The notes below the pieces were generated by a model that was not told where the DNA came from, made no database searches, and worked only from the letters and a program-made list of their open reading frames with translations. Below are positions 1 to 64,000 of a stretch of DNA of 64,000 nucleotides, piece by piece. How positions within the stretch are numbered: position 1 is the first letter of the stretch; each line of letters opens with the position of its first letter. Location of the stretch: the NCBI GenBank assembly GCA_046351595.1, contig JAXLYE010000002.1:1368022-1432021 (forward strand), read 5' to 3'. The position numbers were made by a program, and so were the translations under genes. The DNA comes from Polyangia bacterium. GTDB taxonomy: Bacteria > Myxococcota_A > Polyangia > Palsa-1104 > JAEUJZ01.

Positions 1-1
1 G

Positions 2-685
2 ACCGCGACCCGGCGCTACCCCAGCCTCTACATCCACGACGGCAAGGACGCGCTGGTGCGCGGGCGCTACGACCGCACGCTCGAGCGCCTGGCGCAGACG
101 CGGCAGCTGCCCGAGGTGGTCGCGGTGCTGATCGCGCCGCCCGCCGACCCGCTCGAGCGCCTGGCCACCTTCGCGACCAACACCGACGTCACGTTCCCCG
201 AGGTCACGCCGCGCGGCGGCGCCTACGAGCGCTTCCTGACCGACACCGTGGTGCCGCTCGTCGAGCAGCTCTACCGCACCGGCGAGCCGCGAGCGCTGCT
301 CGGCATCGACCTGGCCGGGCCGCTGTCGTTCCACCTGGTCTGGAGCGATCCCAAGGCGCGCTTCACCCGCGCCGCCAGCCAGTCGGGCCGCTTCGGCTGG
401 GGCGCGGCCCCGGGCATGGGCCAGCCGTCGCCGTACCTGGAGATGATGAAGTCCGATCAGGGCGCCCGCATCAGCCGCCTGGCGCTCGACTTCAGCGACA
501 GCGATCCGGCGCAGGCCTCGGCGGCGTGGCACGACGCGGTGCAGAAGGCGCTGTCGCTGCCGAGCTACGCCGGCAAGGTCCAGGTGCTGCGCAAGTCGAC
601 CCCGTCCGAGACGCCGTGGGACTGCCTGCGCACCCGCCTGGAGAGCACGCTGCCGTTCCTGCTCGGCGATCTGAAGACGCCCTGA
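2..685 (+). CDS. Putative esterase (esterase D/enterochelin-esterase-like fold), 5'-truncated at the window edge
   Basis: The frame is open from base 2 with no upstream stop. Translation reads ...TATRRYPSLYIHDGKDALVRGRYDRT...YERFLTDTVVPLVEQ..., which is characteristic of the putative-esterase family. It ends at the TGA at 683-685. Confidence 0.55.
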   Translation, partial: TATRRYPSLYIHDGKDALVRGRYDRTLERLAQTRQLPEVVAVLIAPPADPLERLATFATNTDVTFPEVTPRGGAYERFLTDTVVPLVEQLYRTGEPRALLGIDLAGPLSFHLVWSDPKARFTRAASQSGRFGWGAAPGMGQPSPYLEMMKSDQGARISRLALDFSDSDPAQASAAWHDAVQKALSLPSYAGKVQVLRKSTPSETPWDCLRTRLESTLPFLLGDLKTP

Positions 686-821
686 AAGACGCTATGAGGC
701 GCGCGGTGCGCGGCGCAGTGCCCGTCGCGGATGCCGGCGGCGCGCGCGGACTTTTTCGCGGTCCGGGGTGTTCGTGATATATCCACGCCGGCTGGCGCGG
801 CGGCAGGAACCGCGCTGCCTT

Positions 822-895
822 GACTGCGTAGCTCAGCTGGATAGAGCAACTGTTTCCTAAACAGTAGGTCGCGCGTTCGAGTCGCGCCGCGGTCA
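822..895 (+). tRNA. tRNA-Arg (anticodon CCT)
   Basis: Manual cloverleaf fold. Acceptor stem GACTGCG/CGCGGTC has one G-U pair. D-arm is GCTC-AGCTGGATA-GAGC. Anticodon stem ACTGT/ACAGT has loop TTCCTAA, giving anticodon CCU. Variable loop is AGGTC. T-arm is GCGCG-TTCGAGT-CGCGC. Discriminator is A and CCA is not encoded. Confidence 0.8.
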
Positions 896-897
896 CC

Positions 898-3279
898 GTG
901 AGCACCCGCAACCGCCCGCTGTCCGTCCCGGTCCTTCCCGCTCCCTCCCTCCGCACAAGATCGCAGCCCGGTCGCGCCGCAGCGCGCGTCGGCCAGCGGC
1001 TCGGCCAGAGGCTCAGGCTGCCGCTCGGGCTGGCTCTCGGGCTGGGGCTGGGCCTGGCCGCCGGCTGTGACGAGTCGCCGGCGCCGCGCCAGGAGCTGCC
1101 GCCGCCGGTGCGCCCGAGCCTTGCCGCCGACGCCGCCGCGCCGCGACCGAGCCCCGAGGAGGCCGCGGCCCGCTTGCTGACCGAGCTGGAGAACGAGCTC
1201 GTGCGCAAGCACGGCGAGGCGCAGCGCGCCCGCATCAAGCGCGGCCTCAAGCAGGTCGCGGCGCTGTGGCGAAAGGGCGACGAGGGCCCGACGCCCCCGG
1301 GGCAGGACCGCGGCGACAAGGAGCGCGGCGACAAGGACCGGCCCGACAAGGGAAGGGATCCGGGCGACGGCGATCTGGCGGCGTTCGCGCGCGCGCACTT
1401 CATCTCGGATCCGGCGGTGCTCAGAGCGACGTTCCAGCGGATGGAGGGCGCGCTCGAGCAGCTCGACGGCCACCTCAACGAGATCGCGCGCGAGCTGCGC
1501 CGCCCCGCCGACACCGGCACCGGCCCGCTGCAGCCCGTCGACGAGCTGCTCGGCGGCATCGATCCCGCGGCGCACCTTGTCGACGATCTGTTCGAGAGCA
1601 AGGTCGCCTTCATCGCGCTCTTGAACTTCCCGCTGACGACGCTGGCCGAGCGGCTCGAGAGCGGCCCGTCGTGGTCGCGGCAGCAGTGGGCCGAGGCGCG
1701 GCTCAGCGGCCGGTTCGCGCGCCGCATCCCCGCGCGCGTGCAGCAGCACATCACCGCCGCCGTCGCGCAGGGCGAGCGCTACATCGCCGGCTACAACATC
1801 TGGATGCACCACCTCGTCGACGACAAGGGCGAGCGGCTGTTCGCAAAGGGCCTGCGCCTGATCAGCCACTGGAACCTGCGCGACGAGATCCGGGCCGACT
1901 ACGCCGATGCGCAGAAGGGCCTGGCCCGCCAGCGCCTGATCACGCAGGTGATGGAGCGCATCGTCTCGCAGACCATCCCGGCCGCGGTCATCGACAACCC
2001 GCGGCTCGACTGGGATCCGGTGCGCAACACCGTGACGCCGTCGCCGCCCGAGGAGATCGAGGCCGACGCGCCGCCGCCGCGCAAGGAGCCGCCGGCCCAG
2101 CTGACCGAGCGCGAGCCCGACACCCGCTACCGCCTGCTCATCGAGCAGTTCCGCGCCCACACCGAGGCCGACCCGTTCACGCCGCAGACGCCGACGCTGA
2201 TCGCCCGCAGCTTCGAGCTCGGCCGCGAGCTGCCCGAGGAGCGCGTGGTCAAGCTGCTCACCGAGGTCTGCGCCTCGCCGCTGGCCCGGCAGGTCGCGGC
2301 GCTCATCGAGAAGCGCATCGGCCGCAAGCTCGAGCCGCACGACCTCTGGTACAACGGCTTCCTGCCGCGCGGCCGCTTCCCCGAGGACAAGCTCGACGCG
2401 ATCGTGCAGAAGCGCTACCCGACCGCGGCGGCGTTCGAGGCCGACCTGCCGAGCATCCTCACCCGGCTCGGCTTCAGCAAGGACAAGGCGCGCTTCCTCG
2501 CCGAGCACGTCCGCGTCGACGCCTCGCGCGGGGCCGGGCACGCGATGCAGGCGATGCGCCGCGGCGACTTCCCGCGCCTGCGCACCCGCGTCGAGAAGAC
2601 CGGGATGAACTACAAGGGCTACAACATCGCGGTGCACGAGCTCGGGCACAACGTCGAGCAGGTGTTCTCGCTGTACGGCGTCGACCACACGCTGCTCGCG
2701 GGCGTGCCCAACAACGCCTTCACCGAGGCGCTGGCGTTCGTGTTCCAGCAGCGCGACCTCGAGCTGCTCGGCCTCGCCAAGCCCGACGCCGAGAGCCAGC
2801 GCCTGCGCACGCTGCACGACTTCTTCGTGACGTGGGAGATCGCGGGCGTGGCGCTCGTCGAGATCGGCGTGTGGCACTACCTGTACGATCACCCCGACGC
2901 GACGCCGGCGGCGCTGCGCGAGGAGACGCTGCGCCTTGCGCGCAAGACCTGGCAGGACTACTACGCGCCCGTGCTCGGCGGCGGTCCGGCCGGCAGCAGC
3001 GCCAGTAACAGCGACGGCGTGGCGCTGCTGGCGGTGTACTCGCACATGATCCAGAACACGCTGTACCTGCCGGACTACCCGCTCGGCCACCTCATCGCGT
3101 TCCAGATCGAGGAGCACCTGGGCAAGCAGCCGCCGGGCAGCCTGGGCCGCGAGTTCGAGCGCATGGCCACCGTCGGCTCGGTGACGCCGGACCAGTGGCT
3201 GATCCAGGCCACCGGCAAGCCGCTGTCGGCGGCGCCGCTGCTCACCGCGACCGAGGCGGCGCTCAAGGCGCAGCGCTAG
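898..3279 (+). CDS. Zinc metallopeptidase lipoprotein (HExxH motif)
   Basis: 793-aa ORF with a lipobox ...LGLGLAAGC near the N-terminus and an HELGH zinc-binding motif (GYNIAVHELGHNVEQ). GTG 898 is the only canonical in-frame start before the lipobox, but it lies 3 nt after the tRNA, so the start is uncertain. Confidence 0.6.
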   Translation: MSTRNRPLSVPVLPAPSLRTRSQPGRAAARVGQRLGQRLRLPLGLALGLGLGLAAGCDESPAPRQELPPPVRPSLAADAAAPRPSPEEAAARLLTELENELVRKHGEAQRARIKRGLKQVAALWRKGDEGPTPPGQDRGDKERGDKDRPDKGRDPGDGDLAAFARAHFISDPAVLRATFQRMEGALEQLDGHLNEIARELRRPADTGTGPLQPVDELLGGIDPAAHLVDDLFESKVAFIALLNFPLTTLAERLESGPSWSRQQWAEARLSGRFARRIPARVQQHITAAVAQGERYIAGYNIWMHHLVDDKGERLFAKGLRLISHWNLRDEIRADYADAQKGLARQRLITQVMERIVSQTIPAAVIDNPRLDWDPVRNTVTPSPPEEIEADAPPPRKEPPAQLTEREPDTRYRLLIEQFRAHTEADPFTPQTPTLIARSFELGRELPEERVVKLLTEVCASPLARQVAALIEKRIGRKLEPHDLWYNGFLPRGRFPEDKLDAIVQKRYPTAAAFEADLPSILTRLGFSKDKARFLAEHVRVDASRGAGHAMQAMRRGDFPRLRTRVEKTGMNYKGYNIAVHELGHNVEQVFSLYGVDHTLLAGVPNNAFTEALAFVFQQRDLELLGLAKPDAESQRLRTLHDFFVTWEIAGVALVEIGVWHYLYDHPDATPAALREETLRLARKTWQDYYAPVLGGGPAGSSASNSDGVALLAVYSHMIQNTLYLPDYPLGHLIAFQIEEHLGKQPPGSLGREFERMATVGSVTPDQWLIQATGKPLSAAPLLTATEAALKAQR

Positions 3280-3294
3280 CCGCCAGCAGGTCTT

Positions 3295-3732
3295 TTAGAC
3301 CTTCAGCGCCAGCTGCATCGGGTGCGTGCCGGCGCGGAACAGCGGGCGCTGCTCGAGCAGCCAGGCGCGGGCCTCGTCGCGGGCGCGGAAGAAGCGGGTC
3401 GGCACCTGCTTGCCGCTGATCAGCTGGATCGCGCGCAGCACCAGCTCGACGCCGATGACAAAGACCGGGCTGATGCCGCTGACCGCGGTGGCGCCGATCG
3501 CGCGGTGGCTGCGGTGGAACTCGGCGAGGAAGCGCCGGGCCTCGGGCGGCAGGCCGAGATCGGTCAGGGCGTCGACCTGGAGCAGCGCATAGCCATACCG
3601 CTCCTCGACGGCGGCGCACTCGCTGAACAGGTGCGCGAGCTCGGCGCGCGTGACCAGGCCGCTGCCCTCCCAGAGGACCAGATCGCCCTCGATGCGGTAG
3701 CGCTGCTGACCGATCCGCTGCCAGTCGCTCAT
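3295..3732 (-). CDS. Hypothetical protein (145 aa)
   Basis: Clean 145-aa ORF convergent with the peptidase gene, 15-bp gap. Not low-complexity. No recognisable motif. Confidence 0.4.
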   Translation of the reverse strand: MSDWQRIGQQRYRIEGDLVLWEGSGLVTRAELAHLFSECAAVEERYGYALLQVDALTDLGLPPEARRFLAEFHRSHRAIGATAVSGISPVFVIGVELVLRAIQLISGKQVPTRFFRARDEARAWLLEQRPLFRAGTHPMQLALKV

Positions 3733-3861
3733 GGTGCCGGCGGGTCGGCCTCGCCGCCCGCCGCCTCCAGCGTCTCATCTTGCGCCGGCGCTGGCGAGCC
3801 CCGGCGCGATCTCGTGCGCGTGCGGGGCGGTGCGGCGCCGCGGGTGTGGTAGCTTGCGCCC

Positions 3862-5163
3862 GTGTCTCTAGCCAAGGTCTTGTTGAAGAAGGGGCGCGCC
3901 AACCCGGTCTGGCGCGGTCACCCCTGGGTGTATTCGGGCGCGGTGCAGCGCACCGTCGGGCCGTGCGAACCGGGCGATCTCGTCGAGGTCCATGACGCCG
4001 AGGAGCGGCTGATCGGCCACGGCCTGTTCAACCCGCGCTCGCAGATCGCGGTGCGCATGTTGACGCTGGGGGCGCTGCCGCCGGCCGCGGACGTCGCCGA
4101 GCACGCGCTGCCGCCGGGGCTAAAGGCGCCGCCGGCCGAGGAGGCGCGGGCCCTGTCGGCGCTGATCGAGCGCCGCGTCCACGAGGCGGCGGCGCTGCGC
4201 CGGCGGCTCGGCCTGCCGAGCCCGGAGCCCGGCCGCGAGACCGACGCCTACCGCCTGGTCAACGCCGAGGGCGACGGCCTGCCCGGCGTCATCATCGATC
4301 GCTTCGGGCCGGTCGCGGCGGTGCAGTTCACGGCGCTCGGCATGAAGCGCAACGAGGCCGCGGTGTTCAGCGCGCTGCGCTCGCTGCCCGAGCCCTTCCG
4401 GCCGCAGGGCATCGTCGAGGCGCAGGGCGGCTCCTTCGCGCAGGTCGAGGGCTTCAGCGCCCAGGCCCGCGTGGTGTCGTGGAGCGGCGATGCGGCGTCG
4501 CAGGCGGCGGTGCTCGACGGCAAGGGCGGCGTGCCCTGCGTCGAGGGCGGCGTGCAGCTGTCGGTCGACGTGCGCGGCGGGCAGAAGACGGGCATGTTCC
4601 TGGACCAGCGCGACAACCGGCGGCTGCTCGGGCAGCTGTGCCGCGGCGCGCGGGTGCTCGACGTGTACTCGTACGCCGGCGGCTTCGCGCTGCAGGCGCT
4701 CAAGCACGGCGCGGCCGAGGCGACGTGCGTCGACAGCTCGGCGCGGGCGCTGCAGCTGGCGCAGGGCCACGCCGAGCGCAACCAGCTCGGGCCGCTGCAC
4801 ACCATCGAGGCCGACGCCTTCCGCTTCCTCGAGGGCGCGGCGCCGCTCGCCTACGACGTGGTGGTGGTCGACCCGCCCAAGTTCGCGCGCGCCCAGAAAG
4901 ATCTGCCGGCGGCGCTCAAGGGCTACCAGCGGCTCAACGCGCTGGCGCTCAACACCGTGGTGCCGGGCGGGCTGCTCGCGAGCTGCTCGTGCTCGCAGCT
5001 CGTCGACGAGGAGTCGTTCGAGCGCATGCTGGCGGCGGCGGCGCTGGACGCGGGCCGGCGCATCACCGTCCTTCACCGCGGCAGCCAGGGCCCGGATCAC
5101 CCGGTGCCGCCCGCCTTCCCCGAGGGCCGCTACCTGAAGTTCCTGCTGCTCGGCGTGAGCTGA
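3862..5163 (+). CDS. rlmI: 23S rRNA (cytosine1962-C5)-methyltransferase RlmI (PUA + class I SAM-dependent MTase)
   Basis: N-terminus LLKKGRANPVWRGHPWVYSGAV matches RlmI. SAM-binding region VLDVYSYAGGFAL and catalytic VVVVDPPKFAR...ASCSCS are present. Confidence 0.85.
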   Translation: MSLAKVLLKKGRANPVWRGHPWVYSGAVQRTVGPCEPGDLVEVHDAEERLIGHGLFNPRSQIAVRMLTLGALPPAADVAEHALPPGLKAPPAEEARALSALIERRVHEAAALRRRLGLPSPEPGRETDAYRLVNAEGDGLPGVIIDRFGPVAAVQFTALGMKRNEAAVFSALRSLPEPFRPQGIVEAQGGSFAQVEGFSAQARVVSWSGDAASQAAVLDGKGGVPCVEGGVQLSVDVRGGQKTGMFLDQRDNRRLLGQLCRGARVLDVYSYAGGFALQALKHGAAEATCVDSSARALQLAQGHAERNQLGPLHTIEADAFRFLEGAAPLAYDVVVVDPPKFARAQKDLPAALKGYQRLNALALNTVVPGGLLASCSCSQLVDEESFERMLAAAALDAGRRITVLHRGSQGPDHPVPPAFPEGRYLKFLLLGVS

Positions 5164-5176
5164 CGCACGGCGCCCG

Positions 5177-6526
5177 GTGCGTGTGGGGCTCGTGTCGCGC
5201 CCCGCACTTGTTCAAAATAGACGTCGTGCCGATCCGGAGGCCGGCTTGCTGATCCCCATCCTGTCGCTGGCCGCGCTGGGCATCGCGATCGCGGTGAGCA
5301 TCGTGTCGCGGCAGAACCCCGGCCTGCTGGCGCTGCTCTTCGCCTACGGGCTCGGCGTGCTCGGCGCGGGGCTGAAGGTGCGCGAGGTCAGCGCCGGCTT
5401 CCCGACGTCGCTGCTGTTGACGCTGCTCGGCCTGACGCTGCTGTTCGGGCACGCCAAGGTGAACGGCACGCTCGACCGCGTGTGCGGGCTGGTGGTGCAG
5501 CTGGCGCGCGGGCGGCCGGGCCTGTTGCCGATCGTGTTCTTCTTGCTGGCCGCGGGACTGGGCACGATCGGCGCCGGCAACATCGGCGCGGTGGCGCTCC
5601 TGTCGCCGGTGGCGATGACCGTGGCGGCCGAGGCCGGGGTGCCACCGTTCCTGATGGCGCTGATGGTCACCTGCGGCGGCAACGCGGCGGCGCTGACGCC
5701 GCTCGGGCCGACGGGCGTGATCGCGGTGGACCTGATGGGCCGCATCGGCCTCGTGGGCTACGGCTGGCAGAACTACGCGCAGTGCCTGCTGGCGCACGCG
5801 GTGGTCGGCTTCGGCGGCTACTTCCTGTTCGGCGGCCTGCGGCTCTTGCGGCAGACGCCGAGCCCCGAGCACACGGCGCGGCTGGACGCCCTGCTCGCGG
5901 CGCGGCGGCAGCCGCTGCAGGGCCGGCACGTGCTGACGCTGGCGGTGCTGCTGTCGGTGCTGCTCATCGTCTCTTTGGCGCGCGCCGACGTCGGCATCCT
6001 CGCCCTGGGCGCCGCGATCCTCTTGACGGTGCTGCGCGCCAGCGACGAGGAGGCGGCGCTGCACACGCTGCCCTGGGGCACGATCCTCCTGGTCTGCGGC
6101 ATGACGACGCTGATGGCGATCCTCGAGCGCACCGGCGGCATGGACCTGATCACGCGCGCGCTGGTGCGGCTGTCGACGCCGCGCACGGCGCCGGCGGTGA
6201 TGGGGCTGTGCACCGGCGTGCTGTCGGCCTACAGCAGCTCGTCGGGCGTGGTGCTGCCCGCGTTCCTGCCGATGGTGCCGGGGCTGATCCAGAAGCTCGG
6301 CGGCGGCGACCCGGTGGCGCTGGCCAACAGCGTCAACATCGGCGCGCACCTGGTCGATGTCTCGCCGCTGTCGACGCTGGGCGCGCTGTGCCTGTCGAAC
6401 GCCGGCGCCGGCACCGATACGCGCCGCCTGTACCGCCAGCTCTTGGCCTGGGGCCTGTCGATGGCGCTCGTCGGCGCGCTCTACTGCCACGTCGTCTTCG
6501 GCGTGCTGCACCTGGGCTCGCGCTAG
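5177..6526 (+). CDS. Polytopic membrane permease, ArsB/NhaD/CitMHS-like anion transporter superfamily
   Basis: 449-aa highly hydrophobic ORF with more than 10 predicted TM segments and Gly/Ala-rich helices typical of ion-transporter superfamily permeases. Start is approximate. Confidence 0.55.
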   Translation: MRVGLVSRPALVQNRRRADPEAGLLIPILSLAALGIAIAVSIVSRQNPGLLALLFAYGLGVLGAGLKVREVSAGFPTSLLLTLLGLTLLFGHAKVNGTLDRVCGLVVQLARGRPGLLPIVFFLLAAGLGTIGAGNIGAVALLSPVAMTVAAEAGVPPFLMALMVTCGGNAAALTPLGPTGVIAVDLMGRIGLVGYGWQNYAQCLLAHAVVGFGGYFLFGGLRLLRQTPSPEHTARLDALLAARRQPLQGRHVLTLAVLLSVLLIVSLARADVGILALGAAILLTVLRASDEEAALHTLPWGTILLVCGMTTLMAILERTGGMDLITRALVRLSTPRTAPAVMGLCTGVLSAYSSSSGVVLPAFLPMVPGLIQKLGGGDPVALANSVNIGAHLVDVSPLSTLGALCLSNAGAGTDTRRLYRQLLAWGLSMALVGALYCHVVFGVLHLGSR

Positions 6527-6535
6527 CGAGCGCGC

Positions 6536-7099
6536 CTAACCCCGGCGCAGCAGGTCGGCCATGTCGTCGGCGTGCTCCTCCTCGGCGGCGAGGATCTGCT
6601 CGAGCATGCGCCGCGTCGTCGAGTCGCGGTCGCCGAGGTACTTTACCATCTCGCGGTAGCTGTCGATGGCGACGCGCTCGGCGATCAGGTTCTCCTTGAT
6701 CATGTCCTTGAGGTCCTTGCCCTCGACGTACTCGGCGTGGCTGCGCTCGGTCAGGCCGACCGGCGAGAAGTTCGGCTCGCCGCCGAGCTGCACGATGCGC
6801 TCGGCGATGCGATCGGCGTGGTCCATCTCTTCCTGGGCGTGCTGCGCGAACTCCTCGGCGACCGGCTCGGCGTGGATGCCCGAGGCCATGAAGTAGTGCC
6901 GCTTGTAGCGCAGGACGCAGATAAGCTCGGTGGCCAGCGCGTCGTTGAGCAGCTTGATCACGGTCTCGCGGTTGGCCTGGTAGCTATCGGTGACCGCGCC
7001 CTGCTCGATATCCCGCCGCGCTCGCTCGCGCAGAATGGCCTTATCGACGTTGAACAGCTCTCCGCCCGCGGCGCTCGGCACTTTGTCATCTGCCTTCAT
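6536..7099 (-). CDS. bfr: Bacterioferritin / ferritin-like diiron protein
   Basis: 187 aa. ...ELICVLRYKRHYFMASGIHAEPVAEEFAQHAQEEMDHADRIAERI... matches the Bfr four-helix-bundle ferroxidase pattern. Confidence 0.7.
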   Translation of the reverse strand: MKADDKVPSAAGGELFNVDKAILRERARRDIEQGAVTDSYQANRETVIKLLNDALATELICVLRYKRHYFMASGIHAEPVAEEFAQHAQEEMDHADRIAERIVQLGGEPNFSPVGLTERSHAEYVEGKDLKDMIKENLIAERVAIDSYREMVKYLGDRDSTTRRMLEQILAAEEEHADDMADLLRRG

Positions 7100-7163
7100 G
7101 GCTCTGCTCCCTGTCTCTAGGTGGAAGATTTGAATACGCCTATCGGCTGACTCGCGGACCCGC

Positions 7164-7340
7164 TCAGCTCGTGACCTTCTTCGCCGTGAACAGACCGAGC
7201 ACGAGGAAGATGAGGAACAGCACCAGGGTCAGGCCGAACAGGATCTTCGAGACGCTCGCGGCGCCGTGGGCCACCCCGGTAAAGCCGAAGATGCCGGCGA
7301 TGAGAGAGATGACTGCGAAGATGATCGCCCAGCGAATCAT
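7164..7340 (-). CDS. DUF1328 (UPF0391/YqaE-like) small membrane protein, 58 aa
   Basis: Not in the ORF track because it is under 60 aa. Reverse-complement translation is [58 protein letters not shown], with two TM helices. A GGAGA RBS lies 5 nt upstream of the ATG. It is co-directional with and upstream of bfr. Confidence 0.55.
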
Positions 7341-7761
7341 GACCGTCTCCTTGTGCGCTCTGCCTGGTAGCGCTTTGTTGGAAAGGAGGACACAACAGTG
7401 TCGATAAGGAGGGCCTTATCGTCCTTATCGATAAGGGGCTCCCTTGACGTCCTTATCGATAAGGGGCTCCCTTGACGTCCTTATCGATAAGGGAGCCCCT
7501 TATCGCTGTGTCGGTTCGCTCCTATTTTCGCTTACGATGACATGGCGCTTGCGCCGCGGCCGTAACTTTTTGTTCGTAAGAACGCTGAGCTCGCACGGCC
7601 GGGTAAACCCCTATGAGGCGCTACGCCAACCCGCACAGCCCGCGCATCGTATGCTTGCTGCGCAGACGGCGGTCACCGCAGCGGCCCGAGCGACGACCGA
7701 AACGCCGAGAGAAGCCAAAAAGCTAAAAGGCCAGAAAAGCCAAAAGAGAGGGAAATCGCCA
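7341..7761. promoter_or_regulatory. Divergent promoter region between the DUF1328-bfr operon (minus strand) and the HAD-deaminase gene (plus strand), containing the iterated palindromic array
   Basis: 420-bp non-coding gap. It holds the palindrome array, TTGACG -35-like hexamers and an A-rich stretch (aagccaaaaagctaaaaggccagaaaagccaaaagagaggg) just upstream of the HAD RBS. Confidence 0.45.
7423..7506. repeat. Tandem array of about three copies of a 28-bp unit CCTTATCGATAAGGGGCTCCCTTGACGT, each containing the perfect palindrome CCTTATCGATAAGG
   Basis: Direct reading. The unit occurs at 7423-7450 and 7451-7478 and partially at 7479-7506. Extra half-sites (TCGATAAGG at 7401, CCTTATCG at 7414 and 7501) flank it. 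Each unit also carries a TTGACG hexamer. Confidence 0.75.
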
Positions 7762-9003
7762 ATGGCGCTTGATGCTCTGATCTTCGACATTGATGGCACC
7801 CTGCTCGACACCAACGACCTGCACGTCGAGGCCTGGCGGCAGACGCTCGAGCAGCACGGCTACACCGTCGCCAGCGACCGCATCGAGCAGGAGATCGGCA
7901 AGGGCGGCGATAAGCTGGTGCCGTCGCTGCTCGGCCGCTCGCTCGACAAAAAGGACGGCGACCGGATGCGCAAGCTGCAGCCCGAGCGGTTCGCGGAGCT
8001 CGCGCGGTCGCGCGGCGTGCGGGCGTTCCCGGGCGCGGTCGAGCTCCTGCGCGAGGCGCGCCGGCGCGGCCTCAAGGTGGTGCTGGCGACGTCGAGCCAG
8101 AAGGCGCACGTGCGCGTGCTCGGCGAGACCTCGGGCATCGATCTCGAGCGCGAGGTCGATCACCTGGTCACCGCCGACGACGCCGCCGAGTCCAAGCCGG
8201 CGCCGGACCTGGTCGAGGCCGCGGTGCAGCGGCTCGGCCTGAGCCCGGCGCAGTGCGCGATGGTCGGCGACACGCTGTACGACATGGAGGCGGCCAAGCA
8301 CGCCGGCGTCATCGGGCTGGGCGTGCAGACCGGCTACCAGCCGCCGCGGGAGCTCCTGCGCAACGGCGCGCGCGCCGCTTGGAAGAGCACCAAGGAGCTC
8401 TACGCCGCGCTCGACGAGGTGCTGCGCATCGCCTCGCCGAGCGAGCTGCGGCCGACGCAGGCGGTCCTCGAGGCGCTGATGCGCGAGGCGCTGCGTGAGG
8501 CCGAGGCGGCGCTGGCGCAGGGCGAGATCCCGATCGGCTGCGTGCTGGCCAACGGGCGCGGCGAGATCATCGGGCGCGGCTTCAACCAGCAGACCCGCAC
8601 GCGCGAGCGCACCGCGCACGCCGAGATGGTCGTCTTCCGCAGCGTCGCCGGCCGCATGCCCGACGAGTCAGCGGGCCAAGGAAGCGACGGCCGGGATCAT
8701 ATTCTGGTGAGCACGCTGGAGCCCTGTGTAATGTGTACCGGCGCAGCCATGGAAGCAGCCATCGACACCATTCTCTATGCGCTTGAGGGGCCCGCGGACA
8801 GCGGCACCGGGCGCGTGCTGTGCCCCGAGAGCCCGGCGAGCCAGATGCCGCGCATCGTCGGCGGCGTCCTGCGTGGCGAGAGCCGCGCGCTGCTCGAGCG
8901 CTTCGTGAAGGTCGCCAAGGACCCGATGCAGAAGGCCTTCACCGAGCAGCTCTTGGAGCTGGCGCCGACGCGTGGGCCTCTGCGCAAGCGGGGGGGCTCG
9001 TGA
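7762..9003 (+). CDS. Fusion protein: HAD-superfamily hydrolase (beta-PGM-like) fused to a CDA-fold nucleoside/nucleotide deaminase (TadA-like)
   Basis: ATG 7762 with a GAGGGAA RBS. The N-terminal domain is MALDALIFDIDGTLLDTNDLHVEAW...VGDTLYDMEAAKHAG, carrying the HAD motifs DxDGT and GD. The C-terminal domain is EIPIGCVLANGRGEIIGRGFNQ...HAEMVVF...LEPCVMCTGA, the H(A)E/PCxxC zinc deaminase signature. The 106 codons upstream in the same frame are not coding-like. Confidence 0.7.
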   Translation: MALDALIFDIDGTLLDTNDLHVEAWRQTLEQHGYTVASDRIEQEIGKGGDKLVPSLLGRSLDKKDGDRMRKLQPERFAELARSRGVRAFPGAVELLREARRRGLKVVLATSSQKAHVRVLGETSGIDLEREVDHLVTADDAAESKPAPDLVEAAVQRLGLSPAQCAMVGDTLYDMEAAKHAGVIGLGVQTGYQPPRELLRNGARAAWKSTKELYAALDEVLRIASPSELRPTQAVLEALMREALREAEAALAQGEIPIGCVLANGRGEIIGRGFNQQTRTRERTAHAEMVVFRSVAGRMPDESAGQGSDGRDHILVSTLEPCVMCTGAAMEAAIDTILYALEGPADSGTGRVLCPESPASQMPRIVGGVLRGESRALLERFVKVAKDPMQKAFTEQLLELAPTRGPLRKRGGS

Positions 9004-10274
9004 ACCGCGGCCGCCTGATCGCCGTCGCCGCGCTGTCGGTCGCCGGGGCCGGGGTGGCGACGTACCTGACCTCGATCCACGTCCGTCACCTCAGCACCGG
9101 CGCCGCGAGCTCGTGCAACTTCGGCGGCGCCTTCAACTGCGACGTCGTCAACACCAGCCCCTGGTCCGAGCTCGCGGGCGTGCCGGTCTCGCACCTCGGG
9201 CTGCTCGTGTACCTGCTCGCGCTGCTGCTCGCCGTCGTCGGGCTGCGCAAGGAGGCGCTGCGGCCGCGGCTGCACCTCCTGCTGGCGCTGCTCGCGGCGG
9301 GCGCGGTCGCGGTGTCGCTCGGGCTGGCCTACGTGTCGCTGTTCGTGCTCAAGGCGATCTGCGTGTTCTGCACGACGCTGTACGCGATCAACCTCGGGCT
9401 GCTCGGGGTGACGCTGCCGGGGCTGTTGGCGTCGCTGCGGGCGGCGCGCGGGGCGCGGACCGAGCCGCCGGGCGCCGCTGCGCCGTCGCCCGAGTCGTCG
9501 GGCTCGATCCTGAAGGTGCTCGGCGACGCGGCGATCGCCGGGCCGCTCATCGGCCTGGTCTGCGGCTTCGGCTTCTCGGCCGCCTACCTCCTGCGCACCC
9601 TCGGCGAGGTGCGGGCCAAAGCGGCGGCGCGCAAGGAGCTGGTCGCGCCGATCGACGCGCCGCGCGTGGACCTGGTCACTCCGACGGCGCCGAGCCACGG
9701 CCCGACCAACGCGCCGCTGACCATCGTCGAGGTCAGCGACTTCGAGTGCCCGTTCTGCCGCCGCACCGCCGCGACGCTCAAGGAGCTGCAGGCGCTGTAC
9801 CCGGGCCAGATCCGCGTCGTGTTCCGGCACTTCCCGCTCGATCAGGCCTGCAACCCGCTGCTCACCCGGCCGCTGCACGAGAACGCCTGTGAGGCCGCGC
9901 GCGCCGCGGTCTGCGCCGCCCAGCGCGACCCCGAGCGCTTCTTCGCGCTCGCCGACAAGCTCTTTGCCGGCGACGCCGCCGACTTCTCGAGCGAGGCCAT
10001 CACCCAGGCCGTCGCCGCCGTCGGGCTGGCGTCGCCGGAGTTTGACGCCTGCCAGAAGGGCCAGGCCGCGGCCGACGCGGTGGCGCGCGACATCCGCGAG
10101 TGCAGCGCCGCCGGCGTGCGCGCGGTGCCGGTGCTGTTCGTAAACGGCCGGGCCGTGCGCGGCGCCCTGCCGCTCGCCACCTACCAAGAGGTCCTCGACG
10201 AGGAGCTGCGCCGTGCTGGTGCGGCTCCCGCTCCCGCCGCCGCTCCCGCCGCCGGGCCCGGCCACGCCCCCTAG
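9000..10274 (+). CDS. VKOR (vitamin K epoxide reductase-like) membrane domain fused to a DsbA/thioredoxin-like domain
   Basis: The GTG start overlaps the upstream TGA (GTGA), indicating translational coupling. TM region with loop cysteines (SSCNFGGAFNC) and the VKOR active site KAICVFCTTLY. The C-terminal Trx-fold has a CPFC motif (VSDFECPFCRR). Confidence 0.7.
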   Translation: MNRGRLIAVAALSVAGAGVATYLTSIHVRHLSTGAASSCNFGGAFNCDVVNTSPWSELAGVPVSHLGLLVYLLALLLAVVGLRKEALRPRLHLLLALLAAGAVAVSLGLAYVSLFVLKAICVFCTTLYAINLGLLGVTLPGLLASLRAARGARTEPPGAAAPSPESSGSILKVLGDAAIAGPLIGLVCGFGFSAAYLLRTLGEVRAKAAARKELVAPIDAPRVDLVTPTAPSHGPTNAPLTIVEVSDFECPFCRRTAATLKELQALYPGQIRVVFRHFPLDQACNPLLTRPLHENACEAARAAVCAAQRDPERFFALADKLFAGDAADFSSEAITQAVAAVGLASPEFDACQKGQAAADAVARDIRECSAAGVRAVPVLFVNGRAVRGALPLATYQEVLDEELRRAGAAPAPAAAPAAGPGHAP

Positions 10275-10412
10275 CGGGCCGCCCGAGCGCCCGAGCGCCC
10301 GAGCGCCCGAGACGCAGGCGACCGCCGAAACTGCGGAAGCTGTTCCCGCGCGCCGGCTCGCTCTGGTAGCCTGAGTCCTAAGCTAAGCCAGGCATATCCA
10401 AGGTCGCCCACG

Positions 10413-12269
10413 ATGTCACAGGAGCAAAACGAGGCGGAGAAGCTCGTCGGCAAGGTGCTGGCCAACACCTACCGGCTGGAGCAGCTCCTGGTCTCGGGAG
10501 GGATGGGCGCCGTCTTCCGCGCCCGGCACATCCGCACCGGCGGCGTCTGCGCCATCAAAGTGCTGCACTCGCGCTCGGCCCAGAACGCCGACATCTTCGA
10601 GCGCTTCCAGGACGAGGCGCGCATCATCTCGGGCCTGCGCCACCCCAACATCGTGCAGGTCACGGACCTGGACCAGGACGCAAGCGGCCTGTCCTTCATC
10701 GTGATGGAGCTGCTCGAGGGCGAGGACCTGCAGGACCGCCTCGAGCGCGAGGGCAAGCAGCCGCTCAACAAGGCGCTGGAGATCACGCGGCAGATCGGCT
10801 CGGCGCTGCACGCCGCGCACTGCAAGGGCGTCATCCACCGCGACCTCAAGCCGCGCAACATCTTCCTCGCCCGCTACGAGGTCAACGGCGAGATGGTCGA
10901 GGTGGCCAAGGTCATCGACTTCGGCGTCTCGAAGATCCCGCGGCCCTCGGATCGGGCGACGCGCGATCTCCTGGTGCTGGGCACGCCGCGCTACATGGCG
11001 CCCGAGGGCGCGATGGGCCAGAACTCGCAGATCGACGGGCGCTCGGATCAGTGGTCGGTGGCGGTGATCCTGTACCGGCTGCTCTCGGGCCGGCTGCCCT
11101 TCGACCAGGAGAACGTGATCGACCTGTTCAAGCAGGTGATCAACGACGAGCCGACGCCGATCGAGCAGCTTTCGCCCGGGCTGCCGCGGCACATCGCCGA
11201 CGCCATCAAGCGGGCGATGCGCAAGAAGAAGGAAGACCGCTTCCCGACGATGCTGGACTTCCTCGAGGCGCTCGAGCCGCCGAACAAGCGCAAGCGCCGG
11301 CCGCAGTCGCAGAGCGCGATGCCGGCGGGCGCGGCGCGGCGCATGCTGCGGCGGAACCTCCTGTTCGCGGGCCTCGGCGCGGTCATGAGCCTGGCGGTGC
11401 TGATCCCGCTGTGGCGGCACCAGGCGAAGCTCAAGCGGACGAGCGGGCAGGGCTCGGAGCTGTTGTCGCAGGCCGATCTCGACCTGGCCGAGGAGCGCTG
11501 GGACGACGCGGCGATGCGCGCCGAGCGCGTGCTGAACATGCCCGGGCAGCCGCCGGCGATGCGCCAGGCCGCCGAGGTGACCAAGCGCCGCGCCGAGAGC
11601 GGGCGGCAGGCGCAGGGCGTCACCAAGAAGCTCATCGACGCGCTTCTGGCCAAGGACCTTGACACCGCGGTCGGCATCAACCGCGACATGCCGCCCAACA
11701 TCAGCGTGCGCGTGACCGCGCAGCAGCTCTACGACCTGCTCCTGCCGGCGATGGTCGGCGACCACCTGCAGAAGGCCGAGGCAGCGCGCGCGCTGGGCAA
11801 CTGCCCCGAGGTCCAGCGCCACGTCAACCAGGTGCTGCGCCTCTCGCCCGCGGACCTCGACGCGCTGCAGTCGCGCTGGCGGCCCTGCGTCTCGTACAAG
11901 GACGTCAAGGCACCGGGGCCGCGCCGCCTCGCCGGGTACCCGCCGGCGCGCGACGCGGACGGCACCTCGCTCGACCTGCCGGGCGACTACCTCGGCGGCC
12001 GCAGCACGCTGGCCGACGTCGATCGGCTGCTGCGCGAGGCGCAGATCGCGCACGAGGCCGGCCAGTACTGGCGCGCCGCGACGCTGGCCCACGCCGCCGT
12101 CGGCACGCCGCTGCGCGCCCCGACGGCCTGGCGCATCATCGGCATCTCCGCCTGCAACCTGCGCGACCGGGCGCTGCTCGCCATCGCCGGTGAGCACCTC
12201 GACGAGCTGTCGCGCGAGTTCGTCCGCGCCGGCTGCCAGACCGCGGGCTTCCCGGCGACCGGGCTGTGA
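10413..12269 (+). CDS. Ser/Thr protein kinase (Hanks-type) with C-terminal TM segment and extracytoplasmic region
   Basis: Gly-loop GGMGAVF, catalytic Lys in AIKVL, HRDLKPRNIFL, DFGVSK and APE motifs. A TM helix LLFAGLGAVMSLAVLIPLW follows the kinase domain. Confidence 0.85.
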   Translation: MSQEQNEAEKLVGKVLANTYRLEQLLVSGGMGAVFRARHIRTGGVCAIKVLHSRSAQNADIFERFQDEARIISGLRHPNIVQVTDLDQDASGLSFIVMELLEGEDLQDRLEREGKQPLNKALEITRQIGSALHAAHCKGVIHRDLKPRNIFLARYEVNGEMVEVAKVIDFGVSKIPRPSDRATRDLLVLGTPRYMAPEGAMGQNSQIDGRSDQWSVAVILYRLLSGRLPFDQENVIDLFKQVINDEPTPIEQLSPGLPRHIADAIKRAMRKKKEDRFPTMLDFLEALEPPNKRKRRPQSQSAMPAGAARRMLRRNLLFAGLGAVMSLAVLIPLWRHQAKLKRTSGQGSELLSQADLDLAEERWDDAAMRAERVLNMPGQPPAMRQAAEVTKRRAESGRQAQGVTKKLIDALLAKDLDTAVGINRDMPPNISVRVTAQQLYDLLLPAMVGDHLQKAEAARALGNCPEVQRHVNQVLRLSPADLDALQSRWRPCVSYKDVKAPGPRRLAGYPPARDADGTSLDLPGDYLGGRSTLADVDRLLREAQIAHEAGQYWRAATLAHAAVGTPLRAPTAWRIIGISACNLRDRALLAIAGEHLDELSREFVRAGCQTAGFPATGL

Positions 12270-12322
12270 GCCCGCCCTCGATCGCCAAAGCTCCCTGACC
12301 GATCGCGACGGGCTGCGAGCGC

Positions 12323-14440
12323 TCAGCGCGAGATCAGCAGCACGCGCGGCCCCTGCGTATCGACCGGCGGCTCCTCGATGTCCAGCGTCGTCAAAAGGAC
12401 CGAGCCGATGGCCTCGGTGCGCGGGTCCTTGGCCTCGGGCGGCGGCGGCGCCGGCTCGCGGTGCTTGCCGTCCTTGGGGTGGCGCGGCGGCGGCTTGACC
12501 GGCGCCGGCTCGGGCGGCGGCGCCAGCTCGCGCAGCGCCTCGTCGCGCAGCTCCTCGGGGATCAGGCACGAGAACAGCTCGCCCGGGCGCAGCGCCTGCT
12601 TCAGCTCGCGCACCGAGCCGTACTCCTCGATCTTCTGACCCGAGTACAGCGACGGCACCTGCCGCGGCAGCGCGACGGTGCAGCGCCGGGCGCGCTGCGG
12701 CGCGTGGCGCAGCGACTGCGTCAGCGTCTTGATCGTGTCGTTCTTGTGCAGCACCGGCGCGCCCTCGACGGTCGCCACTACCACGCCGGCCAGCGCGCAG
12801 GCGGTGATGAGGCCGCCCAGGCCGCCGAGCCAGCGCACCGGCGACTGCAGCCCGACGGCCGCGCACAGCGCCAGCGGCGGCAGCACCAGCCCGAGCCCGC
12901 GCGGCGGCACGCTGCCGTCGCCCAGCGAGGTGATCGCGGTCGCCACCACGATCCACACCAGCAGCGGCCGCGACGCCCGCCGCAGCGACCCGAGCAGCAG
13001 GCCGAAGCCCGTCGTCACCACCACCACCTGACCGACGTGCCGGCCGAACCAGGTGTCGCCCTGGTGCCAGACCGCGAAGAAGGTCGCCTTGAGCGCCTCG
13101 AGCTGCGGCCAGTGCAGGTAGTTGCGTAGCGGCACCGGCTGCACGAACGTCGCCGCCGCGGTCAGCAACAGGCCGCCGAGCAGCATCATCCACACCCGCC
13201 GCTTGCGCAGCAGGTAGCGGTGCGAGATCGCCATGTCGACGAGCGCGAACATGATGGCGACGAAGCCGGCGCGCGGGTCGTAAAGGGCCGCGACACCGAT
13301 GCCCAGCGTCGCGAACAGCATCGGCAGCTTGCGCAGCGGCAGCGGCGCCGGCTCGTCGGCCTCGCGCTGGAAGGGCAGGATGTGGCGATCGAACTTGTGG
13401 CCGTGCAGGCTGTGGCTGACCAGCGCCACCGCCGCGGTCGCGGCAAAGGCGATCAGCATGTCCGGCAGCACGCGGTGCGACAGCTGGTAGGTCAGCGGCA
13501 TCGCCAGCAGCACCAGCCCGGCCAGTCCGCCGGCGTGGCGACCGACGCCGACGTCGATGGCGATGGCCAAAAGGCAGCTCGCGGCCCCGAGCGCGGCCAG
13601 CGCCGGCAGGAGGCGCAGCGTCCACTCGCTCGGCTCGAGCAGCCGCAGCAGCACCATGAACGACGCCAGCCCGAGCGGCGCGCCCGTCGGCGGCGGCACC
13701 AGGTGCGCGGCCTGCTCGAGGCGCAGCTCGCCGCTGGCCGTGGCCCGCAGCGCCAGCGCCACCTCGGCGTCGATGTTCCACAGGCTGCCGGCGCCGAGGT
13801 CGAGCAGGTACAGGATGATCGGCAAGAGCAGGGCCACGGCCCAGCCGAGCACCAGCCCGGTCGGCGCCTGCAGCGCCTCGACCACCTGCTGCGCGGCGCC
13901 GATCGGATCGCGCAGCGCGTCGACGGTGACGTTGGCGGCCTTGCCCAGCACCTCGGTGCCGCGCTCCAGGCCCTCCTCGATCTTCTCGGGGATCTTGCCC
14001 GGCAGCTCGGCGAGCTGCGCCAGGCGGCCCTTGCGGCGGAACCACGACCGCTTCCCCGAGCGCGGCGGTGCAGCCGGGGGCGGTGCCGCAGGCGCAGCCG
14101 GAGCATTGCCCGGGCTGGCCGAGCTGGCCGAACTGCCCGAGCGGGGAGGTGAGGCGGCGCTGGGCGCGGCGGCCGTCGGATCGGTTGCGGATCGCGGGCC
14201 GGGCCGGTCGCCAGGCGCGTCGCTGCGCGGCGGGTCGCTGCCCAGACCGGGACCCGGCCCAGGACCCGGACCGGGATCCGCGGGCCGCTTGTCGCTGCGC
14301 GGCGGGCTGTTTGCCGACGGGGCGACGCCGCTCGCCGGGACGCGGAAGGGCGCCAGCGCCGGCAGCCACGGGTTGCTGCTGGCTGGCACCGGCGGCTTGG
14401 GCGGGCGCTTCCCGCGCCCTGACCGCGGCGGCCGACTCAT
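12323..14440 (-). CDS. Polytopic membrane protein with Pro/Ser-rich disordered N-terminal tail; possible GT-C/PMT-like glycosyltransferase
   Basis: Real start inferred at ATG (complement of 14438-14440, MSRPPRSG...) inside the 985-aa track ORF. About 140 aa of PPRS/PGPG low-complexity sequence is followed by more than 10 hydrophobic helices. The opposite-strand ORFs here are Arg-rich shadows. Confidence 0.55.
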   Translation of the reverse strand: MSRPPRSGRGKRPPKPPVPASSNPWLPALAPFRVPASGVAPSANSPPRSDKRPADPGPGPGPGPGLGSDPPRSDAPGDRPGPRSATDPTAAAPSAASPPRSGSSASSASPGNAPAAPAAPPPAAPPRSGKRSWFRRKGRLAQLAELPGKIPEKIEEGLERGTEVLGKAANVTVDALRDPIGAAQQVVEALQAPTGLVLGWAVALLLPIILYLLDLGAGSLWNIDAEVALALRATASGELRLEQAAHLVPPPTGAPLGLASFMVLLRLLEPSEWTLRLLPALAALGAASCLLAIAIDVGVGRHAGGLAGLVLLAMPLTYQLSHRVLPDMLIAFAATAAVALVSHSLHGHKFDRHILPFQREADEPAPLPLRKLPMLFATLGIGVAALYDPRAGFVAIMFALVDMAISHRYLLRKRRVWMMLLGGLLLTAAATFVQPVPLRNYLHWPQLEALKATFFAVWHQGDTWFGRHVGQVVVVTTGFGLLLGSLRRASRPLLVWIVVATAITSLGDGSVPPRGLGLVLPPLALCAAVGLQSPVRWLGGLGGLITACALAGVVVATVEGAPVLHKNDTIKTLTQSLRHAPQRARRCTVALPRQVPSLYSGQKIEEYGSVRELKQALRPGELFSCLIPEELRDEALRELAPPPEPAPVKPPPRHPKDGKHREPAPPPPEAKDPRTEAIGSVLLTTLDIEEPPVDTQGPRVLLISR

Positions 14441-15059
14441 GCCGCTTGCACCCTGCCGAGCTGTCGCATCGCAACGACGGTAGATTGCGAGGGCCCCGGC
14501 TTCAAGCGGGAACACCCGCGGCCTGAGCCAGAGCGCGCCGATAGGCCCTGGTGGCCGGCGCCGCGACGCGCTGGAGGCGGGACCGCGGCCCCGCGCCGAT
14601 TCCGGCCCGGCGCGGGGCTTCGGCAGATTGAGCGCGCCGCTGCGGCTTCCTGCCGTCGTGGCACCGGCTGCGCCGACCCGGTCGCGGAGGAGATGGAGCA
14701 GCGGCCCGCGCAGCTCGTCCGGCCGCCCTTGCCCACGAAGCCCCGGCACTCGCTGCAAGATCCGCCAGCGGACCGCTGTCGCAGGTCGGTAAAAGTACGC
14801 CTCCGCCGTCGCGCCGTCGCTGCGAAGTCGCCTCGCGCGCGGACACCCCAGCGACGGCGGGCCGCGGTAATATGAGATCACCCCGGGTGTATGCAGGCTC
14901 ATGGGCCGTCGGGGTTGGGGCCAAGCACATGCAGGCGCAGTCGCCGCACAGCCACAACGGCTTGCCCACGAACGACGGTACGCACCGTCGGGCGCGCCCA
15001 CCGGTCTGCCCGCGCGGCCGGCGGGCGGTGGCGTGCGGCCGCAGCGTCGGGGGGCCGCG

Positions 15060-16223
15060 ATGAGCGCCTCGGCGCGCTCGCAGCTCGCCCTGGCCGTCGA
15101 CCTGCGCGACGCCAGCGTGCTCCTGGTCGACGACACGCCCGAGCAGTCCGAGGAGCTTTTGATCACGCTCACCGAGGCCGGCTTCAAGGTGATGACCGCC
15201 TCGAGCGGCCCGCAGGCCAAGCAGAAGCTGATGCAGGCCGGCGCCGATCTGGTGCTGCTCGATCTCAAGGGCGCGGACATGGACAGCTACGAGCTGTGCC
15301 GCCAGCTCAAGGCGCCGCCGCCGCTGCGCTCGGTGCCGGTGGTCTTCCTGTCCGCGCCGAGCGGCGACGACGTCGACGGGCGGGTACGCGCGTTCCGGGC
15401 CGGCGCCGCCGACTACCTGGCGCGCGAGGCCGACTTCGCCGAGCTGCTGGTGCGCCTGGAGCACCACATCCGCCTCGGCCGCAAGGTGCGCGAGCTGGAG
15501 CGCGAGCGCGTCGAGCTCTTGCGCGAGAACCGCGACCTGAAGAAGGAGAAGCAGACCGCGCCGCCGCCGATCCTGACCAACCTGGCCGACCTGCCGACGG
15601 GCTACCTGCTCGACGGCAAGTACCGGCTGGACACGCGCATCGGCGCGGGCGGCTTCGGCGTCGTCTACCGCGCCCTGCACCTGTCCCTGCAGCGCGCGGT
15701 GGCGGTGAAGCTGTTCCGGTCCATGGCCAACGGCTCCACCGACGACGCGCTGCGCCGCTTCCGGCACGAGGGCACCTCTGCCAGCCGCCTCAGCCACCCC
15801 AACGCCGTGACCATGCTCGACTCGGGCGTGGCGCCGGGCGGCATCCCGTACCTGGCGATGGAGCTCCTGGTCGGGCGCACGCTCGCCGAGGAGCTCAAGG
15901 ACAAGCAGCGCCTGGGCTTCGCCCGCTGCCTGCAGATCATCCTGCCGGTGTGCGACGTGCTCGTCGAGGCGCACGCCGCCGGCATCGTGCACCGCGACAT
16001 CAAACCCGAGAACGTGTTCCTGCACCGGACGCGCTCGGGCGAGGTGATCAAGGTGCTGGACTTCGGCATCGCCAAGCTCGTCGGCGAGGGCGAGGGCATC
16101 CCGGCGGTCACCGGCGCCGGCGGCTTCATCGGCACGCCGACCTACATGGCCCCCGAGCGCCTGCGCCAGGGCAGCTACGACGGCCGCTCGGACGTGTACT
16201 CGGTCGGCGTGGTTCTGTACCAG
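15060..16223 (+). pseudogene. 5' fragment of a response-regulator receiver-Ser/Thr kinase gene (receiver domain plus kinase subdomains I-IX), interrupted after ...DVYSVGVVLYQ
   Basis: ATG 15060. The receiver domain is VLLVDDTPEQSEELL...VLLDLKGADMDSYELCRQLK. The kinase region carries GAGGFGVVY, VAVKL, HRDIKPENVFL, DFGIAK and GTPTYMAPE. Beyond 16223 the frame runs into non-kinase low-complexity sequence up to a stop at 16403, antisense to the LmbE gene end. Confidence 0.75.
16206..16223 (+). repeat. 18-bp direct repeat GGCGTGGTTCTGTACCAG, left copy, at the upstream junction of the insertion
   Basis: Identical 18-mer found again at 18875-18892. It encodes G-V-V-L-Y-Q in frame in both kinase fragments. 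Confidence 0.9.
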
Positions 16224-16330
16224 GCTTTGCGCCGCGCCGGTGCCGTCGACGAGTCCGGCGGGCGGGGCGGCGGGGAAGCGGCGGGGAAGGGCGCGGTGCC
16301 GGCGGCCGGCACGTCTGCGCTCGGGCGCGC

Positions 16331-17200
16331 TCAGCCCAGCTCGGGGGCCGCGGGCGGCGCGCCGCCGAGTTCCTGCCCGAGATCCTGGAAGATCTCGGCG
16401 TAGTTCTGGAAGTGCCCGGGTCCGGTGCGCAGCGCGTAGAAGGACTCGGCGAGCTCGATGCCGGGCGCCAGGCGGGCCATGCCCTGGGCCATGCCCTGCA
16501 AGAACGCGCGCGCGCCGCCCTCGAGCTGGGCGCGCTGCTCCGCGGTCAGGCAGCGCGGGTCGGCGCCGGGCACGAACCAGTCCGCGAGCATCTCGATCTG
16601 CGAGGAGTGGCAGAGCAGCGACGCGACCTTCTTGTCGAAGGTCGGCCCGATGTCGATGACACGGTTGGGCCGCCTCTCGACGGGGCCCATGTACCAGACC
16701 TCGGTCGGCTGCGTCGCCTCGAGGTTCTCGCTGCCTTCGCGCAGGTGCTCCTCGTGCAAGAGCGGGAAGCACGAGAACACCGCGGCCTCGGAGGCCATGC
16801 GCCCGACCGCGATGTGATCGGGGTGGATCTCGTGCGTGCGGAACGGGTCGAAGGTGACGACGCGGTGGAGGCGCAGGCGGCGGAACCAGTAGACCAGGCG
16901 CTCGCGCAGCTCGAGCGCGTGCTCGCGCACACCGCCGTCGGGCAGGCCGAGCACGATCGGCGGCTCGGCGCCCAGGAGTGACAGCGCCGCCCCGAGCTCG
17001 CGCTCGCGCGTGGCGGCGAGGGCGGCGCGATCGACGCCGCGGTGGCGGGTGCCGAGGTCACCCCGGGTGGCGCAGATCGCGTAGACCTTGTGGCCGGCGG
17101 CGACCCACTTGGCCAGCGTGCCGGCCGCGAAGAACTCGCCGTCGTCGGGGTGGGCGTACACGAAGGCGATGTTCAGGGGCTCAGCGGGTGCTGACGGCAT
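16331..17200 (-). CDS. LmbE/PIG-L family N-acetylglucosaminyl deacetylase
   Basis: N-terminal NIAFVYAHPDDGEFFAAGTLAKW...ICATRGDLG is the PIG-L (LmbE-like) signature, with the HPDD metal-binding motif. Confidence 0.8.
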   Translation of the reverse strand: MPSAPAEPLNIAFVYAHPDDGEFFAAGTLAKWVAAGHKVYAICATRGDLGTRHRGVDRAALAATRERELGAALSLLGAEPPIVLGLPDGGVREHALELRERLVYWFRRLRLHRVVTFDPFRTHEIHPDHIAVGRMASEAAVFSCFPLLHEEHLREGSENLEATQPTEVWYMGPVERRPNRVIDIGPTFDKKVASLLCHSSQIEMLADWFVPGADPRCLTAEQRAQLEGGARAFLQGMAQGMARLAPGIELAESFYALRTGPGHFQNYAEIFQDLGQELGGAPPAAPELG

Positions 17201-17221
17201 GGCTCCTCCATCTGCATGCAG

Positions 17222-18142
17222 TTACGCATCCCATGGATCTTCAAACGTCCTGCGATAGACGTCGAGGGAGGGGACGAAGCGGATCAGGTGCTCGTCGAGG
17301 CCCTCGAGCTCGCCGACGACGTAGCCGAGCTCGCGGCGGCAGCGGTCGTGGAAGGTCGAGAGCGTGGGGCGCGACAGGTAGAACCCCTGGTGGAACAGCG
17401 GCGACTCGAAGCCCGTCACGATCAGGCCGCGCGGTCGGTCGAGGTCGAGCAGGATGCGGCCGGCGTTGCGCAGGTTGGTGGTGGTGTGGCGCGCGTAGGG
17501 CTCGACCAGGATCTGCGCCGCCGGCACGCCGCGCTCGATGAGGTACTCGCGCATGTGCAGCGCCTCGTTGTGCGGCGTGCCCGGCGGGTAGACGCAGCCG
17601 CCGGTCAGGAGCACGAGCGGCGCCGCGCCCTGCTGGAACAGCTCCGCCGCGCGCTCGAGGCGCTGCTGCGCCGGCGGCAGGTCGCGCACCTTGAGCGGCA
17701 CGCGGGCGTCGGGCGGCGTGTAGCCCGGCACGATGAGCGCGTCGTGGTCGCTGTCCTCGGGCACGGTCGCCTTCGCGAAGGCCAGCGCCGCGGCGTTGAG
17801 CTCGGCCTCGCCGAACGACGGCCGCGCCGCCGCGAGGTGCGGCAGCAGGTCCGCGAGCGCCTCACCGCCGCGCCGCAGCGCCGCCTGCAGGTGCTCGTAG
17901 TGACCGCCGCGGGCGAGGGCGTGGAACAGGGCGCCCAGCGCCCCGGCGGCGTGCGCCCGCTCGATGAGCGGCCCCGTCGCGACCGCGAGCAGCTGTGGCA
18001 GGGCGCCGCGCCGCCCGAGCTCCTCGACGACGCCGACCAGCAGACCGGGCTCCGTCGGCAGCAGCCGCGCGGGCGCCACCCTGGTCGGCCGGCGCAGCAC
18101 CTCGCAGAGCTCGTCCGCGTGCGGCATGACGTCGGCGGGCAC
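17222..18142 (-). CDS. DUF218 (YdcF/ElyC-like) domain protein
   Basis: C-terminal LVLLTGGCVYPPGTPHNEALHMREYLIERGVPAAQILVEPYARHTTTNLRNAG fits the DUF218 core. A 21-bp gap separates it from the LmbE gene downstream. Confidence 0.65.
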   Translation of the reverse strand: MPADVMPHADELCEVLRRPTRVAPARLLPTEPGLLVGVVEELGRRGALPQLLAVATGPLIERAHAAGALGALFHALARGGHYEHLQAALRRGGEALADLLPHLAAARPSFGEAELNAAALAFAKATVPEDSDHDALIVPGYTPPDARVPLKVRDLPPAQQRLERAAELFQQGAAPLVLLTGGCVYPPGTPHNEALHMREYLIERGVPAAQILVEPYARHTTTNLRNAGRILLDLDRPRGLIVTGFESPLFHQGFYLSRPTLSTFHDRCRRELGYVVGELEGLDEHLIRFVPSLDVYRRTFEDPWDA

Positions 18143-18178
18143 GGGCCGGTGCTCCGTGAAACCTGAGGGCGGCGGCGG

Positions 18179-18739
18179 CTACTTCTGGCGCAGCGTCCGC
18201 AGCGCGCCGCTCCAGGCGATGACCTGGTCGAGCAGCGTGTTCACGGACTTCTCGTGGTGCGCGCCGGGCTTGAAGACCGTGTAGTGCTCGAAGTCGCTGT
18301 GCAGCGACAGCGCGACCTGGGCGCGGACGTCCGCGACCTGCAGCTCGCCCATGATCAGGCGCAGCTGCTCGACGGCGCGCGTGCCGCCGGCGCTGCCGTA
18401 GCCGACGAAGCCGGCCGCCTTGTTGTTCCACTCGCGGTACAAAAAGTCGATCGCGTTCTTGAGCGCGCCCGAGGTCGAGTGGTTGTACTCGGGCGTGACG
18501 AAGACGTAGCCGTCGAACGAGCCGATCTTCTCGGCCCAGGCCTTGGTGTGCGGCTTGCTGTACTGGCCCATCGCCGGCGGCATCGGCTCGTCGAGCAGCG
18601 GCAGGTTGAAGTCCTGGATGTCGACGAGCTCGAACTCGGCGTCGCTGCGCTTCTGGGCGATGTCGTGGACCCAGCGGGCGACCGCCTCGGCCTTGCGACC
18701 CGGGCGCGTGCTTCCGATGATGATCGCGATCTTCAGCAT
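18179..18739 (-). CDS. NAD(P)H-dependent FMN reductase (flavodoxin-like fold)
   Basis: This is the real C-terminal 186 aa of the 1196-aa shadow track ORF: MLKIAIIIGSTRPGRKAEAVARWV...YVFVTPEYNHSTSGALKNAIDFL. The start may be off by ±1 nt because of my indexing. Confidence 0.8.
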   Translation of the reverse strand: MLKIAIIIGSTRPGRKAEAVARWVHDIAQKRSDAEFELVDIQDFNLPLLDEPMPPAMGQYSKPHTKAWAEKIGSFDGYVFVTPEYNHSTSGALKNAIDFLYREWNNKAAGFVGYGSAGGTRAVEQLRLIMGELQVADVRAQVALSLHSDFEHYTVFKPGAHHEKSVNTLLDQVIAWSGALRTLRQK

Positions 18740-18874
18740 GGCGATGACTCTCCTCAAAGACGGATGATCCCAGGTTACGCCGATTTCGTGCGGCCCGGGG
18801 AGGCGCTGCGCGCGGCCGGTGCCCGCGGCGACCGCAGCGACCCCGGGGAACGCCCGGCGCGACCTGTCGACGGC

Positions 18875-18892
18875 GGCGTGGTTCTGTACCAG
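18875..18892 (+). repeat. 18-bp direct repeat GGCGTGGTTCTGTACCAG, right copy, at the downstream junction of the insertion
   Basis: Identical to 16206-16223. The sequence immediately 5' of it is non-kinase; kinase homology resumes exactly at the repeat. Confidence 0.9.
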
Positions 18893-19417
18893 ATGCTCGC
18901 CGGCCGCCCGCCGTTCTGGAGCGAGAAGGACAGCTACCTCGAGATCGTGCTCGGGCACCTGTCGGAGCTGCCGCGCGCGCTCAACGAGGTCAACCCGAGC
19001 GTGTCGCCGCAGATGACGCAGATCGTGATGCGCACGCTCGAGAAGGACCCGGCGCTGCGGCCGACGGCCAAGGAGCTGCTGAAGGAGCTGATGCGGCTGA
19101 TGCGGCGGACCACGGGCCAGCACGACACCGTCGATCACCGCAGCGCCGAGGCCGGGGCGTCGTCGTCGCCGAGCCTGCAGCCGATCTCGGCGATGTCGCT
19201 GTCGCCGTCGGCCAAGTCGCAGCCGCCCGGCGTGCCGATCGCGCTGGCGACCGCACCGACGGTCCCGACGAGCGTGCCGCCGCCGGCGCGGCGCAGCGAC
19301 GCCAGCGACTTCGAAGAGGAAGACACCGGCGTGGCCCTGCCCACCGCGGTCACCATCGAGATCGATCAGCGCCTGATCGACAAAGGCTCCGGAAGCTCCG
19401 GAAGCTCCGGAAGCTAG
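18893..19417 (+). pseudogene. 3' fragment of the same receiver-Ser/Thr kinase gene (kinase subdomains X-XI plus Ser/Pro-rich tail ending GSGSSGSSGS)
   Basis: ...(VVLYQ)MLAGRPPFWSEKDSYLEIVLGHLSELPRALNEVNPSVSPQMTQIVMRTLEKDPALRPTAKELLKEL... has no start codon or N-lobe of its own. It is in frame with the 5' fragment once the insert is removed. Confidence 0.75.
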
Positions 19418-19540
19418 CCGCCGCCGATCCCGGACGCTGTCCCTCCGGACGCGGCCTGAGCGACGAGAGCGGCGTGATCGGCAGCAGGCGCCGACCTGCC
19501 CAGAACGACAGGCGCGGGCGCGCCGGCGGGGCGTGATAGC

Positions 19541-21175
19541 ATGTGGGGCTATAAGCCCTTGCGTCGCCTGGCCGATGGCCTGCGCACAGGGGCAGGCGCG
19601 ACGGAAACCCCTGTGGCCAAGGACCAAGAGAAGCTCTGCTTTGCCTGTCCTGCCAGCTACCCGGCGGCATACTCGTCGTGTCCCAAGTGTCAGCTGCCGC
19701 TGGTGTTCCCCTGCATCGGCAAGGTCTGGCGCGTCGAGGGGCTCATCGGCCGCGGCGGCATGGGCGCGGTCTTTTTGGCCCACCATGTCGACGATCCGCG
19801 CAAGCGCGCCGCGGTGAAGGTGCTGGCCACCATCGCCGGCGAGCAGCGCGCCGATCGCATGGACCGGATCGCCCGCTTCCAGCGCGAGGCCGAGGCGATG
19901 CGGCGCCTGACCCACCCCAACATCGTCCAGCTCTACGACTTCAGCCGCGAGCGCGACGGGTCGCTGTACCTGGCCATGGAGTACCTGCAGGGCCCGTCGC
20001 TGAGCAAGCTGCTCAAGGCGCGCCACTGCCTGCCCGGGGACGAGGCGGCGTCGCTGATCCTGCCGGTGCTGTCCGCCGTCGAGGCGGCGCACAAGGTCGG
20101 GGTCATCCACCGCGATCTCAAGCCGGACAACATCGTGCTGGCGACGGTGCAGGACGGCAAGCGCGAGGTGCAGCGGATCAAGGTCGTAGACTTCGGCGTG
20201 GCGCGGCTCAAGGACGACTCGCTGACCGACAGCGGCCAGGCGCTGGGCACGCCGGTGTACATGGCGCCCGAGCAGGCGCAGGGCGGCAGCGTCGACGAGC
20301 GCGTCGATGTCTACGGCGCCGGCGCGGTGCTCTACGAGCTCTTGACCGGGCACCCGCCGTTCACGCCGCCCGACGCGCCCAACGCCAACCTGGCGGTGCT
20401 GGCGCGCATCATGACCACGGACCCGACGCCGATCCGCGAGCGCTGCCCGGACATCTCGCCGGCGCTGGAGTCGGTGGTCCAGGGCGCGATGTGCCGCGAC
20501 CGCGAGAAGCGCTACCACAGCGTCGAGGAGTTTGCGGCGGCGCTGCAGGAGGCGGTGAAGCGGCCGGACGAGCGGCTGTGGACGCCGCCGGCCGAGATCA
20601 CGGCGCTGCCGCTGCCCTCGGCCGTGGCCGCCGCGGTGTCGCAGCCCAACCGCCTGCCGCGCAACTCCATCCCGCCGCACCTGCGCACGTCGATGGGGCC
20701 GCTGCGGCGCAGCATGGGGCCGGGGGCGAGCGTGCCGGCGTCGCCGCTGTTGGGCGGTCCGTCGGGCCCGGTGGCGATGTCGCGCGCGGCGGCGAGCGCA
20801 CCGGTGGCGCCGCTCTCGGTGAGCCGCTCGGGGGCGGCGATCCCGCCGCTCGGCACCGGGTCGCGCCCGCCGTCGGCACCCGGCTCGTTCAGCGCGCCGA
20901 GCCGGCCGCCGGTGGCGCGCTCGGCCCAGAGCTTCACGCCGGTGCCGCCGGGCGCCGCGTCCGAGGCCTCGCGCCCGTCGGTGGTGGCCTCCAAGTCCAG
21001 CAAGCCGCCGGCCTCGCGCGGCTACCGCCTGTTCATCGCCGGCCTGTACCTGGTGCTGGTGGGCGCCATCCTGCTCGTCCTGGCCATCACCAACTGCCGC
21101 GTGCGCGGCAAGCCGACCTCGCTGCTGCTGCCGGGCCCCGTCGCTGCGGACCGGATCTCTGCGGCGCTGGGCTGA
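19541..21175 (+). CDS. Ser/Thr protein kinase with N-terminal Cys4 zinc-ribbon and C-terminal Pro/Ser-rich region plus TM helix
   Basis: Zinc ribbon CFACP...[38 protein letters not shown] and MAPE motifs. C-terminal TM helix LFIAGLYLVLVGAILLVLAI. Confidence 0.8.
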   Translation: MWGYKPLRRLADGLRTGAGATETPVAKDQEKLCFACPASYPAAYSSCPKCQLPLVFPCIGKVWRVEGLIGRGGMGAVFLAHHVDDPRKRAAVKVLATIAGEQRADRMDRIARFQREAEAMRRLTHPNIVQLYDFSRERDGSLYLAMEYLQGPSLSKLLKARHCLPGDEAASLILPVLSAVEAAHKVGVIHRDLKPDNIVLATVQDGKREVQRIKVVDFGVARLKDDSLTDSGQALGTPVYMAPEQAQGGSVDERVDVYGAGAVLYELLTGHPPFTPPDAPNANLAVLARIMTTDPTPIRERCPDISPALESVVQGAMCRDREKRYHSVEEFAAALQEAVKRPDERLWTPPAEITALPLPSAVAAAVSQPNRLPRNSIPPHLRTSMGPLRRSMGPGASVPASPLLGGPSGPVAMSRAAASAPVAPLSVSRSGAAIPPLGTGSRPPSAPGSFSAPSRPPVARSAQSFTPVPPGAASEASRPSVVASKSSKPPASRGYRLFIAGLYLVLVGAILLVLAITNCRVRGKPTSLLLPGPVAADRISAALG

Positions 21176-21208
21176 GCCCGGGCGCCGGCTTTTGCTAAAA
21201 CGGTCTGC

Positions 21209-22006
21209 GTGGACACGCCGCCGCACGATCTGCTGAGGCTCGCGACCTGCTTCGGCCTCGGCGCCGTCGCGGCCGGCATCAACGCCATCGCCGGCGGCGG
21301 CACGCTGCTGTCGTTCCCGGTGCTGGTGGCGCTCGGCTGGCCGGCGGTCATCGCCAACGCCACCAACGCCGCGTCGCTGTGGCCGGGCAGCCTCGGCAGC
21401 GCGCTCGGCTTCCGCGACGAGCGCTCGCGCGCCACCATCCGCGGCCACCTGCCGCTCTTGCTCGTGCCGACGTTCATCGGCTCGGCGCTGGGCGCGCTGC
21501 TCCTGACCGTGAGCGGCGAGCGCCTGTTCCGCCTGCTGGTCCCGGCGCTGGTGCTGCTGGCGACGGTGCTCTTGGCGCTGCAGCCGCGCATCCGCCGCCG
21601 CAGCCAGGCCCGCGCCGCCGCCGGGGCCGCGCCGCGCCGCCTGCCGACGTGGGCGGTCCTGTTGCTGCAGCTCTTCATCGGCGTCTACGGCGGCTACTTC
21701 GGCGCCGGCATGGGCATCCTGATGCTGGCGCTGCTCGGCCTGTACATCGAGGGCGACCTGCACGAGCACAACGCGCTCAAGGCCTGGCTCGGCGTCGCCG
21801 TCAATCTATTGGCAAGCGTGATATTCTTTTGGCAGGGCCTGATCGACCTGCCGGCGGGGGCGGCGATGGCGACGGGCGCAGTCCTGGGCGGCTACGCCGC
21901 GGCGCGGCTGTCGCTGCGGGTCAAGGCCGACGCGCTGCGGCTGGTGATCGTGGTGATCGGCGCGCTCTTGTCGCTGTGGTTCACGCTGCGGGCGCTGCGC
22001 GGCTGA
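21209..22006 (+). CDS. TauE/SafE (DUF81) family sulfite/anion exporter
   Basis: 265 aa, about 8 TM segments, and the two-repeat architecture with GGGxxxxP-like segments (INAIAGGGTLLSFPVL; VYGGYFGAGMGILML) typical of DUF81. Confidence 0.7.
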   Translation: MDTPPHDLLRLATCFGLGAVAAGINAIAGGGTLLSFPVLVALGWPAVIANATNAASLWPGSLGSALGFRDERSRATIRGHLPLLLVPTFIGSALGALLLTVSGERLFRLLVPALVLLATVLLALQPRIRRRSQARAAAGAAPRRLPTWAVLLLQLFIGVYGGYFGAGMGILMLALLGLYIEGDLHEHNALKAWLGVAVNLLASVIFFWQGLIDLPAGAAMATGAVLGGYAAARLSLRVKADALRLVIVVIGALLSLWFTLRALRG

Positions 22007-22042
22007 GGCCCCGAAGGCACAGAAGGCCCCGGGCGCGACCGG

Positions 22043-22540
22043 CTACTTCTGCTTGCGCTTGGCGATCCACTCGCGCGTGATCTCGGCGGCGCGGTCGTAG
22101 CCCTTGCGCATCTCGTCGACCATGTACTGCTCGATCTTGCCGCCGACGAGCATCACCGAGACCTTGATGTCACCGGCGAAGACGCGCTGGCAGCGGCCCG
22201 TCCCGATCGGCACCACGCTGAACACGCCGCCCATCTTGAAGCGGTTCTGCATCACCTCGGGCTCGATGCGCACGTCCATCTTCGAGGCGGCCTTGTCGTA
22301 GACGTCGTACTCGGTGTAGCCGGTGCTGGTGATCAGCGACTGCGCCCAGCTCGGCACCGGCATGTCGGGCTCGAGCTTCTGGGTGCGGATCAGCTTGTCG
22401 CCGGTGTCGCGCCGCTCCTTGACGGTGCGGCTGCGCATGCCGATGTGCTTGAACATCGCCTCTTCGAACTTCTCGTCGAAGAACAGCTCCCAGAAGCCCT
22501 GCGGATCGGTGTCGAAGTCGTGCGAGAAGCGGAAGTCCAT
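22043..22540 (-). CDS. Hypothetical protein, DUF2505/SRPBCC-like (165 aa)
   Basis: Real start MDFRFSHDFDTDPQGFWELFFDEKFEE... with an AAAGGAA RBS. The upstream part of the track ORF is a non-coding-like extension. Confidence 0.55.
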   Translation of the reverse strand: MDFRFSHDFDTDPQGFWELFFDEKFEEAMFKHIGMRSRTVKERRDTGDKLIRTQKLEPDMPVPSWAQSLITSTGYTEYDVYDKAASKMDVRIEPEVMQNRFKMGGVFSVVPIGTGRCQRVFAGDIKVSVMLVGGKIEQYMVDEMRKGYDRAAEITREWIAKRKQK

Positions 22541-22644
22541 GAGCGGTTCCTTTTGGCCGGACGCGACGAGCCCTCCCCGCTGCGCGCGCGGCGCAGGTCG
22601 GGGCGGGCCGAGGTCGGGTGTCGTAGACAGGGGCGGGGCGGGCC

Positions 22645-22926
22645 TCAGGCCGTGAACAGCTTCGCCAGCTCGTCCTTGATCTTCTTCTCGATGGTGTCCT
22701 TCATCGGGCTTAGCACGAAGGACAGGTCGAGGTTCACGCGAACTTGATTGGGCTCGATGTTGATCGTGCCGTTGGCGCCGGTCCGCTTGACCTCGGCCTG
22801 GGTGGCCGACTTCCACGTCGAGGACAGGCCGTACTTCTCGCTGAGCTCCTGGCTCAGGTTCTCGAGCCGCTTCTTGGCTTCCTCGGCGCTCACCTTGTGG
22901 CTCTGCGTGATCTCAAGCTTGGGCAT
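22645..22926 (-). CDS. Polyhydroxyalkanoate-granule-region family small protein (93 aa)
   Basis: MPKLEITQSHKVSAEEAKKRLENLSQELSEKYGL... with an AGGAGG RBS 8 nt upstream. It resembles the PHA_gran_rgn family. Confidence 0.55.
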   Translation of the reverse strand: MPKLEITQSHKVSAEEAKKRLENLSQELSEKYGLSSTWKSATQAEVKRTGANGTINIEPNQVRVNLDLSFVLSPMKDTIEKKIKDELAKLFTA

Positions 22927-23074
22927 GGGCCTCTTCCTCCTGTGACTCGCCTGTGACTCGGCTGTGATCGGGGCCATGGGCTGGCCGTTGGTTGGGGTCC
23001 GTCGGGGGACCGCTTGCAGTCGGGTCTTTGCCGCGTGCGCGGCCCGCCCCCTATCATGCTAGCCTCGGGCCGCG

Positions 23075-24211
23075 ATGACCATCTTTTCCCAGCCAGACCC
23101 GCGCCGCATCACCCGCTTCGCTTCCTCCGGCGGCTGAGCGGCCAAGGTGGGTCCGGGCGACCTGCACGAGCTCCTGCACGGCCTGGGCGCGGCCCGGGAC
23201 CGAGCGCGCGACCCCGCGGTGCTGGTCGGCACCGAGACCGGGGACGACGCGGGCGTGTTCCTGTTGCCGTCCGCCGCCGGGGCCGGCGCGGGGCCGCGCA
23301 GCGACGGGCTGGCGCTGGTGCAGACCGCGGACTTCATCACGCCGCCGTTCGACGATCCGTTCGCCTACGGGCAGATCGCCGCCGCCAACGCGCTCTCGGA
23401 CGTCTACGCCATGGGCGGCCGGCCGGTGACCGCGCTGAACCTGTGCGCCTTCCCGCGCGAGCTCCTGCCCGAGGTCGCGCACGAGATCCTCGAGGGCGCG
23501 GCGGCGGCGCTGGCGGCGGCCGGGGCGGCGCTGCTCGGCGGCCACACCGTGCGCGCGCCCGAGCTGTTCTTCGGCCTCGCTGTGACCGGGCTGGTCGACG
23601 CCTCGCGCATCTGGCGCAACATCGGGGTGCGTCCGGGGGACGTGCTCTTGCTCACCAAGCCGCTCGGCGCCGGCCTGCTCGTGACGGGCGCGCGCAAGGG
23701 CCTGATCTCCGAGGCCGAGCGCAGCGCCTGCGCCGTCGGCATGGCCGCCCTCAACCGCCGCGCCGCCGAGATCCTTGGGGATCCGGCGCTCGACCTTGGG
23801 GTCCACGCCGCGACCGATGTCACCGGCTTCGGGCTCGCCGGGCACGGGCTGGGCATGACCCAGGCCGCCGGCGGGGCCGACGCGGCCGGCGACGTGGCGC
23901 TGCGGCTGCACCTCGGCTGGCTGCCGCTGTACCCGGGCGCGCGCGCGCTGGCCGAGCGCGGCGTCACCTGCGGCGGCGCCCAAAGCAACCAGCGCGCCTA
24001 CCGCGAGCGCATCACCAGCGCGCGCCCGCTGACCGCCGCCGAGCAGGAGCTGCTGTTCGATCCGCAGACCTCGGGCGGGCTGCTCTGCGCGCTGCCGGCG
24101 GCGGCCGCGGAGCGCGCGCTCTTGGCCCTGCACGGAGCCGGCATCCCGGCCGCGCGCATCGGCGAGGTCGTGCCGCGCGCGGGCGGCGCCCCGCTCGTAG
24201 TCGTCGACTGA
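23075..24211 (+). CDS. selD: Selenide, water dikinase SelD (selenophosphate synthetase) with in-frame UGA (23135-23137) decoded as selenocysteine
   Basis: ATG 23075 follows the upstream TAG. Translation reads MTIFSQPDPRRITRFASSGG-U-AAKVGPGDLHELL, matching the SelD N-terminus (E. coli RLTQYSHGAGCGCKISP; Sec-containing orthologues have GAGUGCK). Downstream are the AIR-synthase-like PurM fold motifs GTETGDDAGV and LTKPLG. The track ORF (23147) starts just after the UGA. Confidence 0.8.
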
Positions 24212-24218
24212 GGTCCGC

Positions 24219-26264
24219 TCAGCGCGCGGGCGTGCGCAGCCGGCGCAGGTCGCCGACGCGCAGCGTGACCTTCTCGGCGTCGAAGTGCTCGGCCAGCGGG
24301 ATCGTGTACTTGCGGCTCTGGCCGACCAGGTCCTTAAACTGCGTCGGGCTGATCTCGCGGTGCGCGGTCAGGAACTGCACCAGGCGGGCGCGCAGCTCGT
24401 CGACGTGCGGCTTGTAGAACAGCAGGTCCTTGATGCGCACGAGCGCGCCGGTGCGGCACAGCCCATCGACGATGCCGCGTAGCGCGGCCGCGGCGGGCGC
24501 TCCCGACGCCTGCAGGAGCGGCGGCAGCTCGTCGAGGCGCGGCGGCGCCAGCCCGGCCGCGCGGAACACGGCGAGCACGCCCTCGCGCAGCGCCTGATCG
24601 CGGTCGACCGCGACGGCAGGCCCCGCCGCTGGGGATGACGCCGGGGCGCCGACCTCGGGCAGAAGGACCCGCTCGCGCTCGATCCGCACCAGCCCGCGCT
24701 CGGCCAGCCGCTCGAGCGCGGCCGAGGCCAGCCGCGGCGGGCACACGATCGCCGGGCCCTCACCGACGCCGACGCGATCGCCGCCGAGGCGCCCGAGCGC
24801 CGGCGGCAGCGCGGCCACGGCGAGCTCGCGCCGGTGCCGCGCGAGCGCCGCCAGCACCGCCTCCTCGACATGCCGCAGCACCGACGGGGCGTAGAGCGCG
24901 GGCGGGACCGAGACGAGCTCGCCGTCGCGCAGCAGCGCCTGCAGCGCCGCCTCGAGCTGCGCCGCCGGCACCGGCACCGCGAGCCGCAGTCCCGGCCCGG
25001 TCACGCCGCCGAGCCCGCGCCGCTCCGCCTCGGCCCGCACGAGCTCCGCGAGCGCGGTGGGCGCAGCCGCCAGCGCGTCCAGCGGGTGCAGCGCGTCCAG
25101 CGCGCCCGCGACCCGCCCGAGCGCCGCGAGCAGGCGCGGGCTGCCCCGCCGGTGTCGCCCGCCGAGGACCCGCAGGATGCGGCCGCCGCCGACGGTGGTG
25201 CCGTGGTTCTTCTGGGGCGCGAAGCCGCGCAGCACGAAGCGGTCGCCGGGCACCGCGCACAGCGGCTGATCGAGCTGGATCTGCGCCAGCGCCGTCTCAC
25301 CGGGCAGCGCCCGCTCGCGATCGAGCAGCGTCACCTGCGCCAGCCGCTGCGCCGTGCCCGCCGACAAAAGCAGCCGGCTGCGCCGCTCGAGCGGCGCCCG
25401 CGCCACCTCGAGGTAGCGCAGCTCGACGTCGAGCAGCACGCCGACCTGCTCGGCCGCGATCTCGTCCGGGCGCACCAGCGTCTCGCCGCGCTGAAGCGCC
25501 GCGAGCGGCACCGGCAGGTTGACGGCGGTGCGCTGGCCGGCCACGGCTTCGCTCACGGGCTGGCCGTGGACGTGCAGGCCGCGCACCTTGGCCGGCACCT
25601 GGTTCTTCTGCCCGGGCTGCGGCCACAGCTCGTCGCCGATACGCAGCCGCCCCGACCACAGCGTGCCCGTCGCCACCGTGCCGAACCCCTTGAGCGAGAA
25701 GACGCGATCGACCGGCAGCCTGACCAGGTTGGCGTCGGGGCGGCCGGGGCTGTCCCGCAGCGCTCGCTCGATGGCGCGGCAGAGCTCGGGCAGCCCCTCG
25801 CCGGTGCGCGCCGAGCAGGCGATGATCTCGGAGCCGCGCAGCGCGCTCGTCGCCAGCGTCGAGACGAGCTCCTCGCGCGCGAGCTCCAGCAGCTCGGGCG
25901 GCACGAGGTCGCTCTTGCTGAGCGCGACCACGCCGCGCCGCACCCCGAGCAGCTCGAGGATGTCCAGGTGCTCGCGCGTCTGCGGCATCACGCCCTCGTC
26001 CGCGGCGACGACCAGCAGCACCGCGTCGACGCCGACCGCGCCCGCGACCATGGTGCGGATGAAGCGCTCGTGCCCGGGCACGTCGACGACGCCGACGACA
26101 TCGCCGCCGGGCAGCGCGAGGTGCGCGAACCCGAGCTCGATGGTGATGCCGCGCTCCTTCTCTTCCTTGAGCCGATCGGTGTCGATGCCCGTCAGCGCCT
26201 TGACCAGGCTGGTCTTGCCGTGGTCGATGTGGCCGGCGGTCCCGAGGACGCGGTGCAGGCTCAT
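24219..26264 (-). CDS. selB: Selenocysteine-specific elongation factor SelB
   Basis: N-terminal GTPase GTAGHIDHGKTSL...DVPGHERF...SKSDL, about 680 aa, with C-terminal winged-helix extensions. Convergent with selD; their stops are 7 bp apart. Confidence 0.85.
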   Translation of the reverse strand: MSLHRVLGTAGHIDHGKTSLVKALTGIDTDRLKEEKERGITIELGFAHLALPGGDVVGVVDVPGHERFIRTMVAGAVGVDAVLLVVAADEGVMPQTREHLDILELLGVRRGVVALSKSDLVPPELLELAREELVSTLATSALRGSEIIACSARTGEGLPELCRAIERALRDSPGRPDANLVRLPVDRVFSLKGFGTVATGTLWSGRLRIGDELWPQPGQKNQVPAKVRGLHVHGQPVSEAVAGQRTAVNLPVPLAALQRGETLVRPDEIAAEQVGVLLDVELRYLEVARAPLERRSRLLLSAGTAQRLAQVTLLDRERALPGETALAQIQLDQPLCAVPGDRFVLRGFAPQKNHGTTVGGGRILRVLGGRHRRGSPRLLAALGRVAGALDALHPLDALAAAPTALAELVRAEAERRGLGGVTGPGLRLAVPVPAAQLEAALQALLRDGELVSVPPALYAPSVLRHVEEAVLAALARHRRELAVAALPPALGRLGGDRVGVGEGPAIVCPPRLASAALERLAERGLVRIERERVLLPEVGAPASSPAAGPAVAVDRDQALREGVLAVFRAAGLAPPRLDELPPLLQASGAPAAAALRGIVDGLCRTGALVRIKDLLFYKPHVDELRARLVQFLTAHREISPTQFKDLVGQSRKYTIPLAEHFDAEKVTLRVGDLRRLRTPAR

Positions 26265-26446
26265 GGGCCGAGCCTACCTCACCCAACCGCCCGGCCAATC
26301 CCCTCTTTCGCTCGGGGTTTGATACAGTCCGGTTGTTTGGTCCGCTGTTAAAAGGTCCTTTGCGTACTCTCGATCTCTAGGGCTCCCCGCTCCGGGCGCT
26401 GCGCCTGCGGCCCTGTCGCCGGGGCGGTCCCTCCCGATGCCGGAGC

Positions 26447-27466
26447 TTGCCTTCTGCCATGCCGACGCCGACTCCATCGACAAACTCGCCCGGTCCCGCG
26501 CCTCCCGCGGGCGCGCCCAGCATGAGCGCGCTCGTCGAGTCGCTGCTCTCTGAGCTTGGCCAAAGCGTGCCCGAGGACACGATGCTGAAGTTCAACGAGA
26601 TCTGCTCGCGCCTGCTAAACGTCGCAAAGTTCGCCGACGAGGCGTCGCGCCGCTTCATCGACCCCGAGGTCGCCGCGGCCATCGACACCCTGCCCAACCG
26701 CGTCAACGACCAGGGCTTCGACACCTGGGGCTTCTGCCCCGAGGAGGCGAAGTTCTACTACTCGCTGGCGCGTCACATCCACGACTACTTCCGCCCCGAG
26801 ATCCACGGCATAAAGAACGTGCCCGCGGGCCGCGTGCTGATCGTGCCCAACCACGCCGGGCAGCTCCCCTTCGACGGCGTGGTGGTCGGCGTCTCGTGCC
26901 TGCTCAACGCCCACCGGCCGCGCCTGGTGCGCGCCATGGCCGAGCGCTGGGTCTCGACGCTGCCGTTCATCAACGAAATGTTCGCGCGCGCCGGCGTCGT
27001 GCTCGGCGATCCGATCAACTGCCGCAACCTGCTCGAGGACGATCAGGCGATCCTGGTGTTCCCCGAGGGTGCGCGCGGCAGCGGCAAGATCTTCCAGCGC
27101 CGCTACAAGCTCGAGCCGTTCGGCCGCGGCTTCATGCGCCTGGCGCTGCAGACGCACACGCCGATCGTGCCGGTCGCGGTGATCGGCTCGGAAGAGGCGG
27201 TGATCTCGGTGCACAACTGGAAGGGCCTGGCGAAGCTTATCAAGGCGCCGTACGCGCCGGTGAGCCCGCTGCTGCCGCTGCTCGGCCCGCTGGCGTACTT
27301 CCCGCTGCCGGTGAAGTTCCGCGTCTACTTCGGCGAGCCGATGCACTTCACCGGTCCCTTCGACGACGAGGACGCGAACATCCAGGCCAAGGTCGATCAG
27401 GTCCAGGAGCGCGTGCAGCAGATGATCAACGACGGCCTGAAGGCGCGCCGTTCAATCTTTTTTTAA
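26447..27466 (+). CDS. Lysophospholipid (1-acyl-sn-glycerol-3-phosphate) acyltransferase, PlsC family
   Basis: Acyltransferase motifs VPNHAGQLPFDG (H-x4-D variant) and FPEGARGSG. The start could alternatively be M at 26522. Confidence 0.7.
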   Translation: MPSAMPTPTPSTNSPGPAPPAGAPSMSALVESLLSELGQSVPEDTMLKFNEICSRLLNVAKFADEASRRFIDPEVAAAIDTLPNRVNDQGFDTWGFCPEEAKFYYSLARHIHDYFRPEIHGIKNVPAGRVLIVPNHAGQLPFDGVVVGVSCLLNAHRPRLVRAMAERWVSTLPFINEMFARAGVVLGDPINCRNLLEDDQAILVFPEGARGSGKIFQRRYKLEPFGRGFMRLALQTHTPIVPVAVIGSEEAVISVHNWKGLAKLIKAPYAPVSPLLPLLGPLAYFPLPVKFRVYFGEPMHFTGPFDDEDANIQAKVDQVQERVQQMINDGLKARRSIFF

Positions 27467-27525
27467 TGGGGGACCTTCCCGTCCCCCCTCAGCAGGCCGA
27501 GCCTGCTGAGCCTCCCCCCACCGCG
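27467..27525 (+). terminator. Two consecutive GC hairpins (GGGGGAC-cttcc-GTCCCCC; TCAGCAGG-ccgag-CCTGCTGA) immediately after the plsC-like stop
   Basis: Seen directly. The T-run lies 5' of the hairpins rather than 3', so this is not a canonical intrinsic terminator. Confidence 0.35.
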
Positions 27526-27560
27526 CGCGTCCCGCGCGGGGTCTTTACTGGAGGAGCTTA

Positions 27561-28517
27561 GTGGCCACAATCCTCGTCTCAGGAATCGTCGGCGGGCTGG
27601 CGCAGCGGGTCGCGGCCCAGCTGCTCGCGGCCGGCCACCAGGTGATCGGCGTCGACTACCGCGAGATGCGCGGGGCGCTGCCGGGGGCGCTGGCGCAGCT
27701 CAAGGTCTACCGCGCCAACTACAACAAGACCATCATCGAGGACGTCTTCCGCCACCACGAGCTCGACGTGGTGCTGCACCTCGGCCGCGTCGGCAACCTC
27801 AAGGAGTCGGCGGGCAAGCGCTTCGACCTCAACGTCGTCGGCTCGCAGAAGATCATGAACCTGTGCGTGCAGCACGGCGTAAAGCGCCTCGTGGTGCTCT
27901 CGACGTTCCACATCTACGGCGCGCACCCGGCCAACCACATCCCGATCGCCGAGGACGAGCCGCTGCGCGCCGGGCTGCAGTTCCCGCAGATCGCCGACGC
28001 GATCCAGATGGACAACATGGCCAGCACCTGGGTGTGGCGACACCCCGAGGTGAAGACCATCGTGCTGCGGCCGACGAACATCATCGGACCGACGCTGCAC
28101 AACACGATGAGCCAGTTCCTGCGGCTTCAGCGCGCGCCGTACCTGCTCGGCTTCAACCCGATGACGCAGTTCATCCACGAGGACGACATGGCCTCGGCGA
28201 TCGTCGCCGCCGCGGTGAGCGAGCTGTGCGGCATCTACAACGTCGCCGGTCCGGACGTCGTCCCGTGGCGCACCGCGCTGAAGCTGGCGCGCGCCGTGCA
28301 GTTCCCGATCACCGAGGGGCTGGCGTCGCTGGTGATGCGCGCAACCGGCGGCTTCCCGCAGTACCTCATCAACTTCTTCCGCTACCCCTGCGTGATCACC
28401 GATCGCGCCTTCCGCACCCAGAGCGGCTGGGCGCCGCGCGTCGACATGGCAGAGACGCTGCGCTCCACCGTCGCTGGCGCCCGCCCGCCCGAGTTTACCG
28501 GGGCGGCGCCCGCCTAG
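27561..28517 (+). CDS. NAD-dependent epimerase/dehydratase family protein (SDR fold)
   Basis: N-terminal Rossmann fold ILVSGIVGGLAQRVAAQLL, with a YxxxK-type region. 318 aa, GTG start. Confidence 0.7.
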   Translation: MATILVSGIVGGLAQRVAAQLLAAGHQVIGVDYREMRGALPGALAQLKVYRANYNKTIIEDVFRHHELDVVLHLGRVGNLKESAGKRFDLNVVGSQKIMNLCVQHGVKRLVVLSTFHIYGAHPANHIPIAEDEPLRAGLQFPQIADAIQMDNMASTWVWRHPEVKTIVLRPTNIIGPTLHNTMSQFLRLQRAPYLLGFNPMTQFIHEDDMASAIVAAAVSELCGIYNVAGPDVVPWRTALKLARAVQFPITEGLASLVMRATGGFPQYLINFFRYPCVITDRAFRTQSGWAPRVDMAETLRSTVAGARPPEFTGAAPA

Positions 28518-28559
28518 CCCGCAACCTGCGAAAAACTTGAGAAGTCCCCGGGCGCGGCG

Positions 28560-28940
28560 ATGATGGCTGCGATGCCCGGAGCTCCCCAGAAGAGTCCAGC
28601 CCCGCCCCGCAGGAAGGCGGCGCGGGCACGGGCCGAGTCGCTGCGCGGCGCGGTCCTGTGGACGATCCGCCTGACGCTGGCCGCCGGTCTGGCGGTGCTG
28701 CTCGGCTACCTGCCGTACAAGCTGTACCTGCGCTCCGGGCTCTCGCAGTACGTGTCGCTGAAGGCGGAGCTCGCGCGGCTCATCGCCACCAACGAAGAGC
28801 TGCGGCAGCAGAACTCCGACCTGCGCGCCCAGCTCGCCCGCATCCAGGAGGACGACTCGGAGATCGAGCGCGTGGCGCGCGACGAGCTGGGCCTTTTGCG
28901 CATCGGCGAGCTGGTGTTCAAGGTGTCTCCCGAGGACTGA
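28560..28940 (+). CDS. ftsB: Septum formation initiator FtsB/DivIC-like (TM + coiled coil)
   Basis: TM helix AVLWTIRLTLAAGLAVLLGYLPY, followed by the coiled coil LKAELARLIATNEELRQQNSDLRAQLARIQ, then ...ELGLLRIGELVFKV. Confidence 0.6.
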   Translation: MMAAMPGAPQKSPAPPRRKAARARAESLRGAVLWTIRLTLAAGLAVLLGYLPYKLYLRSGLSQYVSLKAELARLIATNEELRQQNSDLRAQLARIQEDDSEIERVARDELGLLRIGELVFKVSPED

Positions 28941-29025
28941 GCGCGGCCCGGGCGAGCTACGGCGATCGGCCGGGCGGCCGTGAGCCGCGGCCGGCGATCC
29001 GGCGAGAAGGGAGCGAACAAGAGCC

Positions 29026-31428
29026 ATGAGCGACGGGATCTTCTCCTCCGGCAGGCTGCTGCGGAGGCTCCTCGAGCGCGCCGCCGGACCGGTGCTCTTC
29101 GGGCTGGGCCTGCTCGCGCTCGGCCTTGGGCGGCTCCGCGTCTCGCCGCTGCCGTCGAGCGGGCTTTTCCTGCTCGGCGCGCTGGGCGTGCTGCTCGGCG
29201 CGCGGCTGCGGCGGCTGCTCGGCGCCGGCGGCCTGGGCGGGCGGTTGCGGCTGCGGCTGCGCGTCGAGATCGGCGCCGCGCTGATCCTGCTCGGCAACGC
29301 CGCGGTGCAGCTCGGCGGCGGCACCGGATCGCTGCTGGCGCCGCTGCGCTACGCGGGCCTGGCGGCGCTGCTGTCGTACTACCGCGGCGCGAGCGCGCTC
29401 CTGCTCGGCGCCCTGGCGCTCGGCGGCGAGTCGCTGCTGCTCTACAGCGAGGGCGTGCGGCTGCCCGAGCGCTACCTGCTCGGCGGCGCGCTGGTCGTGG
29501 CGTTCGCGGCGCTGCGCACGCTGGTGCTGCGCGGCGAGCTGTGGCGGCAGCGCAGCGAGCACCGGCGCCGCGTCGCCGATGCCATCGCCGGCCTGCAGCG
29601 GCAGGCGCACGACTTCCGGCTGCTTTTGCCGCAGACCACGCGCGCCGCGTCGATCTCGGGCGAGGTGGCGGCGCTCTCTGAACTGCGCGGGGATCTGCGC
29701 GGCGACCTGCACGGGCCGGCGGGCGAGCGGTCCGAGCGCGTCGAGCCGCGCAGCCGTGCCGACGAGGAGGTGCTGCTGCTGCAGAGCGCGGTGGTGCTGG
29801 TTCGCCAGAACCTCGACGCGCTGGTCGGCCTGCTCAAGCGCGCGCTCGGCCTGCACACCTGCGCGGTGCTGTGGCTGCGCGAGGATCAGGCGGCGATGGA
29901 GATCGTCGCCGCGACCACCGACAGCGAGGCGTTCTCGGGGCGCGCCGTGCCGCCGGACGTCGGCATCGTCGGCACCGTGCTCAAGACCGAGCGGCCGCTG
30001 TGCCTGCGCGACCCCAAGCCGTCGCAGCTGCCGTACTACGACGGCCGCTCGCTGCAGCTCGAGGAGAGCGAGATCGCGGCGGTCTGCGCGGTGCCTCTGG
30101 TCGACGGCGGGCGCATCTGCGGCGTGCTCCTGGGCGATCGCGCGCGGCGGCGCTCGGCGCGGGCCGAGCAAACGGAGCGACTCGGGCGATCGGGGAGCCG
30201 GCCCGGCGAGGACACGGGCGAGGTCGCGCGCTTCACGCCCGCCGACGAGGCGATCCTCGCCGCGGCGGCGCCGCTCATCCTGCGCGCGCTGCAGTCCGAG
30301 CGCGTCTTCATCGACGTCGAGCGGCGGCAGTACTCGCACGAGCGGCTGCTCGACGCCTCGCGGCTGTTGAACGCGGCGCTCAAGCCGAGCGACGTGCACG
30401 CCGCCGCGCTCGATGCGGTGGCCGAGATCTGCCGCTACGACTTCGCGGCGCTGACGCGCATCGACGAGCTGACCGGCGCGCAGGTGGTGGTGGCCGCGGC
30501 CGGCGACCCGACGCTGTGCAAGGCGGTGCAGGACCTGCGCTTCTCCGACGGCTCGGGCCTGTGCGCGATGGCGGTGCGGCTGGGCCAGACGCTGCCGCCG
30601 GGCGGCCAGCTCTTCGATCGCGACGCGGTCGCCGTGGTCTTCGACGAGCGCGTGCGGCTGCGCGGCTACGCGTCGCTGGCCGTGGTGCCGCTGTCGCTCG
30701 GGCCGGCGACGCGCGGGGCGCTGGTGGTGGCCGGGCGCGGCGCCGAGATGCTGGCGCAGGGGCGGCTGGAGCTCTTGCAGGTGCTGGCCAACCAGATCGC
30801 GGTCTCGCTGGACAACGCGCGCATGGTCGGCGCGCTCGAGGCCATGGCCACCACCGACGGGCTCACCGGCCTGCTCAACCGCCGCGCGTTCAACGAGCGC
30901 TTCGCCGAGATGCAGCAGCGCGCCGAGCGCATGAGCCGCGAGCTGACGGTCGTGCTCTGCGACATCGACCACTTCAAGAAGATCAACGACACCTACGGCC
31001 ACCTCGTCGGCGACGAGGTGCTGCGGCGGGTGGCGGGCGTGGTCGGCCAGCAGCTGCGCAAGGTCGACCTGGCGGCGCGCTACGGCGGCGAGGAGTTCGC
31101 GCTGGTGCTCGAGGCCACCGCGGCCGAGGGCGGTCGCCAGCTGGCGGAGCGGGTGCGCGCCGAGATCAAGCGCCTGGCCTTCGCCGCCGAGGCGCCCAGC
31201 TCGGCCGGCGCGGCGGACGGGGCGGGCGCGCAGGCGGGCGTCGCGACCCACGGGGCGGTCTTCGGCTGCACGCTGTCGCTCGGCATCGCCACGTTCCCGG
31301 GCGACGGTCGCGACGGCGCGGCGCTGCTCGAGCGCGCGGATCAGGCGCTCTACTACGCCAAGCGGCACGGCCGCGATCAGGCCGTCGCCTACCGCGACGT
31401 CGCCGAGGCGATCAAGAGCGCCGCCTGA
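29026..31428 (+). CDS. Membrane-anchored GAF-GAF-GGDEF diguanylate cyclase
   Basis: Multi-TM N-terminus and two GAF-like regions. The C-terminal cyclase domain is LTGLLNRRAFNERF...LCDIDHFKKINDTYGHLVGDEVL...RYGGEEFALVL, with an RxxD I-site-like motif upstream. Confidence 0.8.
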   Translation: MSDGIFSSGRLLRRLLERAAGPVLFGLGLLALGLGRLRVSPLPSSGLFLLGALGVLLGARLRRLLGAGGLGGRLRLRLRVEIGAALILLGNAAVQLGGGTGSLLAPLRYAGLAALLSYYRGASALLLGALALGGESLLLYSEGVRLPERYLLGGALVVAFAALRTLVLRGELWRQRSEHRRRVADAIAGLQRQAHDFRLLLPQTTRAASISGEVAALSELRGDLRGDLHGPAGERSERVEPRSRADEEVLLLQSAVVLVRQNLDALVGLLKRALGLHTCAVLWLREDQAAMEIVAATTDSEAFSGRAVPPDVGIVGTVLKTERPLCLRDPKPSQLPYYDGRSLQLEESEIAAVCAVPLVDGGRICGVLLGDRARRRSARAEQTERLGRSGSRPGEDTGEVARFTPADEAILAAAAPLILRALQSERVFIDVERRQYSHERLLDASRLLNAALKPSDVHAAALDAVAEICRYDFAALTRIDELTGAQVVVAAAGDPTLCKAVQDLRFSDGSGLCAMAVRLGQTLPPGGQLFDRDAVAVVFDERVRLRGYASLAVVPLSLGPATRGALVVAGRGAEMLAQGRLELLQVLANQIAVSLDNARMVGALEAMATTDGLTGLLNRRAFNERFAEMQQRAERMSRELTVVLCDIDHFKKINDTYGHLVGDEVLRRVAGVVGQQLRKVDLAARYGGEEFALVLEATAAEGGRQLAERVRAEIKRLAFAAEAPSSAGAADGAGAQAGVATHGAVFGCTLSLGIATFPGDGRDGAALLERADQALYYAKRHGRDQAVAYRDVAEAIKSAA

Positions 31429-31556
31429 TCGCTCTGGCGATCGGTTCAGTGATCGCTGCGGCGATCGGAACCTCAGCCTGATCGCTTGCGGTGATCGCTT
31501 TGGCGATCAGCCGCCCGATCGCTGCCCGCTCCGCCCGGCGCGTCGGGCGCCAGCGC

Positions 31557-32060
31557 TCATGGTCGCCGCTTGAGCAGGCGCAGGCGCGACGTGGTCTCGG
31601 CGACGTGCTCGCGCCAGGTGTGATCGCGCTCCGCGGCCTTGCGCAGGGCGGTGCGGACCTGGGCCAGGCCCTCGGCGCCGCCGAGCTTGGGGTCGTCGAT
31701 GACGCGCACCGCGGTGCGGCAGGCGTCGATGAGGTCCTCGATGATGGTGCGGTACTCGGTCGCCAGCACCGTGACCTCGCTGGTGCGGCTGGCGCGCAGC
31801 GGCGCCTCGGCGAGCCGGCGCAGCTTGACCAGATCCGGAGTCAGCTCGTCGACGAGCATGCGGCGCGCCTCGGCCGCGGTCAGGCTGCGCGCGGCGAGCA
31901 GGCTCTCGATGCGGCGCACGATCGGCGCCTGCACCTGATCGAGCGCCGGCACGTCCACCTCGACGTAGCGCATGAGCTCCGTCTGCTCGTCGCTGCGGTG
32001 GTAGCGCTGGTACAGGTAGACGCCGCTCGTCGCGAGCATCGCGACGATACCGAGCCGCAT
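31557..32060 (-). CDS. Hypothetical membrane-anchored protein (167 aa)
   Basis: Start MRLGIVAMLATSGVYLY (N-terminal TM). The remainder is Arg/Leu-rich and helical. The upstream part of the track ORF is a shadow. Confidence 0.4.
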   Translation of the reverse strand: MRLGIVAMLATSGVYLYQRYHRSDEQTELMRYVEVDVPALDQVQAPIVRRIESLLAARSLTAAEARRMLVDELTPDLVKLRRLAEAPLRASRTSEVTVLATEYRTIIEDLIDACRTAVRVIDDPKLGGAEGLAQVRTALRKAAERDHTWREHVAETTSRLRLLKRRP

Positions 32061-32170
32061 GAACCAGAGCAGCGGCCTGTTCAGGTTGACCGGGCGCCGC
32101 TGCAGCCCGAGCTCGTCCCCGGGATCGTCGGGCCCGGGGCGCACCTGCAGCTCGCTGTCGCCGTCGCCGC

Positions 32171-33079
32171 TCACGCCGGCTCCGGGATCGGGCCCTGCGC
32201 GCCGGGGGTCCGCACCCGCCGATCGAGGAAGCTGGCGATGACCTCGGTGACCTCGGACGGCCGCTCGATCGGCGCGGTGTGCGTGCCCTGCTCGACGACG
32301 TAGAGCTCGGCCCCCGGGATCTCGCGCTTCATCTCTTCGGACAGCGCCATCGGCGTGAACGAGTCGTTGCGACCGGCGAGGATCAGCGTCGGTACGCCGA
32401 TCCCGGGCAGGAGCTCGCGGGCGTTGTGCTGGCCGGCGGCGGAAAGCGCCGCGACGAACATGCGCGGGTCCATGCGCGAGATCCCCTCGAGGTACGGGAA
32501 GAAGTCCTCGCGCTGGATGAGGGCGCCGTTGATCTCGATCTTCTGCGCCAAAAGGTACGAGAGCTCCGTCGGCAGCATGTGCTTCCACAGCGCGCCGACC
32601 AGCCGCGGCAGCCGCGTCACCGTCGCGCGCACCAGCGGCAGGAGCTCGGCGAGCGTGTCCTTGCCCTTGAAGGTCCGCAGCGGGTTGCCGTAGCTGCCGC
32701 AGATCAGCACCAGGCCGGCGACCCGCTCGGGCGCCTTGTGGTAGGTCTCGAGCGCCACCTGCACGCCCATCGAGTGGCCGATGAGCACCGCGCGCTCGCA
32801 CTCGCAGGTATCAAGGACGGTCAGCGCGTCGCTGACGAAGTCCGACAGGGTGATGCGGCCGAGGTCCTCGGGCAGCGGCGATCGTCCGTGGCCGCGGTAG
32901 TGGAAGTGGATGATGCGGTAGTGCTCGGCGAGCGCCCACTGCAGGTACTTCCAGACGTAGCCGTCGCAGCCCAGCCCGTCGCACAGCAGCAGCGTCGGGG
33001 CGGGCGGCGCGAGGCCCATGACCTCAAAAAAAACGGCGGCGCCGTCCCGGCCAAGGGCCAGGCCGCTGCGCCGCCGCAT
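32171..33079 (-). CDS. Alpha/beta-hydrolase fold protein
   Basis: Nucleophile elbow GHSMGV (G-x-S-x-G), with an HFHYRGHGRS oxyanion region. Start inferred at MRRRSGLALGRDGAAVFFEV. Confidence 0.7.
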   Translation of the reverse strand: MRRRSGLALGRDGAAVFFEVMGLAPPAPTLLLCDGLGCDGYVWKYLQWALAEHYRIIHFHYRGHGRSPLPEDLGRITLSDFVSDALTVLDTCECERAVLIGHSMGVQVALETYHKAPERVAGLVLICGSYGNPLRTFKGKDTLAELLPLVRATVTRLPRLVGALWKHMLPTELSYLLAQKIEINGALIQREDFFPYLEGISRMDPRMFVAALSAAGQHNARELLPGIGVPTLILAGRNDSFTPMALSEEMKREIPGAELYVVEQGTHTAPIERPSEVTEVIASFLDRRVRTPGAQGPIPEPA

Positions 33080-33116
33080 CGCTTCCACCGAGGGGTCGCG
33101 CGGGGACAAGCTCAGG

Positions 33117-33323
33117 TTAGGGCTCGTTCTTGCCGCGCTCGTCTTCCTCTCCAGGGAACTCATTCACCGACGGATACTTCAGAATCTCTTTGCGAGCAAT
33201 CTTCCACGCCTTCTGCACGATCCACGACAGCGAGCGGTCCTGCCGGGCCGCCTCCTCCTGGATCTCCTTCAGCATGTCCTCGGGGAAGTAAAGGCTCTGC
33301 TTGCGCTTGTCCGAACCAGCCAT
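33117..33323 (-). CDS. Ribbon-helix-helix (CopG-like) small DNA-binding protein, 68 aa
   Basis: MAGSDKRKQSLYFPEDMLKEIQEEAARQDRSLSWIVQKAWKIARKEI is an RHH beta-alpha-alpha pattern. Confidence 0.55.
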   Translation of the reverse strand: MAGSDKRKQSLYFPEDMLKEIQEEAARQDRSLSWIVQKAWKIARKEILKYPSVNEFPGEEDERGKNEP

Positions 33324-33762
33324 GGGGCCTCCAGATGATGTGCTCACGTTAGCTCTCTTGAGTGCGGGGTGGGTAGCGCTTGAACCGGATGCAAACCAGT
33401 TAGCTACTTTACAGTAACAATAGAGCCTACCGCGAAGTGGATTGTCAAGCGTCTCGCAAGCTTAACCGTATTGTTGGGCCGCCGATCCCCTGTTCTCAGT
33501 CGGGGGTTCCCCTCGCTCCGCCCTGCTACGGCGAGTTCTCAACCTCAGCCGTAGCCCGGCCGCGGTCGGGTCTGCCGCAGCCCCCTGCACCCGCGCCGCT
33601 TGCCGCACCCCGCATCCGCAGCCGCTCCGCAGCCGCCTTGGCACCCGCATCACCCACAGACGCCAGATGTCGCCGAGGTCGCCGGCGTCGCAGGCATTGC
33701 CAAGGTTGACGATCGGGTCCTTCCGTCTGAGGGATGCCAGCCTGGCCGCGAATCCTGCTACC

Positions 33763-34611
33763 ATGCGCGCCGTGACGAAGCCAGTGTCTCAGGCGAGCCG
33801 GGCGGGCCACTCGGGCCCGGCAGACTCGCGCCGCCGCTCCGAGCCCCCCCGGGCGGACTCTCCTCGGGCGGACTCTGCATCGGCGCCCGCTCCGGCGGAG
33901 GCGGCTCCGGTCGTGGGCTCGGGCCCGGTGGACGCGGGCACGGGCTCGCCGGGCGGCGGCGACGGCCGGGTGTCGCGCGCGCGCCGCCTGCGCGAGGAGC
34001 GCAGCGCCCAGATCCAGGGCGTGGCCCGCCAGCTCTTCGCCGAGCGCGGCTACCACGGCACCAAGCTGCAGGACATCCTCGACGCCGCTGGCATCGCGCG
34101 CGGGACGTTCTACCTGCACTTTGACGGCAAGCGCGCGGTGTTCGACCACCTGGTCGACGACTTCCTGGCCCACATCCGCGCGGTGGTGACGCCGGTCGAC
34201 GTCGGCCCCGGTGCGCCGTCGCCGCTCACGCAGATCGAGGAGAACCTCTTGCGGGTGACCACGGTCCTGTACGACCACCGCGATCTCACCCGCATCGTGC
34301 TCTTGTCCGCCGAGGGCCTCGACGCCGAGGCGGACGCCAAGATGGCCGACTTCTACGGCAAGCTGCACCAGCTTTTGGCCACCGCGTTCGAGCGCGGCCA
34401 GCACATGCGCCTTTTGCGCCCGTGCGACGCCCAGGTCGTGGCCCACGCCGCCCTCGGCAGCCTCAAGGAGGTCGCGCTGCAGTGGATCGTCAGGCAGCGC
34501 GACGGGCGGCCGCGCGGGGGCCCGGCTGGGAGCGACCGCGCCCAGCTCGTGCACGTGTGCCGCGAGGTGCTCGCCTACGGCCTGTACGGCCTGTTCCGCA
34601 CGGACGGCTGA
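33763..34611 (+). CDS. TetR/AcrR family transcriptional regulator
   Basis: [41 protein letters not shown] is the TetR N-terminal signature. Start inferred at ATG 33763. Confidence 0.7.
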
Positions 34612-34715
34612 GCAAGGACCCTGGAGCGCAGCCACGCCCGCACCTGAAACAGCAACACCGACCCGGCGCTCGCGCCGGCGCTCTCGTCTCGAAGGACGGT
34701 CAAACGAAGGAACCC

Positions 34716-36392
<1,677 letters not shown>

Positions 36393-36656
36393 AAAACCCA
36401 GCGGGCCGCGGGCCTCGCTGCCGCCGGGCCGCCGGTCCAGCGGGCTGCGCCCGACGGTCACTCCGGTACGGGCCGGTGCGGGCCGGTGCGGGGCCCCTCC
36501 CTTTTTTGTCGGGCGCGCCGTACAACTTGGCAGCGCGCGGCGCCCGCCTGCCCGCTCGCCGGAGCGACCTCCGCGAAGCCCGGCGCCCTTATCCGGCGTG
36601 CCGGCGCCCCGGTCCTCCTCTTCAGTCCTTCGTCTTTAGTCCAAGGAGAAAGCGCC

Positions 36657-37046
36657 ATGCGAAACACGAACCTCAGTGCCCTGCTCCTCTCGGGGATGGC
36701 GGCTTGCGCCGGGCTCTCCGGCTGCGGCCCGTACAAGGGCACCGCGACGGCCTTCCTGAGCTGGCACATCGTCGACCCGCGCGATCCCGACCCGCTGACC
36801 GCGCCGCAGTACTCGTGCGAGCAGAAGAGCGTGGCGACGGTGCGCCTGCTGCTGTCGAACAACGAGCTGTTCGACTTCCCGTGCAACCGCTACGTCGGCG
36901 AGACGACGACGCCGGTGCCGGCGGGCAACTACACCGTCGACGTGCTGGCCATCGGCTACAACGGCCTGGTGCTGTCGCAGCAGCGCTTCACCGCGCGCCT
37001 GTTCGGCCGCACCGACCTCGGGCACATCATCTTCCAGAGCTACTAG
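36657..37046 (+). CDS. Small lipoprotein (129 aa)
   Basis: AAGGAG RBS, signal peptide MRNTNLSALLLSGMAACAGLSGC with an LSGC lipobox. Confidence 0.5.
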   Translation: MRNTNLSALLLSGMAACAGLSGCGPYKGTATAFLSWHIVDPRDPDPLTAPQYSCEQKSVATVRLLLSNNELFDFPCNRYVGETTTPVPAGNYTVDVLAIGYNGLVLSQQRFTARLFGRTDLGHIIFQSY

Positions 37047-37145
37047 GCACAGCCACTAGACCGAGTCTCGTCCGCTCTCCTCCGGCGGCGGCGCGGCTTG
37101 CGTCCGGCCGGCGTCTGTGTGACGGTCCCGCCGCAAGGAGGAGCA

Positions 37146-38489
37146 ATGACCCGGCGGACCCCGCTTCTGTGTTTGGCGCTCGCCCCGACGCTGCTGAGCT
37201 GTTTTGTGGCCGGCTGCAAGCGCGACGAGGGGCCGGTCGACATGTCGGATCCCATGGACCAGGCGGTCTCGGACCTGGGCCGACCCGACCTCGGCCCGAG
37301 CGATCTGGCGTCGCCGCCGGACCAGGGCGCGGACCTGTCGACCAGGTCTGATCTCGGCGGGCCCGATCTCGGCGGGCCGGCGGACCTCGGCGGGCCGGCG
37401 GATCTGCGCGGGCCGGCGGACCTCGGCGGGCCGCCGACGGATCTGGCGGTGCCGCCGGACCTGCCGGTGCCCGGGGATCTGGGCGGCGGCACGGACCTGG
37501 CGGTGCCGCCCTTGGATCTGCCGGTGCCCGGGGACCTGCGCGGGGCGACGGACCTCGCGATCGGCGCGGACCTGCTCGCGCCGCTGTGCCGCGGGGACAG
37601 CGCGCCCGGGACGATGCGGCGCTTTGCGACCAGCGCGCTCAAGCTCCCGACCACCGCCGCCCCCGCCGCGATCGACCTCGACGGAGACGGGCGCGCCGAG
37701 AACCAGCTCAAGAACATCCTCAGCGCCATCAGCACGCTCGGCATGGACCCGCAGGTGCAGGTGGACGACGCGGTCCGCGGCGGCCAGCTCGTATACCTCC
37801 TGGGCCTCAAGAGCACGTCGCTCGACACGAGCTGCGCCGGCCTCTTGATGAACCGCGCGCTGCCGACCGCGGCGCCGCCCGCCTACGACGGCAGCGACGT
37901 GTTCACGCCGGCGCTGGCGGCGAGCGCGGTGTTCGGCGCGAGCGTGCCGATGGGGCAGCTCGGCACCACGCTGCCCAAGGACCTCAAGGCCGCCGACGAG
38001 GCGACGCTGCCGCTGGCGGTGCCGCTGGGGCCGATGATGGTGACGCTGCCGCTGCGCGGCGTGCACGTGCAGGGCCGGGTCCAGCTCGTCGCCGGCAAGC
38101 CGACGATCAGCGACGGCCAGATCCACGGCGCGGTCGCGGTCACCGACCTCGATCGGGTCGTCTACCCGTCGCTGGCCGCCTCGGTGACGGCGCTGATCAA
38201 CGGCGACCCGATGTCCTCGACCACGCGCACCCTCATCAGCCTGTTCGAGACCTCGACCAGCCCGGTCAGCGTCGCAAAGTGCATGGTCGCGCGGGACTGC
38301 TGCAAGACCAGCCCCAGCACCTGCAAGATCCTGCCGCAGGAGGTGAAGGACTCGGTCGTGGGCTCGCTGTTCGCGCCGGACGTCGAGGTCCTGAACGCCA
38401 CGGGCCAGTGGGAGCCGGTGCGCGGCGGCACGAGCAAGGACGCGATGTCCGTCGGCATCGGCTTCAGCGCCGTGCAGGCGGCGTTCTAG
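37146..38489 (+). CDS. Lipoprotein with tandem (P)DLGG/PADLGG peptide repeats
   Basis: Signal plus lipobox MTRRTPLLCLALAPTLLSCFVAGC. Residues 60-150 are iterated SDLGGPDLGGPADLGGPADLRGPADLGGPP, encoded by near-identical 18-bp DNA repeats around 37352-37447. Confidence 0.55.
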   Translation: MTRRTPLLCLALAPTLLSCFVAGCKRDEGPVDMSDPMDQAVSDLGRPDLGPSDLASPPDQGADLSTRSDLGGPDLGGPADLGGPADLRGPADLGGPPTDLAVPPDLPVPGDLGGGTDLAVPPLDLPVPGDLRGATDLAIGADLLAPLCRGDSAPGTMRRFATSALKLPTTAAPAAIDLDGDGRAENQLKNILSAISTLGMDPQVQVDDAVRGGQLVYLLGLKSTSLDTSCAGLLMNRALPTAAPPAYDGSDVFTPALAASAVFGASVPMGQLGTTLPKDLKAADEATLPLAVPLGPMMVTLPLRGVHVQGRVQLVAGKPTISDGQIHGAVAVTDLDRVVYPSLAASVTALINGDPMSSTTRTLISLFETSTSPVSVAKCMVARDCCKTSPSTCKILPQEVKDSVVGSLFAPDVEVLNATGQWEPVRGGTSKDAMSVGIGFSAVQAAF

Positions 38490-38522
38490 CGGCCAGCGGC
38501 CTGCTCGACCTCTGCGAGACGG

Positions 38523-39254
38523 CTACTCGGCGCTCTCGCGCAGGCGGTAGCCGACGCCGCGCTCGGTCTCGATGAGATCGACCGGGGCGCCGGCCGCCTG
38601 CAGCTTCTTGCGCAGCGCCTTGATGTGCGCGTCGATGGTGCGGTCGGTAACGACGTAGCCCTCGCCAAAGATGCGGTCGAGCAGCTGCTGTCGGCTGAAC
38701 ACGCGCTCGGGCATGCTGGCGAGCACGCGCAAGAGCTCGAACTCGGTGCGCGTCAGGTCGAGCAGCTGGCCCTTGTACGTGGCGCGGCGCGTCTCGATGT
38801 CGATGCACAGCGGCGTCAGCCGGCCCGAGGTCCGGCCCGAGTGCGCGGTGGCGGCGCTCTGCGTCGGGGCGCCGGGCTCGGCGAGGCCGCCGCTGCCGCT
38901 CGAGCGCCGCAGCACGGCACGGATGCGCGCGACGACCTCACGCGGCGAGAAGGGCTTGACGACGTAGTCATCGGCGCCGCCCTCCAGCCCCGCGACCCGA
39001 TCCGCCTCCTCGTCGCGGCTCGACAGCACGATGACCGGGGTGCGCCGCCCGGCGCCGCGCAGCTCGGCCAAGAGGTCGAAGCCCGAGCCGTCGGGCAGCA
39101 TCAGATCGAGCACGATCAGGTCGCAGTCACGCGCCGCCCGCCGCGCCGCGCTCAGGCTGCCGGCGTGGTTCACCGCGAAGCCGTCGCGCTTGAGCGCGAA
39201 CTCCAGCGACTCGGCGATGGCCCGCTCGTCTTCGACCAGCAGCACGCGGATCAT
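38523..39254 (-). CDS. OmpR-family two-component response regulator (receiver + winged helix)
   Basis: MIRVLLVEDE...DLIVLDLMLPDGSGFDLL...DYVVKPF, then ...LTRTEFELLRVLA...GVGYRL. Confidence 0.85.
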   Translation of the reverse strand: MIRVLLVEDERAIAESLEFALKRDGFAVNHAGSLSAARRAARDCDLIVLDLMLPDGSGFDLLAELRGAGRRTPVIVLSSRDEEADRVAGLEGGADDYVVKPFSPREVVARIRAVLRRSSGSGGLAEPGAPTQSAATAHSGRTSGRLTPLCIDIETRRATYKGQLLDLTRTEFELLRVLASMPERVFSRQQLLDRIFGEGYVVTDRTIDAHIKALRKKLQAAGAPVDLIETERGVGYRLRESAE

Positions 39255-39288
39255 CGACCGCCCCTGCGCGCCTAGCAGGCCCGCTGGA

Positions 39289-40014
39289 CTACGCCTCGGT
39301 CTCCTCGTGGTTCGAGTAGACGTTCATGACGTCGTCGTGCTCCTCGAGCAGGCCGATCAGCTTGTTGATCTGCTCCGCGTCCTTGGCCGCAAGCTCCACC
39401 GTCACCTCGGGCAGCATGCCGACCTCGGCGAGGATCGGCTTCATGTTCTTCTTCTCGAAGCCGTCCTTGACGTCCATGAAGTTGCTCGGCTCGGTGAGCA
39501 CGACGATCGAGTCGCCCTCGTTGCGCACGTCCTCGGCGCCGAGCTCCAGCGCCACCTCGGTGACCGCGTCCTCGCTGAACTTCTCGGCCTCGAAGAGGAT
39601 CTGCCCGCGCTTCTTGAACTTGTGCAGTACCGAGCCCGACGGGTCGATCTTGGCGTTCTGCTTCTCCAGGAGCTTGCGCAGCTCGCCGGCGGTGCGGTTG
39701 CGGTTGTCGGTCGCGATCTCGATGACGATGGCGACGCCACCCGGGCCGTAGGCCTGGTAGACCAGCTCCTCGACGGTCTCGGCGCCGAGCTCGCCGGTGC
39801 CCTTCTTGATCGCGCGATCGATGGTGTCGTTGGGGATGTTGGCGCCGCGCGCCTTGTCGACGGCGCTGCGCAGCCGCGGGTTGCCGGTGATGTCACCGCC
39901 GCCGCGCGCGGCCACGGTGACCTCCTTGATCAGCTTCGTCCACCCTTTTGACTTCTTGGCGTCGGCGATTGCCTTCTTGTGCTTGATCGTCGACCAGCGG
40001 TTATGACCGGACAT
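39289..40014 (-). CDS. yebC: YebC/PmpR family DNA-binding transcriptional regulator
   Basis: MSGHNRWSTIKHKKAIADAKKSKGWTKLIKEVTVAARGGGDITGNPRLRSAVDKAR is the YebC family signature. Confidence 0.9.
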   Translation of the reverse strand: MSGHNRWSTIKHKKAIADAKKSKGWTKLIKEVTVAARGGGDITGNPRLRSAVDKARGANIPNDTIDRAIKKGTGELGAETVEELVYQAYGPGGVAIVIEIATDNRNRTAGELRKLLEKQNAKIDPSGSVLHKFKKRGQILFEAEKFSEDAVTEVALELGAEDVRNEGDSIVVLTEPSNFMDVKDGFEKKNMKPILAEVGMLPEVTVELAAKDAEQINKLIGLLEEHDDVMNVYSNHEETEA

Positions 40015-40452
40015 AGATGCTCCTGACAGATCCTGTTGCTCCTATCACGCGGAGGCCGGTCCGGGCAAGTTCTCCGACGGAGCATCGCCGCCCGGCCGCC
40101 TCGTGCGCCTGGTCGGCAGCCTGGTCGGGCAGCGGATCGGGCAGCGGATCGGGCAGCTGACCGGGGCGGCGCCGTGCGGCCCGCCGGACCTCCCGGGCTG
40201 CAGAGGGCAGGGGCCGCGGCCGGTGCGGGCAGCGGTGCGGGCACCGCGTCAACGACATCACAGCGACATCAGGGCGACCTCAATGGCGGCACCGGGCCGG
40301 GCGCGCTCGGCGACGGCAGCGACCGCACCGCGGCCGGCGGCGGTGACCGACGGAGCGCTTCGGCGGCGACCGCACGCACCGCCGGGCGCGACGGCCCGAA
40401 CATCCCAGCGACATCACAACGACATAACGAGCGACGTCACGCTGACCGCAAA

Positions 40453-40469
40453 TGGGCGGTTACCGCCCA
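40453..40469. promoter_or_regulatory. Perfect 17-bp palindrome TGGGCGGT-T-ACCGCCCA about 55 bp upstream of the SQS-like gene, in the divergent yebC/SQS-like intergenic region
   Basis: Seen directly. The same 500-bp gap also holds 3x GGGCAGCGGATC tandem repeats (about 40128-40163) and iterated CGACATCA/CGACGTCA/CGACATAA motifs (40255-40445). Confidence 0.4.
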
Positions 40470-40522
40470 CATACAGTCGTCGAGCCCGATAGGGTACGCT
40501 GCAGAGTAGGAGGGGTGCTCGA

Positions 40523-42511
40523 ATGGTCGAGGCCGCGCCGAATCCGCCGAATCAGTCGATCGCCGATCTGGTCGGTTCCTCGCGCTACAACGCGATCGGC
40601 GACGACAGCCTCAAGGACGAGGACAACGCGGCCTGGGTCATGTTCCTGCCGACCGAGGTGGCGCGCGACTGGATCGAGCCCTTCTCGTGGATCCGCCTGA
40701 TCGACCGCCTCGCCGAGAGCGAGTGGATCGAGGGCTGGGGCTCGCGCTTCCAGGTCTTTCGCATCGGCTGGCGCACCCTGCTGCTCACCGGCTACGTGCT
40801 GCCCGACGACTACCACGTCGGCCTCCTGTCGCAGATGCACGCGCGCTGGTTCCGCGCCGAGGGCCAGGCGCCGGCGCGGCCGCGGCTCAGCAACCCGCAG
40901 CGAGCGCCGGCCCTGCCGGGCGGCCCGGGCCCGGAGCGCCGCTCGCGACCGCCGGCGGCCGGGCTCGTCGTCGGCGACCTCGCGTTTGCCGGCCGCGGCC
41001 CTGGTCCTGGCCCTGGGCCTGGCCACGGCGAAGGTGTCGCCATGCCGCGCCGCCCCAGCACCGCCCCGCGCCGCCCGATCCTGGCCGCCCCGACGGGCAG
41101 CGCGCCCGCCAGCTCGAGCAGCCGGCCCGGCTCGGGCGCCTACCCGACGGCGGACGCCGGTCCGGCCTGGTCGACGGTGCGCGCCTGGGACGAGTACGTC
41201 GAGGCCACCGCCCGCTATACGCGCTCGGACATGGTCTTCGAGACGATTGACGAGTACGAGCACATGCTGCAGTCGCTCGGCGGCTCGCTGTTCCAGATAT
41301 TCCCCTATCTGACCGAGCCGCAGCGCCAGGCCGTACGCGCCTTTGGCGCCGTGGATCAGTTCTTCAATCACCTGCGCGATCTGCCGGAAGACACCGCGCA
41401 GAACCTGTGCTACTTCCCGGCCGACGTGCTCGAGCGCTTCGGCGTCGAGCGCCAGGAGGTCCTGGACGGCTCGTGCTTCCAGAACCCCGGCTATGTGAAG
41501 ATGATGAAGTTCTGGCTGGGGGACTTTGTTCCGTATCTATATAGCCAGGCCGCGTCGTTCTTATCCGATAATGAAATGCACTATTCCTGGCGGCTGCTCA
41601 AGCACTGGTTCCTGCGCCGCCACGTCCGCCTCGAGCACGCCTTCCGCCGCGCCGGCATGAACTACAAGCTCGCCTCGCAGCTCTACTTCGCCGAGGTCAA
41701 GCCCGGCCTCAAGCGCTGGCTGCGCGAAACCTTCGCCGCCGAGGGCCGCCTCGACCTCCTGGCCGCCGGGCCGCGCCCGCTGCCGGTGATGCCGCTGCCG
41801 GGGCAGTCGACGCCGCCGCCGCTCTTGCCGACGTCGCTGCCGAGCCTGGCCGCGCTCAAGCCGAGCGCCTCGTCCGATCCCCGGTTCGCGGCGCCCGAGC
41901 TGCCCCAGCTGCCCCAGCTGCCCCAGCTGGATGTCGTCCCCGCGGTCGGCCTCAGGCCCTCGGCCGGGCCGCTCCGCCCCGTCGGCATCCCCGGCCTCCC
42001 GGGCAGCGCCAACGGCGGCTACGACGGCTACGGCAGCGACGACAGCGACGACGGCGGCGCGATCCCGCTGCCGATCCCGTTCCTCGAGCTGTCCGATCCG
42101 TCCCTGGTGACCTCGGCGGCGCCGCCGTCCGCGGTCCGCACCGCCAGCCGCCCGCCCGGCCCGCCCGAGCTGGCAGCGGGTCCGCTCGGCGGGGCCAGTC
42201 GCCCCGGCAGCCTGCCAAGCAGCCACTCGAAGAGCCCGCCAAACGGCTCTTTGAAGGGCTCCCTGGCTGGCAGCAGCCCCGGCAGCCGCCCGACCAGCCG
42301 CCCGCCGGCGGGACCCGCCGCCTCCTCGGAGCTCGGCCCGCCCGGACCCGCCGGTCCGCGCGGCGCCCCGACCGCCTTCGACGACGATCTCCGAGAGCTC
42401 GCCGAACTCGCCGAGCTCGCCGAGCTGCCCCCCGAGTTTGCCGAGGCGCGGGCCTACAACTCCGGCATCCTGGTCCTGCGCCGACGCGACCGCGGCCTCG
42501 GCGCGCGCTAG
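40523..42511 (+). CDS. Squalene/phytoene-synthase-like (trans-isoprenyl diphosphate synthase, head-to-head fold) domain protein with N-terminal extension and about 280-aa Pro-rich low-complexity C-terminus
   Basis: The central region has NHLRDLPEDTAQNLCYFPADVL (the RDxxED-like second Asp-rich motif), ...YSWRLLKHWF...AFRRAGMNYKLA and a degenerate first motif (TIDEYEH). The tail has PQLPQLPQL and ELAELAELAEL repeats. Confidence 0.5.
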   Translation: MVEAAPNPPNQSIADLVGSSRYNAIGDDSLKDEDNAAWVMFLPTEVARDWIEPFSWIRLIDRLAESEWIEGWGSRFQVFRIGWRTLLLTGYVLPDDYHVGLLSQMHARWFRAEGQAPARPRLSNPQRAPALPGGPGPERRSRPPAAGLVVGDLAFAGRGPGPGPGPGHGEGVAMPRRPSTAPRRPILAAPTGSAPASSSSRPGSGAYPTADAGPAWSTVRAWDEYVEATARYTRSDMVFETIDEYEHMLQSLGGSLFQIFPYLTEPQRQAVRAFGAVDQFFNHLRDLPEDTAQNLCYFPADVLERFGVERQEVLDGSCFQNPGYVKMMKFWLGDFVPYLYSQAASFLSDNEMHYSWRLLKHWFLRRHVRLEHAFRRAGMNYKLASQLYFAEVKPGLKRWLRETFAAEGRLDLLAAGPRPLPVMPLPGQSTPPPLLPTSLPSLAALKPSASSDPRFAAPELPQLPQLPQLDVVPAVGLRPSAGPLRPVGIPGLPGSANGGYDGYGSDDSDDGGAIPLPIPFLELSDPSLVTSAAPPSAVRTASRPPGPPELAAGPLGGASRPGSLPSSHSKSPPNGSLKGSLAGSSPGSRPTSRPPAGPAASSELGPPGPAGPRGAPTAFDDDLRELAELAELAELPPEFAEARAYNSGILVLRRRDRGLGAR

Positions 42512-42712
42512 GGCGGTGCCTCCGGTCGCCCGCTCGCGCGCCGCGCTCGACCTGGAGGTTTCCCTAGTTTCCGACGAGAACGTCGGCGCCGCCGCGGCCC
42601 CATCCGGTGCTCCCTGGGGGGAATTGATAAACGCCGGAGGCTTCGGTTATGCTGCGCAGGGAGGGTCTCTCTGAGTCAGGTCGAGCCGCAATCACGGGAC
42701 GCCCGCACCGGG

Positions 42713-43696
42713 ATGATCATCGGCGGTTACCGCCTCATCAAGCTCCTGGGTGCCGGGGCCATGGGCCGCGTGTACCTGGCCGAGCACGAGCGGCTCGGTC
42801 GGCGCGCCGCGGTGAAGGTGCTCGACGGCTGGGATCCGGAGCTGGTGTCGCGCCTGTTCTGCGAGGCCCGCGCCGTCGCCCAGATCGGCGACGAGCACCT
42901 GGTCGACGTCTACGACTTCGTCGCCGATCCGCAGAAGGGCGTGGTCGCCTACATCATGGAGTACCTGCCGGGCGAGGACCTGCGCAAGGCGCTGCAGCGC
43001 GACAAGGTGCTGGCGCCGGCCCGCGTCGCCCGCATCGCCGCCCAGATCTGCGAGGGCCTGGCCGCCGCGCACAAGGTCGGCGTCGTCCACCGCGATCTCA
43101 AGCCCGACAACATCGTGCTCGTGCGCCGCGGCGGCGACAGCGACTTCGTCAAGCTGGTCGACTTCGGCATCGCGCAGTTCGCGGGCCCGGTCGCGCACCG
43201 CACCCGCGCCGGCATCGCGCTCGGCTCGGCCGCGTACATGGCGCCCGAGCAGGCCGAGGGCAAGCGTGTCGACGGGCGCGCCGACCTCTACGCCGTCGGC
43301 GTGGTCATGCACGAGCTGCTCACCGGCGAGGTGCCGTTCCTCGGCAAGACCTCGCGCGAGACGCTCGAGATCATGCACACCACGCGCGTGCCGACGGCGG
43401 CGGGCGATCACGGCGCCGGCCTGGTGACCGACGCCTTCGCCAAGCTGGTGCAGCGCTGCATGGCCAAGCGCCCCGAGGAGCGCCCGCAGAGCGCCGACGA
43501 GCTGCGCACCACCCTGCTCGAGATCGCCGAGGCCGGCTCGGATCGCGACGACCGCACGCAGATGATCGGCGCGCTGCCGCGCCGCAAGAAGCGCGGCTCG
43601 CCGGCGCGCAGCCTCAACCCGACCGCGGTGCTGGGCATGGCCTTCTCGTTCGCCATCGGCCTGGTCGCAGGGCTGGCGATTATGGGATGGCGCTAG
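42713..43696 (+). CDS. Ser/Thr protein kinase with C-terminal TM anchor
   Basis: [33 protein letters not shown] and YMAPEQ motifs. C-terminal TM helix [21 protein letters not shown]. Confidence 0.8.
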
Positions 43697-43865
43697 CGCA
43701 CGGCGCCGGCGGACCGGAGGATGGCGCCTGGGCGCCCCGGGCCGCCGCGGGCCCGCGGGCTGCGCCGGCGGTTCATCCCCCCGCCCCTCGCTGTTTCGAA
43801 TGCCCGCGCGGCGGCCCGCTCCGGCGAGGCGCCCGGCTTGACTTGAGCCGAGGCTCGCGGCAAAG

Positions 43866-44840
43866 GTGACGCATATGAAATCGTCGGTGCCTTTCGTCTG
43901 GGTCGATGTCTTCGCCGAGCAGCCGTTCGGCGGCAATCCGCTCGCTGTCCTCGACGGCAGCGGCCTGCCCGAGTCGTCGCTGCTGCCGCTGGCGCGCGAG
44001 CTCTCGCTCTCGGAGACGACGTACTACTACCCGCCCAGCCCCGGCGTCGAGGCGGACGCGCGGGTGCGCATCTTCACCCAGGCCAAGGAGATCCCGTTCG
44101 CCGGCCACCCGACGCTCGGCTCGGCGGTGGCGCTGGTGCTGACCGGCCGCGTGCCGTGGACGGCGCCGCGTGTCACGGTCCGCCTCGAGCTCGGCATCGG
44201 CGTCGTCGCGGTCACGGTCTTCGGCGGCGAGCTGCCCGAGCGGGCGCAGTTCACGCACAACCGCATCAGCGTCCCCGGCGAGCCGATCAGCGACTACCGC
44301 CTGGCCTGGCTGTCGCCGGCGCTCGGGCTGTCGATGGAGCGGCTGGGCGCGCGGGTCGCCGCCTCATCGGGCTCGGCCGAGCGGCTGCTCTACCCGCAGC
44401 TCGCCTCGGGCGGTGCCGCGCAGCTCATGGTGCCGCTCAAGACCCTCGATGACATCGAGCAGATCCAGGCCAGCTACCGCGACGTGGTGGTCGCTGAGCG
44501 CGCCCTCGGCTCGGAGCTGGGGCTTCTGGCCTTTGCGTTCGTCGAGCCGCCGCGCGAGGGCGGGCCGGTGCGGGTGCGCGCCCGCTTCTTCGCCTACGAC
44601 GCGCCGCAGGAAGACCCCGCGACGGGCAGCGCCGCCGCGTCGCTGGCGGTGTTCCTGCACCACCACAAGCTGCTGCGGCCCGGCCAGGCGCTGGAGATCG
44701 ACCAGGGCCCGCCGCGCGGCGCCGTCGAGGGCGCGCCCGGCCGCCGCAGCCTGCTGCGCGCGTTCTGCGACGGCACCACCGTCCAGGTCGAGGGCCGCGT
44801 GCGCGAGGTCCTGCGCGGCGACGTCCGCCTGCAGCTCTGA
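43866..44840 (+). CDS. PhzF-family isomerase (phenazine biosynthesis PhzF-like / DAP-epimerase fold)
   Basis: [28 protein letters not shown]...SETTYYYP...[11 protein letters not shown] matches PhzF-family N-terminal and catalytic regions. The start may be ATG 43875. Confidence 0.8.
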
Positions 44841-44888
44841 TCCGGCGCAAAGGCTCCTCTTTCGCGGGCCCCGCGGCGAGGGAGCGAC

Positions 44889-47800
44889 TCAGCCGGCCGG
44901 GCTGCCCGAGGCGGGCCAGGACGGCTCTCCGCTCTCGCCACCCAAGACGCGCAGCGCCAGCCGCAGCAGCCCGCGCAGCCGCGGCAGATTGAGGCGCACC
45001 TCGGGCGCTGCCGTCGCCGCCGGCGGCGTCAGCGCGTGCAGGGCGGCCAGGAGGTCGCCCAGGCCGCACAGCGCCCGCGCCTCGGCCTGCTCGTCGACGA
45101 GCCGACGCAGCTCGGGCAGCAGCCGGCGCAGCACCCCGGGCTCGGCCTCGAGCTGCGCCAGGCACGGCGGCAGCCGCCGCAGCGCCTCGTTCGGATCCAG
45201 CGGGAACGGGCGCGGTGCGAGCGCCAGCGCCCGCAGCGCCTGCAGCTTCTCGTGCTCCCGCTCGGTCCGCGCCTCGGCGCCGGGCACGTAGAGCACGGCC
45301 GTCGCCCGCACCAGCGCCGCCAGCTCGTCGGCGTCGCCGAGCAGCGCCGCGCCGCCGACCAGCCGGTGCAGCGCCCGCAGCGCCGCGAAGTACACCGGCC
45401 CCGGATCGCGGGAGGGCTCGGTTATCAGGTGGCGCAGCACGAGGAGCCGCGGCGGCTGCGTCGGCTCGCAGGCGGCCGGCGCCCGGTCCGCGGGCAGCTC
45501 GTCGACGAGCTCGACCAGGAGGCGCGGGAAGCCGAGGCGCTGGCCGAGCGGCAGGAGCCGCGTCACCCACGGCGCGGCCGACGGCGGCGCCGCCTTCTCG
45601 GGCGGGGTCGGCGCGGCCACCGGGGCGCCCAGCACATGACCGCCGAGCAGACCCAGCAGGGCCAGCCACGGCTGCAGCTCGGGCGGGCTGGTGAGCGCCG
45701 TGTCCGCGAGCGCCACCGGCTGCGGTCCCAGCCGCTCCAGCTGCTGCGCCGCCTCGCCCGTCGGCTCGACGTAGGCCAGGGCCGCCAGGCTGACCCGCAC
45801 CGCCGCCGACCCGCTGTCGAGCTGCCGCGCTCCGAGGCGCAGCAGCGCGCGCGCGGCACCGAGCTCGACGGCCCCGTCCGCATCGACCGCACCGACGAGG
45901 CGCTCGGCCAGCGCCCGCTGCAGCCGGGTCGCATCCCCGCCCAGCACCTGCAGCGCCGCGCCCAGCGGGCCGTCCAGGGCGTCGGCGGCCCCGCTCTGGC
46001 CGGCGAGCAGCGACAGCGCCTTCGCCAGCGCCGCCGGCTCCGCCGGGCCCGCCTGCAGCAGCCGCAGCCCGTGCGCCCGCTCCGGCACGCCCGGCAGCTG
46101 CAGGGCCAGCCCGGCCACCACCTCGACCTCGCCGAGCGGCGCGCGCAGAGCCTCCAGCCGGGCGGTCGCCAGCGCGGCGCGGCTGCCGTCGCCGAGCCGG
46201 GCCGCCACCGCGACCATGTGGCGCAGCGCGGCGACATCGTCCGGCACGAGCTCCAGCGCGGCGCCCAGGTCGGCCAGCGCGGCCGCGCCATCCCCCAGCT
46301 CCTCGTCGAGGGCGGCGCGCTCGCGCAGCAGCTCGGCGCGCTCGGTGGCCTGGCCCTCGTCCGGCTGCGCGAGCAGCTCGTCGAGCGTCTCGCGGGCCGC
46401 GGCCGTCTCGTGGAGCGCGCGCTTGAGCGACACGAGCCGCCGCAGCGCGCCGCGGTGTCCCGGGACCTCGTCGAGCAGGCAGCCGAGCTGCTGCTCGGCC
46501 TCGCTGCGGTCGCCGAGCCGAGCCGCCAAGTCGGCCGCCTGCAGCCGCGCCGCCGCCCGCTCGGCCGAGTCGCCGGCGGGCAGGTGCAAAAGGAGCTGCT
46601 TGGCCGCGAGCAGCGCCTCGGCGAGCGCGCCGCGCTGCTCGCACAGGCGCAGCAGCGACGCGGTCGCCGCGACCGCTCCCTCCTGATCGGCGTGCGCGTC
46701 GCACAGCGGCGCGGCCTCGGCGTAGGCGCGCTCGGCGCCGGCGAGGTCCCCGCCGCGCTCGCGCGCCGCACCGAGCGAACGCAGCAGCGCACCGGCGCTC
46801 GGGTACTCGGGCGGGATCACCGGCAGGCGCTGCAACAGCTCGACCGCGGCCTCGGCGCGGCCCGTCGCGAAGGCGCGCTCGGCCAGGCCAGCCAGCGCCA
46901 GCGGCTCGTCGGGTACGAGCGCCAAGAGGGCCTGCGCGTAGCGCTCGGTCGCGGCGCCGTCGCCCTCCTGGCAGCACAGCACGACCAGCCGCCGCAGCGC
47001 CTCCAGGTGGCTGAGCCCCTCGCGCTCCGAGCGCAGCCGCCGCTCCAGCACCTGCCGGCGCGCGCTCGCGTCCGGCCCGCCGTCCAGGCGCAGCAGCCGC
47101 GACGCCGCCTCCAGCCCGTGCGGGCCGCCGAGCGCCACCGCCTCGCCGAGGTAGGCGCGCGCGCGCAGCTCGTCATCGGCGCGCTCGGCGAAGGTCGCGG
47201 CCTCGAGCAGGGCGACGGCGCGCTCGCTGGCGGGCAGGACCGCCGCCGCCCGACCGGCCGCGTCCGCCGCGCCGAGCCACTCACCGCGCCCGGCCAGCGC
47301 CGCCGCGAGGCGCTGCAGCGCCGTCACCGAGCCGAGCTGCCCAGCGCTGCGCAGCGCCGCGAGCGCCCCGCTGTCGTCGCCGCGCAGGGTCAAGAGCCGC
47401 CCGAGCTCGCAGAACAGCTCGGCACGCACGGCGTCCGGGCCGGCGGCACCGGGCTCGGCCGCCTCGGGCTCGGCCTGCAGCGCGCGCAGCTCGCGCTCGA
47501 TCAGCTGCACCGCGCGCTCGATGTCCCCCTCGGTGGTGAGCAGCTCGCGCAGCGCGCGCAGGGCCGGCGGGAAGTCGGGCTGCAGCGCCAGCGCCTCGTG
47601 CAGGAGCGGCTCGGCCGAGCCCGCCGCCGGCAGCTTCTGCAGCACCGCCGCCTTGTCGCACAGGACGCGGGCCCGCTCGCGCGGCGCGTGCAGCCGCGTG
47701 AGCAGCGAGTCGCAGCACGACAGCGCCAGGTACAGATCGCCGCGCTGGAAGGCCAGCGCCAGCTGCCGCTCGATCGGGCGCGGGTCGTCGCCGAGCAGCG

Positions 47801-50800
47801 CCGCGGCGCGGGCCAAGAGCTCCGCCGGTGTCGGCATGCTCAGCGGCAGCGGCGCCGGCGGCGCCTCGTCGAGCGCCGTGAAGTCGGCCGGCAGCGGCGG
47901 CCCGGGCACCGGGCTCTGCTGGCTTTTCGGCAGCGGCCCGTCGCCGGGCTCGGCCAGGAAGTCGGTGGGCACGGCGATGAAGCCGAGGTCGCTCGCGCGC
48001 TCGAGGAACCCGAGCTCCGGCGGGCGCAGCGGCGACGGCGTGCTCGCCGACGCCTGGCTCGGTCGCGGCGCGCCGCCGGCCGCCTCGGTGAGCAGGCTGG
48101 CCAGCAGCAGCGCGCACTCGCCGGCCTCGTCGGGCTCGACGTCGGGCGCGTAGGTCGCGGTCAGCAGGTGGGGCAGCGCCCGCTCGAGGTCCCCCGGGCT
48201 CGGCGAGCTGCACAGGAGCATCCCGAGCAGCGCGTGCGCGGGCCCGAGCTCCTCGGAGCGCAGCAGCAGAAGCTCGAGCTGCCCGAGCGCCTCGCCGCTG
48301 CGCCCGAGGTGGGTGAGCAGCTCGGCGCGCACGAGGTGCAGGCCGGCCGCCCGCCGCGCCCGCGTGCCGAGGCGCCGCAGCTCGCTCTCGCACAGCTCCA
48401 GCACCTTCTGGCCGTGACCGTCGTGGGCGAGTCGGCGCGACAGGCGCCGCAGCCGGCTGAGCGGCCGCTGCGACAGCGCGACCTCGCCGCCGCCCGGTCC
48501 GCGCCCGGCCGTGTCCCCGTCTCCGGTGAGCGCGCCGAGGCTGCACAGCCGCAGCCAGCGGCCCGCGGCGCCCAGCGGATCGCCGACGAGCTCGCACAGC
48601 TCCGCGGCCTGCCACAGCAGGCGGGCGCGCGCCGGCTGCTCGGCCGGATCGTCGGTGAGCAGCGCGAGCTGGCGATCGATCTGGTCCTGCGCCGCCGGCA
48701 GCACGCCGCTGCCGAGGAGCCGCGCCCGCAGCGTCTCGTACAGCGCCGCCTCGCTCGGGTCCCGGCTCGCCGCGTGCTCGATCAGGAAGCGCAGCGCCAA
48801 CAGGGCGTCCTCGGGCCGCGCCATCCCGCCGAGCTCGTCGAGGATCAAGAGGTGCGCGCGCGCGGCGGCCGGTCCGTTGCGCAGGCGCAGCGCCACGGCC
48901 AAGAGCTCGCGCGCCGCGGTGAGCCGGCGCAGGCCCTCGCTGCGTTCGACGTCGCGCTGCAGCATCTGCAGGAGGCGGGGCAGGTCGTGGCTCGCGCGCA
49001 GCCGCGCCAGCAACCGCTCCCGCACCTTCTCGTCGTCGGCGTCGCAGGCGAGCAGCGCGGCGTCGACCTGCGGCAAGAGGCTCGAGCTGCACAGCTCCGC
49101 GGCCTGCGCGAGCAGCGCGCGCTGCATCTCGCCGCTCTCGTAGGTCGACCACATGAGCAGCGCCGCGCCGTACCGCGGCCGGTCGTCCACCGCCGAGAAC
49201 AGCGCCGCTAGCGCCGGCCACGCCAGCGCCCCGCCGCCCTCCTCGATGGCCGCGGCCAGCGTGTCCTCCTCGGTCAGGTAGTCGCCGCGCTGGTGGGCGA
49301 TCTCGGCAAGGCGCAGGTAGACGTGCGGCCGCTCGTCGCGGGGCACGCGCTCGGCCTGCAGCGCGCGGCGGTAGAAGCCCTCGGCCGCGTCGAGGTTGGC
49401 GTTGGCGTAGGCGTGGTGGCCGAGCCCGAGCAGGACCAGCGGCGTCGTGTCACCGCCGAGCTCCAGGGCGCGGCGCAGCGAGGTTTCGGCGCGGTCGTAG
49501 CTGCCCAGCCCGTGGTGCAGGTGCCCGGCGTGGGCGAAGACCGCGGCGGCGTCCGCGGGGCTGCCGCGGGCCGTCAGCGCCTCGCCCGCCGCCTCCCACA
49601 GCGCGACCGCGCGCGGCAGGTCGCCGAGCTGCTGCTGCGCGATCTCGGCGGCCCGACGGTACAGCGCCGCGGCATCGGCGTCCGCGCGCGAGCGGGCGTG
49701 CACGACCAGCGCATCGGCCAGCGCCGACGGCTGCCCCGCGGCCTCGAGCTGGGTGAGCAGGGCGTCCGGATCCAGCCCGGCCTCGATCTGCGCCACCAGC
49801 GCCTCGCGGTGCTGGCCGCGCGCCGAGAGCAGCCGCGCCAGCGCGCGCAGCTCCTCGGGCTCGGCATGGCCGCGCTGGTGCAGGCGGACCAGCGTCGGCA
49901 AAAGATCCGCGGGGCTGCCCGGCGGCGCCTGCAGGAGCTCGGGCATGTCGAGCTGGGCGCGGGCGTGCAGCGCCTCGGTGTGATCGCCGACGGCATCGAG
50001 GTAGCGGCGGGCGGCGCTGAGGTCGCCGAGCTCCTGGCACAGGGCCGCGGCCTTGAGCAGCAGCGGCCGTGGCGCGCCGGGCCCGTTGGGCAGCGCGGCC
50101 CGCAGCTCGCCGAGCGCGGTCGCCGGCGCCAGCGCCTCCAGGCGCTCGAGCAGCTGGTGGTGCGCCGGCGACAGCGGCGCCTCGGGGCGGACGACGGGCG
50201 AGGGCCGGCGCACGCGCTGCGGGGCGAGCGGCGCCAGCGCCGCGGCCAGCACCTGATCGATGGCCAGCTCCAGCGGCGCCACCTCGGCGCCGGGGCCGAG
50301 CTCCGCCAGGCTGGCGCGCGCCTCCTCGGCGGTGCGCTGGGCCAGGGTGTGGGCGCCCTCGCTGAGCGCGCAGCGGGCCGCGCTGAGCAGCGCCAGCGCC
50401 CGCTCCTCGGCGGTGCGGCCGGCTCCGGCGGCGAGCTCGCGGTAGTGCGCGGCAGCTTCGCCGGGATCGCCGCGGCCGAAGGCCACCGCCGCCAGCCCGA
50501 GGCGCGCCTCGGCGTGATCGGGCTTTTCGTCGAGCGCGGCCCGGCACAGCGCCGCCGCCTCCTCGTGGCGCCCGGGCGCGGTCAGCAGGAGCTGCCGGCG
50601 GCGTCCCAGGGCGAGCGAGCGCAGCGATTGGCTCTGCGCCGCCATGTCGTAGGCCGCGAGCGCCGCCGCGGCGTCGCCCGACAGGAGCAGCCGGTCGCCG
50701 ATCTGGACGGGCTCGGCCAGGCCCGGGTGCAGCCCGCTCGCCGGATCCGGGCGGCGGTCACCGTCGTCGTAGCTGTCGCCGCGCCCGGTGCCGCGGTAGG

Positions 50801-51668
50801 CGAGGATCAGCCGCTCGGTGCTGGCGCCGCCCTCGCTCCCGGCTGTGCCGGCGATATCGACGCGGCGCAGCGACGCGAGGGTCGCCCCGCTGGCGTCGGC
50901 GGCGCGGTAGCCGGCGCTCGGCAGCACCGCGAGCAGCATGTCGCCCAGCAGATCCATCCCGAGCTCGTGCAGCCCGTGCGCCCAGGTCAGGCGCAGCCCG
51001 GGCCGCGGCTCGGACTCGGTCGGCTGCAGGCACAGGGACAGCAGCCCGGCCTCGCCGCTGTGCAGGAGCGTGCTCGCCAGCGTGTGCGCCAGCGTCAGGC
51101 CGACCAGCCCCGAGGGCACCGACGCGCCGCCGAGGCCGAACAGCAGCACCTCGCCGTCGCCGAGCTGGAAGCCCAGGCCGAGCGGCTCGTTCGGCTTCTG
51201 CGGCCCGCGCGGCAGCGGCCGGCTGGTGCCGATCGGCAGGCGCAGCGCGCAGAAGGTCGGCGCCGCCTCGCGCGATGGCTCGCCGCGGGCCAGCAGGCTC
51301 TCGGCGGTCAGGCGGGCGAGCACGCGCAGCTCGGGCCGGCCGTCGCGGGTGCCCAGCCTCACCCGCAGCCAGTCGGGCACCGGCTCGCGCGGGCCCTCGC
51401 GCGAAACCAGCGCCGCGCCGGGGTCGGTCGAGCTGCCCGAGCCGCCCGCGAGCCCCGGCACCGCGCGCCGCCCGAGCAGCGACAGCGTACGCCCGCGCAG
51501 CGGCAGCCCGCGCAGCCGCAGGTCGAGCGCCCGGACATCCAGGACGAGCTCGGCCGAGAGCACCCGACCGCGACGGTGGCGCGCCTCGCTGCCGGGCCGC
51601 CCCAGCAGGTCGACCTCGAGCTGGCTCACCTGCACCACGGCCGGCTCGTCGCCGTAGAGCGCGGGCGC
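44889..51668 (-). CDS. Giant (about 2,260 aa) Ala/Leu/Arg-rich TPR-like repeat protein with a non-repetitive N-terminal domain of about 350 aa
   Basis: The track ORF runs 44889-52994, but gatC occupies 52014-52379 on the opposite strand, so the real start must lie below 52014. A candidate GTG is around 51668 (LVAPALYGD...). The body is degenerate helical-repeat sequence (...AEARLGLAAVAFGRGDPGEAAAHYREL..., ...YRRALQAERVPRDERPHVYLRLAEIAHQRGDY...). Confidence 0.55.
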   Translation of the reverse strand, partial: APALYGDEPAVVQVSQLEVDLLGRPGSEARHRRGRVLSAELVLDVRALDLRLRGLPLRGRTLSLLGRRAVPGLAGGSGSSTDPGAALVSREGPREPVPDWLRVRLGTRDGRPELRVLARLTAESLLARGEPSREAAPTFCALRLPIGTSRPLPRGPQKPNEPLGLGFQLGDGEVLLFGLGGASVPSGLVGLTLAHTLASTLLHSGEAGLLSLCLQPTESEPRPGLRLTWAHGLHELGMDLLGDMLLAVLPSAGYRAADASGATLASLRRVDIAGTAGSEGGASTERLILAYRGTGRGDSYDDGDRRPDPASGLHPGLAEPVQIGDRLLLSGDAAAALAAYDMAAQSQSLRSLALGRRRQLLLTAPGRHEEAAALCRAALDEKPDHAEARLGLAAVAFGRGDPGEAAAHYRELAAGAGRTAEERALALLSAARCALSEGAHTLAQRTAEEARASLAELGPGAEVAPLELAIDQVLAAALAPLAPQRVRRPSPVVRPEAPLSPAHHQLLERLEALAPATALGELRAALPNGPGAPRPLLLKAAALCQELGDLSAARRYLDAVGDHTEALHARAQLDMPELLQAPPGSPADLLPTLVRLHQRGHAEPEELRALARLLSARGQHREALVAQIEAGLDPDALLTQLEAAGQPSALADALVVHARSRADADAAALYRRAAEIAQQQLGDLPRAVALWEAAGEALTARGSPADAAAVFAHAGHLHHGLGSYDRAETSLRRALELGGDTTPLVLLGLGHHAYANANLDAAEGFYRRALQAERVPRDERPHVYLRLAEIAHQRGDYLTEEDTLAAAIEEGGGALAWPALAALFSAVDDRPRYGAALLMWSTYESGEMQRALLAQAAELCSSSLLPQVDAALLACDADDEKVRERLLARLRASHDLPRLLQMLQRDVERSEGLRRLTAARELLAVALRLRNGPAAARAHLLILDELGGMARPEDALLALRFLIEHAASRDPSEAALYETLRARLLGSGVLPAAQDQIDRQLALLTDDPAEQPARARLLWQAAELCELVGDPLGAAGRWLRLCSLGALTGDGDTAGRGPGGGEVALSQRPLSRLRRLSRRLAHDGHGQKVLELCESELRRLGTRARRAAGLHLVRAELLTHLGRSGEALGQLELLLLRSEELGPAHALLGMLLCSSPSPGDLERALPHLLTATYAPDVEPDEAGECALLLASLLTEAAGGAPRPSQASASTPSPLRPPELGFLERASDLGFIAVPTDFLAEPGDGPLPKSQQSPVPGPPLPADFTALDEAPPAPLPLSMPTPAELLARAAALLGDDPRPIERQLALAFQRGDLYLALSCCDSLLTRLHAPRERARVLCDKAAVLQKLPAAGSAEPLLHEALALQPDFPPALRALRELLTTEGDIERAVQLIERELRALQAEPEAAEPGAAGPDAVRAELFCELGRLLTLRGDDSGALAALRSAGQLGSVTALQRLAAALAGRGEWLGAADAAGRAAAVLPASERAVALLEAATFAERADDELRARAYLGEAVALGGPHGLEAASRLLRLDGGPDASARRQVLERRLRSEREGLSHLEALRRLVVLCCQEGDGAATERYAQALLALVPDEPLALAGLAERAFATGRAEAAVELLQRLPVIPPEYPSAGALLRSLGAARERGGDLAGAERAYAEAAPLCDAHADQEGAVAATASLLRLCEQRGALAEALLAAKQLLLHLPAGDSAERAAARLQAADLAARLGDRSEAEQQLGCLLDEVPGHRGALRRLVSLKRALHETAAARETLDELLAQPDEGQATERAELLRERAALDEELGDGAAALADLGAALELVPDDVAALRHMVAVAARLGDGSRAALATARLEALRAPLGEVEVVAGLALQLPGVPERAHGLRLLQAGPAEPAALAKALSLLAGQSGAADALDGPLGAALQVLGGDATRLQRALAERLVGAVDADGAVELGAARALLRLGARQLDSGSAAVRVSLAALAYVEPTGEAAQQLERLGPQPVALADTALTSPPELQPWLALLGLLGGHVLGAPVAAPTPPEKAAPPSAAPWVTRLLPLGQRLGFPRLLVELVDELPADRAPAACEPTQPPRLLVLRHLITEPSRDPGPVYFAALRALHRLVGGAALLGDADELAALVRATAVLYVPGAEARTEREHEKLQALRALALAPRPFPLDPNEALRRLPPCLAQLEAEPGVLRRLLPELRRLVDEQAEARALCGLGDLLAALHALTPPAATAAPEVRLNLPRLRGLLRLALRVLGGESGEPSWPASGSPAG

Positions 51669-52013
51669 CACGAGCGAGAGCCGGCTCTGGCTCGGCCCTA
51701 CGCTGGCCAAGGAGAGCGCGGGGACGGCAGCGGGCTGTATGGCAGTCTCCGGCAAGACGCCTTCTAAGTACCACAGTCGGGCACTCTGCGGGCGACCGAG
51801 CCGGAGCGCGCCGCGCCGGCCCGCCGCTTTCTGGTGTCCTATTGCGCGGGTACCGGACCGTGCCGGGGCCGCGGCCACGCGCGGGTCGTGCGCGTGCGGG
51901 CCCGGGCCGTGCCGCTGGCGCGCGCCGCATCGGCCACACTGCGGGCCTCGGCCGCACGTCCCGCTGCGGCGGCTCTCGCTTTGCGCAGGACTGGCGATAT
52001 AGACTGCACCGCC

Positions 52014-52379
52014 ATGTATTCCGGTAAGACCCAGGGCGGGCTTTCCGCCGAAGAGATCCGCACGACCGCGGAGATGGCGCGCCTGCAGCTCGACGAGAGC
52101 GAGCTCGCGCAGCTGGCCGGCGAGCTGTCCGGCATCCTCGCGCACGCGGAGCTGCTGAAGGAGATCGACGTCTCGGCCGTGCCGTCGACTAAGCACGCGG
52201 TGCCGATGAGCTGCCCGCTGCGCGGCGACCTGGTCGGGCCGCACGATCCGATCGAGGCGGTGCTGCGCAACGCGCCGGCGCGCGAGGCCACGTTCTTCTC
52301 GGTGCCAGCGGTGTTCGCGAGCACCGGCGCGGCGACGGGCGCGGCGATGGGCGCGAGCGACGACTACGAGGAAGGGTAG
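52014..52379 (+). CDS. gatC: Asp-tRNA(Asn)/Glu-tRNA(Gln) amidotransferase subunit C
   Basis: LSAEEIRTTAEMARLQLDESELAQLAGELSGILAHAELLKEIDV is the GatC signature. It lies immediately upstream of gatA. Confidence 0.8.
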   Translation: MYSGKTQGGLSAEEIRTTAEMARLQLDESELAQLAGELSGILAHAELLKEIDVSAVPSTKHAVPMSCPLRGDLVGPHDPIEAVLRNAPAREATFFSVPAVFASTGAATGAAMGASDDYEEG

Positions 52380-52383
52380 GGCG

Positions 52384-54013
52384 ATGACCACGGCAGGTTT
52401 TACTGGCGTCGCAAGCGTGAGCGACGAGCTGGGCGGTGTCGTCGGGCTGGCCGAGGCGGTGCGCGCCGGGCGGGTCTCGGCGGTCGAGGTGACGCGGGCG
52501 TATCTCCAGCGCATCGCCGCGCTCGACCCGCGGCTCGGCTGCTTCCTGCACGTCGACGAGGCGGGCGCGCTGCAGGCGGCGGCGGCGGTGGACGCGCAGG
52601 TCCGCGGCGGCAGCGGCAGCGAGCTCTCGCTGGCCGGCGTGCCGGTGGCGCTCAAGGACAACCTGTGCACGGCCGGGCTGCCGACGACGGCGGGCTCGAA
52701 GATCCTCGCCGGCTTCGTGCCGCCGTACGATGCGACGGTGGTGGCGCGGCTCAAGGCGGCCGGCGCGATCGTGCTCGGGAAGCTCAACCTCGACGAGTTC
52801 GCGATGGGCAGCTCGAACGAGCGCTCGGCCTTCTTCCCGTGCAAAAACCCGTGGGACGAAGCGCGCGTGCCGGGCGGCAGCTCGGGCGGCGCGGCGGCGG
52901 CGGTGGCGGCGGACCTGTGCGCGCTGGCGCTGGGCTCGGACACCGGCGGCTCGATCCGCCAGCCGGCGGCGCTGTGCGGGGTGACCGGGCTCAAGCCGAC
53001 CTACGGCCGCGTGTCGCGCTACGGGCTCATCGCCTTCGCCAGCTCGCTCGATCAGGTGGGGCCGCTTTCGCGCAGCGCGCACGACGCGGCGGCGGCGCTG
53101 CAGGTGATCGGCGGGCCCGACCCATTCGACGCGACGAGCCTCGGCGGGGCGCACGGCGAGCCGCGCGATTACTTGCACGCGTGCAACCAAGCCAGCCCCA
53201 AGCGCCTCTTGCGCGGGCTGCGCATCGGGCTGCCGCGCGAATATTTCCAGGCCGGTCTCGATCCGCAGATCGCCTCGTGCGTGCACGGCGCGATCGAGGC
53301 GCTGCGCAGCGAGGGCGCCGAAACCGTCGAGGTGTCGCTGCCGCTGACCCAGTACGCGGTCGCCATCTACTACCTGATCGCCACGGCCGAGGCCTCGAGC
53401 AACCTGGCGCGCTACGACGGCGTGCGCTACGGCCTGCGCGTGACGCCGCGCCCCGACGAGCTTGCGCCCGGCGAGAGCGCGCTCGCGGCCCTGTACAAGC
53501 GCTCGCGCGCGGCGGGCTTCGGCGCCGAGGTGAAGCGCCGCATCCTGCTCGGCACCTACGTGCTGCGCTCGGGCTACTACGACGCATACTACCGGCGCGC
53601 CAGCCAGGTGCGCACGCTGGTCGCGCGCGAGTTCGCGGCGGCGTTCGAGAAGTGCGACGTGCTGGCGACGCCGACCTCGCCGGTCGCGGCCTTCCGCCTG
53701 GGCGAGCGCCTGGGCGAGCACACCGGCGATCCGCTGTCGATGTACCTGGCCGACATCTACACCATCGGCGCGAACCTGGCCGGGCTGCCGGGCATCTCGG
53801 TGCCGTGCGGCTTCGTCACCGCGCCCCCTGGCCCAGACGGCAACGACGACCGAGACGGCGGGCGGCCGCTGCCGGCGGGGCTGCAGCTCATCGGACCGGC
53901 GCTGCACGACGACCGCGTGCTGGCGGTGGCGACGGCGTACCAGCACCTGAGCGACTGGCACAAGCGGCGGCCGTCGCTCACCCCGCGCGCCGACGCCGAG
54001 GCGAAGGTGCCCC

Positions 54014-54021
<8 letters not shown>
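52384..54021 (+). CDS. gatA: Glutamyl-tRNA(Gln) amidotransferase subunit A (amidase signature family)
   Basis: VPVALKDNLCTAGLPTTAGSKIL..., GGSSGGAAAAVAA...GSDTGGSIRQPAA is the amidase Ser-cisSer-Lys signature. 545 aa, with a short insert (APPGPDGNDDRDGGRP) near the C-terminus. Confidence 0.9.
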
Positions 54022-55534
<1,513 letters not shown>

Positions 55535-55537
55535 CGC

Positions 55538-56587
55538 ATGGCACCTGCCACCAATCACCACGAGCCGCTCTTGATGTCGCCGCTCGTCTGGGACGAGGCC
55601 ACAGGCACGCTGCGCCTGATCGACCAGCTGAAGCTGCCGGGCGCCGAGGTCTGGTGCAGCTACAGCGACTACCGCGAGGTCGCCGAGGCGATCCGCGCGA
55701 TGGTGGTGCGCGGCGCGCCGGCGATCGGCATCACGGCCGCGTTCGGGGTGGCGCTGGGCGCGCGCCAGGGCGCGGACCTCGACGAGGTGATCGCGACGCT
55801 TTCGGCGACGCGGCCGACCGCGGTCAACCTGTTCTGGGCGCTCAACCGCATGCGCGGTCGCATCGCCGAGCTGCGCGCCGCCGGGGTGCGCGACGAGGCG
55901 CTGTTCGCGCCGCTGCTCGCCGAGGCGCAGGCGATCTGGCGCGAGGACATCGCGATGTGCCGGCGCATGGGCGAGGCCGGGGCAGAGCTTCTGCCCGAAG
56001 GCAACGTGCTGACGCACTGCAACGCCGGCGGCCTGGCGACGGGCGGCTACGGCACCGCGGTCGGCGTCATCCGCTCGGCGTTCGCGCTGGGCCGGGTGCG
56101 CGGCGTGTTCGCCGACGAGACGCGGCCGTACCTGCAGGGCGCGCGGCTGACGGCCTACGAGCTGGCCAAGTGCGGGGTGCCGGTGACGCTGGTCTGCGAC
56201 AACATGGCCGGGTACCTGATGGCGCGCGGCGAGGTCCAGTCGGTGATCGTCGGCGCCGACCGCATCGCGCGCAACGGCGACGTGGCCAACAAGATAGGCA
56301 CCTATGGACTCGCGGTGCTGGCGCAGGCGCACGGCATCCCCTTCTTCGTGGCGGCGCCGCGCTCGACGCTGGATCTGTCGCTCAAGGGCGGCGCCGAGAT
56401 CCCGATCGAGGAGCGCAGCGCCGACGAGGTGACGTCGCTCGGCGGAGTGCGCATCGCGCCGCTCGGTGTGCACGCGCGACACCCGGCGTTCGACGTGACG
56501 CCGGCGCGGCTGATCACGGCGATCATCACCGACGTCGGCGTGGCGCGCGCGCCTTTTGAGGAGTCGCTTGCGGGGCTGCCTAAGTAG
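55538..56587 (+). CDS. mtnA: S-methyl-5-thioribose-1-phosphate isomerase (eIF-2B alpha/beta/delta-like)
   Basis: [15 protein letters not shown]...[14 protein letters not shown]...[21 protein letters not shown]...[19 protein letters not shown]. Confidence 0.85.
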
Positions 56588-56736
56588 CGTGCTTTTCGGG
56601 CGTTACGCGGGTCCTGTCGCCTGCAGGTATCCCGCCGCTTGCGCGTCGGGAGCCCTCCTTCCGGCGCCACCCGCTCCATACGGCGATGGCTTGCGCCGTC
56701 CGCTGACCTGAGCAAATCGTTTCCGTTCGAGGAACC

Positions 56737-60057
<3,321 letters not shown>

Positions 60058-60147
60058 TCACGAGCGCGCGCGGCCGGCTGCCTGCGCCGCGCCCCGACCG
60101 TTCGCTTTTTTCGACAGCAGCGGTCGGTCACACCGACCGGTCCCGGC

Positions 60148-61122
60148 TCACTCCTCGACGCGGCAGGAGGCGATGACGTCGTCGAGGATCTGGGCCAGGC
60201 CGATCGTCGGCTGCCAGCCGATCTGGCGGTGGATCTTGCGCAGGTCGGGCACGCGGCGCGGCATGTCCTCGAAGCCGGGCTCGTAGGCCTTCTCGTAGGG
60301 GACAAAGACGATGGGGCTCTTGCTCTCGGCGCGCTCGATGACCTTCTGGGCCAGGCCGAGGATGGTGATCTCCTCGACGTTGCCGATGTTGAAGACCTGG
60401 CCCGAGGCGGTCTTCGACTCCATCAGCGAGATGAGCGCGCGCACCGCGTCGCTGACGTGGGTGAAGCAGCGCGACTGCGCGCCGTCGCCGAAGACGGTCA
60501 GCGGCTGCCCGCAGAGCGCCTGCTTGACGAAGGTCGGCACCACCATGCCGTACTGGCCGGTCTGGCGCGGGCCGACGGTGTTGAACAGTCGCCCGACGAC
60601 CGTGGGCAGGCCGCGCTCGCGGTAGTAGGCAATCGCCAGGAACTCGTCGATGAGCTTCGAGCAGGCGTACGACCAGCGGCCCTTCGACGTCGGCCCGAGC
60701 ACCGGGTCGCCCTCCTCGGAGAAGGGGATCTGCTCGCTCTTGCCGTAGCACTCCGAGGTGCTGGCGATGAACACCGGGCGCTTCTTCTTCTGCGCCATCT
60801 CGAGCACCAGCTCGGTGAGCTTGATGTTGGTCTCGATGGTGCGCACCGGGCTCTCGACGATGAGCTTGACGCCGACGGCCGCGGCCAGGTGGTAGATGAC
60901 GTCGGCGTCGTCGACGAGCTCGGCGAGCAGCGGCCGGTTGGCCATGGTGTCGATGACGTAGCGGAAGCGCCCCTTGTACTGCTCGCCGGTGAGGTGGCGG
61001 ATGTTGCGGATGGTGCCGGTCGACAGGTCGTCGATGACCAGCACCTCGTGCCCCAGCTTGAGGAGCGCCTCGGCCAGGTGCGAGCCGATGAAGCCGGCGC
61101 CGCCGGTGATGAGGTAACGCAT
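60148..61122 (-). CDS. NAD-dependent epimerase/dehydratase, UDP-glucuronate decarboxylase (UXS)/UDP-sugar 4-epimerase-like
   Basis: MRYLITGGAGFIGSHL...YHLAAAVGV...SECYG...YACSKL (the SDR-extended YxxxK). Confidence 0.85.
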   Translation of the reverse strand: MRYLITGGAGFIGSHLAEALLKLGHEVLVIDDLSTGTIRNIRHLTGEQYKGRFRYVIDTMANRPLLAELVDDADVIYHLAAAVGVKLIVESPVRTIETNIKLTELVLEMAQKKKRPVFIASTSECYGKSEQIPFSEEGDPVLGPTSKGRWSYACSKLIDEFLAIAYYRERGLPTVVGRLFNTVGPRQTGQYGMVVPTFVKQALCGQPLTVFGDGAQSRCFTHVSDAVRALISLMESKTASGQVFNIGNVEEITILGLAQKVIERAESKSPIVFVPYEKAYEPGFEDMPRRVPDLRKIHRQIGWQPTIGLAQILDDVIASCRVEE

Positions 61123-61488
61123 GGAAACCCTTTTTCCTTATACGGTCTGTCTGTGCAGTCGTTCGGAGGGCCCGGCGCAGCCCCAGTCTCACGAGCTCTC
61201 CCGAGACTCTCACGAGGCTGTCGCGCGGCCCGACGGCGCCGACCTGGCGTCGCAGCGCGCGCACCGTATCGCACCCCGCCACGCCCAGGCAACGGCCCAT
61301 CACGCGCCCGGCCCGCTCCCTCGCGCCCCTGCGTCGGCGCCGGTCGCCCTGCGTCGGCATCCGGTCAGTGCGGGCCCGGCCGCGGTCCCGCGGTTCCGGA
61401 AGGCTCCGGAAGGCCCCGATGTCCGTTCCGTCCGCCCGCAGGACGCGCACAAAAAGTCACCCGGTCGCTGCGACCCGCGCGCGGCTTC

Positions 61489-61517
61489 TTGACAGCAGGT
61501 TGCTGGGCAGATAGGGT
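61489..61517 (+). promoter_or_regulatory. Sigma70-like promoter (TTGACA-17 bp-TAGGGT) about 620 bp upstream of the DEAD-box helicase ATG
   Basis: cTTGACAgcaggttgctgggcagaTAGGGTcc. Perfect -35, 17-nt spacer, 4/6 -10. No credible ORF lies between it and 62136. Confidence 0.45.
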
Positions 61518-62135
61518 CCAATCGAGTTATCGAGTTCCTATAGATCGAAGCCGCTCTTGCCCTGGACCTGCTCTGCACTCGACGAAGCCGCGCGAAGCTC
61601 CCAGCCTGCTGGCCAGCTCCACGGACGCGCTTTCGCCGCTGCAGAGGCCGACGCCGCAGACCGAACCGGCGGCGGTCGCAGGATCCGGGAAGCCCTCCGG
61701 GCGGGCGGCTTGCGAATGAGGGAACCCGCCCGAGCAGCCCGCGTGGACCGCTGCCACACGGCCGCCGACCCGGACGCCGCGACCGCCGCGGTCGCCGAGC
61801 CGGGAGCTCACGCCTCCGTTTCCAAGGGCGCGCGCGCACCGGGCGCCGCCGCGTCCCGCCGAGTTGTCGGCGACACCACAGATCGGGGCCGAACAAGAAC
61901 AAGGCCCGCGCCCGAACGGATCACCCCGGGGCCCGCAGCGCGTCGCGCCGACGCGCTGGTCGGGAGGCCCCCTTGCACACCCGCCGAGCTGCGTCGTTGC
62001 GCTGAGCACGACGCGCCCGGGCTGCCGGATCCGGTCCGCCTCACGGCGACCGCGAAGGGGGGCTCCCCCACATCCGGACAGCGGGCCCGCGCTCCGCTTG
62101 CGCGCCGCACCGCCGGTGGGTCACAGAGAGGTTTT

Positions 62136-64000
<1,865 letters not shown>

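Follow-up and report, generated by a model that had tools for sequence, protein, structure and literature searches.

The divergent locus and its genes

The DNA that we analysed is a 64,000-nucleotide stretch of a Polyangia bacterium contig, referred to as the window, and has the content of ordinary chromosome (selB, gatA/B, ileS, and Ser/Thr kinase genes). The repeat array described here is located in a 421-bp intergenic gap with divergent gene pairs on either side. The features flanking the array are the following.

6536 to 7099, minus strand: Dps-like (DpsL/BrnD-type) ferritin-fold protein (8w1d, 7.3e-75), annotated elsewhere as "bacterioferritin"
7164 to 7340, minus strand: DUF1328 small membrane protein (PF07043, 8.5e-13), first gene of the leftward operon
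7712 to 7746, plus strand: A-rich short tandem repeats with periods of 8 and 17 before the HAD start codon, hypervariable among relatives
7762 to 9003, plus strand: HAD hydrolase-cytidine/tRNA-type deaminase fusion, matching an NCBI protein of a Polyangia bacterium MAG at 100% identity
9000 to 10274, plus strand: VKOR-DsbA fusion, with the start inferred from the 424-aa gene call in L190

The second gene of the leftward operon had been labelled bfr in an earlier note on this DNA. Its product scores 60.3 bits against the bacterioferritin model TIGR00754, for which the cut-off is 125.55, and its best solved relative is the DPS-like protein 8w1d, so that the gene, going by these sequence matches, is one for a DpsL/BrnD-type Dps-like protein and not for a bacterioferritin. 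For a protein of this type, iron storage is no likelier a connection than oxidative or stationary-phase stress, which weakens the iron side of the suggested iron- or redox-responsive control. The ferritin-fold protein is about 70% identical to Bordetella proteins and is too conserved for tracking phylogeny. A family search with a 145-aa conserved neighbour (3295 to 3732) yielded no match.

A structured leader upstream of the HAD gene, which had also been suggested, was rejected: the leader folds with a z-score of +0.33, indicating no excess structure, Rfam gives no credible match, and the A-rich 3' part is hypervariable, with an indel-rich alignment among the relatives.

Anatomy of the array

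Tandem Repeats Finder reports a repeat at 7420 to 7501 (no strand assigned) with a period of 28, 2.9 copies, 96% matches, and a score of 148, which is the top-scoring non-coding tandem repeat of the window among the matches listed (150 of 190). This agrees with the earlier description of tandem 28-bp repeats in a divergent promoter region. The 14-mer CCTTATCGATAAGG has three exact copies (at 7423, 7451, and 7479), where about 0.01 would be expected by chance, and no further copy with up to two mismatches is found in the rest of the 64-kb window. The half-site CCTTATCG occurs 10 times in the 64 kb against 0.47 expected, with nine of the ten occurrences inside 7402 to 7505. An independent assembly of the data, a Logan contig (SRR26348422), reaches into the repeat and stops within the array at GGGCTCCCTTGACG|TCCTTATCGATAAGGGAGCC, the junction between an inner and the terminal unit, and its sequence downstream of the break is identical to the window. 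A contig end in this position is what a k-mer assembler would be expected to produce at an exact duplication of 56 bp, and the break inside the array of an independent contig indicates that the repeat is present in the raw reads. We therefore rejected an assembly artefact as the origin. The array is genuine, as are its three CCTTATCGATAAGG palindromes, and both exceed the chance expectation by a wide margin.

Several details of the first description needed correction. CCTTATCGATAAGG does occur in three copies, but of the 28-bp units only the first two are identical, at 28 of 28 positions (7423 to 7450 and 7451 to 7478), and the third unit matches at only 22 of 28. The hexamer TTGACG, previously assigned to every unit, is found in two of them (7444 and 7472, HAD-sense strand), and where at least five TTATCGATAA dyads had been counted there are three, the extra ones at 7402, 7414, and 7498 being lone half-sites. 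A 28-bp step corresponds to 2.67 helical turns, or a rotation of about 240 degrees per step, and does not put the sites on alternating faces. That the array is not a CRISPR was correctly recognised, as the units stand head to tail without unique spacers.

We prefer to parse the array into four inverted repeats with centre spacings of 27.5, 28, and 28 bp. The units and the palindromes at their junctions are listed here, all without assigned strand.

7402 to 7421: unit 1, CGATAAGG-AGGG-CCTTATCG, retaining the ancestral DUF1328-side flank CAGTGT
7429 to 7449: unit 2, degenerate, CGATAAGGG-GCT-CCCTTGACG, with two mismatches and the loop inverted relative to unit 4
7457 to 7477: unit 3, identical in sequence to unit 2
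7485 to 7505: unit 4, a perfect 9+3+9 repeat, CGATAAGGG-AGC-CCCTTATCG, retaining the ancestral right flank TGTGTCGG
7423 to 7436, 7451 to 7464, and 7479 to 7492: copies 1 to 3 of the 14-bp junction palindrome CCTTATCGATAAGG, without counterpart in relatives

With the units in parentheses, the left half of the array reads on the plus strand ACAGTGT (CGATAAGG AGGG CCTTATCG) T CCTTAT(CGATAAGGG GCT CCCTTGACG) T, and the right half reads CCTTAT(CGATAAGGG GCT CCCTTGACG) T CCTTAT(CGATAAGGG AGC CCCTTATCG) CTGTGTCGG. The outer units 1 and 4 are perfect, whereas the inner units 2 and 3 have two substitutions in one arm, changing TTATCG to TTGACG. Over 17 nt, the inner units are at the same time perfectly reverse-complementary to the terminal unit (7489 to 7505 for unit 2), including the asymmetric loop (GCT versus AGC), and are for this reason most simply explained as inverted copies; the loops of the four units run forward, reverse, reverse, forward. 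On this parse, the CCTTATCGATAAGG and TTATCGATAA dyads are by-products of the junctions where the arms of adjacent units abut.

Comparison with relatives

Contig look-ups and a metagenome scan provided three loci from same-genus relatives with an identical gene order.

L109 (ERZ650309): HAD protein 92% identical, single repeat CCGATAAGGGAGCCCCTTATCA
L001 (SRR11567529): HAD protein 87% identical, single repeat TCGATAAGGGAGGCCCTTATCA
L189 (SRR25436053): DUF1328 protein identical to that of the window, single repeat TCGATAAGGGAGACCCTTATCG

Each of the three has exactly one inverted repeat of the form GATAAGGG-N3-CCCTTATC at the orthologous position and with the same flanks. Unit 4 of the window aligns with this single repeat, and the four-way alignment has an 83-bp gap in the relatives opposite units 1 to 3. 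The comparison thereby shows, at the level of the aligned sequences, that the array is an amplification private to this genome, from one to four copies of a single 19- to 21-bp GATAAGGG-N3-CCCTTATC repeat. Neither the TTATCGATAA dyad nor TTGACG is present in the three relatives, which have TTATC(G/A) in place of the latter. The multi-site design can thus no longer be regarded as a conserved arrangement, nor the TTATCGATAA dyad as its core unit; the conserved unit is GATAAGGG-N3-CCCTTATC, and the dyad is found only at junctions made by the amplification. The 28/28 identity of the two 28-bp units points to a recent event. It probably proceeded in two steps, with palindrome-driven template switching producing an inverted copy and slipped-strand duplication of the 28-bp unit following.

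The arms of the repeat are invariant at all 16 positions in the four genomes, with the centre base varying between C, G, and A. Because the four genomes are so close, sharing 83% of their four-fold degenerate sites without any change, this invariance gives a P value of only about 0.05. The symmetry is confined to the 8- to 9-bp arms and does not extend into the flanks in the four-genome comparison. Further away, CCCTTATCG is still present at the equivalent position in the locus L003 (ferritin 80% identical), its partner arm there being degenerate (ATAATCGGG ATAT CCCTTATCG); L003 has two additional AT-flanked GGG-N3-4-CCC dyads. In L004 and L008 no repeat was found at the orthologous position, where the sequence is unrelated. 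When metagenomes were searched for the HAD-deaminase protein, 80 loci were obtained, and since only L109 among them shares the gene order, wider phylogenetic footprinting was impossible.

Promoter context and possible functions of the repeat

The block to the right of unit 4, TGTGTCG..TCGCTCCTATTTTCGCTTACGATGACAT, is invariant in the four genomes, and two candidate promoter elements fall in or next to it.

7500 to 7528, plus strand: weak candidate sigma-70-like promoter of the HAD operon (-35 TTATCG, 17-nt spacer, -10 TATTTT)
7532 to 7542, minus strand: 11-mer TGTCATCGTAA at the right end of the invariant block, upstream of DUF1328

An exact copy of the 11-mer TGTCATCGTAA precedes DUF1328 in the window and in L001, L109, L189, L003, and L004 to L006, with a chance expectation of about 0.05 per window. 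The L003 and L004 to L006 lineages are otherwise unalignable; in all, the element has been retained ahead of DUF1328-dps operons in three lineages. We take it as a putative extended -10 (TGn + CATCGT) for DUF1328-dpsL transcription, in which case the ancestral repeat would lie in a long 5' UTR, at about +20 to +45. For the HAD operon, the best sigma-70-like candidate appears to be TTATC(G/A)-N17-TATTTT, which scores 7 to 8 out of 12, below the scan threshold, and is invariant in the four genomes (the -35 is TTATCA in L109 and L001). The right arm of unit 4 forms its -35. A promoter scan of both strands from 7000 to 7900 reported no promoter-like site, and the promoter/terminator scan no terminator-like site at the array region. 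TATTTT is absent in L003 and L004, and the divergent HAD gene is likewise missing where the contig permits the check, a pattern that is consistent with TATTTT belonging to the HAD promoter.

We consider a putative operator of a dimeric DNA-binding regulator to be the single most likely function of the ancestral repeat, tentatively and with a probability of roughly 0.45. The 8-bp arms are symmetric with their centres 11 bp apart, which corresponds to one helical turn, they are AT-rich (GATAA) in a genome of 72.7% GC, and the repeat adjoins the conserved core block with the TGTCATCGTAA 11-mer and TTATC(G/A)-N17-TATTTT. The invariance of the arms around a variable centre base, the lack of a second copy in the window, and the partial counterpart in L003 also speak for this reading. 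Such an operator would overlap the candidate HAD -35 and lie about +20 to +45 past the predicted DUF1328-dpsL extended -10; being at both candidate promoters, a bound dimer would repress one or both operons. Through the amplification, a further intact site would be gained at a distance of 83.5 bp, or about eight turns and in phase (units 1 and 4), together with two weakened sites in the inner units, and these extra sites could strengthen or cooperatively sharpen repression or be near neutral. The earlier proposal of a multi-operator array for a dimeric regulator is thus retained in its operator part, still the likeliest, and loses its multiplicity as a general property, the relatives having a single site.

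Several findings count against the operator. Both inner units have damaged arms, which would not be expected from selection for extra operators. The arm conservation reaches only P of about 0.05, both promoters are predicted, and the plus-strand candidate scores no higher than 7 to 8 out of 12. Among the window ORFs scanned, there is no transcription-factor gene within about 25 kb of the array, the nearest regulator genes, of the TetR family and the OmpR type, being 33.7 kb and 38.5 kb away, respectively, and no second genomic site or regulon for the repeat is known in the sequences scanned. A full-text literature search for the motif strings returned primer or barcode matches only.

The motif was also compared with the sites of known regulators. 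A MerR-type reading, with the dyad in a 19-bp spacer after TTGACG, was rejected, as no -10 follows and TTGACG is derived. An OxyR or LysR T-N11-A reading fails on the spacing, which is N13 here, and a CsoR/RcnR-type reading fails on the reversed order of the G and C tracts. The hexamers GATAAG/CTTATC resemble the GATAAT/ATTATC hexamer of the Fur box (GATAATGATAATCATTATC) at five of six positions. In the array, however, they are 7 bp apart (GATAAG-GGNNNCC-CTTATC) or everted and abutting in the junction palindromes, and direct sequence comparison finds neither the 6-6-1-6 nor the 7-1-7 (19-bp) Fur layout. The statement that the sequence is not a Fur box therefore holds, with the hexamer alike and the spacing and orientation different.

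Among the closest parallels are arrays of the MetJ and IdeR kind. MetJ met-boxes are 8-bp palindromes occurring in tandem in variable copy numbers of two to five, and tandem IdeR boxes are located upstream of Mycobacterium tuberculosis bfrB. As in these systems, short symmetric sites stand head to tail beside a promoter, where their number can tune occupancy and cooperativity, and as with IdeR the promoter drives an iron-storage or stress gene. In contrast to them, the multi-copy state is found here in one genome, two of the four copies are degenerate, and the motif matches neither the met-box nor the IdeR box.

An alternative that we regard as unlikely, though well worth considering, is that the repeat acts at the RNA level, as a hairpin with a 9-bp stem and a 3-nt loop in the DUF1328-dpsL 5' UTR, where it might affect mRNA stability or translation or be bound by an sRNA or an RNA-binding factor, and where the amplification would mean more hairpins. 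The repeat would indeed be within the 5' UTR if TGTCATCGT is the -10; UTRs of about 105 to 170 nt are predicted in all lineages, and the hairpin is predicted in every same-genus relative. The window array folds with a z-score of -6.75 as RNA (-8.9 as DNA), and the UTRs of L003 and L004, which differ in sequence, are also structured (z = -1.9 and -4.0). The closest relatives, by contrast, have unremarkable UTR folding (z = -0.29, -1.37, and -2.58), and Rfam offers no credible match: a search of 7000 to 8000 with permissive thresholds gave two sub-threshold eukaryotic miRNA matches in the array (E = 0.12 and 0.53). The sole variation at the ninth pair, beside the 8-bp arms, changes C-G to U.G in DUF1328-sense RNA, where the opposite sense would give C.A; it fits an RNA stem equally well and in this respect counts against the operator. 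The stem is nevertheless AT-rich in a 73% GC genome and conserved in sequence rather than covarying, with no compensatory double change among the compared genomes. A precedent exists in the Pseudomonas PA4880 (brnD) gene, an orthologous family member regulated via its 5' UTR by PrrF sRNAs (PMC13104616). The two cases share the protein family (8w1d, 7e-75) and a long 5' UTR as regulatory target; they differ in the host, here a myxobacterium-like member of the Polyangia, and in that a perfect DNA palindrome suits protein binding at least equally.

It is rather improbable, by our estimate, that the repeat has no regulatory function at all and is a low-copy REP/BIME-like selfish palindrome, or an unstable quasi-palindrome expanded by slippage, tolerated in a long intergenic region. 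The copy number differs, one versus four, between very close relatives with nothing else changed, the 28/28 duplication is very recent, the substitutions damage the inner arms, and the same intergenic region contains a second hypervariable tandem repeat. The mixed unit orientation is as in BIME clusters, and the arm conservation barely exceeds the neutral expectation. The REP and BIME elements of enterobacteria and pseudomonads are likewise imperfect palindromes of about 20 to 35 bp that form clusters of mixed orientation, with short linkers between them and an unstable local copy number. REPs, however, number hundreds of dispersed copies, most often found at the 3' ends of genes, and are linked to RAYT transposases, whereas this repeat occupies a divergent promoter region, atypical for REPs, where it abuts the conserved core, and is confined to a single locus in the data scanned. 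Its retention at the same spot in four genomes, and in part in L003, also argues against a neutral passenger.

The search for dispersed copies covered the window, related loci, and genome, plasmid, and phage collections. No other copy with up to three mismatches is present in the 64-kb window (0.02 expected), and none elsewhere in about 100 related loci, comprising other same-genus contigs and the 80 HAD-homologue loci. We scanned one genome per species from 185,579 species, a collection that does not include the source genome, for exact GATAAGGGNNNCCCTTATC and obtained 91 single matches, compared with about 139 expected by chance in 596 Gb when 16 bases are specified and the pattern is self-complementary. 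None of these genomes has two or more matches, and none of the 91 matches is myxobacterial or near a ferritin, DUF1328, HAD, or VKOR homologue. A blastn search of plasmid and phage collections with the array plus core block gave no match, and no transposase gene (Y1, RAYT, or IS) was found among the window ORFs scanned. The possibility raised in the earlier note, that the unit might be a dispersed MITE/REP-like element, accordingly finds no support in any of these data sets, though a low-copy family confined to the source genome would be compatible with them.

A variant of the operator reading, which we hold to be distinctly improbable, is a "contingency" operator with variable copy number, in which the identical 28-bp units would slip against each other and so alter how many regulator sites are present. 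If true, it would imply heritable tuning or phase variation of the Dps-like operon and/or HAD-VKOR within populations. The nested promoter duplication suggested previously, in which repeated TTGACG hexamers would act as -35 elements and give the HAD operon several starts, can be dismissed as very unlikely, for although the hexamers at 7444 and 7472 are on the HAD-sense strand, TTGACG is a derived substitution of the relatives' TTATC(G/A), neither copy is followed by a -10-like hexamer 16 to 18 bp downstream, and the promoter scan is blank on both strands from 7000 to 7900.

We regard the array as an amplification, private to this strain, of a promoter-proximal palindrome that is specific to the genus. 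It represents a new example of a well-known class of cis element, and whether it is an operator or neutral, no general concept is altered. If the repeat is neutral, it would provide a clear case of palindromes seeding local repeat expansion in promoter DNA, and a caution that repeat multiplicity should not be taken as design. If it is an operator, it would show where an uncharacterised regulator binds to control a Dps-like operon for oxidative or stationary-phase protection in the Polyangia, a poorly studied and mostly uncultured group, and the natural one-copy and four-copy variants would offer a ready experiment on how operator number tunes repression.

The Dps-like gene and a conserved 11-mer upstream of its operon

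The "bacterioferritin" gene (window 6536-7099, minus strand) has 8w1d as its best solved relative (7e-75), and its product scores under the cut-off of the bfr model. The product is a DpsL/BrnD-type Dps-like protein, a type whose gene is partnered in every case here by one for the DUF1328 small membrane protein.

The 11-mer TGTCATCGTAA occurs as an exact match in three lineages, 120-200 nt 5' of the DUF1328-dps operons, and the intergenic DNA of these lineages is unalignable apart from it.

Occurrences of TGTCATCGTAA in the window, in the same-genus relatives (L001, L109, L189) and in more distant lineages (L003, L004)
Window 7532-7542, minus strand
L001 2781-2791
L109 1393-1403
L189 1381-1391
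L003 179-189
L004 4472-4482

The 11-mer may serve the DUF1328-dps stress operon as an extended -10 element, or as some other signal for its promoter or a regulator.

The predicted DUF1328 5' UTR contains the following pairing elements.
Window 7341-7400 with 7515-7525, minus strand, predicted pairing elements

The single CCUCC element of this UTR reads GUCCUCC, with CCUUC in L189, and is partnered in the predicted folds by a 5'-proximal AGGAGCG; judged by sequence, the ribosome-binding AAGGAG could be its alternative partner. The arrangement is suggestive of a switch.

The region 5' of the HAD start codon

The A-rich stretch directly 5' of the HAD start codon (window 7712-7746) is composed of short tandem repeats, the unit and copy number of which vary among close relatives, from AAGCCAAA-like units in the window to a 14-15-nt unit that recurs about four times in L001 (about 2540-2625). 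It forms a second hypervariable repeat within the same intergenic region as the palindrome array.

The HAD Shine-Dalgarno region of L001 and L189 is (C)GATAAGGAA, a copy of the half-site of the palindrome repeat; the window and L109 read GAGAGGGAAA there.
L001 about 2520-2535, HAD-sense, directly 5' of the start codon, (C)GATAAGGAA
L189 about 1170-1185, (C)GATAAGGAA

The presence of GATAAGGAA at this position could be a coincidence, or it could be a half-site.

Other features of the window

A gene for a 145-148-aa protein, which has no match in Pfam or NCBIfam, adjoins a PUA-methyltransferase gene in a gene order kept in the window and L003, where a SET-domain gene also adjoins it.
Window 3295-3732, minus strand, 145-148-aa protein gene
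L003 4008-4454, 145-148-aa protein gene

Long nested tandem repeats with periods of 18, 36, 57, and 75 and a score of up to 194 (window 37353-37575) sit within a 463-aa ORF (37098-38489), which has no Pfam match and probably encodes a repetitive low-complexity protein. A very long ORF (window 44889-52994, minus strand; 2701 aa by the GC3 criterion) is overlapped by a long ORF on the opposite strand.

Palindrome matches in other genera

Neptuniibacter, with three species, and Oceanicaulis, with two genomes, are among the genera with exact matches to GATAAGGGNNNCCCTTATC in the genome scan (L018 to L108), which suggests that both carry small conserved palindromes without relation to the repeat locus of the window.

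What the first reader, a model, noticed from the sequence alone, without database searches (positions are those of the whole stretch)
15060..19417. Receiver-Ser/Thr kinase gene split by a 2.67-kb three-gene insertion flanked by perfect 18-bp direct repeats
The kinase reading frame stops making sense exactly after GGCGTGGTTCTGTACCAG (16206-16223, encoding GVVLYQ in subdomain IX). It resumes exactly after an identical 18-mer at 18875-18892. Excising 16224-18892 (2,669 bp) joins the frames without shift. That gives ...DVYSVGVVLYQ|MLAGRPPFWSEKDSYLEIVLGHLS...DPALRPTAKELL, a textbook kinase subdomain IX-XI continuation and an intact 563-codon receiver-kinase gene. The insert carries a compact minus-strand operon: NADPH-dependent FMN reductase, then a DUF218/YdcF-like gene, then an LmbE/PIG-L deacetylase. 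The operon has its own upstream non-coding region of about 135 bp. The insert has no transposase, integrase, terminal inverted repeats or attC-like site. An 18-bp duplication is far longer than typical target-site duplications. This therefore looks like either an uncharacterised insertion mechanism (site-specific or homology-directed capture using the GVVLYQ-coding motif shared by kinase paralogues) or an unusual gene-in-gene arrangement. Both kinase fragments would be non-functional as they stand. The receiver-kinase fusion architecture is itself uncommon.
Basis: seen in the sequence. Interest (0 to 1): 0.85.

Follow-up and report, generated by a model that had tools for sequence, protein, structure and literature searches.

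The report
Three-gene cassette splitting a kinase gene
A 2.65-kb three-gene operon with no mobility genes really is inserted in the middle of a receiver-Ser/Thr kinase gene of an uncultured myxobacterium, flanked by an 18-bp duplication of the target; it is old, both kinase halves are still kept intact by selection, and the two repeats appear still to recombine.

Summary
GGCGTGGTTCTGTACCAG occurs exactly twice (16206-16223 and 18875-18892; 19 bp counting a shared C). Removing one 2,669-bp unit restores a 562-aa receiver + protein kinase ORF.

It is a true insertion, not a mis-assembly:
- Syntenic relatives carry an intact kinase with a single copy of the 18-mer (L088/L089 about 91-94% nt identity, L083 about 80-85%).
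- Two other lineages (L085-L087, L091) carry the same cassette at the same site in independent assemblies.

The insert is FMN reductase, DUF218, LmbE/PIG-L deacetylase. There is no recombinase or transposase in the insert or anywhere in the 64-kb window.

On the window's own branch the counts are 9 synonymous/4 non-synonymous (5' half) and 6/1 (3' half). There are no frameshifts, although the adjacent non-coding DNA is 18% diverged with indels.

A Logan contig from SRR26348423 equals window 16205-18892 exactly. In a k=31 graph this arises only if a junction insert-end/repeat/insert-start (circle or tandem copy) coexists with the inserted allele.

Best reading (about 0.45): an integrase-less, att-like-flanked cassette whose 18-mers still recombine. 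Main rival: a one-off fixed insertion with a functionally split kinase.

The parts
15060..16223 (+). 5' part of the split receiver-Ser/Thr kinase gene (codons 1-388: REC domain, coiled linker, kinase subdomains I to mid-IX). As annotated (MFO0574883.1, 447 aa) the ORF reads on into the insert and stops at 16403.
   Evidence: Pfam. Exact NCBI protein. Orthologues are intact. Window-branch substitutions 9 synonymous / 4 non-synonymous.
16206..16223 (.). Left copy of the 18-bp direct repeat (encodes GVVLYQ; 19 bp with C at 16205).
   Evidence: Present once in empty sites L088/L089.
16224..16330 (.). Non-coding left end of the insert (107 nt, downstream of the deacetylase gene). Contains two CGGGGAA motifs (16271, 16282) and the inverted-repeat arm GCCGTCGAC (16241-16249).
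   Evidence: 18% diverged from the sister lineage.
16331..17200 (-). LmbE/PIG-L family deacetylase gene (289 aa; MFO0574884.1), third gene of the cassette.
   Evidence: Pfam PF02585, E 6e-28. Only weak, below-cut-off BshB/MshB matches. dN/dS 0.13.
17222..18142 (-). DUF218 (YdcF-like) gene (306 aa), second gene of the cassette.
   Evidence: Pfam PF02698. Nearest relative outside this cassette group (P0121, 92%, is the occupied sister lineage's own copy) is only 57% identical. dN/dS 0.36.
18179..18739 (-). NAD(P)H-dependent FMN reductase gene (186 aa; MFO0574886.1), first gene of the cassette.
   Evidence: Pfam PF03358, E 3e-43. dN/dS 0.12.
18740..18874 (.). Non-coding right end of the insert (135 nt; leader/promoter side of the cassette operon). 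Contains CGGGGAA (18844) and the inverted-repeat arm GTCGACGGC (18864-18872), which abuts the repeat.
   Evidence: 19 mismatches plus 16 gap positions against the sister lineage. The frame upstream of the kinase 3' part evolves neutrally (dN/dS 1.37).
18875..18892 (.). Right copy of the 18-bp direct repeat.
   Evidence: One mismatch in the sister lineage. Two mismatches in L091.
18893..19417 (+). 3' part of the split kinase gene (codons 389-562: end of helix F, subdomains X-XI, Ser/Pro-rich tail). Annotated in the source MAG as hypothetical protein MFO0574887.1 from ATG 18764.
   Evidence: Window-branch substitutions 6 synonymous / 1 non-synonymous. Its kinase-domain part has dN/dS 0.11 against L091.

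Best explanation
A 2,651-bp segment carrying a self-contained three-gene operon (FMN reductase, DUF218, LmbE-type deacetylase) was inserted once into the sequence coding for GVVLYQ (helix F, kinase subdomain IX) of a receiver-Ser/Thr kinase. This happened in an ancestor of at least three Polyangia lineages. The insertion duplicated 18 bp of target. Those points are shown.

The element has no recombination genes of its own (shown).

I infer that it behaves like an integrative cassette whose two 18-bp copies are attL/attR-like cores:
- It entered as a circle carrying one copy of the 18-mer, by a single reciprocal exchange.
- That exchange was catalysed by a recombinase encoded elsewhere, or the cassette is what remains of a larger integrative element that lost its integrase.
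- The two copies still recombine with each other. The products are a circle or tandem copy plus a precisely restored kinase gene.

Continued regeneration of the intact gene in part of the population would explain why both halves stay under purifying selection. The two fragments working together as separate polypeptides could contribute as well.
For: Real insertion:
- The syntenic empty site L088 matches window 6891-22540 at 89-94% nt, with one copy of the identical 18-mer and an intact 556-aa kinase. L089 and L083 are also empty sites.
- The same junctions are seen in independent assemblies of other lineages. L085 and L086 (ENA) carry the right junction; L086 also carries the left repeat with only 33 nt of kinase 5' sequence, and L087 (Logan) carries the left junction. 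L091 (Logan) carries the right junction only.

No mobility genes:
- Pfam scans of the insert and of every GC3-supported ORF in the 64-kb window found none.

Selection on the kinase halves:
- Window versus sister lineage: dN/dS 0.10 (5' half) and 0.19 (3' half).
- Window terminal branch: 9 synonymous / 4 non-synonymous (P of neutrality 0.0015) and 6/1 (P 0.0016).
- Identity in the halves is about 97% with no frameshift, against 18% divergence and 16 gap positions in the adjoining non-coding insert ends.

Recombination between the repeats:
- Logan contig L081 (SRR26348423, 2,688 bp) is 100% identical to window 16205-18892, i.e. repeat to repeat.
- L084 (SRR26348422) also stops at 18892.
- A k=31 unitig simulation gives 16205-18892 only when the inserted allele coexists with an insert-end/repeat/insert-start junction. 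Inserted + empty alleles give 16194-18903. Circle + empty gives 2,699 nt.
- Logan uses 31-mers and discards k-mers seen only once (PMC12424806).

Phylogeny:
- The empty lineage L088 is closer to the window (p-distance 0.075) than the occupied lineage L091 is (0.095).
- Quartet site counts are 13 and 10 for the two trees that need a precise loss or a second gain, and 4 for the single-gain tree.
Against: - No recombinase candidate has been identified.
- No circle or empty-site read has been seen directly. The junction is inferred from contig ends only, and it fits a stable tandem duplication collapsed in the MAG equally well.
- The right repeat has decayed in the other lineages: one mismatch in the sister lineage and two in L091, one of them non-synonymous. 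Logan contigs of those lineages run through a repeat without a break (L087, L091). Recombination may therefore be limited to this strain, where the repeats are perfect.
- The quartet support is weak (27 informative sites, a distant outgroup, possible recombination).
- No second copy of the cassette at another site was found in any collection.
- Selection on the halves could also come from recombination with intact alleles, or from function as separate proteins.
Confidence: 0.45

Rival explanations
1. One-off illegitimate insertion that is now fixed and immobile. A stretch of foreign or paralogous DNA was captured at a staggered break (end joining with fill-in of 18-nt overhangs) or by two template switches during replication, which duplicated 18 bp. 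The kinase survives as two polypeptides that reassemble, or the halves have separate roles. The extra junction in the Logan graph is a tandem duplication of the cassette that arose by unequal exchange between the repeats.
For: - No mobility genes in the insert or the window.
- No second copy anywhere. The nearest DUF218 relative outside the cassette group (P0121, 92%, is the occupied sister lineage's own copy) is 57% identical.
- The right repeat decays in two lineages.
- The cassette and its flanks have similar dS (0.08-0.11 against 0.05-0.09), as expected for vertical co-inheritance.
- A Met codon (18893) directly follows the right repeat and is conserved in all lineages.
- 3 of 3 cassette genes but only 2 of 10 flanking genes are complete in Logan. 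This fits a higher copy number of the cassette.
Against: - The split lies inside helix F, the hydrophobic core helix of the kinase fold (helix 385-401 of the model; the split follows residue 398). That is an unfavourable place for a working two-piece enzyme.
- No conserved start region or ribosome-binding site lies upstream of the 3' half (dN/dS 1.37, indels, and an in-frame stop in L091).
- An intact allele sits phylogenetically among the occupied lineages.
- An 18-nt stagger is unusual for break repair (my own knowledge).
Confidence: 0.3
2. The kinase is simply a pseudogene destroyed by the insertion and is decaying. The direct repeats have no present role.
For: - As annotated, the 5' ORF runs into 59 unrelated codons and the 3' part is called 'hypothetical'.
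- The read-through tail and the upstream extension are poorly conserved.
Against: - dN/dS is 0.06-0.19 on both halves, including on the window's own branch.
- There is no frameshift or stop in 1.69 kb in the window or across the stretches recovered from the other occupied lineages, while the neighbouring non-coding DNA is 18% diverged with several indels.
Confidence: 0.07
3. A conventional mobile element: a non-autonomous transposon (with a target-site duplication), an integron cassette, or an intron.
For: - A precise duplication of the target flanks the insert.
- There is a 9-bp inverted repeat near the two ends, with one compensatory change in the sister lineage.
Against: - No transposase.
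- The inverted repeat is offset: 17 nt inside at the left end, abutting the repeat at the right. It contains the palindrome GTCGAC, and inverted repeats of this quality are common here (409 pairs in 2.9 kb).
- 18 bp is longer than the fixed duplications of known IS families (my own knowledge).
- The insert holds three genes with their own leader, unlike integron cassettes.
- No Rfam hit for group I or II introns or anything else.
- No other copies exist.
Confidence: 0.05
4. Assembly chimera: the cassette was wrongly joined into an intact kinase gene.
For: - The source is a MAG.
- In the sister lineage's low-coverage SPAdes assembly, contigs L082 and L086 switch partner within 45 bp of the left repeat.
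Against: - Both junctions recur in independent assemblies made by different assemblers from different samples and lineages (NCBI MAG, ENA, Logan).
- The cassette has co-diverged with its flanks.
- A 19-bp identity is too short to join contigs at k>=21 (my own knowledge).
Confidence: 0.02

Closest known systems
Gene-intervening integrative elements with 'regulated gene integrity' (skin in sigK, SPbeta in spsM, and the further cases mapped by TIGER; PMC4191935, PMC7192596)
   Same: - Inserted inside a coding gene rather than at its 3' end.
- Bounded by direct repeats equal to one copy in the uninterrupted gene.
- Precise removal restores the reading frame.
- The interrupted gene stays intact over evolutionary time.
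   Different: - Those elements are prophages or islands of tens of kb that carry their own integrase and directionality factor. This one is 2.65 kb with three metabolic genes and no recombinase in 64 kb.
- Excision here is only inferred from assembly-graph boundaries.
- The host is a myxobacterium, where to my knowledge no such case has been described.
gin element in gerE of Bacillus cereus ATCC 10987 (PMC5595907)
   Same: A non-phage element that splits a small regulatory gene. Recombination takes place within a short consensus (9 bp) that flanks the two gene segments.
   Different: gin encodes three site-specific recombinases (GirA, GirB, GirC) and GirX, and its excision was shown experimentally. 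The present cassette encodes none, and nothing has been shown experimentally.
Integrase-less, att-flanked remnants of integrative elements (cis-mobilisable elements, CIMEs, of streptococci; my own knowledge)
   Same: Cargo DNA bounded by attL/attR-type direct repeats, lacking its own recombination module, and dependent on a recombinase supplied by another element.
   Different: CIMEs sit at the canonical attachment site of a known ICE family (the 3' end of a gene) next to recognisable ICE relatives. Here no cognate element or integrase is known, and the site is mid-gene.
Heterocyst-specific DNA elements of cyanobacteria (nifD, fdxN, hupL elements; my own knowledge)
   Same: They interrupt genes in a multicellular, differentiating bacterium, have short direct repeats (5-16 bp) at the borders, and restore the gene on excision.
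   Different: Each carries its own recombinase (XisA, XisF, XisC) and is much larger.
Transposon/IS target-site duplications and integron cassettes
   Same: The insertion point is marked by a duplicated host sequence.
   Different: - No transposase and no matching termini.
- An 18-bp duplication is outside the usual 2-15 bp range.
- Multi-gene, with its own leader, and no attC-type hairpin or GTTRRRY core.

Membership tests
Gene-intervening integrative element (regulated gene integrity) | Interrupts a protein-coding gene, and precise removal restores an intact ORF | tested here: met
   In-frame 562-aa ORF with one continuous Pkinase match. Natural intact alleles with one 18-mer copy exist.
Gene-intervening integrative element (regulated gene integrity) | Direct repeats at both borders identical to the single core in the empty site | tested here: met
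   18/18 identical copies here. The same 18-mer occurs once in L088/L089.
Gene-intervening integrative element (regulated gene integrity) | Element encodes its own site-specific recombinase (integration module) | tested here: not met
   Pfam finds only FMN_red, DUF218 and PIG-L in the insert. No recombinase or transposase was found in any ORF of the 64-kb window.
Gene-intervening integrative element (regulated gene integrity) | Excision products (circle and rejoined host gene) occur in cells | tested here: inconclusive
   Logan contig boundaries at 16205 and 18892 in two runs require an insert-end/repeat/insert-start junction. A tandem duplication gives the same graph. Raw reads could not be examined.
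Integrase-less att-flanked remnant (CIME-like) | att-type repeats flanking cargo, with no recombination module | tested here: met
Integrase-less att-flanked remnant (CIME-like) | A cognate autonomous element or integrase using the same site exists in the genome or its relatives | not testable with these tools
   The rest of the source MAG (1.6-Mb contig, locus tags U1A78_) could not be fetched. None was found in the 91 loci held.
Insertion sequence / transposon | Transposase gene, or terminal inverted repeats matching a known family | tested here: not met
   No transposase. There is only an offset 9-bp inverted repeat built on the palindrome GTCGAC.
Insertion sequence / transposon | Multiple copies with the same termini at different sites | tested here: not met
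   No further copy in the window, in the 91 loci, or in the JGI metagenome, plasmid, phage or viral collections. The whole source genome was not scanned.
Integron gene cassette | Single promoterless ORF ending in an attC hairpin, with recombination at GTTRRRY | tested here: not met
   Three genes with a 135-nt leader. The repeat contains GTTCTGT, which does not fit GTTRRRY. No integron integrase was found.
Group I / group II intron | Conserved ribozyme structure | tested here: not met
   No Rfam match at E<=1 in 14400-19700 on either strand.
Hanks-type Ser/Thr kinase with N-terminal receiver domain (the host gene) | Response_reg plus a complete Pkinase domain with the catalytic motifs | tested here: met
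   PF00072 and PF00069 above their cut-offs on the rejoined ORF. HRD, DFG and APE are visible in the sequence. The split falls in helix 385-401 (helix F) of a model of orthologue P0001.

The most novel reading that the evidence does not exclude
A recombinase-less 2.65-kb metabolic cassette reversibly splits a receiver-Ser/Thr kinase in a myxobacterium. A recombinase encoded elsewhere excises and re-integrates it at an 18-bp core inside the helix-F coding sequence, so that kinase integrity (and cassette copy number) is switched at the DNA level. This would be the first 'regulated gene integrity' system in Myxococcota, and the first in which the intervening element carries no recombination module.
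Probability: 0.2. Interest if true: 0.8.

Novelty: new variant of a known kind. Interest (0 to 1): 0.55.

Why it matters
If the 18-mers are active recombination sites, this is a minimal cargo-only element that turns a signalling kinase off and on by DNA rearrangement in a developmental, multicellular bacterial group. It would also imply a trans-acting recombinase with a protein-coding target, which could be of use as a tool. If instead the insertion is fixed, the strong constraint on both halves makes it a natural example of a Hanks-type kinase split inside helix F that still matters to the cell. That is relevant to how kinase folds tolerate fragmentation. Either way, it shows that MAG annotation ('protein kinase' + 'hypothetical protein') hides a conserved split gene.

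Tried and rejected
- **Source genome in genome contigs:** not present. The single scan returned only orthologues at 68% identity or less, so no genome-wide search for the 18-mer, the cassette or recombinases was possible.
- **Flank contigs in the two Logan runs:** exact look-ups of kin2 with two start codons, of edge-truncated forms of the kinase 3' and 5' parts, and of the rejoined 562-aa protein all found nothing. The ends of the flank contigs, which would separate circle from empty-site scenarios, could therefore not be read.
- **Donor locus:** the nearest DUF218 homologue outside the cassette group (P0121, 92%, is the sister lineage's own cassette copy) is 57% identical. The JGI scan returned only the ERZ650309 NODE_8825 contig already held as L086 (L090). 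Plasmid and phage searches gave only generic FMN-reductase hits. The junction 30-mer is absent from viral contigs.
- **Paralogue-motif capture:** rejected, because the 18-mer is not found in other kinases.
- **Promoter/terminator consensus and Rfam scans** of 14400-19700: nothing found.
- **Shared k-mers between the two insert ends:** not above chance overall (P 0.24). The long hairpin predicted for a circle junction in this strain is not reproduced in the sister lineage.
- **L082 as an 'intact allele':** rejected as evidence. Its 3' half is 94% identical to a different kinase (P0032) and is joined at a 30-nt identity, so it may be a chimera.


Full report
**1. The observation**

The 18-mer GGCGTGGTTCTGTACCAG occurs at 16206-16223 and 18875-18892 and nowhere else in the window, even allowing three mismatches. 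None of 100 shuffles gave two matches. Identity extends one base to the left (C at 16205/18874) and stops there.

Joining 15060-16223 to 18893-19417 gives a 1,689-nt ORF. Its 562-aa product has a receiver domain and one uninterrupted protein-kinase match (profile positions 1-260 of 263).

The intervening DNA holds three minus-strand genes:
- NAD(P)H-dependent FMN reductase, 18179-18739
- DUF218, 17222-18142
- LmbE/PIG-L deacetylase, 16331-17200

The non-coding ends are 107 nt (left) and 135 nt (right). Insert GC (72.7%) equals that of the window.

**2. Source and reality of the junctions**

The window comes from an NCBI MAG labelled 'Polyangia bacterium' (1.63-Mb contig). There the five genes are consecutive proteins MFO0574883-MFO0574887. 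The 5' half is annotated 'protein kinase' (447 aa, reading 59 codons into the insert). The 3' half is annotated 'hypothetical protein' (217 aa).

Empty sites exist:
- JGI contig L088 (13.4 kb) is collinear with window 6891-22540 at 89-94% nt identity. It carries an intact 556-aa kinase (P0244) with exactly one copy of the identical 18-mer. The two alignment blocks overlap by those 18 nt.
- L089 shows the same.
- The more distant L083 (about 80-85%) has an intact 614-aa gene followed by the same downstream kinase.
- More remote orthologues (61-68% aa) are all uninterrupted.

The same insertion is present in other lineages:
- L085 and L086 (ENA) run from the downstream kinase through the right junction into the cassette at 93-95% nt; L086 continues through the left repeat.
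- L087 (Logan) crosses the left junction.
- L091 (Logan, a third lineage; 84.6% nt overall, 91.8% in the kinase 3' half) shows the right junction.

So this is a true, old insertion into a previously intact gene, with an 18-bp target duplication. The 19th shared base in this genome is a coincidental synonymous change. Assembly error is excluded for practical purposes.

**3. What the element lacks**

- No integrase, transposase or phage gene lies in the insert or in any GC3-supported ORF of the whole 64-kb window. The window is ordinary core chromosome: IleRS, GatA/GatB, SelB/SelD, several kinases.
- There is no Rfam match, so no intron, and no promoter or terminator consensus hit.
- No second copy of the cassette was found in the window, in the 91 loci, or in the JGI, plasmid, phage or viral collections.
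- The nearest DUF218 relative outside the cassette group (P0121, 92%, is the occupied sister lineage's own copy) is only 57% identical.
- The 18-mer is not a general kinase motif at the DNA level.

**4. The kinase halves are not decaying**

Between the window and the sister lineage that shares the insertion:

| Region | dN/dS | Note |
|---|---|---|
| Kinase 5' half | 0.10 | 24.5 synonymous / 7.5 non-synonymous changes |
| Kinase 3' half | 0.19 | 9 synonymous / 5 non-synonymous changes |
| Cassette genes | 0.12-0.36 | |
| Neighbouring genes | 0.16-0.31 | |

Polarising changes with the empty lineage L088 isolates the window's own terminal branch, which is entirely post-insertion:
- 5' half: 9 synonymous and 4 non-synonymous changes (P of neutrality 0.0015).
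- 3' half: 6 synonymous and 1 non-synonymous change (P 0.0016).

The kinase-domain part of the 3' half has dN/dS 0.11 against the third occupied lineage.

The non-coding ends of the insert differ from the sister lineage by 18% at the left. At the right they differ by 19 mismatches plus 16 gap positions. The kinase halves differ by under 3% and have no frameshift.

The frame upstream of the 3' half (18764-18892) evolves neutrally (dN/dS 1.37, a 12-nt indel, and an in-frame stop in L091). The annotated 217-aa start is therefore not conserved. The only conserved start candidate is the Met codon at 18893, which is also an invariant kinase residue.

An AlphaFold model of the intact orthologue P0001 places the split after residue 398, inside helix 385-401 (helix F, pLDDT about 90).

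**5. Evidence that the repeats recombine**

- Logan contig L081 from SRR26348423 is 2,688 bp and 100% identical to window 16205-18892. It starts at the first base of the left 19-mer and ends at the last base of the right one.
- L084 from the sibling run SRR26348422 equals 17127-18892, with the same outer end.
- Logan contigs come from a 31-mer de Bruijn graph that ignores k-mers seen only once (PMC12424806). A 19-bp repeat cannot by itself break such a graph.

I simulated k=31 unitigs:

| Sequences present | Unitig containing the insert |
|---|---|
| Inserted allele alone | No break at the repeats |
| Inserted + empty alleles | 16194-18903 (2,710 nt) |
| Empty allele + free circle | 2,699 nt |
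| Inserted allele + insert-end/repeat/insert-start junction | 16205-18892 (2,688 nt), as observed |

The left boundary is diagnostic. The competing predecessor must share C at 16205 and differ at 16204, and the end of the insert does exactly that (…GACGGC|GGCGTGG).

Such a junction is the product of recombination between the two repeats, either as an excised circle or as a tandem second copy. I cannot tell which. I also could not retrieve the flank contigs from those runs.

All 3 cassette genes but only 2 of 10 flanking genes of this strain are complete in Logan. This weakly fits extra cassette copies, although the three cassette genes share one contig and so are not independent.

In the other lineages the repeats are no longer identical, and the Logan contigs cross a repeat without a break (L087, L091).

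**6. Phylogenetic pattern**

In the 3' half plus the start of the next gene, p-distances are:
- window to sister lineage: 0.028
- window to L088 (empty): 0.075
- window to L091 (occupied): 0.095
- L088 to L091: 0.091

With L083 as outgroup, informative sites favour (window, L088) with 13 sites or (L088, L091) with 10 sites over (window, L091) with 4 sites. Only the last tree allows a single gain without loss.

The cassette fragment in L091 is about as diverged as its flanks (94% against 92-98%). That argues for vertical descent of one old insertion, followed by precise loss or allelic replacement in the L088 lineage. The support is weak: few sites, a distant outgroup, and possible recombination.

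**7. Interpretation**

*Shown:*
- A real, old, single-site insertion with an 18-bp duplication.
- No mobility genes.
- Constraint on both kinase halves.
- A graph signature of repeat-by-repeat recombination in two read sets.

*Inferred as best model (confidence about 0.45):* the cassette is an integrase-less integrative unit whose 18-mers act like attL/attR cores. It is served by a recombinase encoded elsewhere, or it is a remnant of a larger element. Excision restores the kinase.

*Main rival (about 0.3):* a one-off illegitimate capture that is now fixed. The kinase works as two pieces, and the extra junction is a collapsed tandem duplication.

*Minor rivals:* pure pseudogene (0.07), conventional transposon, integron cassette or intron (0.05), and assembly chimera (0.02) are each contradicted by tests above.

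**8. Comparison with known systems**

It works most like gene-intervening integrative elements with regulated gene integrity (skin, SPbeta, gin; PMC4191935, PMC5595907, PMC7192596). It fails their defining feature of an element-encoded recombinase, so I do not file it as a member. It resembles att-flanked, integrase-less remnants (CIMEs), but without a known cognate element. The receiver-kinase architecture itself is common: 1,189 homologues at E<=1e-60.

**9. Post-hoc leads (weak)**

- CGGGGAA occurs ten times in 64 kb. Three of these are in the 242 nt of non-coding insert ends, all on the same strand. The motif is conserved in the other lineages despite heavy surrounding divergence.
- A 9-bp inverted repeat (16241-16249 / 18864-18872) keeps its complementarity in the sister lineage through one double change.
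- Both features would flank the 18-mer closely only in a circle or tandem junction.
- The motifs were chosen after inspecting the sequence, and shared k-mers between the two ends are not above chance overall.

**10. Verdict**

I class it as a new variant of a known kind, of moderate to high interest. The interest rests on two points:
- A split signalling kinase has been kept under selection.
- A cargo-only element appears still to recombine at its 18-bp borders.

Read-level confirmation is the decisive missing step.

Noticed in passing
L082 4491-5809 and L086 3569-4367 (ENA assembly ERZ650309); L087 start: In the sister lineage's sample, the kinase 5' half (98% aa identical to the window's) continues in contig L082 into the 3' half of a different kinase (94% identical to P0032). 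This gives an 'intact' 639-aa ORF, P0002. In L086 the cassette's left repeat plus 33 nt of kinase sequence is followed by part of a gene with an FFLWDAAPDDD motif that I take (own knowledge, untested) to be DUF1592-like. Logan contig L087 starts exactly at the 30-mer shared by the two continuations. The branch is therefore real in the reads, but it may only reflect a 30-nt identity between two kinase genes. Chimera or real rearrangement was not resolved.
   Followed up: partly
window 16271-16288 and 18844-18850: CGGGGAA occurs 10 times in the 64-kb window. Three of these, all on the + strand, lie in the 242 nt of non-coding insert ends. They are conserved in L086 (both ends) and L091 (right end) amid 18-40% diverged DNA. 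They could be protein-binding or regulatory sites. The motif was picked post hoc.
   Followed up: partly
window 16241-16249 and 18864-18872: The inverted repeat GCCGTCGAC / GTCGACGGC near the two insert ends becomes GCCGTCGC / GCGACGGC in the sister lineage, i.e. one compensatory double change. The arms would lie 36 nt apart around the 18-mer only in a circle or tandem junction. Statistically weak.
   Followed up: partly
window 19380-19414: The kinase ends in a 9-nt repeat (CTCCGGAAG) encoding GSGSSGSSGS. Copy number differs between lineages: GSGSSGS in L085, GSGS in L088, GS in L091. This is simple repeat slippage in the tail.
   Followed up: no
window 18182-18739: The FMN reductase gene is 76-79% nt identical over about 530 nt to NAD(P)H-dependent oxidoreductase genes on large Streptomyces replicons. 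Its GC (67%) is the lowest in the cassette. This hints at a separate or horizontal origin.
   Followed up: no
window 19527-19612: The stretch upstream of the annotated GTG start (19613) of the next kinase is almost invariant in all five lineages, including the distant L083. It contains the hairpin GGGCTATAAGCCC. JGI annotators start the gene at ATG 19541 and NCBI at 19613, so it is either coding or a conserved leader.
   Followed up: no
window 10413-12269, 15060-19417, 19613-21175, 42649-43869: Four Hanks-type kinase genes lie within 34 kb, two of them adjacent. L083 4157-4207 matches the window kinase at 43064-43114 at 98% over 51 nt. This shows short near-identical stretches between kinase paralogues that can confuse assemblers.
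   Followed up: no
window 44889-53000 (-): An 8.1-kb ORF (2,703 aa) with high GC3 and only one weak TPR match. A 1,457-aa ORF with an odd codon-position GC pattern lies on the opposite strand. Not examined.
   Followed up: no
window 23138-26273: An AIR-synthase-related gene (PF00586/PF02769; possibly SelD, own inference) lies next to a selenocysteine-specific elongation factor (SelB) gene, so the organism probably uses selenocysteine.
   Followed up: no

Follow-up and report, generated by a model that had tools for sequence, protein, structure and literature searches.

A Sec-type selD gene with a predicted SECIS hairpin past its in-frame UGA, convergent with selB, in an uncultured Polyangia bacterium

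Selenide, water dikinases (SelD) that contain selenocysteine (Sec) occur in A. aeolicus, Haemophilus influenzae and the myxobacterium Anaeromyxobacter dehalogenans, and these proteins belong to the same TIGR00476 family as the selD product that we describe here from an uncultured Polyangia metagenome-assembled genome (MAG). The A. aeolicus enzyme carries Sec13 at the position of the N-terminal loop that is predicted to hold Sec in the Polyangia protein, and PDB entries 2yye and 2zod represent its Sec13Cys form. The E. coli SelD (3u0o) is of the Cys type and shares the fold, the domains and the catalytic loop, with Cys17 where the gene examined here has UGA, the putative Sec codon. In the Sec-containing bacterial genes the SECIS is located inside the coding sequence directly past the UGA, which is also where we place it in this gene, whereas Cys-type selD genes are without a conserved hairpin past the corresponding codon. 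Among prokaryotic selenoprotein families only one is more widespread than Sec-containing SelD, and discussion of the dependence of this enzyme on its own product goes back at least to 2006 (PMC1794560, PMC4561486, PMC13188914). Anaeromyxobacter dehalogenans itself is listed among the bacteria with SelD in their selenoproteome (PMC1794560). Compared with the Sec-containing SelD systems the Polyangia gene shows no difference in kind; its particulars are that it comes from an uncultured MAG and that its product was deposited as a truncated protein.

The window, which is the whole 64-kb stretch of DNA that was analysed, contains a full-length selD reading frame on the forward strand (23075..24211, 378 codons) once the in-frame TGA at 23135-23137 is read through. 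The frame opens with an ATG at 23075, places the TGA at codon 21 and closes with a TGA stop at 24209-24211. An in-frame stop lies four codons upstream of the ATG, with no start codon in between. The translation from this ATG around the in-frame TGA is MTIFSQPDPRRITRFASSGG*AAKVGPGDLHELL, where the asterisk marks the TGA. With Cys at that position, the 378-residue protein scores 320.7 bits on TIGR00476 and passes the equivalog cut-off of 125, its residues 11-343 matching positions 1-309 of the 311 in the profile. It contains the Pfam domains AIRS (PF00586, 84 bits) and AIRS_C (PF02769, 50.8 bits), and its alignments with the PDB SelD matches 3u0o and 2yye begin at residues 10 and 14. The body of the gene has no frameshifts and no extra stops.

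The predicted Sec21 is set in a glycine-rich N-terminal loop, SSGG-U-AAK. Aligning the translation of 23075-24211 with SelD families, as the initial annotation had proposed, pairs residue 21 with Cys17, the catalytic cysteine of E. coli SelD, and K24 with Lys20 of that protein. In A. aeolicus SelD (2yye, 'SSGCAAKVGPGDL') residue 21 falls on the position where Sec13 was changed to Cys, and the surrounding motif SSG-U-AAKVGPGDL is almost the same as in that protein. At this position homologues carry either Cys or TGA and nothing else: in a cross-phylum sample of 90 distinct selD sequences, 72 have TGA and the other 18 are of the Cys type. In a profile search of genome contigs, the best SelD relatives among the matches listed are 45-54% identical, and a metagenome search with a single SelD protein returned nine distant loci.

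Closer relatives, collected through 10 exact-protein look-ups, are more informative about the codons ahead of the TGA. All eight of the distinct close relatives, which are 65-90% identical downstream of the UGA, retain the TGA as well as the 20-codon peptide upstream of it, whose conserved form is M(T/N)xFS(Q/R)PDPRRITRFASSGG. Among the 10 codons preceding the TGA, eight vary in these relatives, all synonymously, and changes across the upstream segment as a whole are mostly synonymous. Every close relative examined conserves the TGA together with its coding flanks, which is far more than would be expected by chance. In four Cys-type relatives (P0007, P0010, P0025 and P0028) the codon is TGC, within the context (I/V/L)TRFA(A/G/S)SGGCAAK(V/I)G, and the upstream peptide is contiguous with the rest of SelD. 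The MTIFSQ...SSGG segment is a conserved part of the protein in Sec-type relatives, and Cys-type genes encode it with TGC. The earlier proposal that selD is a selenoprotein with Sec at the catalytic-loop position is borne out by the TIGR00476 score, the PDB alignments and this conservation, and we hold with high confidence that selD is a complete gene in which the UGA at codon 21 is decoded as selenocysteine.

The annotated gene model reads this region differently. Both the mechanically listed ORF and the NCBI annotation start at GTG 23147, 9 nt past the TGA, in agreement with the initial annotation, whose elements are all present in the sequence where it had placed them. The NCBI protein MFO0574892.1 has 354 residues from this GTG and is truncated because the Sec codon was treated as a stop; its first 24 residues, including the predicted catalytic Sec, are missing. 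If the annotated model were right, then the TGA would close a meaningless short upstream ORF and SelD would be N-terminally shortened. A GTG start codon does exist at 23147, and the 354-aa form is the one held at NCBI. However, the shortened enzyme would be left with neither the catalytic Sec or Cys nor the Lys (C17 and K20 in E. coli), in all close relatives the 20 codons that it discards preserve the peptide while changing synonymously, and the same segment is continuous with SelD in the Cys-type relatives. Many database SelD entries begin with 'MGPGDL' or 'VGPGDL', and these starts are the same gene-calling artefact as that of MFO0574892.1, which argues against taking the deposited form at face value. 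We consider the annotated model very improbable.

A candidate bacterial SECIS hairpin occupies positions 23147..23165 of the forward strand. It consists of a 5' arm (GUGGGUC, 23147-23153), a 5-nt loop (CGGGC, 23154-23158) and a 3' arm (GACCUGC, 23159-23165), which form 7 bp including two G-U pairs. The hairpin begins about 10 nt past the UGA and its loop 16 nt past it. A SECIS of the E. coli fdhF type has a U in the loop and a bulged U in the stem, and the hairpin in selD differs from it in having neither. The bacterial SECIS consensus (bSECIS) model, which is the bSECISearch model of Zhang and Gladyshev, calls for a loop of 3-9 nt, a stem of 4-16 bp, a G within the first two loop positions, a spacing of 16-37 nt and a minimum free energy of -7.5 kcal/mol or lower (PMC13188914). 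The selD hairpin satisfies this model with its CGGGC loop, 7-bp stem, 16-nt spacing and fold energy of -9.0 kcal/mol (nt 10-36), although this spacing is the smallest that the model admits. The G is at loop position 2 and is followed by another G. Rfam gives no match to any family, SECIS and tRNA-Sec models included, at the gathering threshold in the window and none at E values up to 10 in 23060-23260, and the hairpin is not filed under any Rfam family.

The initial annotation had pointed to a SECIS-type hairpin at this location, about 10 nt after the UGA, but with a bulged stem. The location is retained and the bulge is not: in the 72 Sec-type selD genes the bulged version pairs 64.6% of cells, compared with 73.4% for a continuous 7-bp stem that includes the two G-U pairs. 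Single-sequence folding does yield the hairpin, but the folds of 23135-23200, the interval that it had suggested, and of 23120-23180 are no more stable than those of dinucleotide shuffles (z of +0.87 and +2.06), a test that has no power in a genome of 73% GC. When the K-V-G-P-G-D-L-H-E codons are synonymously recoded according to the codon usage of the window, 25% of the recodings fold as well as the native sequence. Taken by itself, this sequence gives the hairpin no significance, and the SECIS call therefore rests on comparative data.

These data separate the two types of selD gene. In the close Sec-type clade none of the 8 hairpin codons varies, whereas variation affects 12 of the 14 codons that flank them (Fisher p = 1.4e-4), and the hairpin is invariant at synonymous sites in these relatives. 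Substitutions in the relatives L001 and L003 preserve the pairing; in L001 they are GTG to GTA and CTG to CTA, so that a G-U and a U-G pair become A-U and U-A. The covariation score of the hairpin in the 72 Sec-type genes is 0.243, a value reached by 0 of 500 shuffles. The same positions in the 18 Cys-type genes are 50% paired, no better than shuffles, and hairpin registers slid along the sequence are at most 50% paired. Folds of nt 10-36 across phyla average -9.4 kcal/mol for Sec-type genes versus -5.8 kcal/mol for Cys-type genes (Mann-Whitney p = 4.7e-6), and the Sec-type genes fold more stably despite their lower GC. From this pattern of sequence conservation we assign the hairpin as a SECIS that is conserved in, and specific to, Sec-type selD genes.

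The gene convergent with selD encodes the selenocysteine-specific elongation factor SelB (24219..26264, reverse strand; 681 aa, MFO0574893.1 at NCBI). Its stop codon, at 24219-24221 on the reverse strand, leaves a gap of 7 bp to the selD stop, so these coordinates uphold the earlier report of a convergent selB at that distance, and the identity of the gene is confirmed by a score of 307.7 bits on TIGR00475, past the equivalog cut-off of 242.25. The protein has the Pfam domains GTP_EFTU, GTP_EFTU_D2, Beta-barrel_SelB (PF25461) and the SelB winged helix (PF09107, residues 631-676, 59.3 bits), and its best PDB matches are the SelB structures 4zu9 and 5lzb. With the SelB of E. coli (5lzb, on the ribosome) and of A. 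aeolicus (4zu9) it shares the EF-Tu-like GTPase core, the beta-barrel and the C-terminal winged helix. It is longer than those proteins (614 and 582 aa, respectively), and the extra length comes from an Ala/Pro-rich middle region, which is variable between relatives. The SelB of one relative (L100) is 71% identical over the full length and almost identical at the C-terminal, SECIS-binding end. The selB gene is intact and conserved.

These elements suggest a mechanism of the established bacterial kind. The selD mRNA would fold into the 7-bp hairpin with its 5-nt loop (23147-23165), starting 10 nt past the UGA, and the C-terminal winged-helix domain of the SelB encoded by the convergent neighbour would bind this SECIS. 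SelB would then deliver Sec-tRNA(Sec) to the ribosome while the UGA occupies the A site. Binding of SelB to this particular hairpin and incorporation of selenium at the UGA are both expected by analogy with the established bacterial Sec pathway, which would also place selA and selC elsewhere in the genome.

Neither selA nor selC is recognisable in the window, as had been noted before. ARAGORN and Rfam find no tRNA-Sec in the 64 kb, and SelA is absent from it both in Pfam scans of ORFs supported by GC3 (the GC content of third codon positions) and in a six-frame tblastn search with a SelA protein; positive controls for the tRNA-Sec and SelA searches worked on related loci. ARAGORN reports a 90-nt 'tRNA-Ala' at 63671-63760, which was rejected as a mis-called tRNA-Sec: it has an anticodon other than UCA, sits within a helicase ORF and has no Rfam support. 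A check of every in-frame TGA with coding-like flanks, and of the junctions between ORFs in the same frame, gave no other selenoprotein genes in the window. Only the TGA at 23135 belongs to the sense strand of a gene, and the other five TGAs with such flanks are antisense-frame artefacts.

The missing selA and tRNA-Sec could be taken to mean that the Sec-decoding trait (selA and/or selC) was lost, that selD was recently inactivated and that its UGA now terminates translation. Loss of the Sec trait and conversion of Sec to Cys are frequent in bacteria (PMC1794560). However, the absence of tRNA-Sec from the window says little: of 55 related loci that were scanned, only 9 have a tRNA-Sec within 10 kb of the selD gene. 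The integrity of the locus also argues against inactivation: selB retains its full length and its resemblance to the SelB of a relative, above all at the end that would bind the SECIS, the selD body has acquired no frameshift or additional stop, and both the SECIS and the upstream frame are undamaged and match those of relatives exactly. A gene inactivated in this way is therefore also highly unlikely, and a selD whose UGA is decoded as Sec remains the preferred reading.

TGA also closes other genes in the window, for example a kinase gene ending at 21175, as well as selD itself at 24211, and TGA is therefore a normal stop in this organism. Reading of the selD UGA by other means than Sec insertion, either near-cognate read-through with Trp or Cys or a reassigned code, has a negligible probability given this ordinary use of TGA, the single sense-strand in-frame TGA with coding-like flanks in 64 kb, the restriction of homologues to Cys or TGA at this position, and the presence of a dedicated SelB and of a hairpin specific to Sec-type genes.

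Upstream of selD there is a sigma-70-like promoter match at 23028..23057 on the forward strand (TTGCCG, an 18-nt spacer and TATCAT), whose putative function is read from its sequence. No other promoter-like site occurs between 22900 and 24400, and shuffles give an expectation of 0.0. Relatives of the Sec type and of the Cys type alike conserve the stretch TATCAT..GCTAGCCTCGG..ATG, and the -10 hexamer and the leader of about 20 nt before the selD ATG are nearly invariant among relatives. The order of the genes for a TauE-family permease, DUF2505, PHA_gran_rgn and selD is conserved in relatives as well. Because of this gene order and the nearly invariant promoter and leader, it is conceivable, if improbable, that the Polyangia lineage keeps a dedicated selenium module beyond the selD-selB pair. 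On the same long-shot reading, the upstream genes and the promoter and leader could mark an undescribed unit of selenium uptake or regulation, and the Sec trait would be maintained largely for SelD itself.

The arrangement of a Sec-type selD with its SECIS and selB is common and well documented, and the finding is correct but ordinary because SelD is so widespread a selenoprotein family and because TGA occurs in 72 of the 90 selD genes sampled. The 'autocatalytic dependency' that had been remarked on is a genuine property of Sec-type SelD, but it is not novel, having long been known (PMC1794560, PMC4561486). Nothing here is new in principle, and what is of practical use concerns annotation alone: the selD entry can be corrected to 23075-24211 with a transl_except Sec at 23135-23137. 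The comparison of 72 Sec-type with 18 Cys-type selD genes offers a clean illustration of a SECIS within the K-(V/I/L)-G-P-x-D/x-L codons. Because of its Sec-type selD gene, this uncultured Polyangia bacterium is probably a selenocysteine user.

The full-length selD gene (23075-24211, forward strand) begins at ATG 23075, contains an in-frame TGA at 23135-23137 and ends at a terminal TGA at 24209-24211. The frame reads MTIFSQPDPRRITRFASSGG, then the first TGA, then AAKVGPGDLHELL, and is open from there to the terminal stop. An in-frame stop lies four codons 5' of ATG 23075 and no start codon intervenes, so this is the sole possible start of the long form. As the initial annotation had pointed out, the annotated ORF opens just past the internal TGA. 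Both the ORF list and the NCBI entry for the identical protein (MFO0574892.1, 'MAG: selenide, water dikinase SelD [Polyangia bacterium]', 354 aa, 23147-24211, forward strand, on a 1,625,101-bp contig) start at GTG 23147, 9 nt 3' of this codon. The deposited protein lacks 24 N-terminal residues, the catalytic Sec among them. Protein searches find the same truncation in many database SelD entries, which start MGPGDL or VGPGDL, and mis-annotation of selenoprotein genes is usual (PMC4561486).

With the TGA replaced by Cys, the 378-aa protein scores 320.7 bits against TIGR00476 (cut-off 125) in a match that starts at residue 11, 5' of the TGA position, and it carries the Pfam AIRS and AIRS_C domains. 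In alignments with solved structures, residue 21 pairs with Cys17 and K24 with Lys20 of E. coli SelD (3u0o), and A. aeolicus SelD (2yye, Sec13Cys form) reads SSGCAAKVGPGDL where the window protein reads SSGG-[TGA]-AAKVGPGDL. These alignments place the UGA exactly at the position of the catalytic Cys or Sec in SelD proteins, in agreement with the initial claim of a selenoprotein gene with UGA in the N-terminal catalytic loop. The arrangement was correctly read and is standard, well described and already known. No bacterial selenoproteins are more widespread than SelD and FdhA, and the Anaeromyxobacter dehalogenans selenoproteome includes SelD (PMC1794560). Sec is encoded in 19% of the SelD genes of a reference genome set, 'always in the same position' (PMC4561486).

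A minority of SelD database entries are full length, with (I/V/L)TRFA(A/G/S)SGGCAAK(V/I)G (P0007, P0010, P0014, P0025, P0028); P0007 also shares the start of the protein, in the form MNKFSQPDP. The DNA of seven truncated relatives yielded eight distinct sequences, window included, at 65-90% protein identity. If translation of these genes simply began 3' of the TGA, the segment MTIFSQ...SSGG should not be conserved; all eight keep TGA at the catalytic codon and, ahead of it, the peptide M(T/N)xFS(Q/R)PDPRRITRFASSGG. Eight of the 10 codons before the TGA differ among them, synonymously in every case, the pattern that purifying selection leaves on translated sequence. Three Cys-type relatives with the same syntenic neighbourhood (loci L103, L104 and L107) have TGC at the catalytic codon, and among 90 distinct selD sequences collected across phyla, 72 have TGA and 18 have TGC or TGT.

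A single-sequence fold predicts a SECIS hairpin at 23147-23165 (forward strand), in which GUGGGUC (23147-23153) and GACCUGC (23159-23165) form 7 bp around the loop CGGGC (23154-23158). It satisfies the constraints published for bacterial SECIS elements (loop of 3-9 nt, stem of 4-16 bp, G among the first two loop nucleotides, UGA-to-loop distance of 16-37 nt, MFE <= -7.5 kcal/mol; PMC13188914). Rfam holds no family matching it, and in this single GC-rich sequence its stability is no better than that of shuffles or synonymous recodings. None of its eight codons (AAG GTG GGT CCG GGC GAC CTG CAC) varies in the close Sec-type clade, versus 12 of 14 flanking codons (Fisher p=1.4e-4), and the invariant GGT is a rare codon (4% of Gly codons within the window). 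In a more distant Polyangia locus (L001), GTG>GTA and CTG>CTA convert G-U and U-G pairs to A-U and U-A, and in L003 GTG>GTA changes one pair from G-U to A-U. Across 72 codon-aligned, ungapped Sec-type genes, 73.4% of cells are paired, with 40 double-sided changes and a covariation score of 0.243; each of the three figures lies beyond all 500 shuffles, and in slid registers at most 50% of cells pair. The same columns in 18 Cys-type genes are 50% paired, not above shuffles or slid registers, and several pairs are broken in L103, L104 and L107. The mean fold of nucleotides 10-36 is -9.4 kcal/mol in Sec-type versus -5.8 in Cys-type genes (p=4.7e-6), despite the lower GC of the Sec-type set. The hairpin placed initially at about 23147-23167 is present, but a continuous lower stem is favoured over the bulged one, because the bulged version is only 64.6% paired overall, with 32-54% pairing in the lower three pairs. 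Of the Cys-type relatives, two out of three (L103, L107) keep the rare GGT followed by CCC at the hairpin position, perhaps left over from an earlier SECIS once Sec had been replaced by Cys.

As noted initially, selB (24219-26264, minus strand, 681 aa) and selD are convergent; 7 bp separate them here, whereas their counterparts in relatives overlap by 11 nt. The protein scores above the selB equivalog cut-off, with a SelB beta-barrel and C-terminal winged helix, and its closest solved relatives are SelB structures (4zu9, 5lzb). Compared with the SelB of locus L100, it shows 71% identity along its whole length, and the G domain and last 60 residues are near-identical. The order TauE/SafE-family permease (21209-22006, plus), DUF2505 gene (22043-22546, minus), PHA_gran_rgn gene (22645-22977, minus), selD, selB, acyltransferase (26447-27466, plus) is kept in relatives (loci L092-L101, L103, L104, L107). 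DUF2505-PHA_gran_rgn-selD is kept also in Cys-type relatives, one of which (L107) is missing selB downstream of selD. No TauE-selD link was found in the literature searched. A sigma-70-like site (TTGCCG, 18-nt spacer, TATCAT) precedes selD within 23028-23077. From TATCAT to the ATG, the stretch TATCAT(GT)GCTAGCCTCGG(C/G)C is almost invariant in Sec-type and Cys-type relatives to ~58% protein identity, far better conserved than the intergenic DNA around it, and may be a promoter, leader or regulator binding site.

Elsewhere in the window (72.7% GC), three very long ORFs are supported by third-codon-position GC (GC3): 44889-53000 (minus, 2,703 aa, only a TPR match in Pfam), 12323-15286 (minus, 987 aa) and 868-3279 (plus, 803 aa), the latter two with no Pfam match. 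The first overlaps the start of an amidase-family ORF (52210-54021), presumably gatA because the GatB ORF comes next, and its real start must therefore be further downstream. A short gene (18179-18760, minus; MLKIAIIIGSTRPGRK...) in a stretch where no frame met the GC3 threshold for ORFs may be foreign or fast-evolving, because its match to NADPH-dependent FMN reductases is weak. Four Ser/Thr protein kinase genes in 64 kb (10275-12269, 14871-16403, 19541-21175 and 42512-43696), one of which also encodes a fused response-regulator receiver domain, would be in keeping with the Polyangia assignment, since myxobacteria typically have many such kinases. A 90-nt 'tRNA-Ala (cgc)' called by ARAGORN (63671-63760, minus) is without Rfam support, lies inside a DEAD-box helicase ORF (61720-63999) and is a probable false positive.

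The initial remark that selA and tRNA-Sec are not visible in the window also holds. ARAGORN and Rfam find no tRNA-Sec there, tblastn with the SelA of locus L039 finds no SelA, and none of the GC3-supported ORFs has a SelA domain. The same query finds SelA in 14 other loci. ARAGORN detects tRNA-Sec in 9 of the 55 related loci, which shows that the tool can find it and that selC mostly lies away from selD. Six TGA codons in the window are flanked on both sides by coding-like sequence (GC3 >= 0.85). Of these, 23135 alone falls on a gene's sense strand; five lie in antisense frames of known genes, and same-frame ORF junctions in the window, considered as split selenoproteins, are ordinary gene boundaries.

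The initial observation is confirmed and its interpretation supported, apart from a minor change to how the hairpin was drawn; in practice the result is a corrected selD gene model. A complete Sec pathway is the likely state, because SelB counts as a signature of the Sec-decoding trait (PMC1273633). PMC1794560 states the idea that the Sec trait can be kept for the sake of SelD, which supports its own synthesis.

Follow-up and report, generated by a model that had tools for sequence, protein, structure and literature searches.

To our knowledge, the control of DEAD-box helicases through very long leaders is poorly understood and has been worked out only for E. coli deaD. The deaD (csdA) gene has an 838-nt 5' UTR, and its negative autoregulation operates via mRNA stability and Rho-dependent termination (Ojha & Jain, RNA 2020, PMC7430678). 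An upstream ORF (uORF) is not mentioned in that paper. The initial annotation of the DNA described here likened the leader of another DEAD-box helicase gene to the deaD leader, and the comparison is fair as an analogy.

Another group of systems relies on translation ahead of the regulated gene. The monitor uORFs of secM-secA, mifM-yidC2, and vemP-secDF2 have 95-170 codons and are mostly unconstrained, and their translation controls whether the downstream ribosome binding site (RBS) is exposed. Both an arrest peptide, which is conserved, and a targeting signal are encoded in them, and their reading frames close ahead of the start that they regulate. In mgtL/mgtA, a leader peptide couples translation to Rho-dependent termination. 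In E. coli toiL-topAI, a regulatory uORF likewise couples translation to Rho-dependent termination (PMC12121999). Translated uORFs of M. tuberculosis are described as shaping Rho termination (bioRxiv 10.1101/2022.06.01.494293).

The locus analysed here lies in a 64-kb stretch of DNA (the window). A DEAD-box RNA helicase gene begins at 62137 on the + strand and runs off the window (62137-64000). Its product consists of a Pro/Ala-rich N-terminal extension of about 125 aa followed by the DEAD and Helicase_C core (Pfam DEAD, E = 1.3e-43; Helicase_C, E = 2.5e-28). The NCBIfam scores are 434 bits for CshA (cut-off 646), 395 for DbpA (524), 361 for DeaD PRK11634 (989), and 301 for CsdA (890). It is thus a DEAD-box helicase near CshA, DbpA, and DeaD but under every equivalog cut-off, and it does not qualify as a DeaD/CsdA orthologue. 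The start of the protein, M-(S/N/T)-E, is conserved across clades. Its Shine-Dalgarno sequence AGAGAGG (62125-62131, + strand) lies 5 nt 5' of the ATG, and all orthologues have AGAGG, CGAGG, or AAAGG with a T-rich spacer.

On the left, the region is bounded by a divergent gene for an NAD-dependent epimerase/dehydratase (60148-61122, - strand; Pfam GDP_Man_Dehyd/Epimerase, E = 2.6e-60; GC3 = 1.00). The gap between its start at 61122 and the helicase ATG is 61123-62136; the 1-kb gap itself had been recognized initially, with an end (62135) that was off by one. The epimerase adjoins the helicase in no relative, and tblastn against 80 genome loci found nothing for it at E 1e-20. The synteny of the window is therefore not common to relatives. 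An exact look-up of the epimerase protein returned no record. The upstream third of the gap (61123-61488) presumably holds the epimerase promoter and 5' UTR, and the only candidate for this promoter there is weak (TTGCCT-18-TACGGT, - strand, 61292 to 61263). This third is very GC-rich (0.77-0.83) and contains small direct repeats. A blastn search of the gap against the same 80 loci gave nothing better than chance, and the closest helicase among the matches listed has 78% identity, with no close relative of the source genome there.

A promoter is found at the boundary between this third and the remainder of the gap. It is composed of a -35 hexamer TTGACA (61489-61494, + strand), a 17-nt spacer, and a -10 hexamer TAGGGT of the form TAnnnT (61512-61517). 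TTGACA-N17-TAnnnT occurs once in the window on both strands together, and it is matched in 0 of 100 shuffles. Since TAGGGT agrees with only three of the six consensus bases, the promoter is overlooked by a stricter scan. In all 12 orthologous clade loci, TTGACA is present, and a spacer of 17 nt (in L169, 18 nt) separates it from a -10 box starting with TA, which reads TAGCTT, TAGCGT, TACTTT, TACCGT, TAGTTA, or TACTTA. These promoters lie 372-580 nt 5' of the helicase ATG and behind three different upstream neighbours, and two loci of the sister clade (L083 and L003) also have the promoter upstream of the helicase. Promoter, position, and helicase RBS are thus conserved though the helicases of relatives are only 60-78% identical and neighbours differ. 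Between L161 and L163, identity is 73% over 729 nt 3' of the promoter, and only one short block is shared 5' of it. We regard the sigma70-type promoter at 61489-61517 as real on the strength of its uniqueness and of this comparison, as the initial annotation had it, at exactly this position.

Transcription is predicted to start at about 61524-61525, as placed from the -10 position. Because the promoter is unique and conserved in position, a predicted leader length of about 612 nt gains support (for relatives the prediction is about 365-575 nt), in line with the initial estimate of about 610 nt. GC content falls to 0.56 at 61450-61600, and the first 45 nt of the leader have 53% GC versus 76% in the remainder. 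A tandem repeat (ATCGAGTT, two copies, 61521-61536) is located near the predicted start. The short 5' stretch (61524-61556) leads to a conserved 5' element, AGATCGAAGCCGCTCTTGCCC (61542-61562, + strand), which contains an invariant TTG at 61557-61559. In alignments of this element, one of which left out its L172 row, the TT and the G of this TTG are the only invariant columns. The TTG lies about 33 nt 3' of the predicted start (26-48 nt across loci), and no Shine-Dalgarno sequence precedes TTG 61557. An nhmmer search found no second copy of the element in the window, and a regulon-wide role there as a "cold box" was dropped. Long-range pairing of its pyrimidine-rich CUCUU or CUUUU with the helicase Shine-Dalgarno was also rejected after a check by hand in several lineages; there were mismatches rather than compensating changes, and no sequestration is predicted.

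The TTG opens an ORF of 230 codons (61557-62249, + strand), which spans the whole remaining leader in the -1 frame relative to the helicase. It runs across the Shine-Dalgarno and the ATG of the helicase as far as a TGA at 62247-62249, 110 nt beyond the ATG. The initial annotation saw no credible ORF here, only low-complexity shadows. This does not agree with the comparison of loci: the TTG frame is free of stops in 13 of 13 (window included), while among the remaining five frames only 3 of 65 are open. The ORFs are 144-230 codons long, and in all 13 loci the stop falls at one site in the helicase N-terminus, +86 to +121 past the ATG. It often comes from A/T-ending codons (CTA, GAT AGT), which are unusual among these GC3-rich genes. 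The distance from TTG to ATG is 1 mod 3 in all nine group-A loci, with eight different lengths (421-580 nt), and 2 mod 3 in all four group-B loci. Gaps between alignable leaders, pair by pair, are 6; 15, 3, 6, 6, 18; 3, 3; 6; 3, 6; and 9, 6 nt. In the L165 leader, frameshifting gaps are compensated and the frame is still open; relative to L163, much of the L165 ORF is read in a different frame, yet it is open.

Some limits apply to these counts. The loci compared are metagenome assemblies and are incompletely independent. That the frame is open was noticed post hoc, and three lineages fetched after the idea had formed are the sole clean test set; by dinucleotide shuffle, the probability of an open frame in them is 0.026, 0.048, and 0.018. 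In the discovery set it is 0.05-0.26 per locus. In the window alone the open frame is unremarkable (0.25), and the case is a comparative one. The interior of the window leader aligns with no relative examined; therefore, its ORF is assigned to this set by the conservation at both ends, by its phase, and by where it stops. Judged across the 13 loci, the region is not mere shadow sequence devoid of ORFs, and a single frame in it is under selection for openness.

What is kept does not appear to be a peptide. Substitutions at the three codon positions of the leader ORF are 21/24/15, 46/53/45, 25/27/30, and 43/41/38, while those in the helicase, taken as a control, are 3/0/56, 6/4/90, and 14/6/111. 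The leader interior diverges at about the synonymous (third-position) rate of the helicase. GC content by codon position is 0.73/0.75/0.75 in the upstream ORF and 0.66/0.46/0.98 in the helicase; GC3 of real genes in the compared genomes is 0.78-0.98, and the upstream ORFs have no GC3 bias. Peptide similarity of the upstream ORFs across lineages does not score above off-frame controls. The open frame and the frame-preserving indels are thus those of an ordinary gene, and the third-position excess, GC3, and similarity are not. Because the peptide sequence drifts at a neutral rate, the peptide is probably not what matters. Any translation of the ORF may be weak, since it has neither a Shine-Dalgarno sequence before the TTG nor codon bias. 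Pfam and NCBIfam searches with every ORF in the gap gave no family match, and a pseudogene of a known family was dropped from consideration. So was a gene on the opposite strand, as - frames contain stops in most loci.

The origin of the frame is suggested by sister lineages (L083, L003, L004, and L084). Here the frame directly before the helicase, behind the same promoter, is a gene X for a small membrane protein, with coding periodicity and conserved protein sequence. X starts at a homologous TTG-TCN in L083, L004, and L084, the TTG being that of the window's clade; in L003 it appears to begin at a GTG nearer the start site. Unlike X, the frame of the window's clade encodes no conserved protein, with neutral substitution and no periodicity. 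The stop also differs: in the X lineages it lies just 5' of the helicase ATG, which X abuts or overlaps as ATGA (the overlap in L004), and in the window's clade it lies about 100 nt 3' of the ATG. X and the helicase would form a tightly or translationally coupled pair, and this pair, as a case of operon polarity and translational coupling, is among the known arrangements closest to the window's locus. A profile of X matched the upstream ORFs no better than off-frame controls (E above 3), and remote homology to X was dropped. The upstream ORF is most likely a relic of the X gene, the link being one of position.

We think it rather probable that this relic has stayed translatable because passing ribosomes shield the leader or gate the start of the helicase. 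In this view, the 5' part of the helicase mRNA would correspond to the right two-thirds of the gap, and transcription would begin at about 61524 from the housekeeping-type promoter. After about 33 nt of weakly structured RNA, ribosomes would initiate at TTG 61557 without a Shine-Dalgarno sequence, translate 230 codons through the GC-rich leader, read across the Shine-Dalgarno and ATG of the helicase (62125-62139) out of frame with it, and terminate within the helicase gene at 62247-62249. Selection would act on where the frame starts and stops, on its phase, and on its openness, but not on the peptide. Transit of ribosomes would keep the 0.6-kb leader covered, sparing it Rho-type premature termination and decay (polarity), and translation of the upstream ORF would also control how accessible the start site of the helicase is. 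The amount of helicase made would then track initiation at the weak TTG. The conservation suggests that helicase synthesis needs the passage of ribosomes along the leader frame.

A narrower reading, which we hold tentatively but regard as a serious one, is that the leader represents a kind of cis element that may be called a "translated spacer". Here the frame of a defunct upstream gene would have been held open by polarity alone, over a very long time, while its sequence drifted neutrally. A stop codon would strip hundreds of bases of ribosomes and shut off the helicase, and because of this the upstream gene could not decay to a pseudogene. The relic frame would now be a regulatory upstream ORF of 150-230 codons running over the helicase start. 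No earlier description of such an element was found.

The conservation of promoter and leader length, together with the precedent of E. coli deaD (PMC7430678), would also fit a plain long untranslated leader acting by RNA structure, thermosensing, or autoregulation of the deaD/cspA type. Openness would then be a by-product of GC-rich, TA-poor composition. Stops are indeed scarce in such composition, as seen from the shuffle value for the window and from 61123-61488, where all three + frames are also stop-free. Composition, however, fails to explain 13 of 13 open frames against 3 of 65, the phase, the triplet gaps, and the fixed stop. As for structure, two segments of the window fold somewhat more stably than shuffled sequence (61930-61964, z = -2.3; 61960-62070, z = -2.7), and the L161 subgroup has a near-invariant block of about 50 nt in mid-leader. 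The whole leader, on the other hand, folds with z = -0.51, and z of the leader interior ranges from -2.6 to +1.6 across 13 loci with no trend. An inverted repeat initially reported as strong at about 61690-61725 exists, at 61698-61732 (CGGGCGGG-19-CCCGCCCG), and it is not strong (z = -0.46; 63 of 200 shuffles fold as well). The first 74-97 nt of the leader fold worse than shuffles (z = +2.0 and +2.3), and 11 of the 13 loci have a 5' end with less structure than shuffles. Folding of the helicase start-site region shows no excess (z = +0.65 and +1.23), and the helicase Shine-Dalgarno is predicted to be unpaired with a probability of 0.49 in the window and of 0.24-0.69 in relatives. Neither a sequestered Shine-Dalgarno nor conserved or excess folding, as expected of an RNA thermometer, is therefore found, and the interior diverges at about the helicase third-position rate. 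The structured, thermosensing leader proposed initially is not borne out, and an untranslated leader of any of these types seems unlikely. An independent sRNA, which the initial annotation offered as an alternative, is unsupported: Rfam 15 covariance models gave no match on either strand of 60900-62400 at E up to 10, and no terminator-like site was found on the + strand. C-over-G richness is the kind of composition preferred by Rho. Rho-loading-type richness was dropped as a shared feature; it is inconsistent among lineages (GC skew 0.01 to -0.19).

Three further explanations take the frame, the overlap, or the spacer at face value. The ORF could be an unannotated gene for a functional, very fast-evolving, disordered, arginine-rich protein, a diverged orthologue of X, rather than part of a leader. 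Frame, start, and phase are kept, the position equals that of X, changes in the first ~11 codons look synonymous (S..A..DG), and every product is strongly basic, with net charges from +9 to +33. This is nevertheless quite improbable, given the flat substitution pattern beside the strong third-position excess in the helicase, the absence of GC3 bias, cross-lineage similarity no better than off-frame controls, the different frame read by L165 over much of an ORF that is still open, and the lack of a match to the X profile, Pfam, or NCBIfam. Moreover, the ORF is not called by gene callers in any relative. The overlap of about 100 nt at a conserved place, with a U-run (UUUUU) directly 5' of the ATG, might point to programmed ribosomal frameshifting that joins the ORF to the helicase as a long N-terminal extension. 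Because the two subgroups require opposite shifts (+1 in group A, -1 in group B), this fusion was dropped and is hardly credible. The codons before the stop (CGC, AGC, TGC, GGC, CTC) cannot re-pair after a slip, and the helicase has its own conserved Shine-Dalgarno, ATG, and N-terminus, even where X ends before it. Finally, genomes of this group are GC-rich with long intergenic gaps, and the window region has no nucleotide match in 160 related loci, as would be the case for an ordinary long spacer with a chance promoter-like match and no function. A promoter motif that is unique in 64 kb and reached in none of 100 shuffles, and that 12 loci retain along with the 5' element, makes this very unlikely.

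If confirmed, a frame kept translatable by ribosome transit would be a natural case of selection on the act of translation and not on its product, with a frame that exceeds usual leader peptides tenfold in length. It would explain how a 0.6-kb leader escapes premature termination, and it would extend the theme of long-leader helicases to an uncultured myxobacterial lineage. Should the "translated spacer" hold as well, reading frames could be conserved by polarity alone, without selection on protein. Note that gene callers based on codon bias, and human readers, dismissed this frame as a GC-rich "shadow", which is a caution for annotation; it was revealed only by comparative evidence, namely openness, phase, and indel lengths.

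Among the known systems, cspA-type thermosensors and RNA thermometers share with this locus a long leader and a class of gene in which cold induction is frequent. They differ in that no conserved structure, Shine-Dalgarno sequestration, or excess folding energy was found here. E. coli deaD has several features in common with it: a DEAD-box helicase of the same broad group, a single sigma70-type promoter many hundreds of nt upstream (predicted here), and a long leader as the control site, with premature termination or decay as the likely lever (here by analogy). The window leader has no sequence or structure homology to that of deaD (no Rfam match), and unlike it is spanned by a conserved open frame overlapping the helicase start. 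With the monitor uORFs the frame shares unusual length and a mostly unconstrained sequence, and it is distinguished from them by having no conserved peptide motif past the first few codons. Like regulatory uORFs in general, it would lie on the same transcript as the gene and is conserved in start and position, while neither short length nor a sensing motif is found. The known Rho-coupled uORFs have only a few to about 50 codons and respond to stalling at specific codons, whereas this frame has 144-230 codons, covers the whole leader, lacks a conserved motif in its interior, and stops about 100 nt into the gene. What it would have in common with them is an upstream ORF on the same transcript whose translation, and not its product, is thought to decide expression of the gene downstream.

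The gap (61123-62136) separates a divergent NAD-dependent epimerase/dehydratase gene (60148-61122, minus strand; Pfam E = 2.6e-60) from a DEAD-box RNA helicase gene on the plus strand, whose ATG is at 62137. The helicase carries the Pfam DEAD and Helicase_C domains; its closest models are CshA, DbpA, and DeaD, and its score lies under every cut-off. Its N-terminal ~125 aa form a Pro/Ala-rich low-complexity extension (62137-62510), conserved among relatives for the first ~20 residues alone, and its tail consists of Arg/Asp/Ser/Glu-rich repeats (63850-64000; SRDEG...RRSRDE...). GC3 is ~1.0 in real genes of the window. Across the gap GC is flat by codon position, with a minimum of 0.56 at 61450-61600. 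The left third (61123-61488) is 73% GC (0.77-0.83 at 61200-61400) and all its plus-strand frames are free of stop codons. It contains the direct repeats CCCTGCGTCGGC (twice, at 61327 and 61347) and GGYTCCGGAA (twice, at 61392-61411). At 61210-61450 GC is mildly uneven by codon position, and there is no believable ORF. The sole feature assignable to 61123-61488 is a weak candidate epimerase promoter.

The source organism is an uncultured Polyangia-like myxobacterium, and the closest helicases among the matches listed from genome, metagenome, and protein collections are 60-78% identical. The comparison set was the DNA around twelve orthologous helicases, together with L001 and L002, which an initial scan had supplied; these loci are metagenome assemblies, partly of common ancestry. 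None of the relatives has the epimerase next to the helicase, and blastn found no match between the gap and their loci. A gene encoding TPR and Zincin_1 (PF06262) domains recurs downstream of the helicase (L161 7543-8652, L163 6655-8403, L169 5525-6952, L170 5424-6710, and L173 6240-7526), which suggests a conserved downstream partner; the window stops short of that position.

The initial annotation proposed a promoter, TTGACA-17-TAGGGT, and a long leader, and phylogenetic footprinting confirms the first and supports the second. The promoter lies exactly at 61489-61517. It is missed by the strict built-in promoter scan because the -10 box has three of the six consensus bases. TTGACA-N17-TAnnnT occurs once on both strands of the 64-kb window and in none of 100 shuffles, and this is the only plus-strand candidate in the gap even when a relaxed -35 box is allowed. 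In every orthologous locus TTGACA occurs once, and the -10 box that comes 17 nt later (18 nt in L169) starts with TA (TAGCTT, TAGCGT, TACTTT, TACCGT, TAGTTA, or TACTTA). The promoter lies 372-580 nt ahead of the helicase ATG in these loci. Upstream neighbours differ (e.g., a divergent LAM_C-like gene, a co-directional Fe_bilin_red gene, a kinase) and the promoter stays; therefore it travels with the helicase. Between L161 and L163, the alignment on the downstream side of the promoter reaches 73% over 729 nt, and on the upstream side it is limited to one short block. Beyond the promoter, after a less GC-rich stretch, there is a conserved 5' element (AGATCGAAGCCGCTCTTGCCC at 61542-61562 in the window, GTAGCCTGCTTTTGTCCC at other loci) in which the invariant columns are limited to T-T-G (61557-61559). 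At the far end of the leader the helicase Shine-Dalgarno, a T-rich spacer, and the ATG are conserved. Promoter conservation and the kept elements at both ends thus support a leader of ~612 nt. Farther upstream, 190-290 nt ahead of the helicase -35 box, some relatives share a conserved 35-nt block, GTCAGGCTCGTGCCGGATGTTTTGCGAGAACCACA, within intergenic DNA that does not align elsewhere (L161 3213-3247, L163 3199, L165 1843, L167 2213, L002 5144, L168 954); it is absent from the window and may be part of the divergent neighbour or a separate element.

The first reading of the gap as holding only low-complexity shadow ORFs did not hold. The frame opened by the invariant TTG (in the window 61557-62249, plus strand, ending in TGA, 230 codons, -1 relative to the helicase) is stop-free throughout the leader in all 13 loci, and its stop lies 86-121 nt past the helicase ATG. 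The other five frames are open over the same stretches in 3 of 65 cases. In dinucleotide-preserving shuffles of the first ten loci the probability of an open frame is 0.05-0.26 per locus; for the window considered alone it is 0.25, short of significance. The pattern was noticed post hoc, and the fresh test set consists of three lineages only, fetched later, with probabilities of 0.026, 0.048, and 0.018 (~2e-5 jointly). The distance from TTG to ATG takes eight values in subgroup A (421-580 nt, all 1 modulo 3) and four in subgroup B (332-347 nt, all 2 modulo 3). Alignment gaps between alignable leaders measure 6; 15, 3, 6, 6, 18; 3, 3; 6; 3, 6; and 9, 6 nt. L165 has frameshifting gaps that are later compensated, and its frame remains open. 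Both subgroups, despite their different frames, terminate at a single site of the helicase N-terminus, where the stop is often built from A- or T-ending codons (CTA, GAT AGT) that are unusual in these GC3-rich genes.

The ORF nevertheless does not look like an ordinary gene. Its substitutions are even by codon position (21/24/15, 46/53/45, 25/27/30, and 43/41/38; the same count in the helicase core, as control, gives 3/0/56, 6/4/90, and 14/6/111). There is no GC3 bias, and products from different lineages resemble each other no better than off-frame translations after composition correction. The ORF matches nothing in Pfam or NCBIfam and is never called by gene callers. What is conserved is therefore the start, openness, phase, and stop, not the peptide. 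A structured thermosensor leader and an independent sRNA, both suggested at the outset, find no support either. The interior of the window's leader aligns to that of no relative. Where leaders are alignable, they diverge about as much as helicase third codon positions (29% vs 26% for L161/L163, 38% vs 36% for L162/L164). Folding z-scores are -0.51 for the whole 627-nt leader and scatter from -2.6 to +1.6 for interiors of the 13 loci, and the helicase Shine-Dalgarno is predicted to be about half unpaired in the ensemble. The inverted repeat described as strong does exist (61698-61732), but its fold has no advantage over shuffled sequence (z = -0.46). No Rfam family matched at E up to 10, and no terminator-like site was found on the plus strand. 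A perfect 10-bp hairpin (61936-61958, z = -2.3) and a multibranch fold closed by GGGAGGCCCCCTT / AAGGGGGGCTCCC (61962-62067, z = -2.7) were chosen after the fact, and neither is kept in relatives. A ~50-nt block, GGCCTGCGGGCACGCCACGCGACAGTTCCGGGCGCAGTCGCCGCGTGTTGTC, with a possible GCGAC...GTCGC hairpin, is almost invariant within otherwise neutrally drifting leaders (L161 ~3692-3760 and the equivalent sites of L163, L165, and L002, with a comparable sequence in L170 at ~2770-2815); a search of the window gave no clear counterpart. In 11 of 13 loci the predicted transcript folds more weakly than its shuffled versions over its first 70-90 nt (z = +2.0 and +2.3 in the window), and this modelled 5' end looks like an accessible ribosome-loading region.

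In more distant loci the leader space is filled by a genuine gene, X, directly upstream of the helicase: L083 (2414-2989) and L003 (1566-2156), which have the same promoter, and also L004 (5149-5784) and L084 (~2260-2826). X encodes a clearly conserved protein of ~190-210 aa with a basic N-terminus, one predicted membrane helix, and the motifs W..FS..W and RCRF.EL; its GC1/2/3 is 0.65/0.46/0.73, and it belongs to no Pfam family. It starts with TTG in homologous context (TTG-TCN or TTG-ACG) in L083, L004, and L084, and apparently with GTG, nearer the transcription start, in L003. Its end lies 3-25 nt short of the helicase start, except in L004, where the two overlap as ATGA. X is apparently co-transcribed and coupled with the helicase in these sister Polyangia and Kofleriaceae lineages. 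An X profile does not detect the ORFs of the window's clade, so the link between them is positional. Judging from sequence comparison, the simplest history is one in which the protein function of X was lost in this clade and interrupting the frame would harm helicase expression.

We infer that the leader acts through ribosome transit. Ribosomes would load at the unstructured 5' end of the helicase transcript, initiate at the weak TTG without a Shine-Dalgarno, cover the GC-rich leader during its synthesis, cross the helicase start site, and stop ~110 nt within the gene. Such transit would spare the leader a long segment bare of ribosomes, which Rho-type termination and decay usually target, and would make helicase output dependent on TTG initiation. 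At the helicase start site it could activate by unfolding or repress by occlusion. The upstream ORF is probably a relic, its frame conserved and its sequence evolving neutrally, in what would be a new variant of uORF/polarity control in a DEAD-box helicase leader. Rho and mRNA stability govern the deaD leader of E. coli (PMC7430678), and in M. tuberculosis a preprint describes Rho termination as shaped by translated uORFs (bioRxiv 10.1101/2022.06.01.494293).
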